Assembly: GCF_014697575.1 (NCBI RefSeq)
Contig: NZ_JACJSC010000008.1
Span: 29,075-93,074, forward strand
Length of the DNA: 64,000 nucleotides
Direction of reading: 5' to 3'
From: Planktothrix sp. FACHB-1365
GTDB taxonomy: Bacteria > Cyanobacteriota > Cyanobacteriia > Cyanobacteriales > Microcoleaceae
Translations under genes and position numbers: made by a program
In this document: piece after piece, positions 1-64,000 of the stretch
Numbering within the stretch: position 1 is the first letter of the stretch
How the letters are laid out: each line of letters opens with the position of its first letter
The notes under the pieces: model-generated
Seen by the model: the letters and a program-made list of their open reading frames with translations, nothing else
Databases searched by the model: none
What the model was told of the DNA's origin: nothing

Positions 1-252
1 CTTTTCTGTCAAGTTCTAGCGACGGTGATTATGTTCCATAACCTGAAAAAGTTTTCATCAGGTTTTGTATCTTTATTCCTGTTGCTTGACCCAATTATTA
101 CTGCCATATTAGCCTGGGTAATATTTGCGGAAAAACTCACTATCCTTAACTGGGTAGCGTTTTTCGCCGTGTTGGCTGGGATATATTTAGCTAAATCTGC
201 TCAAGGTTCTCAGAAAGCAGCCATTCAAGAAATTACTGTTGACTCAGACTAA
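1..252 (+). CDS. C-terminal part of an EamA/DMT-family transporter (gene starts upstream of window)
   Basis: Hydrophobic TM-rich tail (…LLLDPIITAILAWVIFAEKLTILNWVAFFAVLAGIYL…) typical of the second EamA repeat. Frame is open to the window edge. Confidence 0.45.
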   Translation, partial: LFCQVLATVIMFHNLKKFSSGFVSLFLLLDPIITAILAWVIFAEKLTILNWVAFFAVLAGIYLAKSAQGSQKAAIQEITVDSD

Positions 253-1375
253 ATATTTTTGTCTCGGCTCCAATGCTAAATCAGTAATAAAAATTAGCAA
301 ATTTCAGCACCCCGTACTCTCTGTTTCTAAACATTCCATGACACCAGAATTAACAACTTGGGTAGCAGACCTAGAAAGATTACTAGGTCAAATTCTTGAA
401 TATTTCCGCAGTCAAATCTTCAATCACCTTAATGGTAGCCGTCGCCTTTATTGGCTATATTTATTAACTTCTTTGTTATTAGCTGGACTGGTTTATTGGC
501 GATCGCAACCTAAGTCTGATCTTAACTTTAAAGGGTTTCTTAATTTTTGCTTCCCCAAAGAAATCTACTTTCATCCTTCAGCCCTGCTAGATTATCAAAT
601 CTTTATCATCAATAATATTCTTGCTCCTGGTAATTTGCGTTTAGCGTGGTTTGAAACATCATTAGTAGCATCTCTAATCAATAATTGGCTGCAAGCAACC
701 TTTGGTCATTTTGGCGGATTCACAACCGAAAACTGGGGATCGCTCGTGATTTTCACCCTCTTATTTGTTGTAGTTTTTGACTTTGCATCTTACCTTAACC
801 ATGCTTGGCATCACCAATATCCTATCCTGTGGCAATTTCACAGTCTACATCATTCCAGCGAAGTCTTGACCCCCATTAGTTTATATCGTTCTCACCCCTT
901 ATATGAACTTAATAAAAAGCTGATTACTACAGCCATCAGCGCTCCTTTACAAGGAATACTGATTTATCTATTTTTTGGTAAAATCCATGTTATAACTCTA
1001 TTTGGTCTGAATTTTTTGGTCGCTCTATATTATATCGCAGGTGGTAATCTTGCCCATTCTCACATCTGGCTTTCTTATGGAAAGATAGGGAACCATATTT
1101 TTATTAGTCCAGTTCTACACCAAATTCATCACAGCATGGCACCCCAACACATTAACAAGAACTACGGGGAGTTTTTGGGAATTTGGGACTGGATGTTTGG
1201 GACTTTATATCTACCCGAAAAAGAGGAAAAATTAGAATTTGGTATTGGCAAAAACCAAACTCAGCCTTATTCAACTTTAACCCAGGCTTATTTAGATCCG
1301 GTAGTCAATGCCATTAATTTACTAATTGCCAAAATTCCTGGAAAAAGTGGAATTAAAACCATTAACTTGGATTAA
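239..1375 (+). CDS. Fatty acid hydroxylase / sterol desaturase superfamily membrane protein
   Basis: His-box motifs HxxHH (HAWHHQY, HSLHHSSE, HQIHHS) and multiple TM segments. True start is probably internal (e.g. Met near 334). Confidence 0.65.
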   Translation: MTQTKYFCLGSNAKSVIKISKFQHPVLSVSKHSMTPELTTWVADLERLLGQILEYFRSQIFNHLNGSRRLYWLYLLTSLLLAGLVYWRSQPKSDLNFKGFLNFCFPKEIYFHPSALLDYQIFIINNILAPGNLRLAWFETSLVASLINNWLQATFGHFGGFTTENWGSLVIFTLLFVVVFDFASYLNHAWHHQYPILWQFHSLHHSSEVLTPISLYRSHPLYELNKKLITTAISAPLQGILIYLFFGKIHVITLFGLNFLVALYYIAGGNLAHSHIWLSYGKIGNHIFISPVLHQIHHSMAPQHINKNYGEFLGIWDWMFGTLYLPEKEEKLEFGIGKNQTQPYSTLTQAYLDPVVNAINLLIAKIPGKSGIKTINLD

Positions 1376-1380
1376 ATATT

Positions 1381-2502
1381 ATGCTATTAACGAAAGGCTT
1401 TGAATTAGAAATATTTCTGGGTACTCCCCAAGGTGATCCGATTCCTTTGGCTGAAAAAATTATCGGCAAAGTGGATAGGTTTATGCAAGAAACAGACGAG
1501 CGCCATATAGAATATACAACTGAACCTCTTGCCAGCTATAGCCAACTTTTAAGTCAATTAATATTACCGCGAATTCAACTCAGAAAATATCTCAAAACCT
1601 TGGGAGAATATACCCTAATTCCTGGAAGTACATTATCATTAGGAGGAAGCGATCGCTTTTATCGTTCAGGAGATACAAATCCTTATTTAGAATACATTGA
1701 GCGCCACCATGGAACTAATGTCGTTACTGCTAGTGTTCATATCAACATTGGTTTTAGTGATCCAGAACTGCTGATCCGAGCTTGTCGGCTGATTAAAATG
1801 GAATCACCCTTATATTTAGCCTTAAGTGCTTCCTCTCCATTTCTTGATAATCAAATTACAGGTTATCATTCTACACGCTGGCATATTTTACCCCATTCTC
1901 AATATCATATTCCCCTATTTGAAAATCACGCCGAATATATTGAATGGGTAGAAGGACATTTAGCCACAGGGACAATGTTTAATGTTCGTCATCATTGGGA
2001 TAATGTTCGACCCAATGGCGATGGCCGACCTTATGATCTGAATCGGCTAGAACTCAGAATTTGTGATTTAGTGACAGATTCTCATTCTCTTCTGGCTATT
2101 ACTGCTTTGTTAGAAGCGCGGCTTTGGCAATTGATTAATGATCCCAGAATTGACCCTTTAGAAATGAGTCAATTACCAGCAACAACCCGGAAACAAGACT
2201 TAATTGATTTAACAAAAGCGAATGAAGCAGCCGTCAAAGTATCCAGTTTAGAAGCTGAGTTAAGACATTGGCAAGACGGTAGAAAAATTCTAGCTCGACA
2301 TTGGATTAATGAAATTTATAATGATGTTCTGCCCTTCGTAAAACAGCAAGGCTTTGATCATTTTCTCTCACCTATACAAACAATTTTACAGGAAGGAAAT
2401 ACTGCACAAAAGTGGTTAAAAATGTATGATCAAGGTGCGGATATTCGCTCAATTATTACCCAAGATATTCAAGAAATGGCCAAGCAAGAACTTGACCATT
2501 AA
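1381..2502 (+). CDS. Glutamate--cysteine ligase family 2 (YbdK/GshA-like carboxylate-amine ligase), putative cyanobacterial GshA
   Basis: ~370 aa, size and overall similarity pattern of GCS2-family cyanobacterial gamma-glutamylcysteine ligases. A glutaredoxin gene diverges from it, and it is tightly coupled to the upstream gene (stop 1375 / start 1381). Confidence 0.5.
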   Translation: MLLTKGFELEIFLGTPQGDPIPLAEKIIGKVDRFMQETDERHIEYTTEPLASYSQLLSQLILPRIQLRKYLKTLGEYTLIPGSTLSLGGSDRFYRSGDTNPYLEYIERHHGTNVVTASVHINIGFSDPELLIRACRLIKMESPLYLALSASSPFLDNQITGYHSTRWHILPHSQYHIPLFENHAEYIEWVEGHLATGTMFNVRHHWDNVRPNGDGRPYDLNRLELRICDLVTDSHSLLAITALLEARLWQLINDPRIDPLEMSQLPATTRKQDLIDLTKANEAAVKVSSLEAELRHWQDGRKILARHWINEIYNDVLPFVKQQGFDHFLSPIQTILQEGNTAQKWLKMYDQGADIRSIITQDIQEMAKQELDH

Positions 2503-2551
2503 GGCAGGTATTTTACATCCCACGCTTGAAAGACGTGGGCTTTGAATACTG

Positions 2552-2809
2552 TTATTGTAAAAGTTCGTCCAGTTTTCCCTGCTTATCTAATGCGGAAATA
2601 TCGTCAAAACCACCAATATGTTGATCATTGATGAAAATTTGAGGAACACTCCGTCTGCCATTAGCTCGTTCTGCCATCTTAGCTCTAGCGTCTTCATCCC
2701 CATCAATAGAGTATTCAGTAAATTCAACCCCTTTCTTCTTAAGTAAGGCTTTGGCTCTAGGGCAAAAAGGGCAATAAGTCCAAGTGTAAATTTCTACTTT
2801 AGCAGTCAT
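2552..2809 (-). CDS. grxC: Glutaredoxin 3
   Basis: 85 aa with active site CPFC (YTWTYCPFCPRAKALL) and the C-terminal GGFDD motif of classical dithiol glutaredoxins. Confidence 0.85.
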   Translation of the reverse strand: MTAKVEIYTWTYCPFCPRAKALLKKKGVEFTEYSIDGDEDARAKMAERANGRRSVPQIFINDQHIGGFDDISALDKQGKLDELLQ

Positions 2810-2847
2810 GGTATGTTTAATCGAGGGATATCGTTTTTTATTTTAGC

Positions 2848-4359
2848 GTGATCAACAAAATGATTAATCAGAATATCGCCTCTCCTCTACAAGTACAGAA
2901 GAGCCATGGCGCGTCTCTATGGCAAAAAATTGCCCCAAAATTTGAGGCGGTTGTAGGTAAAAAAGGAGTTGTCCAACGTCAGGAAGAATTGCTCACCTAT
3001 GAATGTGATAGTTTAACAAGCTATCGTCAACGTCCCGCATTAGTCGTACTACCCCGCACCACTGAACAAGTAGCAGAGGTAGTCAAAATCTGTTATGAAA
3101 ACCAAATTCCTTGGGTGACGCGGGGTGCAGGAACAGGTTTATCTGGAGGTGCACTACCTGTTGAAAATTGTGTTTTAATTGTCACCACCTTAATGAACCA
3201 AATCTTAAAAGTTGACCTAGAAAATCAGCGAATTATTGTGCAAGCTGGTGTAATTAATAATTGGGTGACTCAAGCCATTAGTGGTAAAGGTTTTTATTAT
3301 GCACCAGATCCGTCCAGTCAAACGGTTTGTACAATTGGAGGTAACATTGCGGAGAATGCTGGGGGTATTCATTGCTTGAAATATGGAGTAACAACGAATC
3401 ATGTTTTGGGATTAAAATTGGTAATTCCTGACGGTTCTGTAGTTGATGTTGGGGGAATCATTTCAGAAATGCCCGGTTATGATCTCACGGGTTTATTTAT
3501 CGGTTCAGAAGGCACTCTAGGTATTGCCACAGAAATTACTTTACGCATTATTAAAACACCTGAAGCCATTGGCACTGTTCTAGCAGACTTTACCACTATT
3601 GAAGCCGCAGGTGATACGGTTACTCATATTATTAGTGCTGGAATTATTCCGGCGGCAATGGAATTAATGGATGGGACTACCATTAAAGCGATTGAAGATG
3701 TTATTAATACGGGCTGTTATCCTAGAGATGCTGCGGCAGTTTTGTTGATAGAGGTTGATGGTTTAGCAGTAGAAGTTGAAAGTAGTAAACAGCAGGTTGC
3801 TAAAATTTGCCAACAAAACGGAGCCAGAAATGTAATCATTGCTAGTGACGAACAAAGGCGAATCAAACTTTGGCAAGGACGTAAAACAGCCTTAATTGCA
3901 TTAGGTTATCAAAGTCATTATTTTCTTCAAGATGGAGTGATCCCTCGGACTCAATTAGTCGCTGTTCTTAAGGAAATTTCAGCTTTAGGAAATCAATATG
4001 GGTATTGTATTGCTAATGCCCTTCATGCGGGTGATGGGAACTTACATCCAGTCATTCTTTATGATCATGCCATTCCTGGTGCTTTTAAACAGGTAGAAGA
4101 ATTAAGTGGCGAAATTCTAAAACTTTGTGTGAGAGTGGGTGGAAGTATTTCTGGAGAACATGGTATTGGTGCTGATAAAAAATGTTTGATGCCGGAAATG
4201 TTTAATCATATTGATTTAGATACCATGCAATGGCCGCGCCTAGCTTTTAATCCTCAAGGTTTGGCAAATCCAGGTAAGATGTTTCCCACACCTCCGACTT
4301 GTGGTGAAGCTGCACAGGCTCAAAAAATGGGGCGGTTTTCAGATTTAGAAGTATTTTAG
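2848..4359 (+). CDS. glcD: FAD-linked oxidase, glycolate oxidase subunit GlcD-like
   Basis: FAD-binding PCMH domain motifs (RGAGTGLSGGALP) and C-terminal FAD-oxidase_C domain (HAGDGNLHP…SGEHGIG). Start codon uncertain (N-terminal MINKMINQ). Confidence 0.75.
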   Translation: MINKMINQNIASPLQVQKSHGASLWQKIAPKFEAVVGKKGVVQRQEELLTYECDSLTSYRQRPALVVLPRTTEQVAEVVKICYENQIPWVTRGAGTGLSGGALPVENCVLIVTTLMNQILKVDLENQRIIVQAGVINNWVTQAISGKGFYYAPDPSSQTVCTIGGNIAENAGGIHCLKYGVTTNHVLGLKLVIPDGSVVDVGGIISEMPGYDLTGLFIGSEGTLGIATEITLRIIKTPEAIGTVLADFTTIEAAGDTVTHIISAGIIPAAMELMDGTTIKAIEDVINTGCYPRDAAAVLLIEVDGLAVEVESSKQQVAKICQQNGARNVIIASDEQRRIKLWQGRKTALIALGYQSHYFLQDGVIPRTQLVAVLKEISALGNQYGYCIANALHAGDGNLHPVILYDHAIPGAFKQVEELSGEILKLCVRVGGSISGEHGIGADKKCLMPEMFNHIDLDTMQWPRLAFNPQGLANPGKMFPTPPTCGEAAQAQKMGRFSDLEVF

Positions 4360-4515
4360 TGATCTGGGTTTTGGGGAGTAGGGGGCGAGGCGTTTGTCTA
4401 TGAAGCAGGAGTACCCACTGCCATTAGTGAAACGTTGACAGTGGTACTTCACTTAGGCATTGTAACAATGGTAGTATGTCGTAGATGTGCTGTATATAGC
4501 TTTTGAGTATTAATA

Positions 4516-6261
4516 ATGGGGAAAATAGAAAAAAGGGATTTAACTTTAGTAGAAATACTACGGGATCAGGCCGTTGCTCAACCTCACCAAATAGCATTTA
4601 AGTTTCTTCCAAATGGAGAACAAGAATCAGATCAATTAACCTATCAAGAATTGGATCAAAAAGCCAGAGCAATTGCCTATCAACTGGGTCAGAAAATTAA
4701 TCGGGGCGAAAGAGTATTATTATTATATCCACCCGGTTTAGAATTTATTAGTGCTTTTTTTGGATGTTTATATGCTGATGCGATCGCAGTTCCTGTTAAT
4801 CCCCCTCGACCCAACAGACCAGCAACTCGGCTTTTAACAATCAAATCAGATTCACAAGCAACATTAGCACTAACTACAACATCTTTATTCAGCAAACTCA
4901 AATCACAACTAACTCATTATCCCGAATTAGCAACTTTACCTTTAATGGTTAGTGATGAAATCAGTATTGATCTAGCTTCAAATTGGGAGAAATCAACAAC
5001 AACAATAGATTCTTTAGCTTTTCTCCAATACACATCTGGATCGACAGGAACACCAAAAGGAGTAATGGTAACTCATGGTAATTTACTCCACAATTCGCAG
5101 TATATCAAACAAGCCTTTCAACTGACACAAGACAGTATATCGGTTAGCTGGCTACCCAGTTTTCATGATATGGGTCTAATTGATGGAATTATTCAGCCTT
5201 TGTACACCGGATTTATGGGGGTATTGATGAAACCTGAAAGTTTTATCCAACACCCTTGGCGATGGCTACAGGCAATTACAAACTACAAAGCAACCCACTG
5301 CGGCGGGCCTAATTTTGCCTACGATCTTTGCGTTCAAAAGATTACCAATGAACAACTTGAAACCCTCGACCTCAGTAGCTGGGAAAGTGCTTACAGTGGT
5401 TCTGAACCCGTGCGGAGAGACACTTTAGAGCGTTTTATTGCTAAATTTGCCCCTTGTGGTTTCACGGCTAAGAGTTTTTATCCCTGCTATGGGATGGCTG
5501 AATCTACCTTAATGATTTCAGGGGGACTTGTTCAAGAAGAACCCATTTACTGCACAGTTGCAGCAGAGGCATTAGAGCAAAATGGGGTGACAGAAGCATC
5601 TAAAGACGTTGAAAATGTTAGACATCTCGTTGGATGTGGACGAGCTTGGCTAGATACCCAAATTGTCATCGTTGAACCCGAATCTTTTCAGCAATGTGAT
5701 TCAGGTCAAGTCGGGGAAATCTGGGTATCGGGTGAAAGTGTTGCTCAAGGCTATTGGAACCAACCGGAACTTTCAGAACAAGCTTTTGGAGCTTATCTAA
5801 CAGATCCGCATCAGGGGCCGTTTCTCCGCACTGGGGATCTAGGATTTTTGCGAGAGGGTGAGCTATTCATCACGGGACGGATGAAAGATATGATTATTAT
5901 TAGAGGTCGCAATTATTACCCCCAAGATATTGAAATCACAGTAGAAACTAGCCATCCAGCGTTGCGAGGCAATTGTTGTGCAGCTTTTGCAATAGAAAAA
6001 GACAATACAGAGCAGTTAGTCATAGTAGCTGAAGTCGAACGGACACATTTACGACATCTGAATGTTAAAGAGGTCGTCGCAGAAATCGGCGAAGCCATCA
6101 TGCAGCAACATGAAATCCAGGCTTATGGCACGGTACTGATTAAAACGGGGAGTATTCCTAAAACTTCCAGTGGCAAAATTCAACGGCGTATTTGCAAAGA
6201 AAAGTTTCTATGCGAAACTCTCAATATTGTCGGGGGAAAGATTGGCAAATCGGAGTTATAA
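4516..6261 (+). CDS. Fatty acyl-AMP ligase (FAAL)
   Basis: Adenylation core motifs (LQYTSGSTGTPKGVMVTHGNLL; YGMAESTL; TGDLGF) and the ~581-aa FAAL architecture. N-terminal DLTLVEILRDQA…AFKFL is typical of FAALs rather than acyl-CoA synthetases. Confidence 0.8.
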   Translation: MGKIEKRDLTLVEILRDQAVAQPHQIAFKFLPNGEQESDQLTYQELDQKARAIAYQLGQKINRGERVLLLYPPGLEFISAFFGCLYADAIAVPVNPPRPNRPATRLLTIKSDSQATLALTTTSLFSKLKSQLTHYPELATLPLMVSDEISIDLASNWEKSTTTIDSLAFLQYTSGSTGTPKGVMVTHGNLLHNSQYIKQAFQLTQDSISVSWLPSFHDMGLIDGIIQPLYTGFMGVLMKPESFIQHPWRWLQAITNYKATHCGGPNFAYDLCVQKITNEQLETLDLSSWESAYSGSEPVRRDTLERFIAKFAPCGFTAKSFYPCYGMAESTLMISGGLVQEEPIYCTVAAEALEQNGVTEASKDVENVRHLVGCGRAWLDTQIVIVEPESFQQCDSGQVGEIWVSGESVAQGYWNQPELSEQAFGAYLTDPHQGPFLRTGDLGFLREGELFITGRMKDMIIIRGRNYYPQDIEITVETSHPALRGNCCAAFAIEKDNTEQLVIVAEVERTHLRHLNVKEVVAEIGEAIMQQHEIQAYGTVLIKTGSIPKTSSGKIQRRICKEKFLCETLNIVGGKIGKSEL

Positions 6262-6321
6262 AGTCCTTTAGTTTTAAATTTTCCCCTGCTATTTAAACCT
6301 AGGTAAATTGAGGAAACATCA

Positions 6322-7308
6322 ATGTCTATACCAGTGGATAGCCCAACACCCAATATAAGCCCCAAGATCACCCTAGAAAATGATTATCTTAAATCCCTGC
6401 AACAGCGTTACGCCTTTGCTACTATCTTGATTCCTTTTTTGGGGTTATTAATAGCCATTTATACAACTTTTAAATTCGGGATTAGTTCAGTAGACATTGG
6501 ACTATTTCTGATCATGTATACCTTGACAATGCTGGGAATAACAGTGGGTTTTCACCGACATTTTGCTCACGGTGCTTTTAAGACCAATACAGTCATGAGA
6601 GTCCTGTTGGCAATATTAGGATGTATGTCCGCTCAAGGGCCAGTGATTCAATGGGCAAGTATTCACCGTCGGCATCACAAGTATAGCGATCGCCCAGGCG
6701 ATCCCCACTCCCCCTTAATATACAAAGGAGAAAAATGGGCAACTCTGCGGGGATTGTGGCATGGTCAAGTTGCTTGGATGTTGAACAGTGACGTTACCAA
6801 TACGGTTGTTTTTGCTAAAGACTTGCTCAGAGATCCAATAATTACCAAAGTCAATCGTTTCTATCTGACTTGGGTTATCCTGGGTTTAGCCATTCCGGCA
6901 ATTGTAGACGGACTTCTCACGGGAACTTGGATAGGTATTTTACAAGGATTTCTCTGGGGGGGATTGGTGCGAATCTTTTGTGTTAATCATGCCTTTTGGA
7001 CGATTAACTCCATTGCTCACTGTTATGGACAACGCCCCTTTGATACCGAAGAGCAAAGCCGCAACACATTCTGGCTATCTCTAGCCAACTTTGGAGAAGC
7101 TTGGCATAACAATCATCATGCCTTTCCCCACTCAGCCTTGTTAGGTCTGAAATGGTGGCAAATTGATATTGGTGGTGGGGTGATTCTGGCTCTCCAAAAA
7201 GTAGGTTTAGCTTGGGATCTCAAAACCCCCACAGCAGGGATGATTGCAGAGAAGTTGAAGGTTAACAAACAGTCAGAAAATTTAACAATAGATGCCAGCA
7301 ATTTCTAG
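6322..7308 (+). CDS. Membrane fatty-acid desaturase, delta-9 (DesC/SCD) family, paralog 1
   Basis: Three His boxes HRHFAHGAF / HRRHHKYSD / HNNHHAFPHS with 4 predicted TM helices. Confidence 0.8.
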   Translation: MSIPVDSPTPNISPKITLENDYLKSLQQRYAFATILIPFLGLLIAIYTTFKFGISSVDIGLFLIMYTLTMLGITVGFHRHFAHGAFKTNTVMRVLLAILGCMSAQGPVIQWASIHRRHHKYSDRPGDPHSPLIYKGEKWATLRGLWHGQVAWMLNSDVTNTVVFAKDLLRDPIITKVNRFYLTWVILGLAIPAIVDGLLTGTWIGILQGFLWGGLVRIFCVNHAFWTINSIAHCYGQRPFDTEEQSRNTFWLSLANFGEAWHNNHHAFPHSALLGLKWWQIDIGGGVILALQKVGLAWDLKTPTAGMIAEKLKVNKQSENLTIDASNF

Positions 7309-7378
7309 TAAACTAGACTGAATCTGGATTTTTTGCAGTGCCAACTTTTTCTATTGCGTCATCATGAGGAGTTAGAGA

Positions 7379-8332
7379 ATGACAACACATTGCGATAGTG
7401 CCATACCCAATCAGAAGACAAAGGTTATTAGCAATGACTACATTAAAGGACTGCAATATAAACATTTTTGGTGGTACAATTTCATTCCCTTTTTAGGAAC
7501 AATTGTGGCCATCATTTCGCTGTGGTGGCTACCCATTGGGCCAATCGAGATCGGAATGCTGATTGTGATGTGGGCTTTGACCATGACCGGGGTGAGTGTC
7601 GGTTTTCATCGCTACTATACCCATCGTGCTTTTAAAACTAACCAGAGCATTCGGGTGATATTCGCCATACTGGGTTCTGTAGCTGCCCAAGGGCCCTTAA
7701 TTTCCTGGGTAGCTGTTCATCGTCGCCATCATGAGTGCAGTGATCTACCCGGTGATCCCCATTCCCCTAATCTTCACGGTCAGGGATTTCTCGGAACTCT
7801 CAAGGGATTATGGCATTCCCATGTGGGCTGGCTGATTGATCATGATTATCCTAATCCGGCCTATTATGCCCCCGAACTCCTGCGAGATCAAAGCATATCC
7901 AAAATTAGCCGATTGTATGTAGTTTGGGTGCTTCTGGGTCTAGCGATTCCTACTGTGATCGGCGGACTACTTCATTGGTCCCTAATAGGAGCATTGCAAG
8001 GCTTTCTTTGGGGGGGTGTTGTGCGCCTGTTTATTGTAGATAACATCATATTGAGCGTTAATTCTGTATCTCATCTTTACGGGACTCGTGGTTTTAAGAC
8101 AGGCGATCAAAGCAAGAATAACCCTTGGGTGGCCATCCCAACGTTTGGCGAGTCTTGGCAAAACAATCACCATGCGTTTGAAAGCTCTGCTGCTATCGGT
8201 ATGAAAGGGTGGCAAATTGATATTGGTTATGCAGTAATTTGGATCTTGGAAAAATTAGGCTGGGCTTGGGATGTAAATCTGCCCACCGCCAAGATGATAG
8301 AGGCGAAAACAATTACCCTAGCTCAGGATTAA
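7379..8332 (+). CDS. Membrane fatty-acid desaturase, delta-9 family, paralog 2
   Basis: His boxes HRYYTHRAF / HRRHHECSD / QNNHHAFESS. Box 3 begins with Q rather than H, which is a notable variant. Confidence 0.75.
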   Translation: MTTHCDSAIPNQKTKVISNDYIKGLQYKHFWWYNFIPFLGTIVAIISLWWLPIGPIEIGMLIVMWALTMTGVSVGFHRYYTHRAFKTNQSIRVIFAILGSVAAQGPLISWVAVHRRHHECSDLPGDPHSPNLHGQGFLGTLKGLWHSHVGWLIDHDYPNPAYYAPELLRDQSISKISRLYVVWVLLGLAIPTVIGGLLHWSLIGALQGFLWGGVVRLFIVDNIILSVNSVSHLYGTRGFKTGDQSKNNPWVAIPTFGESWQNNHHAFESSAAIGMKGWQIDIGYAVIWILEKLGWAWDVNLPTAKMIEAKTITLAQD

Positions 8333-8369
8333 AGTCCCGACTACAAAACTTATGTAGGTTGAGCCAACA

Positions 8370-9302
8370 ATGCAAGCAATCACAATTAAAAGCGATCGCC
8401 TGAAAAGACAACAAGAAATTCACGGCATCAGCAATCTCATCATTCCCTTAAGCGGATCTGTAGCAGCAGTAGTCCTGGCTTTTCAGATCGGTGTTAGTGC
8501 CGTAGATATCTGGCTATTGCTGATTATGTATTTTTTAACAGCAATTGGCGTAACAGTAGGGCTGCATAGACACTTTGCCCACTGCGCCTTCGGGGCTAAT
8601 CAGACGGTGAGAATTATCCTGGCTGTCCTGGGTTCTATGGCCGCAGAAGGCCCCCTCAATTATTGGGTAGCCACCCATCGCCGTCACCACAAATACAGCG
8701 ATACCCCTGGAGATCCCCATTCTCCCTTTGTTAAAGAAGATCAAAAATTGGGCTTTTTAGAAGGGTTATGGCATTCTCATGTTGGTTGGACATTCAATCA
8801 TGAACTCACGAACACCTTTGTCTTTGCTAAAGACATGGTGCGAGATCCCATGCTGAACAGAATTAGCCAACTTTATTATTTGTGGCTATTTTTGGGGGTA
8901 GCGATTCCGGGTGTTATTGGTGGAGTAATCACCGGAACTTGGATGGGGGCCTTGACCGGAACATTATGGGGCGGCTTTCTCCGTATCTTCCTTCAACACC
9001 ATTTAGGTTTCTGGACGGTTGGCTCTTTGGCCCATCTCTTAGGAAATCGTCCCTTTGAGACTGACGACTATAGCCGCAATAACCTCTGGGTGGCTTTGTT
9101 CACCTGTGGAGAATGGCACAACAACCACCATGCTTTTCCTTATGCGGCTATTCATAGTTTCCAATGGTGGCAAATCGATGTCGGTGGCTTCGTGATTCGA
9201 CTACTCGAAAAGCTAGGTTGGGTTTGGGACTTGAAAATGCCCACAGCCGAAGCGATCGCCGCTAAAAAAAGAAAGGTTAGTGGTAATGAAGCCTGCAACT
9301 AG
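8370..9302 (+). CDS. Membrane fatty-acid desaturase, delta-9 family, paralog 3
   Basis: His boxes HRHFAHCAF / HRRHHKYSD / HNNHHAFPYA. Confidence 0.8.
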   Translation: MQAITIKSDRLKRQQEIHGISNLIIPLSGSVAAVVLAFQIGVSAVDIWLLLIMYFLTAIGVTVGLHRHFAHCAFGANQTVRIILAVLGSMAAEGPLNYWVATHRRHHKYSDTPGDPHSPFVKEDQKLGFLEGLWHSHVGWTFNHELTNTFVFAKDMVRDPMLNRISQLYYLWLFLGVAIPGVIGGVITGTWMGALTGTLWGGFLRIFLQHHLGFWTVGSLAHLLGNRPFETDDYSRNNLWVALFTCGEWHNNHHAFPYAAIHSFQWWQIDVGGFVIRLLEKLGWVWDLKMPTAEAIAAKKRKVSGNEACN

Positions 9303-9368
9303 CCTTCAAGTTAGGCATTAAACCCAGAAAAGCAATGATTAACCGCAATCATAAACCTAGCTGATCCA

Positions 9369-10334
9369 ATGATTACAGAACCTCTTGTTAATCCAGACAA
9401 AAGACAAAAAACCGTCACAGCCCCTCATCTGACAGTTCCTCAAACCATACACTTCATCTTGTTTGAAGTTGTACCTTTTTTGGGATTCATCACCGCCATT
9501 GTTTTACTATTGTTCGGAATTCCTATGACTTGGGTGGACTTAGGGCTGTTTATCAGTTTGTGGTTCTTAACTCAAATTGGCTTTACTGTGGGTTGGCATC
9601 GCCTTTTTAGCCATAATGCGTTTAAAGCCAATGTCGTTGTTAGAGTGACCTTAGCAATTCTGGGATCTATGGCAGCCCCTGGCCCCTTGCTGTTGGCAGT
9701 AGCCGCCCATCGTCGTCACCATGAATATGCCGATCAACTCGGAGATCCTCATTCTCCCCATCTTTTTGGAGAAGGAGTTACGGATCAGATCAAAGGCTTT
9801 TGGCACGCTCATGATGGCTGGTTAGCGACCAACAGAGAACACCCCAATACCATCCACTATGTTCCAGACTTACTGCGGGACAAAGCCCTAACAACAGTGA
9901 GCCGATATTATTGGCTGTGGGTGATTTTAGGACTGGTCATTCCTGCTATCCTAGGCGGAGTTTTGACAAACTCATGGCTGGGAGCTTTTCAAGGCTTTCT
10001 TTGGGGAGGACTGGTGCGGATGTTCTTTGTCAATAACCTCATCAATGGCGTCAACTCTTTTTGTCATGTCCTTGGCGGTCGCTCCTTTAATACCCCTGAT
10101 CACAGCCGGAACAATCTCTGGCTGGCTCTTCCTTCCTTGGGTGAAGGATGGCACAATAGTCACCATGCTTTTCCGCAATCAGCCATTTTTGGTTTCGACT
10201 GGTGGCAAGTTGATATCGGGGGCTGGGTTGTCCTCATTTTGGAAAAGCTGGGTTTAATTTGGGATGTCAAAATTCCTAAAGCCGATACTATCAAAGCTAA
10301 AAAAGCTTTTTTAGCCGCAAAAAAGGCAACATAG
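9369..10334 (+). CDS. Membrane fatty-acid desaturase, delta-9 family, paralog 4
   Basis: His boxes HRLFSHNAF / HRRHHEYAD / HNSHHAFPQS. Confidence 0.8.
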   Translation: MITEPLVNPDKRQKTVTAPHLTVPQTIHFILFEVVPFLGFITAIVLLLFGIPMTWVDLGLFISLWFLTQIGFTVGWHRLFSHNAFKANVVVRVTLAILGSMAAPGPLLLAVAAHRRHHEYADQLGDPHSPHLFGEGVTDQIKGFWHAHDGWLATNREHPNTIHYVPDLLRDKALTTVSRYYWLWVILGLVIPAILGGVLTNSWLGAFQGFLWGGLVRMFFVNNLINGVNSFCHVLGGRSFNTPDHSRNNLWLALPSLGEGWHNSHHAFPQSAIFGFDWWQVDIGGWVVLILEKLGLIWDVKIPKADTIKAKKAFLAAKKAT

Positions 10335-10511
10335 CAGGATACTAGAATCTATCTCCTGTACTGTCTTAATCCTGAACCTAATTTTCTTGTTTTAGCTTCT
10401 TCCGCAACGAGTGCCCCACGACTGACCCGATAGGGAAGCGTGGGATGAATTGCGGTCAGGGACTAGAATGTTCAATAATTGGTTATAATTAGAAAAAGGG
10501 GGTGATTTAAA

Positions 10512-11723
10512 GTGCTGAAGGCAACAAAAGTTAGGTTATATCCAACATCAGAACAGGAATTGGTATTAGCTAAATCGTTTGGTTGTGCAAGATGGTATTG
10601 GAATTTTGCCTTAAACACCTGTATTCAGCACTATCAAGAAACTGGTAAAAGTTTAAAACTGGCATCCTACAAAGGGATGTTACCTCAACTCAAAAAAGAA
10701 TATCCTTGGCTCAAAGAAGATTGCTATTCATCGGTTCTCCAATGTGTAGCCATAAACTTAGATAGAGCCTACAAAAACTTTTTTGAGGGACGAGCTAAAT
10801 TTCCCAATTTCAAATCTAAACATCACAAACAATCTATCCAATATCCCCAAAGTGTTACTGTTAACGGTGAATATCTAAAAGTCCCTAAGATTGGTGAAAT
10901 CAAAGCAGTATTCCACCGAGAAGTTACGGGAAAGATTAAAACGGTAACAATCTCCAAAACTTCGACTGATAAATATTTTGCTTCAATTTTATGTGAAGTG
11001 GAAGGAACTGAAGTTAAACAGTCGGGAGATCGGATTATTGGGATTGATCTGGGGTTAAAAGATTTCGCAATTACTCATAATGGAGAGAATGCAACTAAAT
11101 ATGCTAACCCTAAACATTTATGTCGTCATCAGAAAAATTTAGCCCGAAAACAGAAAAAACTCTCCCGAAAAACCAAAGGCAGTAAATCGAGAGAGAAGTT
11201 TAGAAAAACTGTAGCTAAGGTTCATGAGAAGATAGCTAATTCCCGCCAAGATTTCTTGCATAAATTATCAAGAAAATTGGTAAACGAAAGCCAAGTGATT
11301 GTCGTTGAAAACCTCAACGTCAAGGGGATGGTTAAGAACCGAAAGTTATCTCAGTCAATATCTGATGTGGGATGGGGAAAATTTGTCAACTTTATTGATT
11401 ACAAGTTGAAGCAAAAAAATGACGAACTTGTAGAAATTGATCGCTTCTTCCCCAGTTCCAAAACCTGCTCCTGTTGTGGTCATATCCTAGATGAGTTACC
11501 TCTGGATATCAGAGAATGGGATTGCCTCAATTGCCATACTCACCATGACCGTGATGAAAACGCTGCATTAAATATCAGGAATGAAGGCATCAGAATATTA
11601 ACTGAAGGCGGAGGGAACCCCGTCTTTGCCGATGGAGGCTGTGTAAGTCCACCTGCTTGTAAAAGTAAGAGGCATCGGTCTGTGAATTCGGAAGCCTACA
11701 CCGACCCGATTAGGGCGGTGTAG
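10512..11723 (+). CDS. tnpB: TnpB (OrfB) RNA-guided endonuclease of IS200/IS605 family
   Basis: N-terminus MLKATKVRLYPTSEQE, RuvC-I GIDLGLKDFA, RuvC-II VVVENLNVKGM, zinc finger CSCCGH…CLNCHTHHDRDENAALNI. GTG start. Confidence 0.9.
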   Translation: MLKATKVRLYPTSEQELVLAKSFGCARWYWNFALNTCIQHYQETGKSLKLASYKGMLPQLKKEYPWLKEDCYSSVLQCVAINLDRAYKNFFEGRAKFPNFKSKHHKQSIQYPQSVTVNGEYLKVPKIGEIKAVFHREVTGKIKTVTISKTSTDKYFASILCEVEGTEVKQSGDRIIGIDLGLKDFAITHNGENATKYANPKHLCRHQKNLARKQKKLSRKTKGSKSREKFRKTVAKVHEKIANSRQDFLHKLSRKLVNESQVIVVENLNVKGMVKNRKLSQSISDVGWGKFVNFIDYKLKQKNDELVEIDRFFPSSKTCSCCGHILDELPLDIREWDCLNCHTHHDRDENAALNIRNEGIRILTEGGGNPVFADGGCVSPPACKSKRHRSVNSEAYTDPIRAV

Positions 11724-11800
11724 GTAGTTCACAAATTTAATGTTCACTCATAAAAACCTAGAAAAAAACCTAGAAATTTAGGTTTATAATTTAGGGAATG
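11680..11800 (+). ncRNA. Putative TnpB omegaRNA/reRNA scaffold (3' end of tnpB plus RE)
   Basis: Established knowledge that TnpB guide RNAs derive from the tnpB 3' end/RE. Sequence shows the RE hairpin at 11694..11723 and the direct repeat aaaacctagaaa x2 at 11752..11775. Boundaries not determinable by eye. Confidence 0.3.
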
Positions 11801-11808
11801 GATTTTTA

Positions 11809-12153
11809 ATGACCCAATCCATTGTTCCCATTTTTGGTGAGCAAAATTTTTATCCCAGACCCATTCAGGAGAAAATTAGCATGGCAATTCAAAATCAAGA
11901 AATCGCTGTTGAAACCCACAAGAACCAATCCGCTATTCAAGGCTGGTTGGTTTCTTATATAGCCCAACTTCTGGAAATTGATCCCAAAGAAGTTGATGTT
12001 AAAGCTTCTTTTGACCGCTATGGCTTGGATTCCTCAGCGACTATTGGATTAACTAGCGATTTAGAGAACTGGTTGGGAGGTTCTATTGATCCAACGATAA
12101 CCTATGATTATCCCTCAATTGAGTCTTTATCAAAACATCTAGCTGGATCATAA
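11809..12153 (+). CDS. Stand-alone acyl carrier protein (PP-binding domain)
   Basis: 114 aa. Phosphopantetheine attachment motif FDRYGLDSSATIGLTSDLENWLG with surrounding helices typical of FAAL-partner ACPs. Confidence 0.6.
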   Translation: MTQSIVPIFGEQNFYPRPIQEKISMAIQNQEIAVETHKNQSAIQGWLVSYIAQLLEIDPKEVDVKASFDRYGLDSSATIGLTSDLENWLGGSIDPTITYDYPSIESLSKHLAGS

Positions 12154-12251
12154 GCTAATTTATTTCTGAAAAAATATTAAACCCCTTGCTATTGGCTAGG
12201 GGTTTAAAAATTAGAGATTTAAAATATTTGTAAAATTATAAATTAACAGAT

Positions 12252-12743
12252 ATGGAAACTATTAATTTCACCGTAAACCACATAAAAGTGTCTTCAGAAA
12301 AATCCTTTGCCCAAGTGACAACGGCTATAGAGTCAATGGTTGGTAAAGCTAATAATCTGATTTTTCAAAAGCTGATCGATGCAAATGCCTCTTTTACAGA
12401 AGTAGAAAATGCAGTTAAATCAATGGTGGGTAAAAATGATTTAATGATTTTTACACACCTTGAATCTGGTAAAGTGCTTTCCTTATGTGGCAAATTTAAA
12501 CAAGCTAAACTTTATATAATGGGTAATCCCCTGATTGCGAATCAAATGTTTGAAGAAGACCCGGCAGTCGGTCTTTACGTTCCCCTGCGATTGTTTGTGT
12601 ATGATGAATATAATGGCAAAACTTATATTACCTATGATCAACCTTCATCTCTATTAGGTAGATTTGAGAATCCGAAAATTTTGAGAGTTGCAGAAATGCT
12701 CGATCAAAAGCTCCAAGAATTAGTTACAATGGCTGTCCAATAG
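12252..12743 (+). CDS. DUF302 domain protein
   Basis: C-terminal segment …YIMGNPLIANQMFEEDPAVGLYVPLRLFVYDEYNGKTYITYDQPSSL matches the DUF302 consensus (FGNP…G…L……lDLPLkvlvwed.dGkv.vsY..P). Confidence 0.5.
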   Translation: METINFTVNHIKVSSEKSFAQVTTAIESMVGKANNLIFQKLIDANASFTEVENAVKSMVGKNDLMIFTHLESGKVLSLCGKFKQAKLYIMGNPLIANQMFEEDPAVGLYVPLRLFVYDEYNGKTYITYDQPSSLLGRFENPKILRVAEMLDQKLQELVTMAVQ

Positions 12744-12875
12744 TATAGCAAAAATTAGAATTAACCCGGAGTTTAGTATTGGTGAACGACCCCTTCTTCA
12801 GTATCCCGGTTAATTGAGGGTTATGTTTACTGTAGAGAGGGTTTAGGAGATCTACACTCAAAAATCTTATATGAA

Positions 12876-13082
12876 TCAACTTTTAGGGGTTGCAAAACCA
12901 GAGTAACGGGGAAGAAAGATTATGGTTCCCCCGTCGATTTGAAAACGGTTTTGTTGTTGAGTGACGGTAGAATTTATCGGTAAGGTTCCATCTGGGATGA
13001 TTTGAGCTTGAACAGAGATAGACGCACTGGTTAGGGTGAAGGCAATCAGACCTAATGGCCATTGGGGGGATGTCATGGGCAC
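12876..13082 (-). pseudogene. Remnant N-terminus of a TpsA/CHAT-type secreted protein (haemagglutination-activity TPS domain)
   Basis: Signal peptide followed by QIIPDGTLPINSTVTQQQNRFQIDGGT, the hallmark start of the TPS domain. The ORF then terminates after 68 aa with no continuation. Confidence 0.45.
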
Positions 13083-13399
13083 AAAAGAGGAACTGAGTTT
13101 AAATTCTCTCTTGAGTATATCAGGAAACTGTCGCGTGCGGTTGTTATCGGAAACAGGACTTACGCAGTGACGCTACAGATATAGCACTACGCATTACAGT
13201 TAGGACATTTCTAAATCCTGAAACCCTTTCACTTCTTACTGTTCGGTGTTCGGTGTTCGGTGTTCCCTCTTCAAGTAGCGCTATAGCGTCACTGGGTAAG
13301 TCCTGAGATGTTAATGGGATAAAGTCGATATCCCTGGAAAATAAGATTTAATTTTATCCTTCATAGTTTTGTAAAGTTAGTAAGGGGTTCACGTTTCTA

Positions 13400-15205
13400 C
13401 TATTTGATGGGGGATAATCCATATAACCAAACGATTAATAATGGGGTAACAATCGTTAGGATTAAATTCAAAGGAGCACCAACCCGGGTAAAGTCGAAAA
13501 ATTTATATCCCCCTGGACTGTAAACCATTGTATTGGTTTGATAGCCAATGGGGGTCATATAACTATTAGAAGCAGCAAAGGTGACAGCATACATAAAGGC
13601 AAAGGGATTTAAGCCTAATGTTACAGCAACTTTTACTGCAATTGGAATCATTAAGACAACGGTTGCATTATTTGATAGAATTTCTGTTAGAAGCGATGTG
13701 GCAATATAGAACAATAATAAAATCCAATAACCGGATAAATTACCCCCAAAACTAACTAACGTATCAGCTAACCATTGAGTGGCGCCCGATTTATCCATTG
13801 CAATTCCTAATGGAATTAATCCTGCTAATAAAAAGATTACATCCCAACGGACAGCGCCATAAATTTCTCCGGGTTTGATACATCCTGTCACAACCATTAA
13901 AATCACACCCGCTAAAGCACTAACTAAAATAGGCATTAAATCAAAAGCGGCGACAACAATAACGCCTAAAATAATAGCCAGTGCGACCCAAGCTTTATCT
14001 TGTCTGAGATTTTCGACATCTCGCTCTTCTAAAACTAACAGTTCTCGTGTAGTTTGTAACCCAATAAAGCTTTGTTTAGGGCCTTGAAGTAATAACAAAT
14101 CCCCAAATCTTAAAGGAACTTTCCCTAATCGTCCTTGGACTAATTCTGAACCTCGACGAATAGCTAAAACCGTTGCGTTATAGCGTTGACGAAATCTTAA
14201 ATCTTTTAAAGTTGTTCCAATTAATCGAGAATTCGATAAAATTAAAACTTCGGCTATTTTTTCTTCTCCTGAACTCAAAACTGTTTCTAAGGATTCTTCT
14301 TTAAACTTAACATCGGGAAGCAGTTCTAAACCTCTCTCATCTCGAATTTTGAGTAAATCTTCTCGACTGCTGCGAACAATTAAAATATCTCCTGCACTTA
14401 ATACTTTATCCCCCAAAGGTTGGGGAAAGCGCATCTTATTTTGAATTAATTCAAGTACATCTAAATCAAATTTGCGTTGTATTTCGCTTTGATTAACGGT
14501 TTGTCCGACTAAGCTAGAACGAGGAGTAACAACCAGTTCACTCACATAATCTTTTAACCCATATTCTTGTTCAAGAATTTCAAAATTTGCGGGTTTGCGG
14601 TCAGGTAAGAGTCGAGGCGCAATAACCGCTAAATAGATGATACCGATAATAAAAGTGATAATCCCTAATGGGGTAAATTGAAATAACTGAAATTCCCCAT
14701 ATCCCATTTGTTTAGAAATTCCACTGGCTAAAACGTTTGTTGAAGTTCCAATGACAGTAATCATCCCCCCTAAAACCGTTGCATACGATAAGGGAATTAA
14801 TAATTTAGAGGGAGAAATTCTTTGTTTGCGACACCAATCTTCAATAATGGGTAAGAAAATTGCCACAACTGCGGTGTTATTAATAAATGCAGTAATGGGG
14901 CCTACAATTAATCCCATGACTAAAATTTGTTGACCTGCCGTTTTTCCGCCCCATTTCACTAACCAATCTCGAACGGTTTGTACAACTCCGGTTTTAGTAA
15001 TTCCCGCACTTAAAATAAACATCGCCATCACCGTAATTGTGGCAGAGTTACCAAACCCCGATATGCCTTCATCCGGTGTGACTAACTTCAAAATCATTAA
15101 CACAACGGTAACGGTGAGGGCGGTTAAATCAACGGGAAGCCACTCAAAAATAAAGGCAATTAAAGCCAGAACAACAATACTAAGAGTTAGAATAATATTA
15201 GTCAT
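13400..15205 (-). CDS. SLC13/DASS-family anion permease with two internal TrkA-C domains
   Basis: N- and C-terminal CitMHS/ArsB-like TM repeats flanking a cytoplasmic region with two TrkA_C-like segments. Start moved to MTNIILTL (the longest ORF begins 48 nt earlier). Confidence 0.7.
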   Translation of the reverse strand: MTNIILTLSIVVLALIAFIFEWLPVDLTALTVTVVLMILKLVTPDEGISGFGNSATITVMAMFILSAGITKTGVVQTVRDWLVKWGGKTAGQQILVMGLIVGPITAFINNTAVVAIFLPIIEDWCRKQRISPSKLLIPLSYATVLGGMITVIGTSTNVLASGISKQMGYGEFQLFQFTPLGIITFIIGIIYLAVIAPRLLPDRKPANFEILEQEYGLKDYVSELVVTPRSSLVGQTVNQSEIQRKFDLDVLELIQNKMRFPQPLGDKVLSAGDILIVRSSREDLLKIRDERGLELLPDVKFKEESLETVLSSGEEKIAEVLILSNSRLIGTTLKDLRFRQRYNATVLAIRRGSELVQGRLGKVPLRFGDLLLLQGPKQSFIGLQTTRELLVLEERDVENLRQDKAWVALAIILGVIVVAAFDLMPILVSALAGVILMVVTGCIKPGEIYGAVRWDVIFLLAGLIPLGIAMDKSGATQWLADTLVSFGGNLSGYWILLLFYIATSLLTEILSNNATVVLMIPIAVKVAVTLGLNPFAFMYAVTFAASNSYMTPIGYQTNTMVYSPGGYKFFDFTRVGAPLNLILTIVTPLLIVWLYGLSPIK

Positions 15206-15285
15206 GAAAAATGTAATAGTGTTTATACGATGTAGGGGCGGGGTCATCCCCACCCATCATCAGTCAGCAGCTACTCTCTCTTGAC

Positions 15286-16797
15286 CTAAGATTTAGGCTT
15301 TTCAGAGGGTGCTGTTGTCGCTTTAGGGGAAGGAGAAGCTTTAGGAGTTGGACTCACCGTCGGTGCAGGGGTTGGAGTGGGTGAAACCGTTGTGTTAGGA
15401 GCCGCAGGGGTGCTAACGGCTGGGGTTGTCGCAGGTTCACCCATAATACTTGGATTTCCATTATCATAGAATCCCGCTAAACAAGCAATCATCATGGTGG
15501 CTAAGGTTCCAGCAAATAAAGCTTTCCAGCCTAATTCGGAAATATCTTTTCGCCGAGAAGGAACTAAACCCACCATTCCGCCAACAAAAATTCCCACTGA
15601 AGCGACATGGGCAAAACCGGATAAAGCATAACTAACAATTAACACCGTTCGAGGTGTAATTAATCCTTCTTTGGCGGCTTCTGCTAAGGCTTGATAGGGA
15701 GGAATTGCTGTTTCTAATAACCGACGACCAATAATTACCGAAGCTGTCCAAGAATCTTCAAAGGGAACTCCGGTTAAAATGGTTAAGGGATAAAATATAA
15801 ATCCCAAAATATTCGCTAAGGTTAGAACTTGAAAAACGTCTCCCACTGGACTCGGTAATAAACCTAACCACCCTGAAAATTGATTGACTAAAGAAACTAA
15901 TCCTAAAATTAAGATCAAAACCGCAGCAATAGCAACGGACATTTTCACCCCATCTAATGCCCCAATAATCGCAGAGTCTAGGGGGCTAACTCGCTCCATC
16001 AATTCACCGCCAACGGTTTCTAAATGGGGTTCTCCGTCTTCATGGGTAATTAAGTTTTCTTCTTTCTTTTCTTCGGGTAATTTTCCTAATGTTAGGGGTT
16101 TATCGGTTTCAGGAACTAAGATTTTAGAAATCACAAAACAGGCTGGAATTGCCATAATAGAAGCAGAGACTAAATGCCCTAAAATATTCGGAAAAACAGG
16201 TCTTAAGAAACTCACATAAATGGCTAAGGTTGAAGAAGCCGCCGTTCCAAAACAACAACTGAGAATCGCACACAGTTCAGAACGGGTCATCTTTTCTAAG
16301 TAGGGTTTAACCACAATGGCGGCTTCAATTCCCACAAAAATATTAGCCGCCCCGCTTAAGGCTTCTGCCCCACTTAAGCGCATCGTTTTATAGAATAACT
16401 TAGCAAAAACATTCGTAACAACTTGAATCACACCTAAGTTATATAACAGTGCCATTAAGCCGGAGAAGAAAATAACGGTTGGTAAGGCTCTAAATGCAAA
16501 AATATAACCTAAATTAACATCAGGAGTTTGCCCAGGAAGGGGAACAATATTTTTTCCAAAAACAAATCGAGCCCCTGTATCTGCGGCTGTAAATAAGCTA
16601 TCGAGAAGGCTACTAAACCATTCTAAAGCCGTTCTGGTGGGTGGGAAAAGAAATACGAAAAAGGCTAAAACCAATTGTAAACCAATCCCTAAACCCATTG
16701 TTCGCCAAGGGATGACTCGTTTATTTTCTGAGAATAACCAAGCTATAAAGCATAAGCCAAAGATTCCCAAAAAAGAAATTAAATTTAGGTAACTCAT
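15286..16797 (-). CDS. Concentrative nucleoside transporter (NupC/CNT family) with Pro/Thr/Ser-rich C-terminal tail
   Basis: CNT-like N-terminal TM region, 'gate' and C-terminal domains (…GIEAAIVVKPY…, …GFAHVASVGIFVGG…). The last ~50 aa are low-complexity PTS-rich (TTPAVSTPAAPNTTVSPTPTPAPTVSPTPKASPSPKATTAPSEKPKS). Confidence 0.65.
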   Translation of the reverse strand: MSYLNLISFLGIFGLCFIAWLFSENKRVIPWRTMGLGIGLQLVLAFFVFLFPPTRTALEWFSSLLDSLFTAADTGARFVFGKNIVPLPGQTPDVNLGYIFAFRALPTVIFFSGLMALLYNLGVIQVVTNVFAKLFYKTMRLSGAEALSGAANIFVGIEAAIVVKPYLEKMTRSELCAILSCCFGTAASSTLAIYVSFLRPVFPNILGHLVSASIMAIPACFVISKILVPETDKPLTLGKLPEEKKEENLITHEDGEPHLETVGGELMERVSPLDSAIIGALDGVKMSVAIAAVLILILGLVSLVNQFSGWLGLLPSPVGDVFQVLTLANILGFIFYPLTILTGVPFEDSWTASVIIGRRLLETAIPPYQALAEAAKEGLITPRTVLIVSYALSGFAHVASVGIFVGGMVGLVPSRRKDISELGWKALFAGTLATMMIACLAGFYDNGNPSIMGEPATTPAVSTPAAPNTTVSPTPTPAPTVSPTPKASPSPKATTAPSEKPKS

Positions 16798-16969
16798 AAG
16801 TGTTTTTGGCTATATTCCTGATTAATTATTTCCCCATTTCCAGCACCCTGGGTTCTCGTCCTGATTCTATGGCGAATGGGGTCAATTGGCAATACTGTTG
16901 AGTGAAACTCACAACACCCACTCGGAAGTTAGGTTCAGGGACGAAACCCAAAAACAACAAACACCGTTT

Positions 16970-17026
16970 AAAAAAAGACAGGGTTAGCTGTGAGTCGTTG
17001 AGTGCAACGCTACCACTAACCCTGTC
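16970..17026 (-). terminator. Rho-independent terminator downstream of the P-type ATPase gene
   Basis: On the minus strand, hairpin gacagggttag…ctaaccctgtc (11-bp stem) is immediately followed by UUUUUUU (plus-strand a7 at 16970..16976). Confidence 0.55.
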
Positions 17027-17099
17027 AAACGTCAATGTCACCAGACCCAAAAACCGAGTTTATAATCGTTATCTTGGGGTTTCAATTCAGAGTTATCCT

Positions 17100-19901
17100 T
17101 TACAAAGTCGGATTTTGACGACGTTGGAAAAACCATCTTTGAACCAGTTTTTCCATTTCAATCCAGACAAACATTAAGGCACTAAAACCTAAACAGATTA
17201 ACAATTCTGTAGATGTTAAAGCGTGAGTTCCAAAGAAACTTTGTAAGGGTGGAACATAAATTAATAGTAATTGAAGAACTGTAGTTAATAAAACCGCAGC
17301 CCAAAGATAAAGATTTGTTGCAGGATTCATTTGTATCGTCAGTTGGTTATCAGAACGCACCGCTAACGCATGACCCATTTGGGCTAAACATAAGGTTGTA
17401 AACACCATTGTTTTCCAGCGTTCAGGATTACCCGCGATTTTAGTATGATCGTAAGCCCAAACCATTAAAACAATCGTTAAAATGGCAAAAATAATCCCAA
17501 TTCTCACCATATATAAGCCTAATCCTCGCGCAAAAATACTTTCACGGGGATTATTAGGAGGACGTTGCATCACCGCAGGTTCGGCGGGTTCCATCGCTAA
17601 GGCTAAAGCCGGTAAACCATCGGTTACAAGGTTCATCCATAAAATTTGTAATGGGGATAAGGGAACGCCCCCTAACCCTAAAATTGGAGAAGATGCAATT
17701 ACTAACACTTCCCCAATATTACTACCGAGAATATATTTAACAAAACGGCGAATATTACTATAAACTACTCGCCCTTCTTCTGTGGCGGCAACAATAGTAG
17801 CAAAGTTATCATCCAACAAAATCATATCACTGGCTTCTTTACTAACATCAGTTCCAGTAATTCCCATCGCAATACCAATATCCGCTTGTTTTAAGGCGGG
17901 AGCATCATTAACTCCATCCCCGGTCATGGCGACAAATTCACCATTCTTTTGTAAGGCTTGAACAATACGAAGTTTATGTTCAGGAGAAACCCTCGCATAA
18001 ACACTGACTTGTTCAACTTCTTGTTCTAATTCGGTTTGAGAAAGTTTCTGTAATTCTTGACCTGTTAAGCTTAAATCATCAGGGGTAGCGATGCCTAAAT
18101 CTTGAGCAATGACTTTCGCGGTTAATTGATGATCTCCGGTAATCATTACTGGACGAATTCCGGCTTCTCGACACCGTTTAACCGCTTCTCGAACTTCAGG
18201 ACGCGGCGCATCTAACATTCCCACTAATCCTAACCAAACTAATTCCTGTTCGGCGGCTTCTTCAGTGCCTTCTTCGGGTAATGTTGTTAAAGAGCGAGTG
18301 GCAAATCCTAAAACTCGTAATCCTTTCCCAGCCATTTCATTATTTTGGTTGAGAATTCGTTGACGGTCAGCTTCAGTTAAAGAAACCGTTTGATTTCCAA
18401 CCAAAACAGAATCACATTGAGCTAAAATCAACTCCGGTGATCCTTTCGTAAACATCGAAAATTTATCATCAGATTGACAAATCACACTCATGCGCTTGCG
18501 TTCTGAAGAGAAAGGAATTTCAGCAAGACGGGGATTTTGTTGATTATGAGTTTCTCTAAATAAACCGACTTTTCCCGCTAACGATAATAACGCTCCTTCT
18601 GTGGGATCTCCTAAAATAATCCATTGATTTTTATCTTGTTGTAATTGAGCATCATTACATAAAACACAGGCTGTTAAAATGGGTTGTAAAACTTCAGCAG
18701 CAGGAGAGAGGGTGCTATTTTCGTCAGAGGTAATCAATCGTAATTCCCCAACGGGATCATATCCTTCTCCGGTGACTTGAAACACTTCATTTAAGGTATA
18801 AACCGATTGCACCACCATTTTATTTTGGGTGAGAGTTCCGGTTTTATCTGAACAAATGGTGGTGACAGAACCCAAGGTTTCTACCGCAGGCAATTTACGA
18901 ATTAACGCATGACGCCGTACCATGCGTTGGGTGCCAATGGCTAAAGTTACCGTTACCACAGCAGGTAAACCTTCGGGAACCACCGCCACCGCCATACTCA
19001 GAGACACTTCTAATAAATCTTCTAAACGGCTAAAACTTCCGGTTCTAATCACACCGCCAATGACCACTAAGGCGACTAAGGCTAAAGACCCACTGACCAA
19101 CACATTCCCTAACTGAGACATTCGTTGCTGGAGAGGCGTCGGTTCACTTTCAACGCCTTGAATCATTTCCGCAATACGTCCCAGTTCCGTTGTCATTCCC
19201 GTATTGGTGACAATTACTTGTCCCCGTCCCTGGACAACTTCTGTCCCCATAAATACCATATTAAGGCGATCGCCTAATGGGGCATCTTCGGGTAATTCCA
19301 CATTGGGCCTTTTAATCACGCCCTCTGCTTCTCCCGTTAAGGCTGCTTCTCGCACTTGCAAATTCTGAGCTTCAATTAAGCGACCATCGGCTGGAATTTG
19401 CACCCCCGCTTCGAGAAACATGATATCCCCTGGAACCAATTCTTTTGCTGAAACTTCCAACAGCTTACCGTCCCGCATCACCCTAACTTTCGGTGAAGAC
19501 ATCCGTTTGAGGGCTGCTAAGGCTTGTTCTGCACGGCTTTCTTGAAAATAGCCTAACATCCCATTCAAAATCACAATCGCAAAAATGGCAACGGCATCCT
19601 TGGGAAAGGCTCCCTTTCGTAAATCGATAAAGGCAGATACAATGGCAACAGCAATCAACATCACGAGCATAATATTCGTGAACTGATCCCATAAAATCTC
19701 CAAGGGACTGCGACCCGCGCCTTCTTCTAATTCATTCAGACCATACTGTTGTTGTCGTTGAGTCACCTGGTGTGGGGTTAACCCGGTTTCGCTATCTGTA
19801 TCGAGTACCTTGAGGGCTTTCTCAGCAGCGAAGCTGTGCCAAGTGGTAATAGGTTTTAAGGTCGAATCAGAAGACATTGATGAGGATTCGGGAGATACCA
19901 T
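17100..19901 (-). CDS. Cation-transporting P-type ATPase, P2 (PacL/Ca2+-ATPase-like)
   Basis: DKTGTLT phosphorylation motif, [28 protein letters not shown], 10 TM topology, 933 aa. Confidence 0.85.
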
Positions 19902-20191
19902 TGTCTACTTCCTAAACGTTCCGGCTAATCTACTCTGATCAAATCATAGGTGATTTGTAGGATGTCTGGAAACCCGCACCCGATCTATTTTGAGGCTAGT
20001 CCAGAGGAATTAATACTTAAAAAGGCATTTTTTTGAGCCATTTATTGTTATTAATCTTTATATCAACAGTCCTCCGTCAACGATCGAGTACAATAGGCGA
20101 CAGAGTTAATCAATTTTGATTTTTTGGCATTAAAACCGTTCCTAGCTTAATTGCATCACCCAGTCAATGTTTTAGAATTTCTAACGTCATA

Positions 20192-20737
20192 ATGCAAATT
20201 GCCAAACTGTTAAATTCAATCTCTCTGCGAGTCGGGTTGACCCTGCTGCTACCCATTGCTTTCGTGAGTAGTTTTGTCACCGATAGCCTAGTGAGTTCCA
20301 CTCCTAGCTATGCCCAAAATGCACCTGCGGCTAAAAACGCTGTGGGACGGGCCATGACCGTTCGGTCTGATATTCAAGAAGCCGATGCTCAGACGGGAAT
20401 TGTTACCGCACGGGGTAACGTCCAGATTAACTATCCCGCCCGCAGTATTCAAGCGACAGCGGCCCAAGCTCAATATTTTAGTCGAGAACGTCGAATTGTC
20501 CTGAGTGGCAATGTGTTTGTTTTGCAAGAAGGCAACACCATTCGAGGGGAAACCGTCACCTATTTGATTGATGAAGGACGATTTATTGCTTTACCTCAAG
20601 GAGGCGGACAAGTAGAATCGATGTATTTAGTCCCCGATGAAAGTGCTAGTCCTAAAAACGCAACGGTAGAACCTTTTAATCCTAAACCTGCGTTTAAAAC
20701 TCCCTTAAGTTCACCTTCAGCACCTCGTAACCCTTAA
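20192..20737 (+). CDS. LptA/OstA-like periplasmic LPS-transport protein
   Basis: Signal peptide plus OstA_N beta-jellyroll repeats (RGNVQINYP…LSGNVFVLQEGNTIRGETVTY). Lies immediately upstream of lptB. Confidence 0.6.
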   Translation: MQIAKLLNSISLRVGLTLLLPIAFVSSFVTDSLVSSTPSYAQNAPAAKNAVGRAMTVRSDIQEADAQTGIVTARGNVQINYPARSIQATAAQAQYFSRERRIVLSGNVFVLQEGNTIRGETVTYLIDEGRFIALPQGGGQVESMYLVPDESASPKNATVEPFNPKPAFKTPLSSPSAPRNP

Positions 20738-20759
20738 GTTATTTCTAACAGATTTCCTT

Positions 20760-21488
20760 ATGAAAATCGTGCTGGAGAATATTCACAAATCCTACCGTAA
20801 ACGCACCGTTGTCAGTCGAGTTAATCTCTCCGTTTCTCAAGGGGAAATTGTGGGATTATTAGGGCCCAATGGTGCAGGGAAAACCACGACATTTTATATT
20901 GCAACGGGGTTAGAAAAACCAACCCAAGGAAATGTTTATCTCAATGAACTTGATATTACCCATTTACCCATTCATCAACGCGCCCAGTTAGGCATTGGTT
21001 ATTTGGCTCAACAAGCGAGTATTTTTCGCCATCTCAGTGTCAGGGATAATATTTTATTGGTTTTACAGCAAACCCGTGTTCCGCGTCATTTATGGCAAAA
21101 ACGTCTCCATACTCTGTTGCGGGAGTTTCGCTTAGAAAAAGTTGCCTCGACTTTAGGCTATCAAGTTTCTGGAGGAGAACGACGACGGACAGAACTAGCC
21201 CGTGCTTTAGCGGCGGGGTTGGAATTGCCTCAGTTTTTACTCTTAGATGAACCTTTTGCTGGAGTTGACCCCATTGCCGTTTCTGAAATTCAAGAAATCG
21301 TGGCTCAATTACGCACTCGTAATCTGGGAATCTTAATTACAGATCATAACGTCCGAGAAACCTTAGCGATTACAGACCGAGCCTATATTATGCGGGATGG
21401 ACAAATTTTTGCATCGGGAACCGCAGAAGAACTCTACAATAACCCCCTAGTGCGGCAGTATTATCTGGGTGACAGTTTTCAATTATGA
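20760..21488 (+). CDS. lptB: LPS export ABC transporter ATP-binding protein LptB
   Basis: Walker A GPNGAGKTT, signature VSGGERRR, Walker B LLLDEPFAGVD. 242 aa, overlapping start of downstream permease. Confidence 0.85.
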   Translation: MKIVLENIHKSYRKRTVVSRVNLSVSQGEIVGLLGPNGAGKTTTFYIATGLEKPTQGNVYLNELDITHLPIHQRAQLGIGYLAQQASIFRHLSVRDNILLVLQQTRVPRHLWQKRLHTLLREFRLEKVASTLGYQVSGGERRRTELARALAAGLELPQFLLLDEPFAGVDPIAVSEIQEIVAQLRTRNLGILITDHNVRETLAITDRAYIMRDGQIFASGTAEELYNNPLVRQYYLGDSFQL

Positions 21489-22663
21489 AAATTACTCTTT
21501 CTAAACCGTTGGGTTCAGGCAAAATTTTCCTGCCCTATCTCTCAATTTTAGATCGATATTTAATCCAAGAAATCATTCCGCCCTTTGTGTTTGGTGTGGG
21601 ATTATTTAGCTCCGTTGCTCTCACGGTCGGAACCGTTTTTGACTTAGTTCGACAAGTGGCAGAATCGGGAATGGCCGTTTCTATTGCTGTGCAGATTTTT
21701 CTATTAAAAATGCCAGAATTCATCGTTTTAGCCTTTCCAATGGCGATGATTTTAAGTGCATTAATGGTTTATGGTCGTTTATCCAGTGATAGTGAATTAA
21801 TTGCCCTCAGAAGTTGTGGGATTAGTTTATATCGCCTGCTGATTCCGACTTTAATTTTTAGTTTTTTGATTACAGGTTTAACCTTTGGTTTTAATGAGGT
21901 GATTGTTCCGGCTGCCAATTATCGAGCCTCTGTCACCTATGAACAAGCATTAAATGAAGGTCAACTTCCGATTCAGGAAGATAATATTTTTTATCCTGAA
22001 TATGATAAAATTGAAATTGAAGGAACGGATAAAAAAATTAGTCGCTTAGTCCGATTGTTTTATGCTGAAAAATTTGATCGAGGTCAAATGTTGGAAGTGA
22101 CGATTTTAGATCGCTCTCAACCGGAATTGACTCAAATTATTTCTTCAAAAAATGCGAATTGGAATTTTTCTAAAAATACCTGGGATTTCTTTAATGGTAC
22201 TATTTATATTGTCAATCCCGATGGTTCCTATCGCAATATTGTTCGATTTGATCATAAACAAATTCAACTGTCCCGCACTCCCCTGGATTTAGCATCCCGA
22301 AAACGAGATTTTGATGAGATGAATATTGCTCAAGCTCAAGATTATTTAAAGTTAATGAAATTGAGCGGTGATCAACAAAGAATTGTTAAAACAAAGGTTA
22401 GAATTCAACAAAAATATGCTCTCCCGTTCTCCTGTGTGGTGTTTGCCTTATTAGGAGTTGCATTAGGCAGTAGACCCCAAAGTACCAGCCGAGCAACCAG
22501 TTTCGGGATTAGCGTTATCGTGATTTTCGGATATTATTTACTCTCGTTTATCACCGGAGCATTAGGTCAAAAAGAAATTCTCACTCCCTTTTTTGCCGCT
22601 TGGTTGCCAACATTTTTAGGCATTGGAATTGCAAGTTTTTTATTAGTTCGTGCTTCTAAGTAG
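21485..22663 (+). CDS. LptF/LptG-family LPS export permease
   Basis: YjgP/YjgQ-type architecture: 3 TM, large periplasmic insert, 3 TM. Translationally coupled to lptB (ATGA overlap). Confidence 0.75.
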   Translation: MKITLSKPLGSGKIFLPYLSILDRYLIQEIIPPFVFGVGLFSSVALTVGTVFDLVRQVAESGMAVSIAVQIFLLKMPEFIVLAFPMAMILSALMVYGRLSSDSELIALRSCGISLYRLLIPTLIFSFLITGLTFGFNEVIVPAANYRASVTYEQALNEGQLPIQEDNIFYPEYDKIEIEGTDKKISRLVRLFYAEKFDRGQMLEVTILDRSQPELTQIISSKNANWNFSKNTWDFFNGTIYIVNPDGSYRNIVRFDHKQIQLSRTPLDLASRKRDFDEMNIAQAQDYLKLMKLSGDQQRIVKTKVRIQQKYALPFSCVVFALLGVALGSRPQSTSRATSFGISVIVIFGYYLLSFITGALGQKEILTPFFAAWLPTFLGIGIASFLLVRASK

Positions 22664-22800
22664 AAATTCGAGGAGATAAATGGGTGTATCGCCAAGAAAG
22701 AGCGATGATTGATATAGCACTACATTTTTTAGTTATAGCAATGATAACTTAGCGTTTAGAATTTCTTTGTGTTCTTTGTATCTTTGTTGTAGAATTATGC

Positions 22801-23406
22801 TTGTCATTTGTAAATACAATAGCGCGAATTTCTATATATTATATTGAGATGGGTGAAAGATTTAATACTGTTAAAACAGAAGTTAAAAACTGGAGAAATT
22901 TTACACTAAATAGTGAAATTTACGATTTATCGCATCTAAATGCCCATTCGGTTGAATATCGTGATGATAGAGACAAAAATAACCTAATTACATATAAATT
23001 TATAGTAACCTATGGCTTACACTGCTTTACAAAAGAATCGGAAGATCTTACAGAGGAAGAATCACAATTATTAATGTATAAGGGGCCAAGAGAGTCCAGA
23101 CCCTTTAATTTGGAGAGATATGACCTATCAAAGCAGTTACCTGAAATTATCAAGGCACTTGGTCAGAGTGCAACCTTAGTCTGTCATGCAGGGTATGGAA
23201 ATTATGCAATTGTGAAAGTTGTGGACTCCAAGGGTGTTAAAGTTGATTATTTTGTTGTTTTTCAAGTATTCAAGGAAAGTAAAAAGCTAAGACTCCATGT
23301 AACAAGTGCATATCCTAAATACGAAGGTATAGGGAAAATAAAGAAAGTCAATTTCTTCGTTATAGCTAAGAATTTATTGAATAATAAGAAACTACCGAAG
23401 CCTTGA
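22801..23406 (+). CDS. Hypothetical protein in a low-GC islet
   Basis: 201-aa ORF with no recognisable motif. Strongly AT-rich codon usage unlike flanking genes. Followed by perfect hairpin aaggctcc-ttaa-ggagcctt (23413..23432). Confidence 0.35.
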   Translation: MSFVNTIARISIYYIEMGERFNTVKTEVKNWRNFTLNSEIYDLSHLNAHSVEYRDDRDKNNLITYKFIVTYGLHCFTKESEDLTEEESQLLMYKGPRESRPFNLERYDLSKQLPEIIKALGQSATLVCHAGYGNYAIVKVVDSKGVKVDYFVVFQVFKESKKLRLHVTSAYPKYEGIGKIKKVNFFVIAKNLLNNKKLPKP

Positions 23407-23652
23407 ATAACAAAGGCTCCTTAAGGAGCCTTCGCCAAAAACTTGTTTATATTTTTGGTATTCAGATCGTCTTTACCGGACTTGCCTCGACCCTAAAGGG
23501 TAACGGGATGTCATGATTATCTCATGTCTGCTGCATCCATACTTCTAGTATAGAGAGTGGTTTTAATCATGTCAAGTCCCGCCTCTAAACCACTGCCACT
23601 ACTAGGCAGAGATCATCGCTGATTTTAACGTTATATTTAATTTAATCAGGAA

Positions 23653-24858
23653 TTAAGGATTGGCAAACGTATTAATTTCCCCCCCGCCAATATAACGACC
23701 TGGAACACGATTGGGAACAGAAAAATTACGTTGAGTTTGACCGATTTGACCCGGTTGTAGGTTGGGATTCATATTACTGGGGGTCATGTAACTATTCGGT
23801 TGAACGGGTTGAACCGTGCTGTAACTCCCTGTATTCGGCGTAACGGAATAGGAGGGTGCAGTGTTATTTATCGGAAGTGAATTGAGGTTAGAATATCCAG
23901 GGTTGGGGGCTGTTCCCGGTGTTACTGGGGGCACGGTGGGAACAACCGGAGGCAGAGTGACGTTGGTTTGGTAGGGATTTGGAGCAGGAAGGGGAACTGT
24001 ACCCACCCCAGGATTAGTATTGGCTCTGGGAACACTCCAACTCGGTTGAATCGTTTGTCCTGTAATGGTGGGAGTTCCTGTAAAAGGTGTTACACCCACT
24101 GGTGTTCCTGAGAGGGGATTTAAGGCGGCGTTGGGATTTGTTAAGGAATTAGGAGAAAGTGTTGATGGCTTGGTTTCTTGGACTTCTGAGGTTGGTGAGG
24201 ATTCAGTCGCCGTGTTAGACGGTACAGCCAGATCTTTATTTTCGGTCTGCTGGGTTTGCAGATAGTTCTGCATCGCTTGTTGTAAAGCCGTGGTTGTCGT
24301 TTGGGGGTTGGTTGTTTCTGCGGATTGATTTAAACCGAAGTTAGGATTGGACTCGGTGGGAGTTGAAGGATTACCAGAACCTGAATTCAGATTGTTAGCA
24401 GGAGTTGAAGTATTCCCCTGTACCGATATTGAGGGTTGAGTTTTGGGGGCTGATTCTGACAGGATAGCGTCTACGAGAGGATTGGAATTCGAGGAGGATT
24501 CCGGCTTTTTAGCAGATTCCTGAGCTTGTTTAAATAAGTCTGTTCCGAGTGAAATTGTTGTATTTAAAGGTGCAAGAAATGAACTATTGCGATTTAACTC
24601 ATCTAATAACACTTTAGAACTATCAATATCCGCCGCAATTGATTGTTCTTCTGGGGTAAGTTGACTCGCGGAGTTGTCAGAATCAAGGGTTGATTCTTGA
24701 TCCAAACTAAACCATTCGGGGTGTTCGGAAAACTGCCAGAAGAAAATTCCCACCACCACCAGCACGCTGACAGAACCCCAAATACGGGGTTGTAGAAGAA
24801 ACTGCAATTCTTCTCCCACAGTACGAATCAATTCAGGAAGTCGTTTATAAATAGACAT
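23653..24858 (-). CDS. Membrane-anchored low-complexity (Pro/Thr/Asn/Ser-rich) protein
   Basis: N-terminal single TM (SVSVLVVVGIFFW) followed by ~330 aa of PT/N/Q-rich low-complexity sequence. Confidence 0.5.
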   Translation of the reverse strand: MSIYKRLPELIRTVGEELQFLLQPRIWGSVSVLVVVGIFFWQFSEHPEWFSLDQESTLDSDNSASQLTPEEQSIAADIDSSKVLLDELNRNSSFLAPLNTTISLGTDLFKQAQESAKKPESSSNSNPLVDAILSESAPKTQPSISVQGNTSTPANNLNSGSGNPSTPTESNPNFGLNQSAETTNPQTTTTALQQAMQNYLQTQQTENKDLAVPSNTATESSPTSEVQETKPSTLSPNSLTNPNAALNPLSGTPVGVTPFTGTPTITGQTIQPSWSVPRANTNPGVGTVPLPAPNPYQTNVTLPPVVPTVPPVTPGTAPNPGYSNLNSLPINNTAPSYSVTPNTGSYSTVQPVQPNSYMTPSNMNPNLQPGQIGQTQRNFSVPNRVPGRYIGGGEINTFANP

Positions 24859-24885
24859 AGCTTACAGACAGCTTATTGCTGCTTT

Positions 24886-24985
24886 GAAAGGAACAGGGGA
24901 AGTCAGGGGATGGGGGACAAGGGGACAAGGGGATGGGGGGACAAGGGAGATTAGGGGATGGGGGATTAGGGGGAAGTCAACTGTT
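24886..24985. repeat. G-rich simple repeat (ggggacaagg / ggggatggggg units) in divergent intergenic region
   Basis: Direct reading: gggaagtcaggggatgggggacaaggggacaaggggatggggggacaagggagattaggggatgggggattagggggaag. Confidence 0.8.
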
Positions 24986-25071
24986 AACTTTCAACATTAA
25001 GCTTAACTGCTGGGCGCTAAACCTCAACCGCGAACGGACAAAACCTCTTATCATTATTGTAGCCTGTTGCT

Positions 25072-25824
25072 TTGATGCCTAAATTAACCTTTGAGGCTAC
25101 CCTAATGGAAAAATTTATAGAAATTCTAGCGAATAAAGAGGAAATCACTCAGCGAGCTTTAGATATTCTTCTCGTTAAAATTAAAGACGCGCTTCAAAGT
25201 CGGGATCAATTTACCATCGCTTTAGCAGGAGGGAGTACCCCTAAACCCTTATATGAAGCGTTAGCTCAACAAGCGTTACCTTGGGATAAAATTCATGTCT
25301 TTTGGGGAGATGAACGTTATGTTCGGTCTGATCATCCCGACAGTAACCAACGCATGGCGCGACAGGCTTGGCTAGATCAAGTCAATTTTCCCGCCACTCA
25401 TCTGCATCCGATGCCAACGGCAGCCAATGACCCCAAGGTTGATGCCGAAACCTACAATCAGGAATTAGCGCAGTTTTTTCATCTCAATGCCGGAGAATTC
25501 CCTGCTTTTGATGTGGTTTTATTGGGGATGGGGGATGATGCTCACACTGCATCGTTATTTCCCCACACCGAAGCCTTAACCGTTCAGGATCGCTTAATTA
25601 CCGTTGGCAATAAAGACGGTCAACCTCGGATTACCTTTACTGTACCCCTAATTAATCACGCTCGCTGTGTGATGTTTTTGGTCACGGGGGCCAATAAACA
25701 GGAACCTTTAGCCCAGGTGTTTGCCTCGGAAGCCGATGCGATCGCTTATCCTAGCCGACTGATTCAACCCGTTGGGGAATTATGGTGGTTATTAGATACC
25801 GCAGCAGGAGCCAATTTAACCTAA
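25072..25824 (+). CDS. pgl: 6-phosphogluconolactonase
   Basis: LAGGSTP…WDKIHVFWGDERYV and later motifs of the 6PGL/NagB family. Real start may be the internal Met at 25105. Confidence 0.8.
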   Translation: MMPKLTFEATLMEKFIEILANKEEITQRALDILLVKIKDALQSRDQFTIALAGGSTPKPLYEALAQQALPWDKIHVFWGDERYVRSDHPDSNQRMARQAWLDQVNFPATHLHPMPTAANDPKVDAETYNQELAQFFHLNAGEFPAFDVVLLGMGDDAHTASLFPHTEALTVQDRLITVGNKDGQPRITFTVPLINHARCVMFLVTGANKQEPLAQVFASEADAIAYPSRLIQPVGELWWLLDTAAGANLT

Positions 25825-25885
25825 AATTTGCCAAAATTAAGCATCTGAACCCTTAATCTAACTCAAATTTTTCCATCAGAATCCT

Positions 25886-26623
25886 ATGATTGTTTGCCCT
25901 AATTGTAATTATCAAAATCCAGAAGGCGCGACCCAATGTGAAGCTTGTTATACGCCTTTGCCTTCGATGACCAGTTGTCCCCATTGTGGGGCGACGGTAC
26001 AAACGGATGCGGCTTTTTGTGGTCAATGTGGGTCGAATTTACAGCCTGCATCTACCCCAACGAATCCCGGTGAAAACGAAGGCTTGATTCCGACTTTGGT
26101 TACCCCCCCCGATGAACCCCTAGCTGAACCTCAGCCTCAACCTGTGCTCAGTTCCGGGCCGAATTTAGAAAAATCTCCGGCTGTTCCGGCGGCGACGGTA
26201 ACGACTCCTCCGGCGGTAGTGACCGTCGGGACGGTTGCAGAACCCCCAGCCAATATAGCTCAAGGTTTTCAGGCGGCGGCGACTCAGTTACAGCGACAGG
26301 CGGCGAAGTTGATTCATGTTCAAACCAATGCCACTGTAGAATTACCTCAAAATGTCTCGGTGATTCATTTAGGAAAACCCAATGATTTAGTGCCCCCGGA
26401 TGTGGATGTTTCGGGATTTCCCAACTCAGAAATTGTTTCTCGCACCCATGCTGATATTCGGATGGAGGGCGATGCGTACTATATTGAAGATGTGGGCAGT
26501 TCCAATGGTACTTATATTAATAATATTTCTCTTCCCAAAGGAAATCGACATCGGTTAAGACCGGGCGATCGCATTTCTTTAGGAAAAGGAGATTTAGTTT
26601 CGTTTATTTTTCAACTGTCCTAG
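25886..26623 (+). CDS. Double zinc-ribbon + FHA domain protein
   Basis: N-terminal CPNC…CEAC and CPHC…CGQC zinc ribbons, Pro-rich linker, C-terminal FHA (…ISRTHADIRMEGDAYYIEDVGSSNGTYINN…). Confidence 0.7.
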   Translation: MIVCPNCNYQNPEGATQCEACYTPLPSMTSCPHCGATVQTDAAFCGQCGSNLQPASTPTNPGENEGLIPTLVTPPDEPLAEPQPQPVLSSGPNLEKSPAVPAATVTTPPAVVTVGTVAEPPANIAQGFQAAATQLQRQAAKLIHVQTNATVELPQNVSVIHLGKPNDLVPPDVDVSGFPNSEIVSRTHADIRMEGDAYYIEDVGSSNGTYINNISLPKGNRHRLRPGDRISLGKGDLVSFIFQLS

Positions 26624-26869
26624 AGGATTCAGAACTCAGAGTACAGGGGCAGAGGGTAGAGGGTCGTTCAGTACAAAATAGTAACGTACCCGTTATCAAT
26701 GAATGCCCAACTGCACGAGAGGTTTTGAAAGCCGGGATTTTTGGATGGTGGGGGGAAATCTTAATCCTGAATCGCCCTATATCCCCATCCAAAATCTGAG
26801 ATTTCCCCTTTAAAATAAGCTTAGGGCGTAGCTGTTGATTGTTAGATTTTGCCAATGTCAGCACCCCGC

Positions 26870-27090
26870 TCTGAAGAGACGGGGCTTCATGCCTCTAACT
26901 TTAGATAACTGACCAGCTATAGCCTAACGGCTACGTTTTCTGGATCATAATACCCACGAATGCGACGCTAGTTTGTGGCTCTATTGTTAACAATTAAACA
27001 GTTTTACGAGGGGTAAGACAGTGTTGTTAGCGCAAAAAGTTCGGAAAACATTGGCGAAGCGAACATTACCCTAGAAATAGGAGTTATTTT
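26870..27090 (+). ncRNA. Putative IscB omegaRNA (non-coding region immediately 5' of iscB)
   Basis: Established knowledge that the IscB omegaRNA is encoded directly upstream of iscB. This ~220-nt region has no ORF and abuts the iscB start. Structure not verified. Confidence 0.35.
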
Positions 27091-28368
27091 ATGTCTAATT
27101 ACGTCTTTGTAATTGATACAAATAAACAGCCTCAAAACCCAGTACATCCTGCTCAAGCTCGATTGTTATTGAATCAAGGTCAAGCTGCGGTTTATCGTCG
27201 TTATCCGTTTACTATTATCTTAAAGGAGTCAAAACCCGAATTAGAAATAGAACAAATCACTCTTAAAATTGACCCCGGTTCAAAAACCACTGGAATTACA
27301 TTAGTTCAAGGAAACAAAGTAATTTGGGGTGCGGAATTAACTCATCGAGGTCAAACAATTAAAATGTCTTTGGAATCTCGATGTTTATTACGTCGCTCCC
27401 GAAGAAATCGTAAAACTAGATATCGTCAACCTCGATTTCTGAACCGAAAACGTTTAGAAGGTTGGTTAGCACCCAGTCTTCAGCATCGAGTAGAAACAAC
27501 TCTAACTTGGGTCAGTAAATTAATTAGGTTTGCACCTATTCGTTCAATCATTCAAGAGTTAGTCAGATTTGACTTACAACAACTTGAAAATCCTGAGATT
27601 TCAGGAATTGAATATCAACAAGGCGAGTTACAAGGATACGAAGTTCGGCAATATTTATTGGAGAAATGGAGTAGAAAATGTGCTTACTGTGGGGTTAAAA
27701 ATACACCCTTAGAAGTGGAACATATTCACCCTAAATCCCAAGGCGGAACTGACCGAATTTCCAATCTTACTGTTGCTTGTCATGACTGTAATCAAAAGAA
27801 AGGAAATCAAGATATTCAAGATTTCCTATCAGGTAAACCTGACTTACTGCCCCGGATTTTGAAACAAGCTAAACAACCGTTAAAAGATGCTACAGCCGTT
27901 AATTCAACCCGATGGTTACTGTTTAATCGCTTAAAAGAAACGGGTTTACCTGTTTCAACTAGCTCCGGTGGTTTAACTAAATTCAATCGCACTCGATTAA
28001 ATCTACCTAAAACCCATTGGCTAGATGCAGCTTGTGTTGGGAAAGTTGAAACTTTAAAGGTGTTAACCAATAAACCTTTATTGATTCTGGCAACAGGACG
28101 TGGCACTCGTCAAATGTGTGGTACAGACAAATACGGATTTCCAACACGACATCGCTCACGAATACAGATTCACAAAGGCTTTCAGACGGGCGATATTGTT
28201 AAAGCTGTTGTTACTAAAGGTAAGAAAATAGGCTTTTATTTAGGTCGAGTTCTTTGTCGCGCATCTGGCAGTTTTGATCTTGTTACTCCTCATGGAAGAG
28301 TAGCAGGAATTAGTCACAAATATTGTCAATCAATTCATAAAAAGGATGGTTATTCTTATGGATTCTAA
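27091..28368 (+). CDS. iscB: IscB RNA-guided nuclease (OMEGA system; RRXRR/HNH/RuvC)
   Basis: PLMP-like N-terminus (…AAVYRRYPFTIIL), RuvC-I KIDPGSKTTGITL, Arg-rich bridge helix RRSRRNRKTRYRQPRFLNRKR, HNH CAYCG…LEVEHIHPKSQGGTDRISNLTVACHDCNQKKGN, RuvC-III HWLDAACVG. 425 aa. Confidence 0.85.
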   Translation: MSNYVFVIDTNKQPQNPVHPAQARLLLNQGQAAVYRRYPFTIILKESKPELEIEQITLKIDPGSKTTGITLVQGNKVIWGAELTHRGQTIKMSLESRCLLRRSRRNRKTRYRQPRFLNRKRLEGWLAPSLQHRVETTLTWVSKLIRFAPIRSIIQELVRFDLQQLENPEISGIEYQQGELQGYEVRQYLLEKWSRKCAYCGVKNTPLEVEHIHPKSQGGTDRISNLTVACHDCNQKKGNQDIQDFLSGKPDLLPRILKQAKQPLKDATAVNSTRWLLFNRLKETGLPVSTSSGGLTKFNRTRLNLPKTHWLDAACVGKVETLKVLTNKPLLILATGRGTRQMCGTDKYGFPTRHRSRIQIHKGFQTGDIVKAVVTKGKKIGFYLGRVLCRASGSFDLVTPHGRVAGISHKYCQSIHKKDGYSYGF

Positions 28369-28394
28369 AAGAACTCAGGCGGTTAAAACCGCTT

Positions 28395-28964
28395 TTGTCC
28401 CGGTTTTCCTCCTCGCTCGCTTATAGACGAGGCTTCCAACCTTCCCATGTTTTTCTTGTGATTAAACTAACATTATTACATCCTCTCCAATCGATTCCTG
28501 TCCGCAGTTGGGTCTTTAAAAAGGACAATGTGATTCGGATTGGGCGATCGCTCAAAAATGATGTTGTTCTCTATAGTGCGGTTGTGTCTCGGTATCATGT
28601 CGAGATTCGTCGCCAAAGTGAAGATTGGGTTGTTGTGAATCTGGGAACTAATGGAACCTATGTTAATGGACAAGCGGTTCAAGAAGTTCCCTTAGTCGAT
28701 GGACAAGTGATTCACTTAGCCATATCGGGGCCCAAAATTCTCTTAAATATTCAACCTGATCCGACAGAATTGATTTTTACTGGAGGAATAGAGGTGCATC
28801 ACTCATCCCAGCAACAGGAACATCAGCCAGAACCCGTGTATTCCGTAGAAGTTTTAACTTCACCCGGAGTTTCCTCTGATCCATTGTTTCCCAGTCACAC
28901 GGAAGAGACAACGGAGGTTGATCTGCGTAAACAATTGATGCTTCCTACCAATTACCCGGTCTAA
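28395..28964 (+). CDS. FHA domain protein (start uncertain)
   Basis: FHA core VIRIGRSLKNDVVLYSAVVSRYHVEI…NGTYVNGQAV. The 5' end overlaps sequence adjacent to the IscB element, so the true start is unclear. Confidence 0.5.
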   Translation: MSRFSSSLAYRRGFQPSHVFLVIKLTLLHPLQSIPVRSWVFKKDNVIRIGRSLKNDVVLYSAVVSRYHVEIRRQSEDWVVVNLGTNGTYVNGQAVQEVPLVDGQVIHLAISGPKILLNIQPDPTELIFTGGIEVHHSSQQQEHQPEPVYSVEVLTSPGVSSDPLFPSHTEETTEVDLRKQLMLPTNYPV

Positions 28965-29553
28965 CAGGATACCACAATAAGCGAGTCAGTGCGATTCCTG
29001 TCATCCCGGCAACGATTGTCCAAACCAGGACTAAACCCAACACATCTCCCAGAAAAAAACTTGTCCCCTGACGTAGAATTCCCCCAAACATCCAACCGAT
29101 GGGTAATGCTATCCCCCACGACAGTATACTAGCTACGATCCATCGCCAGGGTTTCAAGACTTCGGTGCGTAAGACCCACCATTGTCCAAGGCTTAAACAT
29201 AGTCCTAATTTAACTCCCTCGATAACACCATAAATAATTCGAGGGGTAAGATTTAAGGTTCGGGGAACCACCCAACCCAAGAGTCCTATTGGAGTGAACG
29301 CAATGATTGTCCAGATTAAAACATGGACGAAAATCCATCGCCAACTCTGGGAAATATGGTCTTTGAGAACAAACCATTGAGACACACTGATAATTAATCC
29401 GCCAATGGCTCCTTCTAAAGCTCCTAAATCGGGTCTTTCTCCAATTTCTATCCAAATTAAACTGACTAAAAATCCCACCTGTGTTACAACTATCCACTGG
29501 ATGATAAACCCTAGGTCGGTTTCTAAATCCCAATTTTTATAGACCCATTTCAT
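28945..29553 (-). CDS. Trp-rich polytopic membrane protein, unknown function
   Basis: ~6 predicted TM helices with many W residues. No recognisable motif. Confidence 0.4.
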   Translation of the reverse strand: MKWVYKNWDLETDLGFIIQWIVVTQVGFLVSLIWIEIGERPDLGALEGAIGGLIISVSQWFVLKDHISQSWRWIFVHVLIWTIIAFTPIGLLGWVVPRTLNLTPRIIYGVIEGVKLGLCLSLGQWWVLRTEVLKPWRWIVASILSWGIALPIGWMFGGILRQGTSFFLGDVLGLVLVWTIVAGMTGIALTRLLWYPVRPGNW

Positions 29554-29639
29554 AAGGATTTTATAGCAGGGAACAGGGAACAGGGAACAGTAAGAAGTGA
29601 AAGGGTTTCAGCTTTCTATATATCTGATAATTTTAGCTT

Positions 29640-30731
29640 TTAGGGTTGAAAGCGATCGCTTCTAAAATGATTTAATAAAGGATCATATTGTTGGTCTAAA
29701 ACCCAATTAGAAATTAATTCAGCCGTAACCGGAGCCAATAAAATTCCATTGCGATAATGACCGACGGCTAAGGTTAAATTTTCCCAAGAACTCGGCCCTA
29801 ATATGGGTAATAAATCTGGCGTTTCCGGTCGAAATCCCCACCAAAATTCTTGAAGGGGAAACTCTTTTAAAATCGGATATAATCCCATCGCTCCTGAGAG
29901 TAAGGTTTCAATACCATTGGGGGTTAAACCGCAGGTAAATCCAACATCTTCTGATGTTGCTCCAATCACAATTAAACCATCTCGACGGGGGACAATATAA
30001 ATATTAGAACCGAATAAAACCTGTTTCAAAGGTAAGGGTTCAAAATCATCAGGAACTCGAACGGATAACATTTGTCCCTTGCGGGGATATACAGGAATTG
30101 ATAATAATTCTCCAGCCCAAGCTCCCGTTGTTAAAATATAATGATCGGCTTTAAAATTACCTTGATTGGTGATAATTTTTGTTACCTTTTCTGGGGAAGT
30201 TACTAAGGTTTTGACTGTGATTTCTTCTATAATTTTAACCCCTAATTCCTGAGCCGCCCTGTACAAGGTTTTGACTAACCCCCGACGGTTATCGACTTGA
30301 CCATCCTGGGGAAACCACCATCCTCCCACAACGTCATCCCCTAACCCCGGTTGCTGCTGTAAAATTGCTTCTCGTTCAAGCCAGTAACTCGGTGTGTCTG
30401 GGGTTTGGGGTAAGATGATACAGTCGGGACGTTCGTAGACGGGGGCTAAAATCCCACAGGGCCAATATCCAGTTTCTAACCCCGTGAGTTCCTCCAGTTT
30501 GCGTGTCCAATCGTTATAGAGGGCGCGACTGCGTAAACATAAGTCTAGCATGGGGCCAGGAGGAATTTGTTCGGCTTGGGGGGCTAACATTCCGGCCCCT
30601 ACAATACCCGCCGCTTCCTGTTGATTTCGACTTAGAACAGTTACCGTTGCCCCTCGTAATTTTAACTCAACGGCTAGGGATAATCCGATTAAACCGCCTC
30701 CGATTAAAATAATTTCATTTTCTGGTTTCAT
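29640..30731 (-). CDS. FAD-dependent oxidoreductase, DAO/ThiO (glycine oxidase)-like
   Basis: N-terminal Rossmann IILIGGGLIGLSLAVEL and DAO-family length (363 aa). Confidence 0.55.
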   Translation of the reverse strand: MKPENEIILIGGGLIGLSLAVELKLRGATVTVLSRNQQEAAGIVGAGMLAPQAEQIPPGPMLDLCLRSRALYNDWTRKLEELTGLETGYWPCGILAPVYERPDCIILPQTPDTPSYWLEREAILQQQPGLGDDVVGGWWFPQDGQVDNRRGLVKTLYRAAQELGVKIIEEITVKTLVTSPEKVTKIITNQGNFKADHYILTTGAWAGELLSIPVYPRKGQMLSVRVPDDFEPLPLKQVLFGSNIYIVPRRDGLIVIGATSEDVGFTCGLTPNGIETLLSGAMGLYPILKEFPLQEFWWGFRPETPDLLPILGPSSWENLTLAVGHYRNGILLAPVTAELISNWVLDQQYDPLLNHFRSDRFQP

Positions 30732-30771
30732 AACGGCTAAATATTGATCTAATTAATTCTATTTTAACAGT

Positions 30772-32574
30772 TTAGGGTTTCTTTTTGGGTTTAACCGTCA
30801 CATAATTTTCACCGTTTAATTGAATAAATTGTTGACGTTTGGGGTCATAAACCCAGGCTTTAATCTTGTTCTCGCCTACAGGAAGAGATTCTCCTGAAAA
30901 AACAACTTGCCATCCGGCTCTTGTATAGGATTTCGATTTTAATAATTCAGCAATATCAGGTCTAGCCACTGTAATATAAGCATTGGCAAAAAATGATTTT
31001 TGATTGTTATAGGACAGAAAAATAAGATTAGGTTGTTGCTGGGAATCTGGGAGAATTGCCCACCCGCTTAAACTCATTGGCATTTTGCGGCGAATGACTA
31101 AAGGCTCATTATTGGGTAAAGGATGAAGATAACCATATTTTAAATTAGGGTCAGATACAAAAGGAATTGTTTCAGCAAAAGTTCTTAATTGTAAGGTTTT
31201 TAGTCTTTTTACCTCCTGTCTTAAAAAGGCAACATCAGGATAAATTCTGACTAAACAACTGTCTACTGAAGTGTTCAGAAAAGGAGAATCTTCCAGATAA
31301 TCAATCAGTGTTAAACAGGTTTGACCACTCTTTAAGAAAAAACTTAAATCCGTTGCTTGAATGACTGCATATTCTCCTCTCAATATTGTTAAACTCCCTA
31401 AAATACCGACTAACACACCATAAGTTAGGACAGTATTAATTCCCTGATTTTTTAATAATTCTAAAGCAGAAATTTTGAAGCGCACCCAAATCAAACTCAG
31501 TTGAAAGATAGCGACCAATAATAGTAAAGTATGAGTAGTAAAGCGAGAACTTTGTAGAATACCATAGTCGGCGCCTAAATAATAACGTCCCTTAGCAATT
31601 AGAACACTGGAAAGCAAGCCAAATAACCCAATGGATATCCAAGGAAAAGCGAAAGAATAGAGATGAGGATTTTTAATTAATAGTTCATAGAGGAGATAAA
31701 AGAAATAGCAAAGGATGATCAAACCCAAAACCCAAGACCATTGCAGGGAACCGATTAAGGGAGAAGCAATAATATTAAATAGAAAATGAATTAAAAATAA
31801 AGTAGGATTTTGAGCTAAATCAGGATTATTTTTAAACGCATCATTTTTTAACGCTTCATCAGGTTGATAACCTAAAAAATATATATAGGCAGAAATTAAA
31901 AATAATAAAATCCAAACTAAGAGACGCTTTCTTCGTTGAGTCAAACTTCCTTCTAACCCTAAAACACAAGGAATTAAAGCCAACCAAGATGCTAAACCTT
32001 GAGCCGAAGAAAAACTAGCAATTCCGCATAAAATAGCCGAGCCAATATATTGCCATTTAGTTGATAAAAACTTAGGGTAAGATAATATTAAACAAGCAGA
32101 AATAGTACAAAAATTAATTAAAAATATAGCAACCTGAAATCCCCAAAGCCAATTTTGATATTGAATCCAAGAAAAAAAGACTAAACTGGTTAGCAGGTTT
32201 GTTAGATGAAACAAGTTATCTTGTTGCTCAGGGTTTGTAAGTCGGGAGAGTTGATAAAGGCCTAAAAAGGTTAGAATTGCTAGTAAAAAGCTGCAAATTA
32301 GCTCTGCATAAATATTCCAGTTCAAAGTTAACCCTAAACCTAAAAAAATCAACTTCGGGAAGATTAATCGATGATAATTATGTAAATTAAATAAATCAAT
32401 AAATTGTAAAGTTCCGCTTTTAAAATTCTCGAATAAACTAGGTAATATCCATTGATCATGATAAGGGACATCCACTCCATAATCAAGAATAAACCAAGCC
32501 GTTGCCAAGGGAGGGATTAGATATAAAATAATTAAAGGAATCTGAGCATAAATAGATGATGCACGTAGGTTCAT
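30772..32574 (-). CDS. Large polytopic membrane protein with C-terminal soluble domain (possible GT-C/YfhO-like glycosyltransferase)
   Basis: More than 12 TM segments followed by a ~150-aa hydrophilic C-terminal domain. Family assignment is inference from architecture and neighbourhood only. Confidence 0.35.
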   Translation of the reverse strand: MNLRASSIYAQIPLIILYLIPPLATAWFILDYGVDVPYHDQWILPSLFENFKSGTLQFIDLFNLHNYHRLIFPKLIFLGLGLTLNWNIYAELICSFLLAILTFLGLYQLSRLTNPEQQDNLFHLTNLLTSLVFFSWIQYQNWLWGFQVAIFLINFCTISACLILSYPKFLSTKWQYIGSAILCGIASFSSAQGLASWLALIPCVLGLEGSLTQRRKRLLVWILLFLISAYIYFLGYQPDEALKNDAFKNNPDLAQNPTLFLIHFLFNIIASPLIGSLQWSWVLGLIILCYFFYLLYELLIKNPHLYSFAFPWISIGLFGLLSSVLIAKGRYYLGADYGILQSSRFTTHTLLLLVAIFQLSLIWVRFKISALELLKNQGINTVLTYGVLVGILGSLTILRGEYAVIQATDLSFFLKSGQTCLTLIDYLEDSPFLNTSVDSCLVRIYPDVAFLRQEVKRLKTLQLRTFAETIPFVSDPNLKYGYLHPLPNNEPLVIRRKMPMSLSGWAILPDSQQQPNLIFLSYNNQKSFFANAYITVARPDIAELLKSKSYTRAGWQVVFSGESLPVGENKIKAWVYDPKRQQFIQLNGENYVTVKPKKKP

Positions 32575-32623
32575 TCGGGATTATGATCAAAACATTGCCA
32601 GATTTTAAATGAAGTAAGCCAGA

Positions 32624-32989
32624 TTGTCAACTATGATTCAACACCTGTTTGTGAATACTGTCTCTGCGTTGTGTTATTCTTTAATTGATCAGCGTTTTCC
32701 ATCCGATTTTACTCCCCTAAAATTTCCCCATAATTCTGTTGTTAAGTTTGTTTTAGAGCAACAGAATCGAATGCCAGATTATCTCCAATTTCCCCTATTT
32801 TTATTAACGTTAATTTTTGATTTTTGGGGTTTGCTTCGTCGAGGTTCCTTTTTTCATTGTCAGTCTCCATCTAGTCGTCAACTTCAAGTTAAAGCTTGGA
32901 AAAATTCACCCTTCCAAGTTTGTCGAGATGTGATGCGATTTTATGAAAGTCTAGTGGTATTATATTGGCAATCTGATTCAATTCATTGA
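32624..32989 (+). CDS. Hypothetical small protein upstream of GMC oxidoreductase
   Basis: 121-aa ORF, no motif. Could be a small accessory subunit. Weak. Confidence 0.25.
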   Translation: MSTMIQHLFVNTVSALCYSLIDQRFPSDFTPLKFPHNSVVKFVLEQQNRMPDYLQFPLFLLTLIFDFWGLLRRGSFFHCQSPSSRQLQVKAWKNSPFQVCRDVMRFYESLVVLYWQSDSIH

Positions 32990-33012
32990 TAAACTGACTT
33001 ATTATTAATCCT

Positions 33013-34470
33013 ATGCTTCAACCCTCAGAATCTGATTTAAAAGTTGAAATTGCTATCATTGGTTCTGGCCCTGGAGGAGCGATTACCGCCTGTTTATTGG
33101 CTGAAGCCGGACGGGATGTTTTATTAATAGAAGAAGGCGACGATTTACCCTTAGAATCCTGTCAACCCTTTTCCGTTGAAGAAATGGTGCAAAAATACCG
33201 AAATGGAGGGTTAACCGCAGCCTTTGGTCAACCCAAAATTCAATATGTGGAAGGTCGATGTGTCGGGGGAGGAAGTGAAATCAATAGCGGACTTTATCAT
33301 CGAACACCCTCGAATATTTTAGAACAATGGCGCACAGAATTTGAAGTAGACGCTTTAACCGAAGTTGATTTAATTCCTCATTTTGAAGCTTGTGAACAAG
33401 CGGTTAACGTCTGTTATTTACCAGGGAAAGCTCCAACAGCATCTTTAAAATTACACGAAGGTGCGATACGTTTAGGTTGGCAATCTTTAGAAGTTCCTCG
33501 ATGGTTTCGTTATGAAGAATCTGATGAAACTTCCGTTCCCAAAGGAACTCGACAATCGATGACAAAAACCTTTATTCCTAGAGCGTTAAAAGCGGGATGT
33601 AAACTCTTAGCAAACACTCGGATTAACAGTCTTCAACAAACGGATAAAACTTGGATTTTAACAGGAACTCGTCAAGGGAATAATATCCCCGAAAATTCGA
33701 TTAAAATTCAAGCCGAAACCGTATTTGTTTGTTGTGGTGCGATTCAAACTCCAGCCTTATTAAGACGAAGTGGAATTAAAAATAATATTGGTAATTCATT
33801 AAGAACGCACCCAACTGTTAAAATAATTGCTCAATTTAATGAGGATATTAACGCCTTAGATATGGGGGTTCCTGTCCATCAAGTCAAAGAATTTTCACCT
33901 CGATTTAGTTTCGGATGTTCGATTAGTTCTCCTCCCTATTTATCGGTGGGAATGACTGACCATCCTCAATATACAGAAACCGTTGAAAAACAGTGGCAAA
34001 ACATGGCAATTTATTATGCTATGATTACTGGGGAAGGTTCGGGTACAGTCAGAAATATTCCCTTTTATCAAAATCCTTTTGTTCGCTATAAACTAACCTC
34101 TCAAGATTTAAAAGATTTATCAGAAGCGTTACAAAAATTAGCGTTATTATTGTTTGAAGCGGATGCAAAAATTCTCTATCCTAGTATTTCTAATACTTCT
34201 CCCTTGACCCATCCTCAAGATTTAAGTACAATAGCAGAAAAACTTCCGGTCAAACAAACAAATTTAATGACCGTTCATGTTTTTTCCTCCTGTCCAATGG
34301 GAGAAAATTTACAAAAATGTGCTGTTAATTCCTTTGGTCAAGTTCATGGATTCAATAATTTATATATTGCGGATGCTAGTTTACTTTGTACCGCACCAGG
34401 GGTCAATCCTCAAGGTTCAATTATGGCGATCGCTCGTCGAAATGCGTTAAAATTTTTAGATAAACTTTAA
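33013..34470 (+). CDS. GMC-family FAD oxidoreductase (choline dehydrogenase-like)
   Basis: N-terminal IIGSGPGGAITACLLAEAG…LLIEEG and C-terminal GMC_oxred_C signature FGQVHGFNNLYIADASLL…PQGSIMAIA. Confidence 0.8.
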   Translation: MLQPSESDLKVEIAIIGSGPGGAITACLLAEAGRDVLLIEEGDDLPLESCQPFSVEEMVQKYRNGGLTAAFGQPKIQYVEGRCVGGGSEINSGLYHRTPSNILEQWRTEFEVDALTEVDLIPHFEACEQAVNVCYLPGKAPTASLKLHEGAIRLGWQSLEVPRWFRYEESDETSVPKGTRQSMTKTFIPRALKAGCKLLANTRINSLQQTDKTWILTGTRQGNNIPENSIKIQAETVFVCCGAIQTPALLRRSGIKNNIGNSLRTHPTVKIIAQFNEDINALDMGVPVHQVKEFSPRFSFGCSISSPPYLSVGMTDHPQYTETVEKQWQNMAIYYAMITGEGSGTVRNIPFYQNPFVRYKLTSQDLKDLSEALQKLALLLFEADAKILYPSISNTSPLTHPQDLSTIAEKLPVKQTNLMTVHVFSSCPMGENLQKCAVNSFGQVHGFNNLYIADASLLCTAPGVNPQGSIMAIARRNALKFLDKL

Positions 34471-34610
34471 GGTAATGAACTAAATTAACCCCTTAACTCA
34501 GGAGTTTTACAAATGTCATCGCCGGACAAGCTGTTCCAATGGATTATAACCAATTATGAAGTCTTGTGTAATTAATTTTGTTGACCTACTTAATGCGGAA
34601 TAATAAAATT

Positions 34611-35675
34611 ATGGAATTAAAAACTAACCTTATTTTAGTTACAGGTGCATTAGGGTGGTTAGGAATTCGTTTAGTCGAATCATTGGTTAAAGGATTACCC
34701 GATTTTGACCCCCTGAATCAACCTCAAAATAACTTAAAAATTCGGTGTTTAATTTTACCAGAACAAGATGCAACCCTATTGCAAAGAATATCGGATAAAA
34801 TTGAAATTTATCAAGGAGATTTAAGAAACCCTCAAGATTGTGATCGCTTTTGTGAAAATGCCGAAAATGCTATTTTATTTCATACGGCTGGAATTATTCA
34901 CCCACAAAAAGTATCAGACTTTTATCAAATTAATGTAGAAGGAACAAAAAATCTATTAAATTCTGCGGTTTCTGCTAAGGTAAAACGAGCTATTATTGTA
35001 TCCTCTAATTCTCCCTGTGGTTGTAATCCCCATCCTGATCATTTATTCGATGAAATCTCTCCTTATCATCCCTATATGAACTATGGACGATCAAAAATGT
35101 TGATGGAATTGGCGGTTAAAAACTATCAGCAACAGGGAAAAATTGAAACCGTTGTTATCCGTCCGCCTTGGTTTTATGGCCCCCATCAACCTCAACGCCA
35201 AACCCTGTTTTTTAAAATGATTCGAGATGGAAAAGGGCCGATTGTTGGCGATGGAAATAATCTCCGGTCAATGGCTTATGTCGATAATCTTTGTCAAGGA
35301 TTATTATTAGCCGCTATCACGGAAAAAGCCAACGGAGAAACCTATTGGGTTGCTGATAAACGACCCTACTCTATGAATGAGATTATTGATACCGTTGAAC
35401 GATTATTAGAAACAGAATTTCAACAAAATTGTGTTCATAAACGATTAAAATTACCGGGATTAGCCAGTGAAGTTGCTTTAGTTGTTGATGGAACATTACA
35501 AGCTCTAGGATTCTATCATCAAAAAATTCATGTTCTCTCAGAAATGAATAAAACCATTGCTTGTTCGGTTGCTAAAGCTCAACGAGAATTAGGTTATCGC
35601 CCTACAATTTCCTTAGAAGAAGGAATGCGAAGAAGCTTAACCTGGATTTTTGAAAATTATGGAGGATTAGATTAA
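34611..35675 (+). CDS. NAD-dependent epimerase/dehydratase (extended SDR)
   Basis: ILVTGALGWLGIRLVESL Rossmann motif and the SDR catalytic YxxxK region (YGRSK). Start set at MELK (the longest ORF begins at 34578). Confidence 0.75.
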   Translation: MELKTNLILVTGALGWLGIRLVESLVKGLPDFDPLNQPQNNLKIRCLILPEQDATLLQRISDKIEIYQGDLRNPQDCDRFCENAENAILFHTAGIIHPQKVSDFYQINVEGTKNLLNSAVSAKVKRAIIVSSNSPCGCNPHPDHLFDEISPYHPYMNYGRSKMLMELAVKNYQQQGKIETVVIRPPWFYGPHQPQRQTLFFKMIRDGKGPIVGDGNNLRSMAYVDNLCQGLLLAAITEKANGETYWVADKRPYSMNEIIDTVERLLETEFQQNCVHKRLKLPGLASEVALVVDGTLQALGFYHQKIHVLSEMNKTIACSVAKAQRELGYRPTISLEEGMRRSLTWIFENYGGLD

Positions 35676-35677
35676 TC

Positions 35678-36256
35678 ATGGTTAGCCATATTGTTGTCAC
35701 AGAAGGATTAGTTTATCGGGAAGATTTTGCTCAATACTACTTTTTATCAAATTATTTTGAAGCGGTTTTACAACAAGTTTTAAAGCAGGTTCCTGTTGAG
35801 GAAAAAGTATTTATTTCTCCGGGTAATTCCTTTGATTGTCCTGAATCAGAAGAACAGTGTGCTGCAAAATATCTTTTACATTACCGTCCTGAACTCCAAG
35901 TTATTGTTCCTGACAATGTTAAAGATCGTCCCTATTTAGATACGTTTGATAATGCTAGATTATTAAAAAAATGGCTAGAACAACAGGAACAATGGCCTTT
36001 AGGAGAAGTGATTTTATATTGTAATCAACCCCATGCTTTACGAAGTCAGTTAATGTTTAAGCTGTGTGGTTATAACGTCCAAGAAGTTATTACTTCTTAT
36101 CCTGAACTTGCAAATAGAACGATGCCACTACGTCTTATTTATTATCATTATTTACCTGCTAATTTGATTTACGAAGCGATTGCTTTAGTCTATGATTTAA
36201 TTAAGGTGTTTCACTGGATTATTTGTTATAAAAACCTCTATCTATTAAAACCATGA
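35678..36256 (+). CDS. Hypothetical protein
   Basis: 192-aa ORF, Cys/Tyr-rich, no recognisable motif. Translationally coupled to the downstream GT-C gene (ATGA overlap at 36253). Confidence 0.35.
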   Translation: MVSHIVVTEGLVYREDFAQYYFLSNYFEAVLQQVLKQVPVEEKVFISPGNSFDCPESEEQCAAKYLLHYRPELQVIVPDNVKDRPYLDTFDNARLLKKWLEQQEQWPLGEVILYCNQPHALRSQLMFKLCGYNVQEVITSYPELANRTMPLRLIYYHYLPANLIYEAIALVYDLIKVFHWIICYKNLYLLKP

Positions 36257-37899
36257 TTAAAAAAGGCTACTTCCTAGGAATTTTAATTGTTTCTATTGTT
36301 CTGAGTGTTATTATTTACTTTCCGATTATCAATTCTTTTTTTCTATCCGATGATTTTACCTGGATTTATCAAATTCAAACTCAAGGAATATTTGGAGTAT
36401 GGACAACTGCACCCGATGTTTTTTTTAGACCGATAATTTCCATCCTTTTATTTTTAGATTATCAAATTTGGGGCTTAAATCCTGTAGGTTATCATCTGAC
36501 TAATATTATCTTTCATGGAATCTGTAGTTTTTTTGTCTATTTGATTTCCTCTCAGCTATTAGTTCATAGTCATTTCTCTAAAAAAACAAGCCAATCCATT
36601 TCTATAATTGCAGGTTTTTTATTTCTAGTTTTACCCAGTCATGTAGAAGCAGTTACTTGGATTTCTGCACGTTCCGATGTAGTAGCAACTTGTTTTTTTC
36701 TAGCCGCCTTCAATAGCTATTTATATTACAAACATAACTCTAATAAGTTCTGGCTACTCAGTTCTTATGTCTGGTTTATATTCGCTTTACTTTCCAAAGA
36801 ATCAGTCATTATCTATCCTGGATTAATTTTAGGGTATGAAATTTATCAATTTTTTCAAAATAAAAAACCTCTAAAGCAGCTTTATAAGGTGATGATTTTA
36901 CCAATATTAATGGCTTCTATTTTTCCGATTTATTTAGGAATGAGATATTTAGGATTAAAGCAATTATTAGGTGGATATGGATCTCAAACTCATCTTAATT
37001 TTTCTGTCCCAATTATACTCAGGGGACTTGCTAGTAGCCTTAGAATTATCATACCTCCATTACCTCAATCTGGAGAAGTTCAATGGCAATGGTGTTTTCT
37101 CATCTTCATCAGTTTAGTTACGATTTTTGTGATTCAATATTTTCGGTTAGGGGGGATTTACCGAGAACAAGCTAAGTTATTGCTATTTCTAATCTATGCC
37201 TTTTTAATCTCAATGTTTCCCGTGATTAATATTAGAGTTTCACTGGGGGATACACAAGCTGAAAGAATTCTTTATTTACCGTCTGTTTTTTTCGTAATTC
37301 TACTGGTATTTATTATCAGTTTTCTGGTTAAAAAGAAACATACTATTATTTTTTTAGCAGTAATTTTTTCAATATTTTTGATAAAAAATATCTATATCGC
37401 TAATAAAAATTGGCAGATAGCTAGTCAAATTTCTCATCAGTTGATTAAAAGCATTAATGATCAGAGGGGAAATCAACCCGGATTACTTATTATTAATGTT
37501 CCCGATAATTTTAAAGGAGCTTACATTTATAGAAACGGTATTTATCACGCAGCACAACTATTTTCTATTCATAACATTAAGATAAAATTTTTGAATATTG
37601 CATCGTTTCACAATCTGCTGAGTCCTGAAAACCAACTCAAAGTTGCAGAAATTGAGCCCTATACTTATCAAATTCAATTAGTCGGTGAAGGAATTTATTT
37701 TATGAATGTTAGTTTACCTTTAGAACAAACGTTTAAACGAAAAAAATTTACTATTGAAAATTTTAATTTTAAAACTCATCAATCTTATCAAATTAAAATT
37801 AAAAACAATATTCCCATTGAGCAAATTTTCTATTATTCTCAAGGTCAACTTTTACCTGTTCCACACCGCAAGCTAAGTTCAACCTTTACGAATGGGTAA
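36253..37899 (+). CDS. GT-C-fold membrane glycosyltransferase (PMT/TMTC/ArnT-like)
   Basis: N-terminal polytopic region with the …FFRPIISILLFLDYQIWGLNPVGYHLTNIIFHG… motif characteristic of GT39/TMTC-type GT-C enzymes. C-terminal hydrophilic domain. Confidence 0.55.
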   Translation: MIKKGYFLGILIVSIVLSVIIYFPIINSFFLSDDFTWIYQIQTQGIFGVWTTAPDVFFRPIISILLFLDYQIWGLNPVGYHLTNIIFHGICSFFVYLISSQLLVHSHFSKKTSQSISIIAGFLFLVLPSHVEAVTWISARSDVVATCFFLAAFNSYLYYKHNSNKFWLLSSYVWFIFALLSKESVIIYPGLILGYEIYQFFQNKKPLKQLYKVMILPILMASIFPIYLGMRYLGLKQLLGGYGSQTHLNFSVPIILRGLASSLRIIIPPLPQSGEVQWQWCFLIFISLVTIFVIQYFRLGGIYREQAKLLLFLIYAFLISMFPVINIRVSLGDTQAERILYLPSVFFVILLVFIISFLVKKKHTIIFLAVIFSIFLIKNIYIANKNWQIASQISHQLIKSINDQRGNQPGLLIINVPDNFKGAYIYRNGIYHAAQLFSIHNIKIKFLNIASFHNLLSPENQLKVAEIEPYTYQIQLVGEGIYFMNVSLPLEQTFKRKKFTIENFNFKTHQSYQIKIKNNIPIEQIFYYSQGQLLPVPHRKLSSTFTNG

Positions 37900-37951
37900 A
37901 TTTCGTTTATGATACGACAAAACAAATGGTGTTGAGGACAAACAGAACTTT

Positions 37952-38977
37952 ATGAAGCACTTAATTACGGGAGGATCGGGGTTTTTAGGAAATTTAATTG
38001 CCCGTCGATTATATGAACGGGGAGAAGACGTTAAAATTTTAGATATTTGGGAAGATCCGACCCGTCCCCCAGAAATTGAATTTATTAACTGTGATATTTG
38101 CGATCGCACTGGGGTTGCAAAAGCGATGGAAGATATTGATATTGTCCATCATAATGTGGCTTTAGTTCCCTTAACAAAATCTGGTAATAAATTCTGGGAA
38201 GTCAACGTTGAAGGAAGCAAAATCGCCGCCGAAGAAGCGGTAAAAGCCGGAGTCAAAAGCTTTATTCACATGAGTTCTAGCGCTTTATTTGGTGAGGCTG
38301 AATGTCCGATTACAAATGATACCCCGACAAAAGCTGTTGAGATTTATGGACGAGCAAAATTAGCTGGAGAATTAGCAGTTAGAGACATTTGTGATCAAGC
38401 GGGTTTACCCTTAATTGTGATTCGTCCCCGGACAATTTTAGGAGAAGGCAGATTAGGAATTTTTCAGATATTATTTGAATGGATTCAAGAAGAAAAAAAC
38501 GTTTATGTAATTGGGAGTGGGAACGTTAAATTTCAGTTTGTTCATGCTCATGATTTAATGGATGCCTATCTTCTAGCCCTTGATTTAGGTCAACCCGGAA
38601 TCTATAATGTCGGAACCGATCGCTTTGGCACGTTACGAGAAGGATTAGAACATTTAATTGAATATGCAGGAACAGAGTCTCAAGTTAAAAGTTTACCCAC
38701 TGGATTAACCATTGGAACCTTACAACTGTTAGACTGGATGGGGTTAAGTCCTCTCGCCCCTTGGCATTATTTAACCTATCACAAAGAATTTTATTTTGAT
38801 GTAGATCCCCTGCTAAAATTAGGCTGGAAACCAAAATATTCTAATGATGAAATGTTCCGAGAAAGTTATGATTGGTTTCAAAAGAACTATAATCAACTGC
38901 AAGCGGAAAAAGCAGGTTCAGCCCATCGGCGCCCCGTCAAAGAAAAATTACTTTGGGTGTTAAAACAACTCTCCTAA
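37952..38977 (+). CDS. NAD-dependent epimerase/dehydratase (UDP-sugar 4-epimerase-like)
   Basis: ITGGSGFLGNLIARRL Rossmann motif and YGRAK catalytic motif. 341 aa. Confidence 0.8.
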   Translation: MKHLITGGSGFLGNLIARRLYERGEDVKILDIWEDPTRPPEIEFINCDICDRTGVAKAMEDIDIVHHNVALVPLTKSGNKFWEVNVEGSKIAAEEAVKAGVKSFIHMSSSALFGEAECPITNDTPTKAVEIYGRAKLAGELAVRDICDQAGLPLIVIRPRTILGEGRLGIFQILFEWIQEEKNVYVIGSGNVKFQFVHAHDLMDAYLLALDLGQPGIYNVGTDRFGTLREGLEHLIEYAGTESQVKSLPTGLTIGTLQLLDWMGLSPLAPWHYLTYHKEFYFDVDPLLKLGWKPKYSNDEMFRESYDWFQKNYNQLQAEKAGSAHRRPVKEKLLWVLKQLS

Positions 38978-39070
38978 CTTAATGGTAGGGTGCGTAAGCC
39001 CAGCGCACGCGCCATCTAACATTTTAAGGATGATTAAGAATAATTCAATCTCCTATTCTAATAACAAATC

Positions 39071-39433
39071 GTGAACAATATCAACTCAGCTAATTGGATT
39101 TCATGGAGTTTAGTTTTAATTGCGGCTATGAACACAGGAATTGGCAATTTATTGCTTAAAAAATCTCGACTAGAAGCTCCTGATCCCAGTATACTCACTC
39201 TATTATTATCTCCTTGGTTTATGGCAGCAATCCTAGTCTATGGAATTAACTTAATTGTCTTTGCTAAAGCCTTAGATCGCTTACCTGTTTCCATTGCTTA
39301 TCCTGTCTTTGCTGCCATTGGTTTTAGCTTAGTTGCATTGATGGGAAGCTTATTTTTAGGAGAGCGTGTTGGATTAAATCAAATGATAGGATTAAGCTTT
39401 ATTGTGGCTGGAATTGTGATTATGTCTCGTTAA
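39071..39433 (+). CDS. 4-TM SMR/EamA-like protein resembling ArnE/ArnF polyprenyl-phosphate-sugar flippase subunit
   Basis: 120 aa, 4 TM. The C-terminal half LDRLPVSIAYPVFAAIGFSLVALMGSLFLGERV…GIVIMS matches the ArnE-type pattern. Confidence 0.5.
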   Translation: MNNINSANWISWSLVLIAAMNTGIGNLLLKKSRLEAPDPSILTLLLSPWFMAAILVYGINLIVFAKALDRLPVSIAYPVFAAIGFSLVALMGSLFLGERVGLNQMIGLSFIVAGIVIMSR

Positions 39434-39487
39434 AATCAAAAATACTGTTGAACTCATTAGACTAAACTGTGAGGAGTTAAACCATTC

Positions 39488-40567
39488 ATGAAACCAGCAA
39501 ATCAAGACCATTATTCGGGTGATTCTACTTCTGTATTAGAGACAATTTCTGAGACGACTGATCCTTTATTTAAACCAACTCCATCTAAAACTATTCCCCC
39601 CCTAATTAAACTTCTGCGTCCCCACCAATGGACAAAAAATTTATTCTGTTTAGCCGGACTTTTGTTTGGGGGTAGACTATTACAACCCCAGAGCATTTTG
39701 CTATCAGGATTAACGGTAATTTTTTTCTCAGCAATGGCATCAGCCATTTATATTTTTAATGATATTCAAGATCGAGAACGCGATCGCCAGCATCCGAAAA
39801 AAAAGTATCGTCCCCTTGCGAGTGGTCAAGTTTCAGTTAAAATGGGGTTAGCGATCGCAATTCCTTTAGCAATCATTTCCCTATGGGGTGCATATTTTTT
39901 AGGAATTCCCACATTAATTTGCATTTTACTTTACGCTATTAACAATATTGCTTATTCTCTCAAACTCAAAAATATAGCTTTATTTGATGTTAATTGTATT
40001 GCCTTTGGATTTGTATTAAGGCTATTAGCCGGAATTTATGCGTTAGGAGATATGCCGACGGCTTGGATTGTTTTATGTACCTTTTTTCTAACTTTATTTT
40101 TAGGGTTTTCTAAACGGCGTTCTGAACTTTTATCTCTCTTGCATTTTCAAAACCATCAAGACAGTTTAGAGTCTGAAAACCTAACTCAAGACAATGTAAA
40201 ATCAGCACCGTTAGAACGCTCTTATTTACACTTATTTTATCAACGGGGAAGAAAAAACCAACAACGTCCAGTTCTCTCTCAATACACCTTACCTTATTTA
40301 GATTCTCTGCTCAATAGCACAGCAACAATGACCATTATGTGCTATGCTTTATTTACAATAACATCAGGTAAAAATCCTTCTTTAGTGATTACTGTTCCGA
40401 TTGTTTATTATGCCGTAATGCACTATAAATGGTTAGTTACAGTTTTAGCTGAGGGAGAAGAACCCAGCCGTATTTTAATTCAAGATCCTACGATTAAATG
40501 GAGTTTATTAATTTGGTTAATTTCTTATTTAGCAATCCTGTATTTTAAGATTGATTTATTTCATTAA
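39488..40567 (+). CDS. UbiA-family prenyl-phosphate phosphoribosyltransferase (decaprenyl-phosphate 5-phosphoribosyltransferase, Rv3806c-like)
   Basis: LRPHQWTKNLFCLAGLL…NDIQDRERDRQHPKKKYRPLASG closely parallels the mycobacterial DPPR synthase motifs (NDxxDxxxD…HPxKRxRPxAxG). Second Asp-rich motif and 8-9 TM. Confidence 0.7.
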   Translation: MKPANQDHYSGDSTSVLETISETTDPLFKPTPSKTIPPLIKLLRPHQWTKNLFCLAGLLFGGRLLQPQSILLSGLTVIFFSAMASAIYIFNDIQDRERDRQHPKKKYRPLASGQVSVKMGLAIAIPLAIISLWGAYFLGIPTLICILLYAINNIAYSLKLKNIALFDVNCIAFGFVLRLLAGIYALGDMPTAWIVLCTFFLTLFLGFSKRRSELLSLLHFQNHQDSLESENLTQDNVKSAPLERSYLHLFYQRGRKNQQRPVLSQYTLPYLDSLLNSTATMTIMCYALFTITSGKNPSLVITVPIVYYAVMHYKWLVTVLAEGEEPSRILIQDPTIKWSLLIWLISYLAILYFKIDLFH

Positions 40568-40633
40568 TTTGATGACAATCGATCCAAATACTATCTCTGA
40601 ATAATAAAAGTCGATCAGACATTAAAACAAAAT

Positions 40634-41074
40634 TCAAATTCTTAAATAACTGGCTGTAGGACTCAGTGGCAAAAGCACGAGAGTTTGTTTCTGCAAATCT
40701 AATTCAATACCCAAAGCTTCTAAGGGGATAACGCCCAATAACGGATCTGCTCCTGCGGGCAATTCTATGCACTCAAAAGTTGCGTCTCTTCCCATTAATG
40801 AAATTTTTGCATCTTCAAAAATGCGTGCCGTACCGATACCAGTTGTCGTTGCTACAGGTACTGTTTTCAGAAGTTTTAAACCGAGTTGAGCGATCGCATC
40901 CTGCGGCAAGCATAAAGTAGTTGCTCCCGTATCTACCAGCACATCTTTTATTGTAATAGAACGGACTCGATCAGCAGGAATTAGATTATCTTCCGCCTTA
41001 CCTTGGTCTAGCCGATTTGTGATTGTCAACGTTGTGGTAATTTTTCCCATTGGTTCTTTGATAGTTGATGTCAT
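40634..41074 (-). CDS. Retropepsin-like (clan AA) aspartic protease
   Basis: Catalytic VLVDTGATTLCLP motif. ~145 aa from internal Met MTSTIKEP. Confidence 0.55.
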   Translation of the reverse strand: MTSTIKEPMGKITTTLTITNRLDQGKAEDNLIPADRVRSITIKDVLVDTGATTLCLPQDAIAQLGLKLLKTVPVATTTGIGTARIFEDAKISLMGRDATFECIELPAGADPLLGVIPLEALGIELDLQKQTLVLLPLSPTASYLRI

Positions 41075-41176
41075 GATTATATCTCTCGGTAGCATTTTAG
41101 ATTGATTACAACTTTCACGGAAAAGAGCGATCACGCCCGATTGAACATCATTTTACCATATCTATTGTACCTAGCC

Positions 41177-41421
41177 TGTAGGGGCGGGTTCGCCTGAATA
41201 TTTGACAGCCATCAACAAATTATAAAAACCCGCCCCAACCCCACCGAAAAATTAACAATTAATTCAATTTAATGGTTATTCAGTGATAGTGATTTGGGAT
41301 TATTTTTTGGATGGGGGCGGGTTTATTAAGATTATCGGTGGGTGACATAATTTATCGGTGGGGGCGGGTTTATTAAGGTTATCGGTGGGTGACATAATTT
41401 ATCGGCGAACCCGCCCCTACA
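41177..41421. mobile_element. MITE-like non-autonomous element with perfect 18-bp terminal inverted repeats
   Basis: tgtaggggcgggttcgcc at 41177..41194 and its exact reverse complement ggcgaacccgcccctaca at 41404..41421. Interior holds a 49-bp tandem duplication (gggggcgggtttattaag…ttatcggtgggtgacataatttatcgg x2), an inverted copy of the gcggg core, and no ORF. Confidence 0.5.
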
Positions 41422-41449
41422 AATTTTACCCATTACCCATTACCCATTA

Positions 41450-41599
41450 TTACCGTAGACGTTTTTCATCTTCTCTACGTCTGCGATCGCGCCATTCTGC
41501 GAGGGTTAAATAAATCACACCCCCGGTAAAAATTAGCAGCAGCGAGAAAGCAACCAGTACCAAAATATCAACAATTGTCAACTGTTGTAAAACTTCCAT
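41450..41599 (-). CDS. Unannotated 49-aa single-TM protein
   Basis: ORF MEVLQQLTIVDILVLVAFSLLLIFTGGVIYLTLAEWRDRRRREDEKRLR, below the 60-aa cutoff of the ORF track. Hydrophobic helix plus basic tail. No SD checked. Confidence 0.3.
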   Translation of the reverse strand: MEVLQQLTIVDILVLVAFSLLLIFTGGVIYLTLAEWRDRRRREDEKRLR

Positions 41600-41710
41600 A
41601 GGTCAATTCAAAAAGCAGTTTTTATCTATTTTAATTCAAAATGTAGGATAGATGACATCAGTTTATTGATAATCACCCCTCCTACACCCCAGAAACCGAG
41701 TTTTTACTGT

Positions 41711-43414
41711 TTAAACCGCAGGTAACTCATCTAAAATGGTAAACCGAACATGATTAATGGCTAAGGTTCCCACAGAGACTTTTTCTCGGTCAACATCAAC
41801 CCCTTGATTTGTTAATCGTTGAAAGCGGATTCCTTTGCCAATTTCAATATGATACCAAGCTAATCCCATAAAAAACCGCAACGGATAGGGCCCTCCTTCT
41901 TGAATATCATCCGGGTTTGATTCCATGGGAACCCAACCGAAACCCGGAATATAAAATTCCAACCAAACATGATTATATTCAGGTTCTAAAGAAACCCCTC
42001 GACGGTCAGCAAATTGCGGACATTTATACCGTCCAATGGTGCGACAAGCAATGCCATTTAATCGGGCTAAAGCTAATAAAACCCCCACATATTCCCCACA
42101 AGAACCAATCCCTCGCTTCAAAACCACATCAGGATTTTCAATCTTAGAAGTCAGACTATAGGATAACTGATCATAAACATAATTGCGAATACTTAAAAGT
42201 TGCCGTAAAAAATTTGTTTCATGGCGAATCGCAGCTTGTGCTGCTTCTTGAACAATAGCCGTATTCATCGCTAAATGATCATCATCGACTAAATATTTTT
42301 GGGGGAAATCCGGTGACAAACGAGGAATATTTTCCACCTGACGAGGATTAATTTGATATTTAATACTTCTAACTTCCAACACAGCTTTCCAACCAAAAAT
42401 TAAACGTTCTGTTGAAGTTAACGGATTAAATCGGAAAACCGCGACTTTTTCCCCCTCTTCAATTTCTTCCCTAAAGGGAATCCCTATATAAGATACCTGT
42501 AAAACTTTTTGCCGTTTCGTATTAGACGGTAAGGCAATTCGCCATTCCAAATCTTCAATGTAAACCGCATCTAACGGTTCTAACTCTTCTACATAAGACA
42601 TCTCGATCAAATAGCCATTAGATGTGGCATAATGCTCAGATTCATTATAATAGAAAGATAAGGGATGAATAAACGTGCGATCGCGTCTTGCTAATTCAAA
42701 TTGTTCATAGGAACTGGGATTATCTCGAATATAAAGCTCATCCCCAGCATAGGCAACATAAAGAACTTCCTCACCCGTTTCAGGATCAGTATAAAAGGTT
42801 AATCCCGTGGGAGATTCAAAGGGCGTTAATACACTAAATCGCGTTTCTCCCGTTCCCCGTTCTAAACAATAAACCGTTTGTTCTTCTCGATCACAAACCC
42901 ATAATTCCTCATTTTTAATCGTGAGATTTTCCACCCCAATTCCTGGGGAATGGAAGCGGGTAATTTCCTGTCGGGTATTGCGACTATAAACTAAAATAGA
43001 AGCCAGTCGATCACAAGCTAAATAAAGGGTAGATTCCCAAACCGCAATTCCGGTGACAGCATCAGGTAATTCCAAAAACAATTTAGGCTCAAGATTAACA
43101 ATAGAATTCCCTGCAATCACCTGGGGAGCATAATAAACTTCTCGACCGCGAGTAAACCACAACGTATTATCCCAAAAAGCTAAACCTGTAACATCTCTAA
43201 ATGCTAAAGTTAAATCAGGATTAACCACCGTTGCATTATCGGTTTTGGGGTCAATTTTAAGTAAAAATCCCCGTAAGGTATCAACGGCAAATAAGGAATT
43301 TTCTACCCCAATTAACCCATATAAAGCAGAAACCCCCATCGGTCGAATTGTCCGGGGTTTAAAACCCGTATTTTGCCCCAAAGTTGGTGAGTTAAGATTC
43401 ATAGAAATTGTCAT
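41711..43414 (-). CDS. Transglutaminase-like cysteine protease domain protein with N-terminal beta-rich domain
   Basis: Transglutaminase core Cys-His-Asp region (GIGSCGEYVGVLLALARLNGIACR…YNHVWLEFYIPGFGWVPMESNPDD). Confidence 0.7.
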   Translation of the reverse strand: MTISMNLNSPTLGQNTGFKPRTIRPMGVSALYGLIGVENSLFAVDTLRGFLLKIDPKTDNATVVNPDLTLAFRDVTGLAFWDNTLWFTRGREVYYAPQVIAGNSIVNLEPKLFLELPDAVTGIAVWESTLYLACDRLASILVYSRNTRQEITRFHSPGIGVENLTIKNEELWVCDREEQTVYCLERGTGETRFSVLTPFESPTGLTFYTDPETGEEVLYVAYAGDELYIRDNPSSYEQFELARRDRTFIHPLSFYYNESEHYATSNGYLIEMSYVEELEPLDAVYIEDLEWRIALPSNTKRQKVLQVSYIGIPFREEIEEGEKVAVFRFNPLTSTERLIFGWKAVLEVRSIKYQINPRQVENIPRLSPDFPQKYLVDDDHLAMNTAIVQEAAQAAIRHETNFLRQLLSIRNYVYDQLSYSLTSKIENPDVVLKRGIGSCGEYVGVLLALARLNGIACRTIGRYKCPQFADRRGVSLEPEYNHVWLEFYIPGFGWVPMESNPDDIQEGGPYPLRFFMGLAWYHIEIGKGIRFQRLTNQGVDVDREKVSVGTLAINHVRFTILDELPAV

Positions 43415-43611
43415 GGTGATAAAATAGCGATCTTCAGTGCGTGTATGAGGTCAAACTTCAGATTAACCATCGGAAACAAAACCAAGCCTTTCCTCAAATC
43501 CGATTTCACCTCAAACATTTAAGATTAAGCACAGATTTTGACAACTTTCGCAGGAACATTGGATACAATAGTTCTGTCAAGAAATGCTACTCTGCTAATC
43601 GGTGAGCTTCA

Positions 43612-44505
43612 TTGATTATGGCTAGGCCAATGTTTTTCCTCCACCGTGCAACACTTGGACTAACGTTACTGTTGCAAATCATTTTGGGCAATAGTTTAAT
43701 TGTACCCATCGCCCATTCAGCATCTTTACCTCCTATTGAGGGAGATGGACAGCAGGGAATCACTCGCCGACAGGGGGACAGGGCTCAGAACTCTGAACCC
43801 TCCTCGCCCACGGGTAATTCACCCTTTACGAATTGGAATGCCTTTACCCCACCCCAACGGGGTGTACCGGGGCGTCGGGAAGGGGGTGGAACTCGGGGTG
43901 GAGATTGTCCCAGTCCAGTGACTGCCTTAATTCCAGAGTCTACAATGGGGCGCACCGCGTCGAAGCAACCTGCCTTTTTTCTTTATATTCCAGGGACACT
44001 CGATCAAAAGGTAACTGAATTTGAAATTACTGATGAAACCGATAAAACCCTCTATAAAACCACCTTTTCCCTCAATATTGATCGCCCTGGAATTGTGGGA
44101 ATTCAATGGTCTCCTAACTCTAAATTTATTACTTTAGAAGACAATAAAAATTATCGCTGGTATCTGACTATTAAATGTGATGTCAGTGATTCTTCAAAAG
44201 ATATTCTTGTAAGTGGATGGATTAATTCAGCCACTTTAACGAATGAGCAAAAACGTCAATTAGAAGAAACTCAAGATCCCTTAGAAAAGCTTAAAATCTA
44301 TGTTCAACAGGGGCTTTGGTATGAAACAATGGCAACTTTAGCTACCTTACGATTGGAACAATCCAGAGATGTAGTGATTAAAAATCAATGGAATCAACTC
44401 TTACAATCTATTGGTTTTGATCCGGCTTTAAAAGAAACTCAAAATGAAAAAAATAAAGCTCAGACAATTCTTGATGCGCCTATTTTAAAAATTCAAATCA
44501 ATTAA
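43612..44505 (+). CDS. DUF928 domain secreted protein
   Basis: Signal peptide, Pro/Gly-rich segment with GTRGG, then ~200-aa conserved domain (…IQWSPNSKFITLEDNKNYRWYLTIKCD…). Sits upstream of a TpsB gene, as DUF928 genes typically do in cyanobacteria. Confidence 0.55.
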   Translation: MIMARPMFFLHRATLGLTLLLQIILGNSLIVPIAHSASLPPIEGDGQQGITRRQGDRAQNSEPSSPTGNSPFTNWNAFTPPQRGVPGRREGGGTRGGDCPSPVTALIPESTMGRTASKQPAFFLYIPGTLDQKVTEFEITDETDKTLYKTTFSLNIDRPGIVGIQWSPNSKFITLEDNKNYRWYLTIKCDVSDSSKDILVSGWINSATLTNEQKRQLEETQDPLEKLKIYVQQGLWYETMATLATLRLEQSRDVVIKNQWNQLLQSIGFDPALKETQNEKNKAQTILDAPILKIQIN

Positions 44506-44715
44506 TTCAGACTCTCTTTAAAAACCGGGATTTTGACTCTAATTTTAGAGAGAAAAATTCAGATATTTTTTCAGAAGCCCGATTTTTGGGGGATTGTGTG
44601 TATTAATCCCGACCGTATTAAGTTTTACTCCTATTCACTTTTGCCTGTTTTCTAATCTAAACTAGACTAACCTAGTTAGCCACCAACTCCATCGTTCACC
44701 AAAAGTAGGCATTTT

Positions 44716-46734
44716 ATGGGTAGGAGTGAAAATCTGATTCATTTTCGTCAGTGTGGAGTGATTTTAACCAGTACCCTATTGCTGGTTTTATCCCTATTTT
44801 CTCGTCAAGGTCTTTCTCAAAATTCTTCAGTGTTAACCTCGGTTTCAGAGGAAACCCCAGATTCTCTAACAACCGATAACCAGATCATATCGGTTAAATC
44901 AACTGCATTCCTTCGCCCTTCAACCCTGACTTTCTCTGAACTCGCTTATGTCCCTCCACTTCCTCCGTTAAAACCCTTAAATTGGGGAGAAGTCTCAACA
45001 CAAAGTGATCATTCTCGTTCCTTTGCTACGACTGGGGAGTTGTGCGATCGCCAAAATTGTCCGACTTTGGCCCAAGGCGGATCAATTAATATTCCGCCCC
45101 AAGTTCCCCAACCCGATCCCAACAAAGATCGATTTTTACCACGACCTCCCATTCCGCCTAAACCGGAACCCCCCAATAACCCAGAGTTACAACCCACTCC
45201 CACTCCTAGCCCAACGCCGAACCCACCCACAGATGAAACCCCCATTCCCGTTCAAAAAATTAACGTTACAGGGAGCACAATTCTCACTTCAGAGGAAATT
45301 CAAACCTTAGTTACCCCCCTAGAAAATCGTTCTGTGACTCTGACGGAACTGCGGGAACTCGCCGATAAAATTACAGCGATTTATTTAGAACGAGGTTACA
45401 TTACCTCTAGGGCTATTGTTCCTGAACAAACCATTAACAATGGCATTGTTGAGATTCAGGTGATTGAAGGAACCTTAGAAAATATTGAAGTTGAAGGAAT
45501 CAAACGCCTCCATCCCTCTTATATCACCAGTCGCATTCGTTTAGGTGCGGAAAAACCCCTCAGTACCGCCGCCTTAGAAGATCAATTGCGACTGTTACGG
45601 ATTAATCCCTTATTTGAAAGCGTAGAAGCCAGTTTAAGGGCGGGAACCCAAGAAGGCCAAAGTATTCTAATTGTTCGAGTTGTGGAAGCACCGCCTTTCG
45701 GGGTGAGTCTGAATATTGATAACTATTCCCCCCCCAGCATTGGTTCTGAGCGTATGGGAATTAGTGTGCGTCATCTTAACCTAACAGGTCGGGGAGACTT
45801 TCTGGGACTATCCTACAATACGACTCGCTTAATTGCGGATGGTGAATCAGATATTATCGACGCTTTGTATAGTATTCCCATCAACCCCATGAACGGAACG
45901 ATACAATTGCGAGTCCAACCTTACCAAAACCGCATTATTCAAGATCCGTTTGATGCGTTGAATATTGAAGGAAAATCTCAACGTTATGAAATTAGTTATC
46001 GTCAGCCGATTATTCGTAACCCTATCACCGAATTTGCGTTATCCTTTGGTTTTGCCTATCAAGATAGTCAAACCCTTTTAGATAATAACGGAGAACCTTT
46101 TGCATCCGGGCCAGATAGTAACGGGTATACGCGCACCAGTGTTTTGAAGTTTGGACAAGATTATGTAATTCGAGATACGGAAGGGGCTTGGGCTTTGCGA
46201 TCGCAATTTAACCTGGGTTTAGATATTCTCGGCGCTACGGATGTGAGTACACCCAATGCTTCCTTTTTGAGTTGGTTAGGTCAAGTCCAACGAGTACAAC
46301 GACTAGGGGAAGATAATCTATTAATTGCTCAAGGAGATATTCAACTATCGGCTGATCCGTTATTTCCTTCCCAACAATTTGTGATTGGAGGAGCTTTATC
46401 TTTAAGAGGATATCGTCAAAATGTCCGGGCTGGGGATAATGGCTTTCGGATTTCCCTCGAAGATCGAATTACCCTGGATCGAAATCAAGACTCTGAACCT
46501 GTGTTTCAACTGGCGCCCTTTATTGATTTTGGTGGGGTTTGGAACAATGACAGAAATCCCAACCGCATTATTGGTAAAACCTTTTTAGCAGGTGCAGGAT
46601 TAGGTGTAATTTGGGAACCCGTTTCAGGGTTAAATCTCCGCCTTGATTATGGTCTTCCCCTCATTGGTATCAATGATCGAGGCAATAATATTCAAGATGA
46701 TGGAATTTATTTTAGTGTTATTTATACCCCTTAA
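44716..46734 (+). CDS. ShlB/FhaC/HecB-family two-partner-secretion outer-membrane transporter (TpsB)
   Basis: Pro-rich linker, POTRA region (INVTGSTILTSEEIQTLVTPLENRSVTLTELRELADKITAIYLERGYITSRAIVPEQ…VIEGTL) and C-terminal beta-barrel ending with aromatic residues. Confidence 0.8.
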   Translation: MGRSENLIHFRQCGVILTSTLLLVLSLFSRQGLSQNSSVLTSVSEETPDSLTTDNQIISVKSTAFLRPSTLTFSELAYVPPLPPLKPLNWGEVSTQSDHSRSFATTGELCDRQNCPTLAQGGSINIPPQVPQPDPNKDRFLPRPPIPPKPEPPNNPELQPTPTPSPTPNPPTDETPIPVQKINVTGSTILTSEEIQTLVTPLENRSVTLTELRELADKITAIYLERGYITSRAIVPEQTINNGIVEIQVIEGTLENIEVEGIKRLHPSYITSRIRLGAEKPLSTAALEDQLRLLRINPLFESVEASLRAGTQEGQSILIVRVVEAPPFGVSLNIDNYSPPSIGSERMGISVRHLNLTGRGDFLGLSYNTTRLIADGESDIIDALYSIPINPMNGTIQLRVQPYQNRIIQDPFDALNIEGKSQRYEISYRQPIIRNPITEFALSFGFAYQDSQTLLDNNGEPFASGPDSNGYTRTSVLKFGQDYVIRDTEGAWALRSQFNLGLDILGATDVSTPNASFLSWLGQVQRVQRLGEDNLLIAQGDIQLSADPLFPSQQFVIGGALSLRGYRQNVRAGDNGFRISLEDRITLDRNQDSEPVFQLAPFIDFGGVWNNDRNPNRIIGKTFLAGAGLGVIWEPVSGLNLRLDYGLPLIGINDRGNNIQDDGIYFSVIYTP

Positions 46735-46786
46735 TCCCCGTAGGGGCGGGGTTTCCCCAGCCTAACTCAGCTATCAGATGATTAAG

Positions 46787-46969
46787 CTATTTTCTCAATT
46801 GATTAAATTCTGCTTCACTAATTCCCATTTGCTTCAAAATTTGGGACAATAGCCAACCACCTATTTCAGTATTCCCATGAATTGGGATTGTTGTTGCTCG
46901 TCCATCTGGATGTTGCCAACGAGCATGACTTCCTTTGGGCTCTCCTGTACTTAGGGTGATAACGCACGC
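46787..46969 (-). pseudogene. HicA-like mRNA-interferase toxin fragment (N-terminally truncated)
   Basis: In-frame translation …GEPKGSHARWQHPDGRATTIPIHGNTEIGGWLLSQILKQMGISEAEFNQLRK* matches the HicA core (KGSH…HPDGR…TIP.H…G.L..ILKQ.G). It lacks the N-terminal ~20 aa and a start codon, and no hicB is adjacent. Confidence 0.4.
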
Positions 46970-47724
46970 TTATAATCCCGTCCTGTAAAGCTTTCCAGCC
47001 TTCATGATGGGAAAAAATTGTATCATAAAATACTTTTTACACCCTGCATTCGGGAGAGCCAACCTGAGCCAGTTTTATTGGCTCAGATTTTGGCAAGGAT
47101 TAGCTGTCTGGGTCGTGTTCATCAGACTCCGGTTTCTTCTACTCCTTCCTAAAATTGGCGAAGGTATTGTTCAAGAAACCGGGTTTTTGATCCTCTGGTG
47201 ATCTGATAATTTTGCAAAAATTAACATTTAACGGGGTGAGTTTTGATCCAGGGGTTTTTGATGGTTTTTCCTGAAAATAATCCGTACAATTGCTTAGTGT
47301 TTTTTTGAAAAAATTCCTCAATTACACCCGAAAGATTTAATATTCATCAAAATTTTACCCAAGGAAACCCTTGGTTAAGACTCCTAACCCTCTTGGATCT
47401 GGGGTGATCATTGGGGGTAACTTTTTTACCGTTGCAGACACTTCTATTTTATTTTTTTGCTTATTGTAACTATTTTTATAAAAATAGTTGTATAAAATAA
47501 AAAATATTTTTCAAATAAAGCTTGAACCTGATTCTGAGTTGATTAAATTAAAATAATTTTTTAATAAACGATAAAGCTTGATTTTATAGCTCAATCCATT
47601 AAACTTGCCCCTTTATTTTCTGGGGTAGTTATGCCAATAATGGCTGTATCGAACCAGAAAACCCACTGCTCCAGCAGTCAACCGTCAACAGTTTTTAATA
47701 AAAACCGATTAAGGAGAAGCCAGC

Positions 47725-48591
47725 GTGAAATTAGCAGTCTACGGTAAAGGCGGAATTGGTAAATCAACCACAAGCTGTAATATCTCAGCCGCTTTAGCCA
47801 AACGAGGTAAAAAAGTCCTGCAAATTGGCTGCGATCCCAAACACGACAGCACCTTTACCCTCACAGGATTTTTAATCCCCACGATTATTGATACCTTGCA
47901 AGAAAAAGACTTTCATTACGAAGATATTTGGCCAGAAGACGTGATTTATAAAGGCTATGGGGGTGTCGATTGCGTAGAAGCAGGTGGCCCTCCAGCAGGT
48001 GCAGGATGTGGCGGTTACGTTGTGGGAGAAACCGTCAAACTCCTCAAAGAACTCAACGCCTTTGACGAATACGATGTAATTCTGTTTGACGTCTTAGGGG
48101 ACGTGGTTTGTGGTGGGTTTGCTGCCCCTCTCAACTATGCCGACTATTGCGTCATTGTCACCGATAATGGCTTTGATGCCCTATTTGCTGCCAACCGCAT
48201 CGCTGCCTCAGTCCGCGAAAAATCCCGTACCCACCCTTTACGATTAGCAGGATTAATCGGAAATCGCACCTCCAAACGGGATTTGATTGAAAAATATATT
48301 GAATCCGTTCCCATGCCTGTTTTAGAGGTATTACCCTTAATCGAGGACATTCGGGTGTCCCGCGTTAAAGGAAAAACCTTATTTGAGATGGCCGAAAGTG
48401 ATCCATCCCTCAACTACGTTTGTGATTATTATCTGAATATTGCCGATCAACTGCTGTCACAACCCGAAGGAGTAGTTCCTCAAGACGCGCCAGATCGGGA
48501 TTTATTCACCTTGTTATCAGATTTTTATCTAAATCCGACTCAACCCCTTGTTCAAAGTCAGGAAGATGAGCTAGACCTGATGATGGTTTAA
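47725..48591 (+). CDS. chlL: Light-independent protochlorophyllide reductase iron-sulfur ATP-binding protein ChlL
   Basis: GTG start. [24 protein letters not shown] Walker A, NifH-like Cys ligands. 288 aa. Confidence 0.95.
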
Positions 48592-48627
48592 TATGTCTAG
48601 CTATCTCAGGATGAGGATATAGAGGTT

Positions 48628-50127
48628 ATGGCTTTCTTCAAAGACTTTACCACCGCGCTTAAAGATAAGTGGTTGCAATATTACCAAGCCAATCGAGAGT
48701 GGCTGGTACTGCAAATGGATTTGAATTCAATACCGACCCCCGATGGGGGTCGAAGACCCGCCTCCTCCCTCATTTTGGGAACGATCAACGCGCTTGACCC
48801 AGAGGCAGCCCAACTCATGTTGCCCTTTTCTAAACTCAATCCAGATCCTGAAAAACTGATTGATGTTTTAGGGCTGAATTTTGATCCCGATATAGCGTTG
48901 GACATTAGGCCTACCCCAGGAGAATCTCCAACGGTAGTTGTTCCAACGCCAACTCCGGTTCCTCCGGCCCCTCCAGAGACACTGAATTTAGAGGAGGAAG
49001 TGACTCTGGTAGAACAACCCAATATAGCGGGTGCTGCCGTGGCCGTTGCCAGTGCTGCCGCTGTTGTTGGAGGGGCTGCGGTGATTGCCGATACCCTGGA
49101 TGACTCCGATGAACTCGAGCTTGATACCGAAGAAGAAATCACCATCGATGAGATGGGCCTGGATGATTCCGGCATGGATGATGATTTCGGAATGGATGAT
49201 CTGGATGCAGAGGCAATGGAGGACACTGATGTCGATGGGGATCTGGATTTAGATATCGACACAGAGACGGCTAGCGTAGCCGAGGAAGACTTTGATCTAG
49301 GGTTGGAGGATGAATCAGAAGCCGTCGGTGCTGATGACCTAGACATGGGCTTAGATTCCGATGAGATGGGTGCTGATGACCTGGACATGGGTTTAGACTC
49401 CGATGAGATGGGTGCTGATGACCTAGACATGGGCTTAGATTCCGATGAGATGGGTGCTGATGACCTAGACATGGGTTTAGATTCCGATGAGATGGGTGCT
49501 GATGACCTAGACATGGGTTTAGATTCCGATGAGATGGGTGCTGATGACCTGGACATGGGTTTAGACTCCGATGAGATGACATCCGATGATTTCGATTTGA
49601 GCTTAGATTCGCAAACGGAATCGGCTGAATTAGACATTGATACCGAATCTGATGTCTGGGACGACAACGTTAATACGGAACTGGGTGAAGACACGGAGAC
49701 AAGCGATGATATCGATTTTGGTTTGGAATCCTCCGATGATCTGGGTTCAGATGGAATGGACGATCTCAGCTTAGAGTCGGAAGTTTTAGCCGCAGATGAC
49801 TTGGATGGAGAAATCAGCCTAGAAGCTGACGACCTTGGTTCTGATGATTTAGGAGGGTTGGAATTAGAAGATACAGATTCAAGTCTGGATGATGATTTGG
49901 GTGATTTAGGATTGGAAGATAACTCTTCCGATGGCCTGGATCTCGATACCGGAGATAATTTAGACGATTTAGGATTAGGGGATGATGATTTTTCATCCGA
50001 TGATTTAGGGGATTTTAATCTCGACGATATGGGTGATTTAACAACTGGAGATATGGACGATATTGATATCGACGGATTAACCGGTTCTTCAGATGATGAC
50101 GAAATTTCCCTGTCGGATTTTAAATAA
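48628..50127 (+). CDS. Highly acidic repeat protein encoded between chlL and chlN
   Basis: ~90-aa conserved N-terminal domain (MAFFKDFTTALKDKWLQYYQANREWLVLQMDLNS…). The rest is Asp/Glu-rich, including six tandem 14-aa repeats DDLDMGLDSDEMGA. Confidence 0.6.
   Translation: MAFFKDFTTALKDKWLQYYQANREWLVLQMDLNSIPTPDGGRRPASSLILGTINALDPEAAQLMLPFSKLNPDPEKLIDVLGLNFDPDIALDIRPTPGESPTVVVPTPTPVPPAPPETLNLEEEVTLVEQPNIAGAAVAVASAAAVVGGAAVIADTLDDSDELELDTEEEITIDEMGLDDSGMDDDFGMDDLDAEAMEDTDVDGDLDLDIDTETASVAEEDFDLGLEDESEAVGADDLDMGLDSDEMGADDLDMGLDSDEMGADDLDMGLDSDEMGADDLDMGLDSDEMGADDLDMGLDSDEMGADDLDMGLDSDEMTSDDFDLSLDSQTESAELDIDTESDVWDDNVNTELGEDTETSDDIDFGLESSDDLGSDGMDDLSLESEVLAADDLDGEISLEADDLGSDDLGGLELEDTDSSLDDDLGDLGLEDNSSDGLDLDTGDNLDDLGLGDDDFSSDDLGDFNLDDMGDLTTGDMDDIDIDGLTGSSDDDEISLSDFK
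49329..49580 (+). repeat. Six tandem 42-bp in-frame repeats (gctgatgacctagacatgggcttagattccgatgagatgggt)
   Basis: Read directly. Units at 49329, 49371, 49413, 49455, 49497 and 49539 differ by a few synonymous/wobble changes. Confidence 0.85.
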
Positions 50128-50235
50128 TTTCCCGGTTTAGTTTCCCTAATTCTTAATCGAGATTAGACTTTGAATCCGCAGGATTTTAAGTCATGGATAG
50201 TCTTGTCAAATTTTGATTCACTAACATTCGATTAA

Positions 50236-51654
<1,419 letters not shown>

Positions 51655-51684
51655 TTGCTTTAGACAATGGATTAGTATAATAAA

Positions 51685-51720
51685 AAGGGTGATCGAATGC
51701 GATCGCCCTTTTTGTTGTTT
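51685..51720 (+). terminator. Rho-independent terminator after chlN
   Basis: Hairpin gggtgatcg-aatg-cgatcgccc followed by tttttgttgttt. Confidence 0.5.
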
Positions 51721-51760
51721 ATAATAAAAATATTCATATCCTTAAAAAAATAGATCAATT

Positions 51761-52966
51761 ATGACAAATTCTCCAAATGAAAAACTAAAATTGAATAATG
51801 AAAAGGATGGTATTCAAGATGAGACAGATATTGATTTAGAAGATTTTGATGATGACAATATAATTGAAGCAGATGATGAAGGAATTAATGAACCATTTGA
51901 TCCAACTAAAATTAGAGTTGATACTCGACCAATGACCATCGACCTTATGCTCAACCGAATTAAACATGGAGAGCTTGAACTTTCACCTGATTTTCAGCGT
52001 AAAGAAGTTTGGACTGATGTTGCTAAAAGTAAATTGATTGAGTCTATTCTGATTCGTATTCCTTTACCTGCTTTTTATATTGATGCTACTAATGAAGATA
52101 AATGGATAGTTATAGACGGATTACAACGATTAACAGCACTAAAACAATTTATCCTAGAACCTGATTCTAATGATAATCAATTAGGGAAAAATAAATTAAA
52201 GTTAACTAAGCTAGATTATCTAAAAGATCTTGAATGCAAAACTTATGATGAACTTCCTCGTAAATATCAGCGTCGTATCCTTGAAACTCAGTTACTATTA
52301 TATGTGATTGAAGAAGGTACACCTACTGAAGTTAAGTACAGTATATTTAGACGAATTAATACGGGTGGAGTTCCTCTATCACCCCAAGAACTTCGCAACG
52401 CACTTAATCAAGGAAAAGCCACTAAATTATTAGCTAAATTAACGGCAATAGACGAGTTTAAAAAAGTTACAAAACTCGATCAATCTAAAAGGCAACAAAG
52501 AATGATTGATCAGGAGTTTGTCTTGGGATTTTTAGCCTATACACTCAATAATTATTATGATTTTCCTAAATCAAAAAGTAGAGATGAATTTTTTCATAAA
52601 ACAATGGAGAAGATTAATAAAACTTTATCAGAGAATCAGATCAAGGAGATCGAATTTAATTTTAAACGTGCGATGGTTGCAGCTTATGATATTTTTGGAG
52701 AAGGAGCTTTTCGGAAAAAACCTAAAAGTGGTTCTAAGCATAACCCCATTAACCAGGCTTTATTTGAAGTTTGGTCTGTCAGTCTCAGTCAACTTAGTAA
52801 CTTGGATTTAGAAAAACTTAAAGAAAGAAAAGAAATTTTAATCAATCAATTTATTAATCTAGTAGAAAATGATTCTGAGTTTTTTAGATCAATTTCTCAA
52901 GCTGCTGAAAAAGTAACAGTTAGGTTTAGTAAAGTAGAACAATTAATTCAAGAGGTACTAGGATGA
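51761..52966 (+). CDS. DUF262 (ParB/Srx-like, GmrSD N-terminal-type) domain protein with acidic N-terminus
   Basis: …FQRKEVWTDVAKSKLIESILIRIPLPAFYIDATNEDKWIVIDGLQRLTALKQF matches the DUF262 core including the DGQQR-type motif (DGLQRLT). No DUF1524/HNH tail visible. AT-rich codon usage. Confidence 0.7.
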   Translation: MTNSPNEKLKLNNEKDGIQDETDIDLEDFDDDNIIEADDEGINEPFDPTKIRVDTRPMTIDLMLNRIKHGELELSPDFQRKEVWTDVAKSKLIESILIRIPLPAFYIDATNEDKWIVIDGLQRLTALKQFILEPDSNDNQLGKNKLKLTKLDYLKDLECKTYDELPRKYQRRILETQLLLYVIEEGTPTEVKYSIFRRINTGGVPLSPQELRNALNQGKATKLLAKLTAIDEFKKVTKLDQSKRQQRMIDQEFVLGFLAYTLNNYYDFPKSKSRDEFFHKTMEKINKTLSENQIKEIEFNFKRAMVAAYDIFGEGAFRKKPKSGSKHNPINQALFEVWSVSLSQLSNLDLEKLKERKEILINQFINLVENDSEFFRSISQAAEKVTVRFSKVEQLIQEVLG

Positions 52967-54075
52967 TTCATTCCCTAAAGTTGGAAAATTTTAAATGTTT
53001 TCAAGAACAATCACTTCAGTTTAAATCTTTGACGCTACTTTCGGGTCTGAATAGCACTGGTAAATCGTCTGTGTTACAGTCCTTACTACTTTTACGCCAA
53101 TCTTATCAACAAGATTTATTACCCGAAAAAGGATTAGCATTGAATGGAGATTTAGTATGTATAGGTACAGCCAAAGATGCTTTATTCGAGGATGCAGAAG
53201 AAGATGCAATTGGTTTTACAATTACCTGGAATAATGAACTTCAAGGAAAGTGGCATTTTAATTATAATGAAGTTGCAGATGTTCTCGATTTAACTTCATC
53301 TGAAGTGACTTCTGAAATTTATCAATCCAATCTGTTTAATGACAATTTTCACTATCTACAAGCTGAACGTATTGGCCCTCGTGCCTATTTAGAAATGTCA
53401 GACTTTCAGGTGCAAATACATAAGCAAATTGGTACTAGAGGCGAATATACAGCACATTTTTTAGCTCTCTATAAGTCTGATTCTATTCCTAATAGTGTGC
53501 TTAGTCATCCATCTGAACAATCATCAAAACTAGGATTTCAGGTTCAAGCATGGATGGGAGAAGTTAGCCCTGGAACACAAATTACAATTAATAATAATCC
53601 ACAACTAGATTTAATTAATTTACAATATTCTTATGACCTGAGTAATCAACGTCGTGCTACTAACGTAGGTTTTGGAATTAGTTATGTTTTACCAATTCTT
53701 GTAGCTATATTATCCTCCAAACCGGGTACATTAATATTAATAGAAAACCCTGAAGCTCATCTTCATCCTAAAGGACAAGCAAAAATGGGTGAATTATTAG
53801 CTTTAGCGGCAAGTTGTGGGGTTCAAATTGTTATAGAAACCCATAGTGATCATATTGTCAATGGGGTTCGCCTTGCTGTTCATGATGGTAAAATTAAACC
53901 AGAAGATTTTCAGTTACACTATTTTCAACGACAAGATAAAAATGGAGCATTTATGACAGAAGTAATATCTCCAAGAATTGATCGTAATGGCAGTTTCGAT
54001 GAATGGCCAGATGGCTTTCTCGATCAGTGGGAACAAAGTTTAATTGCTTTACTTAAACCCAGGAGTGTGTCATAG
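52963..54075 (+). CDS. ABC-type AAA ATPase (AAA_15/21-like) with DUF3696-like C-terminal tail
   Basis: N-terminus IHSLKLENFKCF…LTLLSGLNSTGKSSVLQSL (Walker A). Walker B/D-loop and H-loop LILIENPEAHLHPKGQAKM…VIETHSDHIV. C-terminal FDEWPDGFLDQWEQ. Start overlaps upstream stop (ATGA). Confidence 0.7.
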   Translation: MIHSLKLENFKCFQEQSLQFKSLTLLSGLNSTGKSSVLQSLLLLRQSYQQDLLPEKGLALNGDLVCIGTAKDALFEDAEEDAIGFTITWNNELQGKWHFNYNEVADVLDLTSSEVTSEIYQSNLFNDNFHYLQAERIGPRAYLEMSDFQVQIHKQIGTRGEYTAHFLALYKSDSIPNSVLSHPSEQSSKLGFQVQAWMGEVSPGTQITINNNPQLDLINLQYSYDLSNQRRATNVGFGISYVLPILVAILSSKPGTLILIENPEAHLHPKGQAKMGELLALAASCGVQIVIETHSDHIVNGVRLAVHDGKIKPEDFQLHYFQRQDKNGAFMTEVISPRIDRNGSFDEWPDGFLDQWEQSLIALLKPRSVS

Positions 54076-55017
54076 ATGAATCTGGAAATGGTATTAAATG
54101 AACTATCCCTGAAAAATCGTGCTGATAGTATTCAGGAAGCTCAAGAATGGATCTTAAATTTAGTAAATACCGCACTACTAGCGATTGATATTTCTGGTAT
54201 GACTAAGGGGGTACTTCGCGCTGATCAAAATTCATATACAAGTTTAATAGCCGATAATTATTCTATACTAAATTGGTGTGCTGATAAAAGCGTAGACCCC
54301 ACTAAAAGAGTTTTTCTTCTCAGTTCTATTAAAATCCCTTTTGAAGCTGAAATCAATAATCCAGACATTCAATCAAAACAATTAAGTTCAGAGTTTTTTT
54401 ATGAAGAAGAATCCTCTAAAGGTCTGGGATGGGCTTTTCTTCTGGATACACTTGCTGTTAGTTTACCTTCTGATGGAAGATGGAAAAATAGCCATTTAAA
54501 ATTAGTAGTTGAAGAATTAGATGATAGTGACAATCTGATTTCAACAACTGTTGATGTTATTCATGCTAGTCAAATTAGTCATGTTATTGGTCACACTACT
54601 TGGTTACAAAAACGTCTTGAATTAAGTGTAAGTAGTAGCGAAGAGCTTTGGGAACGTAAAGATGAGTTATTCCCTCATCTAAAATTTTGTGATCACGTTG
54701 AGCAACAAATCAAAACTCTTTTAGTGGGTGATCCAATGTTTAAACAAGTTAAGAAGAAGTTATTTGAGCTTGAAGAAGCTGCTAACAATTGGAAAGAAGG
54801 TTTTTTTGATTACGATAATCTTCCAAGTAAAGCGTCTCCAGAAAGTGAATCTAGGTTAAATAAATTTGAGAAAGAACTGACTTTTAGGTGTCCTGATCAT
54901 ACAAAAAAAACTTTTACTTTGCACCTTAGAATGACACCTGGTGATTGGAGGCTCTATTTTTTTCCTTCTAAACTTGGACAAATCCTTATTGGATATATTG
55001 GGCGTAAAATACAGTAA
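54076..55017 (+). CDS. Hypothetical protein, third gene of the DUF262/ATPase cassette
   Basis: 313-aa ORF starting 1 nt after the ATPase stop. No recognisable motif. Same low-GC composition. Confidence 0.5.
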   Translation: MNLEMVLNELSLKNRADSIQEAQEWILNLVNTALLAIDISGMTKGVLRADQNSYTSLIADNYSILNWCADKSVDPTKRVFLLSSIKIPFEAEINNPDIQSKQLSSEFFYEEESSKGLGWAFLLDTLAVSLPSDGRWKNSHLKLVVEELDDSDNLISTTVDVIHASQISHVIGHTTWLQKRLELSVSSSEELWERKDELFPHLKFCDHVEQQIKTLLVGDPMFKQVKKKLFELEEAANNWKEGFFDYDNLPSKASPESESRLNKFEKELTFRCPDHTKKTFTLHLRMTPGDWRLYFFPSKLGQILIGYIGRKIQ

Positions 55018-55058
55018 TAATTAATTTAGCCAAATAACTTTATTTAAGCGGTTAAGAA

Positions 55059-55241
55059 ATGATCCAAGAATTTAATGTACTTATTGAGAAAGATTCAGAT
55101 GGTTATTTTGTGGCATCAGTTCCTACTTTAAAAGGTTGTCACACACAAGCAAAATCTTTAGATGAGCTTAGGTCACGAATTCAAGCAGCAATAGAACTTT
55201 GCTTAGAATTTGATAACACTGAACATGAACTCTTAATTTAA
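55059..55241 (+). CDS. HicB-like (UPF0150) antitoxin-fold small protein, no adjacent HicA
   Basis: 60 aa: …EKDSDGYFVASVPTLKGCHTQAKSLDELRSRIQAAIELCLE matches the HicB N-terminal domain consensus (G.y.a..P.lpGc.tqG.t.eEa..n..eAi.l.le). Confidence 0.55.
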   Translation: MIQEFNVLIEKDSDGYFVASVPTLKGCHTQAKSLDELRSRIQAAIELCLEFDNTEHELLI

Positions 55242-55243
55242 GA

Positions 55244-55990
55244 TTACTCAACTTTAACTAAAAATTCATATTCAAACCCTTTATAATTAGAATCTAGTTG
55301 TAACGTATATTCTCCGGTTAGGAGAAGTTTATTAGAAAAAACTTTTGTATCGGGTGTAATACCCAGATTATCTGTTAATAATTCACCATTGGGACTCATT
55401 ACCATTGGGAAGACAGATTTATAATTTTCAATCGTTAAAGTTTGACCTGCGATCGCTGTAATTTTATAATTGTGACTTCCGCCGCCAATAATTTTTCCCT
55501 GAACTAACGCTGCATTTCCACCGGGTAAAAACTCAATATTTTTTTCCACTATCGAACAACTGCTCTCGGTGCGACTTTTTGCAATCCATCCACTCACAGG
55601 ATTATTAATTTTAAACCATCCGTTTTTTTCTTCAATTACAAAAACAAAAGTATTATTATTCAATTGACCAACAATATTACCCTCTGTTACTTCTGGTGTT
55701 GAACGAACGTTCAATGGTGCATCCGGGTCTTTGACAACGGCTGTGCTAATTTTGCAACCCTCCACAGGGGGTTTAATAATAGCAATCGGAGGTGTTTCCG
55801 ATGGTGGTGATGTGTTGGGAACGGATGCGGGAACGGAGGTAATGGGGGGTTCAGAAGGTCGAGGAGACTCGGTTTGAGGGGTTGGGGACGATTTCGATGA
55901 GGGAGACTGAACCGTCATCACAGCAATTGTGACTCCAGCAATTACCCCAGCTACACCTGCTATAATCAGTTGGCTAGGTTTAATGGACAT
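55244..55990 (-). CDS. Membrane-anchored protein with Pro-rich linker and bacterial SH3-like domain
   Basis: N-terminal TM (IIAGVAGVIAGVTIAVM), PSTE-rich linker, then DAPLNVRSTPEVTEGNIVGQLNNNTFVFVIEEKNGWFKI (SH3b-like). Confidence 0.45.
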   Translation of the reverse strand: MSIKPSQLIIAGVAGVIAGVTIAVMTVQSPSSKSSPTPQTESPRPSEPPITSVPASVPNTSPPSETPPIAIIKPPVEGCKISTAVVKDPDAPLNVRSTPEVTEGNIVGQLNNNTFVFVIEEKNGWFKINNPVSGWIAKSRTESSCSIVEKNIEFLPGGNAALVQGKIIGGGSHNYKITAIAGQTLTIENYKSVFPMVMSPNGELLTDNLGITPDTKVFSNKLLLTGEYTLQLDSNYKGFEYEFLVKVE

Positions 55991-56129
55991 ATCGGTTAAC
56001 CTCGTTTGTAGCGAATAGCGATCGCATAATCCTTAAGGAATATCTCTGATAGAATAGCTAAAATTACGGATTTTAATGTGATTTTTGAGGATATCCCGAT
56101 CAATTTCAGCTTCTAACAGAGAAAATCTT

Positions 56130-57140
56130 CTAGGGATTTAGATTGTATTTTTGCCGGGATAAACTCGACTGTCGGGCCGCCTCAGCCACTTTTAGACTAT
56201 ATAAACTGGCTTCTGGCGTTATATAAAGGGGAGTTCCTTGGTAGAGACAATCTAAAACCATTTGGGTATCTTTAACAAATAATCCTCGACGAGAAGCAAC
56301 TTCAAGGGTTTGAATGGTATCGTTTTGAATCAGTTGGCCCTTTTCGGGAGTAAAAATTAATGTTCCCTGTTCTCCATAGAGGGTAAACGTATTCTCCGAC
56401 TGCCAAAAAACCTCCCCTTTACCATAAACCGATTCTCCCAGGATGCCATTATTAAAGGTTAACTGGGTATGACATAAACAAGCTTTGTAGAGATCGGGTT
56501 CAATTTCCCAATATTGATTTTGACAGTTAACACTGGCTACGGTTCCAAATAAATCTGTAAACCGATGCAAACGGGATAAAGCTCCACTCAGGGGAAACCC
56601 AAATAAAGACGGTTGATATGTCCATTTCCGAGAGGCTGGATGTTGGGGGTTAAACGTGACATAGCGAACATAAAACACTTGACCAATAGCCGCTAGGGAC
56701 GCTTTGATGGCGTTGTGCAGTCCCCCCAAAAGTTCAATATGTTCAACATGGAGGAGTTTATTTTTCTCTTGGGCGAGGGTAATTAAAGATTCTGCTTCCT
56801 GGGGATCTAAACTCAGGGGATATTCGACAACGACGTGTTTACCGTGTTCTAAAGCGTGACGAGCGATCTGGCCATGATCTCGATTAATCGTACAAATCAC
56901 GACCAAATCAATATCCGGTCGTTGGACTAAATCTGTCCAAGATGCTGATACCGTCACATCAAATTCTTGACTGAAAGCAATCGTTGAAGCGGAAGTATAA
57001 CCCGAAATGGCCACAAGTTGCGATCGCTCATCGGCTTTTAAAGCTGTTGCTCGCATTTTCGCTGCATATCCTGTCCCAACAATACCCACTCCTAGGGGTT
57101 GAGAAACCTTACCCCAAGATAAATCTAAAGATTGACTCAT
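56130..57140 (-). CDS. Gfo/Idh/MocA-family NAD(P)-dependent oxidoreductase
   Basis: N-terminal Rossmann GVGIVGTGYAAKMRATAL and GFO_IDH_MocA C-terminal domain. ATG at 57140 preferred over the TTG at 57149 used by the ORF track. Confidence 0.75.
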   Translation of the reverse strand: MSQSLDLSWGKVSQPLGVGIVGTGYAAKMRATALKADERSQLVAISGYTSASTIAFSQEFDVTVSASWTDLVQRPDIDLVVICTINRDHGQIARHALEHGKHVVVEYPLSLDPQEAESLITLAQEKNKLLHVEHIELLGGLHNAIKASLAAIGQVFYVRYVTFNPQHPASRKWTYQPSLFGFPLSGALSRLHRFTDLFGTVASVNCQNQYWEIEPDLYKACLCHTQLTFNNGILGESVYGKGEVFWQSENTFTLYGEQGTLIFTPEKGQLIQNDTIQTLEVASRRGLFVKDTQMVLDCLYQGTPLYITPEASLYSLKVAEAARQSSLSRQKYNLNP

Positions 57141-57448
57141 GATCACCAACTCCTGATCTCAAATATTCATCCGACTTAATACCCTACACCCACTTAACCA
57201 GCAACTAAAACCCCATCTGTCCCATTCTCCCCTGATTTCTCTACACCTGCCCTTCTCCCTGGGACACAGAGACTAGATATAAGTAATCAAGATGTAATTA
57301 GAAAAATTTATAATAAATCCCTTTCAAAAGGTCGCTTAACAAGGTTTTACATTCTTCACTTTTTCTTCTAATATCGAGAGGTAAAATAAATCGGCGATGC
57401 AAACGAAGGCTAATTAACGCTTTTGATTTGCATAAGTGATTTTTATAG

Positions 57449-57769
<321 letters not shown>

Positions 57770-58162
57770 TCCTTGGGTTAGGGTTCAGAGTTTAAGGTTG
57801 ATCCATCTGACTCAACATTAAGCTTTGATCTCCTAATGGGCAAAGGACTTCAATGAATTGAAAGGCTGAAGTCAAGGTCTAGGGAAGAAAAATTGAGAGT
57901 TTGGACTGCCACTGACCTAGCTTCATGCCTTTCTCACAGCCTTGAATTGAGATAATTCCAAGGTCAAGCATACAAGGGTGAAATATAAGCAATTAAGATA
58001 TAATTAGAAAAGTTTATAATAAATCCCATTCAAATTTAGCTTAACAAGGTTTTACATCTTTCACTTTTTCTCTTAATATCAAAAGGGGAAAAAAATCTGT
58101 AATGCAAACAAAAGCCCACTCACGCTTTTGTTAAGCATAAACGATTTTTCTAATATTCTTGA

Positions 58163-58480
<318 letters not shown>

Positions 58481-58496
58481 TGATGAGTTTTTGATT

Positions 58497-58547
58497 CCAA
58501 GTTCAGCGTTGAAAGATATCTTTCAACGTTGAACTTGGAGTTTTTGT
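58497..58547 (+). terminator. Rho-independent terminator after second petF
   Basis: Near-perfect 20-bp hairpin ccaagttcagcgttgaaaga / tctttcaacgttgaacttgg followed by agtttttgtt. Confidence 0.55.
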
Positions 58548-60178
58548 TATTGTCCCAACTGCATCGCAGTATTAAACGGTTGTAGTTGGGTTCCAGGGAA
58601 GTAAAAGTTTAAAATTTTCTCGCTTGACCATCCCAATTTAGCCAAGTGATAGGAGCCCGTTTGACTCATACCCACCCCATGTCCATAACCACCCCCAACA
58701 AAAACATAGCCTTTTAAGGTTTTGTTGGGATTAAAAACGGGATCAATATAAAATAACGTACTAATCGGGGGTAAAAAAGCACTTTGGATTTCATCTTTGG
58801 AAATTTCTAACACCCCTTGATCCGTCGTTACCGTCATTTTCAAAACTCGTCCCGTTGGCGATCGCTCTACAATCTCAACCTTTTGAATATTCTTAAAATT
58901 AGAATTAGGCAAATTGCGGCGTTTCAAGTAAAGACGCAAATGGGCTGCCATTGATTCTAACGTTGTTTCTTCTCGCCAACGAAAGTCATATTCTCCGGTT
59001 TCATTAAATCCCTTTTGCAAATTCATAAACCGTCGAAAATTTTGTTCTGATGCTAAATTTTGTTGAGATAAATCCCAAATTTTATTCGGAGCATCAATTA
59101 CGCCTTTTAAATAAGGTCGCGGTTCCCCATTCCAAATATCATTATAATTGGCTGTAACTCCCCCACTGGTGGAAAAATAAACCGCATCCGTCAATTGATT
59201 GTTATAGGTTAAAACTAAACCGTTTGTAACATTAATCGCTTGATCCGTACTGGGATAAACTTCTGTTAACCCTTTATACACTTGACAGTCCGTATTAGCA
59301 CAGAGATGATAATTATCTGCTTCAAATCGTCGCAGATTTCGTAACGCATAGGTTCGCGCTAAAACCGCTTGGGCTTCGATCGACGCATCGGGGGGCCAAG
59401 CTCCAATTTCATGAGGCACGACACCCCGTAAATAAGTCTCTAAGGGCACGTTATTAACCAGGGTGTAGGTTCCATAAGCATCCGGTTGCAGTTGTAAACT
59501 TCCCCCATAAACCAAAGGTTGGGGATCATTCGGTTTTTGACTCACTTGAATCACATTCTGGGGGGTTGTAATCTCCAGTTGATTACGGTTGTAGCGATAT
59601 CCTGCGGCTGTCCAATAGGGGGTACGTTTTTGGGTAAGCACTTGAGTTTCTAACCGAGGAATTTTATGGCCTTGGGCTTGTAAACTATCGATTAACCAAC
59701 GTCGCAGCAGGGGGGTATTATAGATGCTACGTTTCGCCCAAACTTGCCAGCGATCCGGTTGAGCTAATTCTACTTCTAAACCGAGCGATCGCCATTTTTG
59801 AGCGTCTTCTTCAGCATTTTCATAGCTGCGGTGGGTACTCAAAACCACCCTTTCCTCAACTTCCGGTTCAGGAAGGGGTTCAACGCCGATTTTCAGAATC
59901 ACCGTCTCCGTATGCAGTTCTTTGTTTCCTTGGGGCGTTTGAAACTCTAGGGTTAAGTGATCTCCGGGTTGAGCTTTGAGAATGAGTTGATCCGTGGGTT
60001 TTTGCCCAAAGTGTTGCACCACCCCTATTTTGAGGGGGATGTTCATGTCTTTGGGTTCCCGTTCTTGGGCGACGGTTAGCTTGGGAGAAAAAACGAGTAA
60101 AGAAAAGAAAATTAAGCTGGAAACGGTAAATTTTGCTGACTGAGTGCTTGTCCGAGATAAAAGTTTTGAAGTTCTCAT
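58547..60178 (-). CDS. SpoIID/LytB domain protein
   Basis: C-terminal signature …GGGYGHGVGMSQTGSYHLAKLGWSSEKILNFYFPGT. N-terminal signal peptide. Confidence 0.8.
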   Translation of the reverse strand: MRTSKLLSRTSTQSAKFTVSSLIFFSLLVFSPKLTVAQEREPKDMNIPLKIGVVQHFGQKPTDQLILKAQPGDHLTLEFQTPQGNKELHTETVILKIGVEPLPEPEVEERVVLSTHRSYENAEEDAQKWRSLGLEVELAQPDRWQVWAKRSIYNTPLLRRWLIDSLQAQGHKIPRLETQVLTQKRTPYWTAAGYRYNRNQLEITTPQNVIQVSQKPNDPQPLVYGGSLQLQPDAYGTYTLVNNVPLETYLRGVVPHEIGAWPPDASIEAQAVLARTYALRNLRRFEADNYHLCANTDCQVYKGLTEVYPSTDQAINVTNGLVLTYNNQLTDAVYFSTSGGVTANYNDIWNGEPRPYLKGVIDAPNKIWDLSQQNLASEQNFRRFMNLQKGFNETGEYDFRWREETTLESMAAHLRLYLKRRNLPNSNFKNIQKVEIVERSPTGRVLKMTVTTDQGVLEISKDEIQSAFLPPISTLFYIDPVFNPNKTLKGYVFVGGGYGHGVGMSQTGSYHLAKLGWSSEKILNFYFPGTQLQPFNTAMQLGQ

Positions 60179-60313
60179 TGATGTTGGGAAAATTAAAACA
60201 ATCTGGTATTGAGTCTTGAGTCGTTCAAGTTGATGACTATGGTAGCAGGTCAGTTCGTTGTTCGGGGAAAGGATGAGGGTTGATTTAGGAATAAGCTGAG
60301 AATTGAGTCAGTT

Positions 60314-60800
60314 TTATTCAAAGTTGAAATTTTTCCATTTACGATCAGGAGTTTTTACTTCAAAAAATAATTCTATACTGTCTCGTTCTTGTTGATTACA
60401 ATCACTTCTCAGTCGCTGCATGAAAGCATCGCTTATCCTTTTATTTGCCTGTTTAACCATACTGTGCATTCGTTTTGCCAATTCATAAATAAAATTGTTC
60501 TTGAAAATTATATTTTTTCCTGCAAAATCATTTAACCTTTGTACTTTTTGTGCATCTGGCTTAGTGAGAGTTGCAGCAGTATGAACAATTGAATGCCTTA
60601 ATTGCCAAAAGCATTCTAAATCTTTTTTATCGTTATTTGAAAAAAAAAATCAGTTTTAAATCCGAATGATTTCATATATCTATTGACTATTTCAGGATTG
60701 TGCCAATCTTTCAACGTATCAGCTAATATAATTCCCGTTGTAACTGCACTTTCTCCTCTATATCCGAGTAAATGAATTGACTTAATTTCTAATATTCCCT
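60314..60800 (-). pseudogene. Frameshifted gene remnant (HEPN-like Rx4-6H motif) disrupted at an A10 homopolymer
   Basis: Two consecutive minus-strand frames joined at the a10 run (60640..60649) give …EIKSIHLLGYRGESAVTTGIILADTLKDWHNPEIVNRYMKSFGFKTDFFF / SNNDKKDLECFWQLRHSIVHTAATLTKPDAQKVQRL…KWKNFNFE*. Neither half has a usable start of 60 aa or more. Confidence 0.35.
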
Positions 60801-61120
60801 ATTTAAAACCTAAGCTATTAAAAGTTGTTTTTACAATATTCAATAGAGTCTTTTGCACTGACACAGAACGTCAGAAATGCGCTTGCAGGGCAATTAATAT
60901 ATTCATCATGTGTTGGATGACCTACAACTGTATCAGAATTTGGGAATAAATATTCTTCTACTTCAAACATACTATATCTCTTGTGTCTGGGTATATAGAT
61001 TTATTATATTACAGCTTATAGACTGAATCATTATTAAGTCTCAATCATGTCAATCTTGACAAGACAATGTAATTGCATTACCTTAGAAATACAGTTTAAT
61101 CCATCGGTTTAGAGGTCGCT

Positions 61121-61453
61121 ATGACTGTAAAACCCGCCCCATGCTCAGAATCTACTCTCACAGATCGTTATCAGACTACAATTCCTGAGCCGATTCGCAA
61201 AGCTCTGGGCTTGAATAAACGTGATAAAATTTGCTACACCCTCCAGTCTGACGGTCAAGTCGTCATTTCTCGTACTGACACAACAGAAAATGATCCAATA
61301 CTTGGAGAATTTCTGAATTTTCTAGCACAAGATATTAAAAACAATCCTCAGCACTTAGAAACACTTAGCTCTGATTTAGTCAACCGTGTTCAGTCGTTGG
61401 TTTCTGATGTTGATCTGGATCTGGATGCACCACTTTTGGATGAGGATGAGTAA
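61121..61453 (+). CDS. PrlF/SohA-family (AbrB/SpoVT fold) antitoxin
   Basis: TTIPEPIRKALGLNKRDKICYTL swapped-hairpin motif and acidic C-terminal tail. Immediately upstream of the YhaV-like gene. Confidence 0.6.
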   Translation: MTVKPAPCSESTLTDRYQTTIPEPIRKALGLNKRDKICYTLQSDGQVVISRTDTTENDPILGEFLNFLAQDIKNNPQHLETLSSDLVNRVQSLVSDVDLDLDAPLLDEDE

Positions 61454-61455
61454 GT

Positions 61456-61914
61456 GTGTTTGTCAATCAACCGCTTGTCATTAATGGGTGGAATCTATTT
61501 GCTCATCCTCTATTTCTTAACCAGTTTGAAGAACTTCTGACCCAGGTTGAACAGTTGCGCCAGAAGTATCCTCAAGACTACAAAAAGAAAAACGCTACAA
61601 AGCGTCTAGCAGCGATCGCAAAGTTAGCATTTGATACTATTCCTCAAGATCCAACCCGTAGCGAGTATCGTCAAGGGAGTACCCTTGGAGATGATTACAA
61701 ACACTGGTTTAGAGCAAAATTTTTTCAACAATATCGGTTGTTCTTTCGATTTCATCAAGAAAGCAAAATAATTGTCTACGCTTGGGTTAACGATGAAAAC
61801 TCTAAACGAGCTTACGATAGTAATACAGACGCTTATCGAGTTTTTAAGAAAATGCTTGACAGTGGCTATCCTCCTGATAATTGGGATGATTTACTCAAAG
61901 AGGCAACTAGCTAG
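61456..61914 (+). CDS. YhaV-family toxin (RelE/ParE-superfamily ribonuclease)
   Basis: …AWVNDENSKRAYDSNTDAYRVFKKMLDSGYPPDNWDDLL and HWFRAKFFQQYRLFFRF match YhaV conserved blocks. GTG start 3 nt after the antitoxin stop. Confidence 0.6.
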   Translation: MFVNQPLVINGWNLFAHPLFLNQFEELLTQVEQLRQKYPQDYKKKNATKRLAAIAKLAFDTIPQDPTRSEYRQGSTLGDDYKHWFRAKFFQQYRLFFRFHQESKIIVYAWVNDENSKRAYDSNTDAYRVFKKMLDSGYPPDNWDDLLKEATS

Positions 61915-62004
61915 CGAAACGAATCGTTTGGAGAAAGCAGCTAACATAGAGATTTAGTAAGGTGGAAATATAAAGGCAAATATGGATTAAAAATCTGATG
62001 CTGA

Positions 62005-62250
62005 ACCTCTTTAGAAATATTAATGCCATTATCAGCGATCGCAATTTCCAACCAATGGTTTAAAGCGGTGGTAGCTCTCAGAAAGAAATTGATTTCTTTT
62101 GGAAAATTATTCATTGCTAACCCTGATTTACCTGAACGTTTGGCAACAGATGCTGCTTTTAATACTCCTGATTTTGCAACGTTTTACGGCAAAGGAGATC
62201 AGAATTTAGAGAAAGGTTACACCGATTATCTATTTTTAACGGCGAGTTAG
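62005..62250 (+). pseudogene. C-terminal remnant of an Old-Yellow-Enzyme (NADH:flavin oxidoreductase/NemA) gene
   Basis: …LISFGKLFIANPDLPERLATDAAFNTPDFATFYGKGDQNLEKGYTDYLFL matches the OYE C-terminus (…FGR.FIANPDLP.R……FYGGG..GYTDYP.L). Frame opens only at 62005, so the N-terminal ~280 aa are absent. Confidence 0.55.
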
Positions 62251-62347
62251 CAAGGGGAATTATAAGACCAATTCTGTTAAAATCCGGTAATCCTTGACCC
62301 TTCAAGATCAAAGACACCGGATCAAATCAATATTAAGCAATTAACGA

Positions 62348-62932
62348 TTAATTACTAGGGGTTTGTTGCTGCCATCCCATCCAGCGAGGATAACCCTTTT
62401 CATCCCGTAATTGTAAGGTTTGATTTCCTTTTTTAATTTCTCCGACCATTAAAGTTTGTTGTCCTCCCCAATTCACTCGCGTTCCCGTAACTTCTAGGGT
62501 ATCATTGGGTTGAATTTGAAAGTTTTGTTGATCTAAATACCACACTGGCCCAACATGAAGTCCGAGGGTTTCTGTATTCGTTTTAATCAGTAAATACATC
62601 CCGTGAGGCATTCGATTTCCACGATTTCCGCCTTGTATTTCTGTAACGGTTCCTTGAATTGTTTCTACACGACTCGGATCATACATCGAACGGGAATATT
62701 GACCTTTTGCACCGGAAGCATTTCCCCGCCAACCTTGACCCATCATGGGATGATTTTGCCCCATAAGTTGCTGACAAGGGGGATAAAAATTATTTCCATT
62801 ATTAGGGATAGGTTGGGGAGAATTTGGGTTAGACTGAGCAAATAAAGGATGGGAATAACCCAGAGAAATCAACGCAATACCTGTGGCGATCGCAAATCCT
62901 TTAATCTGAGTATGAGATCGGTTAATTTTCAT
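62348..62932 (-). CDS. Secreted protein with Met-rich segment and OB-fold (BOF/YgiW-like) pattern
   Basis: Signal peptide, Met/Gly-rich region (MGQNHPMMGQGW), then IQGTVTEI…MYLLIKTNTETLGLHVGP…TLEVTGTRVNW resembling OB-fold periplasmic proteins. Adjacent to a sensor kinase. Confidence 0.35.
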   Translation of the reverse strand: MKINRSHTQIKGFAIATGIALISLGYSHPLFAQSNPNSPQPIPNNGNNFYPPCQQLMGQNHPMMGQGWRGNASGAKGQYSRSMYDPSRVETIQGTVTEIQGGNRGNRMPHGMYLLIKTNTETLGLHVGPVWYLDQQNFQIQPNDTLEVTGTRVNWGGQQTLMVGEIKKGNQTLQLRDEKGYPRWMGWQQQTPSN

Positions 62933-63064
62933 GATCTATTTCCTCTGATCAATTTAACATTTCTATTAATAGTTCTAGTATAAAGTCTCCAGTTACTGGA
63001 GAGTCTAGATCAAGTTTAGAAAACTTTAGAAAAAATAGCAAATGTTTATAATCTAACCAGAAAA

Positions 63065-64000
63065 TTATCCTGATGCTTTCCCCTTAGAATAAGAGACAAG
63101 GGGTGCAGTTGGCTTCAAAGGTAATCGAATGGTAAAGGTACTACCGATTCCGGGTTGACTTTCTACCTCAATACTACCACGATGCGCTTGAACAATGGCT
63201 TGAACAATGGCTAATCCTAAGCCTGATCCTCCGGTTTTGCGAGAGCGATCGCTATGTACCCGATAAAATCGATCAAATATTCGAGATTGTTCGGTTAAAG
63301 GAATACCAATTCCTGTATCTTTGACTTGAATAATAGCTTGTTGATGACTAGAATTTAAACTTAAAATAATCTCACCGCCAGGGGGAGTATATTGAATTGC
63401 ATTAATGGCTAAATTAAAAATAACTCGATAGAGTTGTTCTTCATTTCCTAGAATATAAACGGGTTGTTTTTCTCGGATATCTGTAGTTACAAATAATTCA
63501 GAATTTAATACTATTACAGCGATCTCTTCTTCAAGATCACTGATTAAATCATTTAAACAGCATAATTTTTTAGGCAGAGGTAAAGCATCTTGATCCATAC
63601 GAGATAATAATAATAAATCCTTGACTAATTGGGAAAGTCTATAATTTTGCCTGTCTACAATTTTTAACGTTTCTTTGGCTTCAATTTCGGTCAAAGGTTC
63701 GAGTTTTATTGTGGATTCTACAGTAGCACGAATGGCGGCTAAAGGTGTTCTTAATTCGTGGGCTGCATCGGCGGTAAATTGTTGAATTTGTTGGTAAGAA
63801 TAATAAATGGGTTGCATGGCAATTCCGGCTAATTTCCAACTCGCAAACCCTACTAATATTAACGCTAAAGGTAAACCGATGACTACAATTAAGGTTACAA
63901 CATTCATATATTGATCAAAATCTTGTAGCGATCGCCCTAATTGTAAAATTCCCCAATTTTGTTGAGTTCGAGTGTGTAAAATTAAAGAATATTGACGATA
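63065..64000 (-). CDS. Sensor histidine kinase (partial; N-terminus beyond window end)
   Basis: HisKA (AAHELRTPLAAI) and HATPase_c (…GGSGLGLAIVQAIVQAHRGSIEVES). The reading frame stays open upstream to position 64000. Confidence 0.75.
   Translation of the reverse strand, partial: YRQYSLILHTRTQQNWGILQLGRSLQDFDQYMNVVTLIVVIGLPLALILVGFASWKLAGIAMQPIYYSYQQIQQFTADAAHELRTPLAAIRATVESTIKLEPLTEIEAKETLKIVDRQNYRLSQLVKDLLLLSRMDQDALPLPKKLCCLNDLISDLEEEIAVIVLNSELFVTTDIREKQPVYILGNEEQLYRVIFNLAINAIQYTPPGGEIILSLNSSHQQAIIQVKDTGIGIPLTEQSRIFDRFYRVHSDRSRKTGGSGLGLAIVQAIVQAHRGSIEVESQPGIGSTFTIRLPLKPTAPLVSYSKGKASG

Follow-up and report, generated by a model that had tools for sequence, protein, structure and literature searches.

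A cassette of three AT-rich genes lies just downstream of chlN in Planktothrix sp. FACHB-1365, and it raises the question of whether the locus encodes a new kind of defence system or a copy of one that already has a name. The original prediction had called it a candidate undescribed defence system. The window analyzed here is a 64-kb stretch of DNA (overall GC 0.397), in which all features described below are on the forward strand: nsnA (51761-52966, 401 aa, WP_190518869.1), nsnB (52963-54075, 370 aa, WP_190518870.1), nsnC (54076-55017, 313 aa, WP_190518871.1), and an orphan hicB-like (UPF0150) gene (55059-55241, 60 aa, WP_190518873.1). The first three genes are intact, retain every catalytic motif, and are translationally coupled as predicted, through an ATGA overlap of nsnA and nsnB at 52963-52966 and a TAG-ATG abutment of nsnB and nsnC at 54075/54076. 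Very probably, the locus is a Type I Menshen (NsnABC) anti-phage operon, a mobile and AT-rich cassette flanked by the chlN terminator and the orphan hicB-like gene.

The cassette is separated from chlN by an intrinsic terminator hairpin with a T-run after it (51680-51715), which contains a HIP1 (GCGATCGC) site. The folding energy of this hairpin is -22.2 kcal/mol (z-score -7.19), and none of 200 shuffled sequences folded equally well. GC3 is 0.16-0.21 in the four genes from nsnA to the hicB-like gene, compared with 0.34 in chlN, 0.29 in orf248, and 0.32-0.44 in other neighbours, which bears out the AT-richness noticed earlier. HIP1 occurs 31 times in the window and not once inside 51761-55241; this absence is only suggestive, because just about 1.7 sites are expected there. 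The flanking genes (chlL, DUF5331, chlN, SH3, GFO/IDH/MocA, and ferredoxin) form a housekeeping setting, and no defence island was seen among the window ORFs checked. No transposon-like or att-like repeats flanking the cassette were found in the window, and a consensus promoter scan gave 14 sites against 16.6 expected.

All three proteins match the corresponding PADLOC models over nearly full length. NsnA was aligned from residue 11 to 400 with model PDLC03877 (positions 11-383 of 385; 3.1e-132, 440 bits). Residues 64-215 are the ParB-like NTPase domain GmrSD_N/DUF262 (Pfam, 4.6e-27), and the motifs QRKEVW, DGLQR, and FRRIN at residues 79, 119, and 196 reproduce the Menshen NsnA set QRxxxW, DGxQR, and FxxxN. 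Pfam detected no DUF1524/HNH or other nuclease domain in NsnA, in line with the prediction of a DUF262 protein without this partner. The alignment with the NsnA model reaches residue 400 of 401 and takes in the putative NsnA-C (ParBDB) region, which as an isolated segment gave nothing meaningful in Pfam at E<=1. The N-terminus (residues 1-60) is acidic and of low complexity, with 19 D/E versus 6 K/R; it has no Pfam domain match and is probably disordered. NsnA carries no extra N-terminal sensor domain, and the system is therefore Type I rather than Type II Menshen. NsnA itself is the candidate sensor of the system.

NsnB matches model PDLC03878 (1.5e-132; residues 1-365, model positions 1-344 of 345) and the Pfam families AAA_15 (6.3e-26) and AAA_21 (1.3e-20). 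Its C-terminal tail (residues 311-360, 53893-54042), which includes WPDGF, is a DUF3696 domain (Pfam, 1.6e-16), so the earlier description of gene 2 as an ABC ATPase with a DUF3696-like tail was correct. Walker A is GLNSTGKS at residue 28, Walker B is LILIEN at 257, with EN instead of DE, GFG is found at 236 instead of SGG, and the H-loop is THS at 293; each of the motifs quoted in the prediction for genes 1 and 2 is thus in place. The EN and GxG variants agree with those described for NsnB (PMC12065111). The ATPase is proposed to be the transducer, and its DUF3696 tail is the predicted docking site for the N-terminal domain of NsnC. Identity in the tail tracks identity in the NsnC N-domain (r = 0.79, Mantel 2/5040), in support of the idea that the two make up a single interacting unit. 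Searches by sequence for relatives of solved structure returned none for any Menshen component beyond an OLD ATPase.

NsnC matches its PADLOC model essentially over the full length (5.4e-92); it has no Pfam match, and its public annotation is "hypothetical protein". Its N-terminal part (residues ~1-165) is an alpha/beta PIN-like domain, which is followed by a helical linker (~166-219) and then by a C-terminal RNase domain of the BECR (RelE/YoeB/YafQ) fold (~220-313; 54733-55014). Conserved residues of the latter are E256, R278 (K in the window protein), H283, R285, R292, and Y307, which look more YoeB/RelE-like than the H-R-H triad reported for PB-BECR1 (PMC12065111). Isolated NsnC-N and NsnC-C segments gave nothing meaningful in Pfam at E<=1, and no Pfam toxin model matched the BECR domain even at that threshold. 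Type II toxins of this fold (RelE, YoeB, YafQ, HigB, and ParE) share 7-17% sequence identity with the domain; in NsnC, however, it is fused behind an N-terminal module of about 220 residues and has no canonical antitoxin. NsnC thus carries a RelE/YoeB-type RNase fold at the position of the Menshen effector domain, most often a BECR RNase, and is the Menshen effector, a predicted RNase. Gene 3 had been described as having no recognizable motif and as a possible effector or sensor; the effector role and the lack of a Pfam match stand. The NsnC N-domain of Menshen is characterized as "inPIN", a PIN-like domain without the catalytic acidic tetrad. Possibly, an active acidic site (E9/D70/E106/D124) has been retained in the N-domain of this NsnC family, and NsnC would then be a dual nuclease.

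Each of the three proteins belongs at full length to its family (NsnA, NsnB, or NsnC) and keeps the family-specific catalytic motifs, and the expectation of a defence cassette was borne out in the form of Menshen. Menshen was first described by Millman et al. 2022 and later analysed in depth (Li et al. NAR 2025, PMC12065111); its archetype comes from Solibacillus silvestris StLB046. Like the Planktothrix copy, the archetype has three genes in the order A-B-C, an NsnA composed of DUF262 and a C-terminal domain without HNH, an NsnB ABC ATPase that shows EN in Walker B, carries GxG, and ends in a DUF3696 tail, and an NsnC composed of a PIN-like N-domain and a BECR RNase C-domain; both are Type I, with no additional sensor domain at the NsnA N-terminus. 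The Planktothrix copy differs in its cyanobacterial host and in the orphan hicB-like gene after the cassette; the sequences diverge, and the likeness rests on family models, architecture, and motifs. A total of 1,997 Menshen loci have been catalogued, 8% of them cyanobacterial (Li et al. NAR 2025, PMC12065111). Protection by Menshen has been demonstrated with phages T2, T4, T6, and Fado, and it is only for the S. silvestris system that phage resistance has been shown (PMC12065111). The cassette is an ordinary copy of a named, already validated system and does not represent a new one.

Other cyanobacteria also have this cassette, with unrelated genes around it; it looks mobile, which favours the horizontal acquisition that had been suggested. 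The conserved co-occurrence foreseen for the three genes was also found: they are adjacent and co-oriented in the order A-B-C in the window, in Oxynema, in Nostocales, and at loci L017, L013, and L005. The Menshen alleles of Planktothrix relatives are mosaics, and their breakpoints coincide with domain boundaries. Nucleotide identity between the window and L013 drops from 93-100% to about 55-60% at ~53,900, which marks a natural recombination breakpoint at the start of the DUF3696 tail. Homology to the sister locus L005 breaks off at ~51657. L005 is the only close relative with both flanks, and its chlN-orf248 site is filled by another Menshen allele; at L006-L012, the orf248 homologues do not adjoin chlN. 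A tentative reading, somewhat less likely to be right than wrong, is that Planktothrix and related Oscillatoriales have, downstream of chlN, a lineage-specific hotspot of Menshen diversification, where three modules recombine at domain boundaries and the hicB-like sequence acts as downstream homology anchor. The modules exchanged would be NsnA with the NsnB ATPase body, the NsnB DUF3696 tail with the NsnC N-domain, and the NsnC RNase domain with hicB. If this is true, the joint inheritance of the tail with the NsnC N-domain would, for the first time, back the predicted NsnB-NsnC docking interface with evolutionary evidence that does not depend on structure prediction.

The hicB-like gene starts 41 nt after nsnC on the same strand, has a similarly low GC3 (0.16), and had been noted as an orphan next to the three-gene cassette. 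Its product matches Pfam HicB_lk_antitox only marginally (2e-6, 28.4 bits against a cutoff of 27) and no PADLOC model. It shares the HicB-like/UPF0150 fold signature with HicAB toxin-antitoxin systems but has just 60 aa, no DNA-binding C-terminal domain, and no HicA partner; with this marginal match, and no HicA-sized ORF on either strand at 54950-55400, as the prediction had also observed, the HicAB reading was rejected. Could the protein instead be a dedicated antitoxin or regulator that neutralizes the RelE/YoeB-like domain of NsnC, making the locus a four-gene hybrid of Menshen and a toxin-antitoxin system? Small immunity genes do lie downstream of free BECR toxins that are related to Menshen effectors, and three Planktothrix-type loci (the window, L005, and L013) have hicB sequences beside Menshen. 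However, L013 retains only a 3' remnant (the last 26 codons) beside an intact NsnABC, and L005 has the gene twice, as a 170-nt direct repeat on either side of the cassette; the position of one copy ahead of nsnA agrees with a recombination scar and not with an operon member. Moreover, the gene is missing from Menshen at L001-L004, at L017, and on the P0122 contig, and the cassettes of Oxynema, Nostocales, L017, and the P0122 contig, all without it, are of the same NsnC family. The usual partner of HicB is HicA, not RelE-fold toxins. The hybrid is accordingly very improbable; the hicB-like gene is a neighbour and likely recombination anchor of the cassette, not a conserved Menshen component.

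It is likewise highly improbable that the cassette is a decaying or domesticated remnant without defence function, which would be a selfish, addiction-like element maintained by recombination at the chlN site. The housekeeping surroundings would agree with such a fate, as would decay in related loci (nsnA is missing from the Roseofilum locus L018, and pseudogene fragments flank the L013 cassette); yet the window ORFs are intact and coupled with all motifs present, and about 72% of Menshen loci likewise have no linkage to other defence systems (PMC12065111).

Several other known systems share parts with the cassette. GmrSD, BrxU, and SspE have in common with NsnA the DUF262 NTPase sensor domain and its three motifs, and a weaker PADLOC match to REase_II (3.5e-14) was also obtained. 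A modification-dependent type IV restriction module that cuts DNA is almost certainly not encoded here, however: there, a DUF1524 HNH DNA nuclease is joined to DUF262 within one protein, whereas no DUF1524/HNH exists in gene 1 or any neighbour, the effector is separate, and its RelE-superfamily RNase fold is the only nuclease-type fold of the cassette. GmrSD/SspE membership was rejected on the missing DUF1524 match in Pfam. Dnd/Ssp phosphorothioate restriction-modification was rejected as well; in the 38 other window ORFs of at least 160 aa, PADLOC (E<=1e-8) returned no match to dndABCDE/sspABCD or to any R-M or BREX model, in keeping with the stand-alone module foreseen. PD-T4-2 and Dazbog also have a DUF262 protein without HNH, but their partners are absent here, where the partners are NsnB and NsnC; PD-T4-2 was rejected, as PD-T4-2_A matched gene 1 (5.1e-35, 119 bits) far below the 440 bits of NsnA. 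Septu (PtuAB), PARIS (AriAB), and Gabija (GajAB) resemble NsnB in their AAA_15/AAA_21-type OLD ATPase, and secondary PADLOC matches of NsnB were to AriA (2e-28), GajA, and PtuA. A common logic with Menshen is proposed as well, in which the ATPase forms an oligomer that holds and gates the nuclease effector. These systems differ in being two-component, without a ParB/DUF262 sensor or a DUF3696 tail, and in their effectors, which are HNH, Toprim, or DUF4435 nucleases and not a PIN-like-BECR protein.

As for a genuinely undescribed system, gene 3 is unnamed in Pfam, and NCBIfam gives no family-level name for NsnA, NsnB, or NsnC, but the trio matches a named PADLOC system at 1e-92 to 1e-132 with the published architecture, motif variants, and effector fold all reproduced, and this reading, by the refuting condition set out with it, therefore fails and is left with a negligible probability.

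A mechanism for the Menshen operon may be outlined from the published Menshen model and by analogy with SspE/GmrSD, Septu, PARIS, and Gabija. Invading phage DNA would be sensed by NsnA through its ParB-like DUF262 NTPase domain and C-terminal DNA-binding region. The signal would then pass to an oligomer of the NsnB ABC ATPase, which may hold the PIN-like domain of NsnC through the DUF3696 tails. ATP binding or hydrolysis by NsnB would release or activate NsnC, and the BECR domain would cut RNA, either of the phage or of the host (abortive infection), such that phage multiplication may be blocked.

The discovery value of the locus is small: standard defence-finder tools would label it Menshen, and cyanobacterial Menshen is already catalogued. 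It is useful as study material, because the mechanism of Menshen is still unsolved. As natural chimeras, the Planktothrix alleles have breakpoints that delimit functional modules, and these could guide the design of domain swaps. The locus may also help to account for differences between strains of bloom-forming Planktothrix in their susceptibility to cyanophages.

Four co-oriented open reading frames lie on the forward strand downstream of chlN, at the positions assigned to them in the original prediction: gene 1 (51761-52966, 401 aa), gene 2 (52963-54075, 370 aa), gene 3 (54076-55017, 313 aa) and a hicB-like gene (55059-55241, 60 aa). Genes 1 and 2 share an ATGA overlap, and genes 2 and 3 abut, with TAG followed by ATG without a gap. 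In RefSeq, the products are annotated as WP_190518869.1 (DUF262), WP_190518870.1 (DUF3696/AAA), WP_190518871.1 (hypothetical) and WP_190518873.1 (HicB family), and NCBIfam provides no name for any of genes 1-3. The domains predicted for the first two genes were upheld by Pfam: gene 1 contains GmrSD_N/DUF262 (4.6e-27), with no DUF1524/HNH domain found, and gene 2 contains AAA_15 and AAA_21, with DUF3696 at its C-terminus (residues 311-360, 1.6e-16). Nothing in Pfam matches gene 3.

Identification was based on the PADLOC-DB models. Gene 1 matches NsnA (3.1e-132; protein residues 11-400, model 11-383 of 385), gene 2 matches NsnB (1.5e-132; 1-365, model 1-344 of 345) and gene 3 matches NsnC (5.4e-92; 1-313, model 1-304 of 305), the three components of the named anti-phage system Menshen. 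PD-T4-2_A (5e-35), HEC-03B (6e-38) and AriA (2e-28) score far lower. Since all three proteins match a named system, the proposal of an undescribed defence system fails; the reading of the locus as a mobile defence cassette with these domains stands, but its novelty does not. The locus is an ordinary example of Type I Menshen, a system that had been named and validated before and whose cyanobacterial loci have been catalogued. In the archetype, Solibacillus silvestris, the NsnABC operon protects against T2, T4, T6 and Fado, and defence is abolished when the DUF262 gene is lost. The catalogue of Li et al. (NAR 2025; PMC12065111) lists 1,997 Menshen loci spread over 27 phyla, and Cyanobacteriota account for 8.16%.

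The family motifs are intact. NsnA retains all three DUF262 motifs (QRKEVW, DGLQR and FRRIN), and its N-terminus is a 60-residue acidic stretch instead of a domain, thus assigning the locus to Type I. NsnB reproduces the unusual Menshen variants, Walker B "EN" for "DE" (LILIEN) and GxG for SGG (GFG), together with the sensor His (THS) and the DUF3696 tail. The effector, NsnC, has an RNase fold: the AlphaFold2 model (mean pLDDT 93.8, no residue below 70) consists of an N-terminal PIN-like domain, a helical linker and a C-terminal BECR domain. An alignment of the family comprised 57 members. The candidate RNase residues in the C-domain are E256, R278 (K in the window protein), H283, R285, R292 and Y307, a set resembling that of YoeB/RelE. 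In the N-domain (54076-54600, residues 1-175), the acidic residues E9, D70, E106 and D124 are conserved in the family, and the His triad H163-x5-H169-x3-H173 (HASQISHVIGH) is 96% conserved; these residues may form an active or metal-binding site and so bear on the disputed "inactive PIN" label. By sequence, no relatives of solved structure were found for the Menshen proteins except an OLD ATPase (6e-7). From the literature, NsnA would use DUF262 and its C-terminal domain to sense phage DNA and would then stimulate the NsnB ATPase oligomer, whose DUF3696 tails would hold NsnC and gate it through ATP-driven conformational change or release, and NsnC would degrade RNA, either of the phage or of the host.

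The predicted AT-richness of the block is borne out. GC is 0.30-0.35 in the block versus approximately 0.40-0.45 in the flanks, and GC3 is 0.16-0.21 versus 0.34 in chlN, 0.29 in the downstream SH3-domain gene and 0.32-0.44 in other neighbours. None of the 31 HIP1 octamers of the window falls inside the block (about 1.7 expected), which is only suggestive. Among 136 detectable NsnC family members, most are cyanobacterial, and the A-B-C cassette, its genes coupled in the same way, is also present in Oxynema aestuarii (L001/L002), a Nostocales genome (L003/L004) and a metagenomic contig (L017). Its housekeeping neighbours differ from one place to the next, and GC3 is low in most of these copies, as expected for a defence cassette that moves horizontally rather than for core genes kept in synteny. 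In the remainder of the window, no ORF of at least 160 aa matches a Dnd/Ssp, R-M or BREX model at E<=1e-8, in agreement with the predicted stand-alone module; approximately 72% of catalogued Menshen loci stand alone (PMC12065111). Far from Menshen, an RRXRR/HNH protein with a PtuB-like region (27091-28365, +; PADLOC 2e-12) and an LptB-like ABC ATPase with a generic mad3 PADLOC match (20760-21485, +) are encoded. The first ten ORFs, within 239-12740, include one TnpB/OrfB_IS605-like ORF (Cas12f models, 2e-63) and one Csx1-like ORF (PADLOC, 9e-45).

The immediate neighbours are chlL, DUF5331, chlN, the SH3 protein, a GFO/IDH/MocA oxidoreductase and ferredoxins. A strong hairpin terminator (51680-51715; -22.2 kcal/mol, z-score -7.2) ends chlN, so the cassette is a separate transcription unit. 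This hairpin is centred on a HIP1 (GCGATCGC) palindrome and lies between an A-run on its upstream side and a T-run on its downstream side, and therefore could terminate transcription in both directions. The gene between chlL and chlN (48628-50127, +) encodes 499 aa, with DUF5331 at the N-terminus and, behind it, an extremely acidic tail in which DDLDMGLDSDEMGA is repeated six times in tandem. Its Roseofilum homologue measures just 120 aa, which makes the tail of repeats an expansion specific to the lineage.

Related loci show that Menshen alleles are mosaic. In a sister Planktothrix MAG (L005, JBIIDK010000001.1, 7750-11261, compared with window 51657-55241), the flanks of the site between chlN and the gene after the cassette, orf248, are 96-97% identical to the window at the protein level, and the same site holds another allele (NsnA 43%, NsnB 59%, NsnC 39% identical). 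Nucleotide homology stops at the chlN stop codon and restarts within nsnC at 54649, approximately residue 192, in the helical linker joining the two domains; the RNase domain is 67% identical, versus 21-27% for the N-domain. In L013 (6505-10386, compared with window 51380-55229) and L014-L016, the cassette occupies another chromosomal site, where it is preceded by a frameshifted 3' piece of chlN and followed by a 3' piece of hicB. Here NsnA and the NsnB ATPase body are approximately 94-95% identical to those of the window; identity collapses at about 53,900 (NsnB residue ~312, the start of DUF3696) and is low across all of NsnC (34% in L013). A Roseofilum-type contig (L018, 2159-5939) carries NsnB and NsnC downstream of chlL-DUF5331-chlN, and the nsnA slot is filled by genes for a 68-aa antitoxin-like and an 80-aa RelE/YafQ-like toxin protein and, on the opposite strand, an unrelated 221-aa gene; this Menshen locus has been remodelled or has decayed.

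The hicB-like gene is not a Menshen component. Its product passes the Pfam model HicB_lk_antitox by a narrow margin (28.4 bits; cutoff 27), and, as predicted, no HicA ORF was found nearby. No copy of the gene accompanies the cassette in Oxynema, Nostocales or L017, nor in a further Menshen locus of Planktothrix type next to chlN (P0122 contig), and in L013 it is reduced to its last 26 codons; a role of this antitoxin-like protein in neutralizing NsnC is unlikely. In L005, two hicB copies form 170-nt direct repeats (88% identical) bracketing the cassette, the upstream copy being cut to 55 codons. The hicB-like gene looks like a resident gene serving as a recombination anchor.

Co-variation was tested over seven loci, or 21 pairs (window, L002, L003, L005, L013, L017 and L018), in a segment covering the NsnB DUF3696 tail and the NsnC N-domain (53893-54570 in the window). 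Tail identity tracks N-domain identity (Pearson r = 0.79; exact Mantel test, 2/5040 permutations). Over the same loci, tail identity shows no relation to that of the ATPase body (r = 0.09) and only a weak one to that of the RNase domain (r = 0.39), and the two NsnC domains are uncorrelated (r = 0.01). This suggests, from seven loci in which the tail adjoins the 5' end of nsnC, that the tail and the N-domain are swapped together and evolve jointly as a unit. Such co-variation agrees with the AlphaFold 3 prediction in which the NsnC N-domain is clamped by paired DUF3696 tails (PMC12065111); the same paper makes no mention of such co-variation or recombination. The mosaic alleles and the co-variation of tail and N-domain are minor additions, worth following up, to the unsolved mechanism of Menshen.
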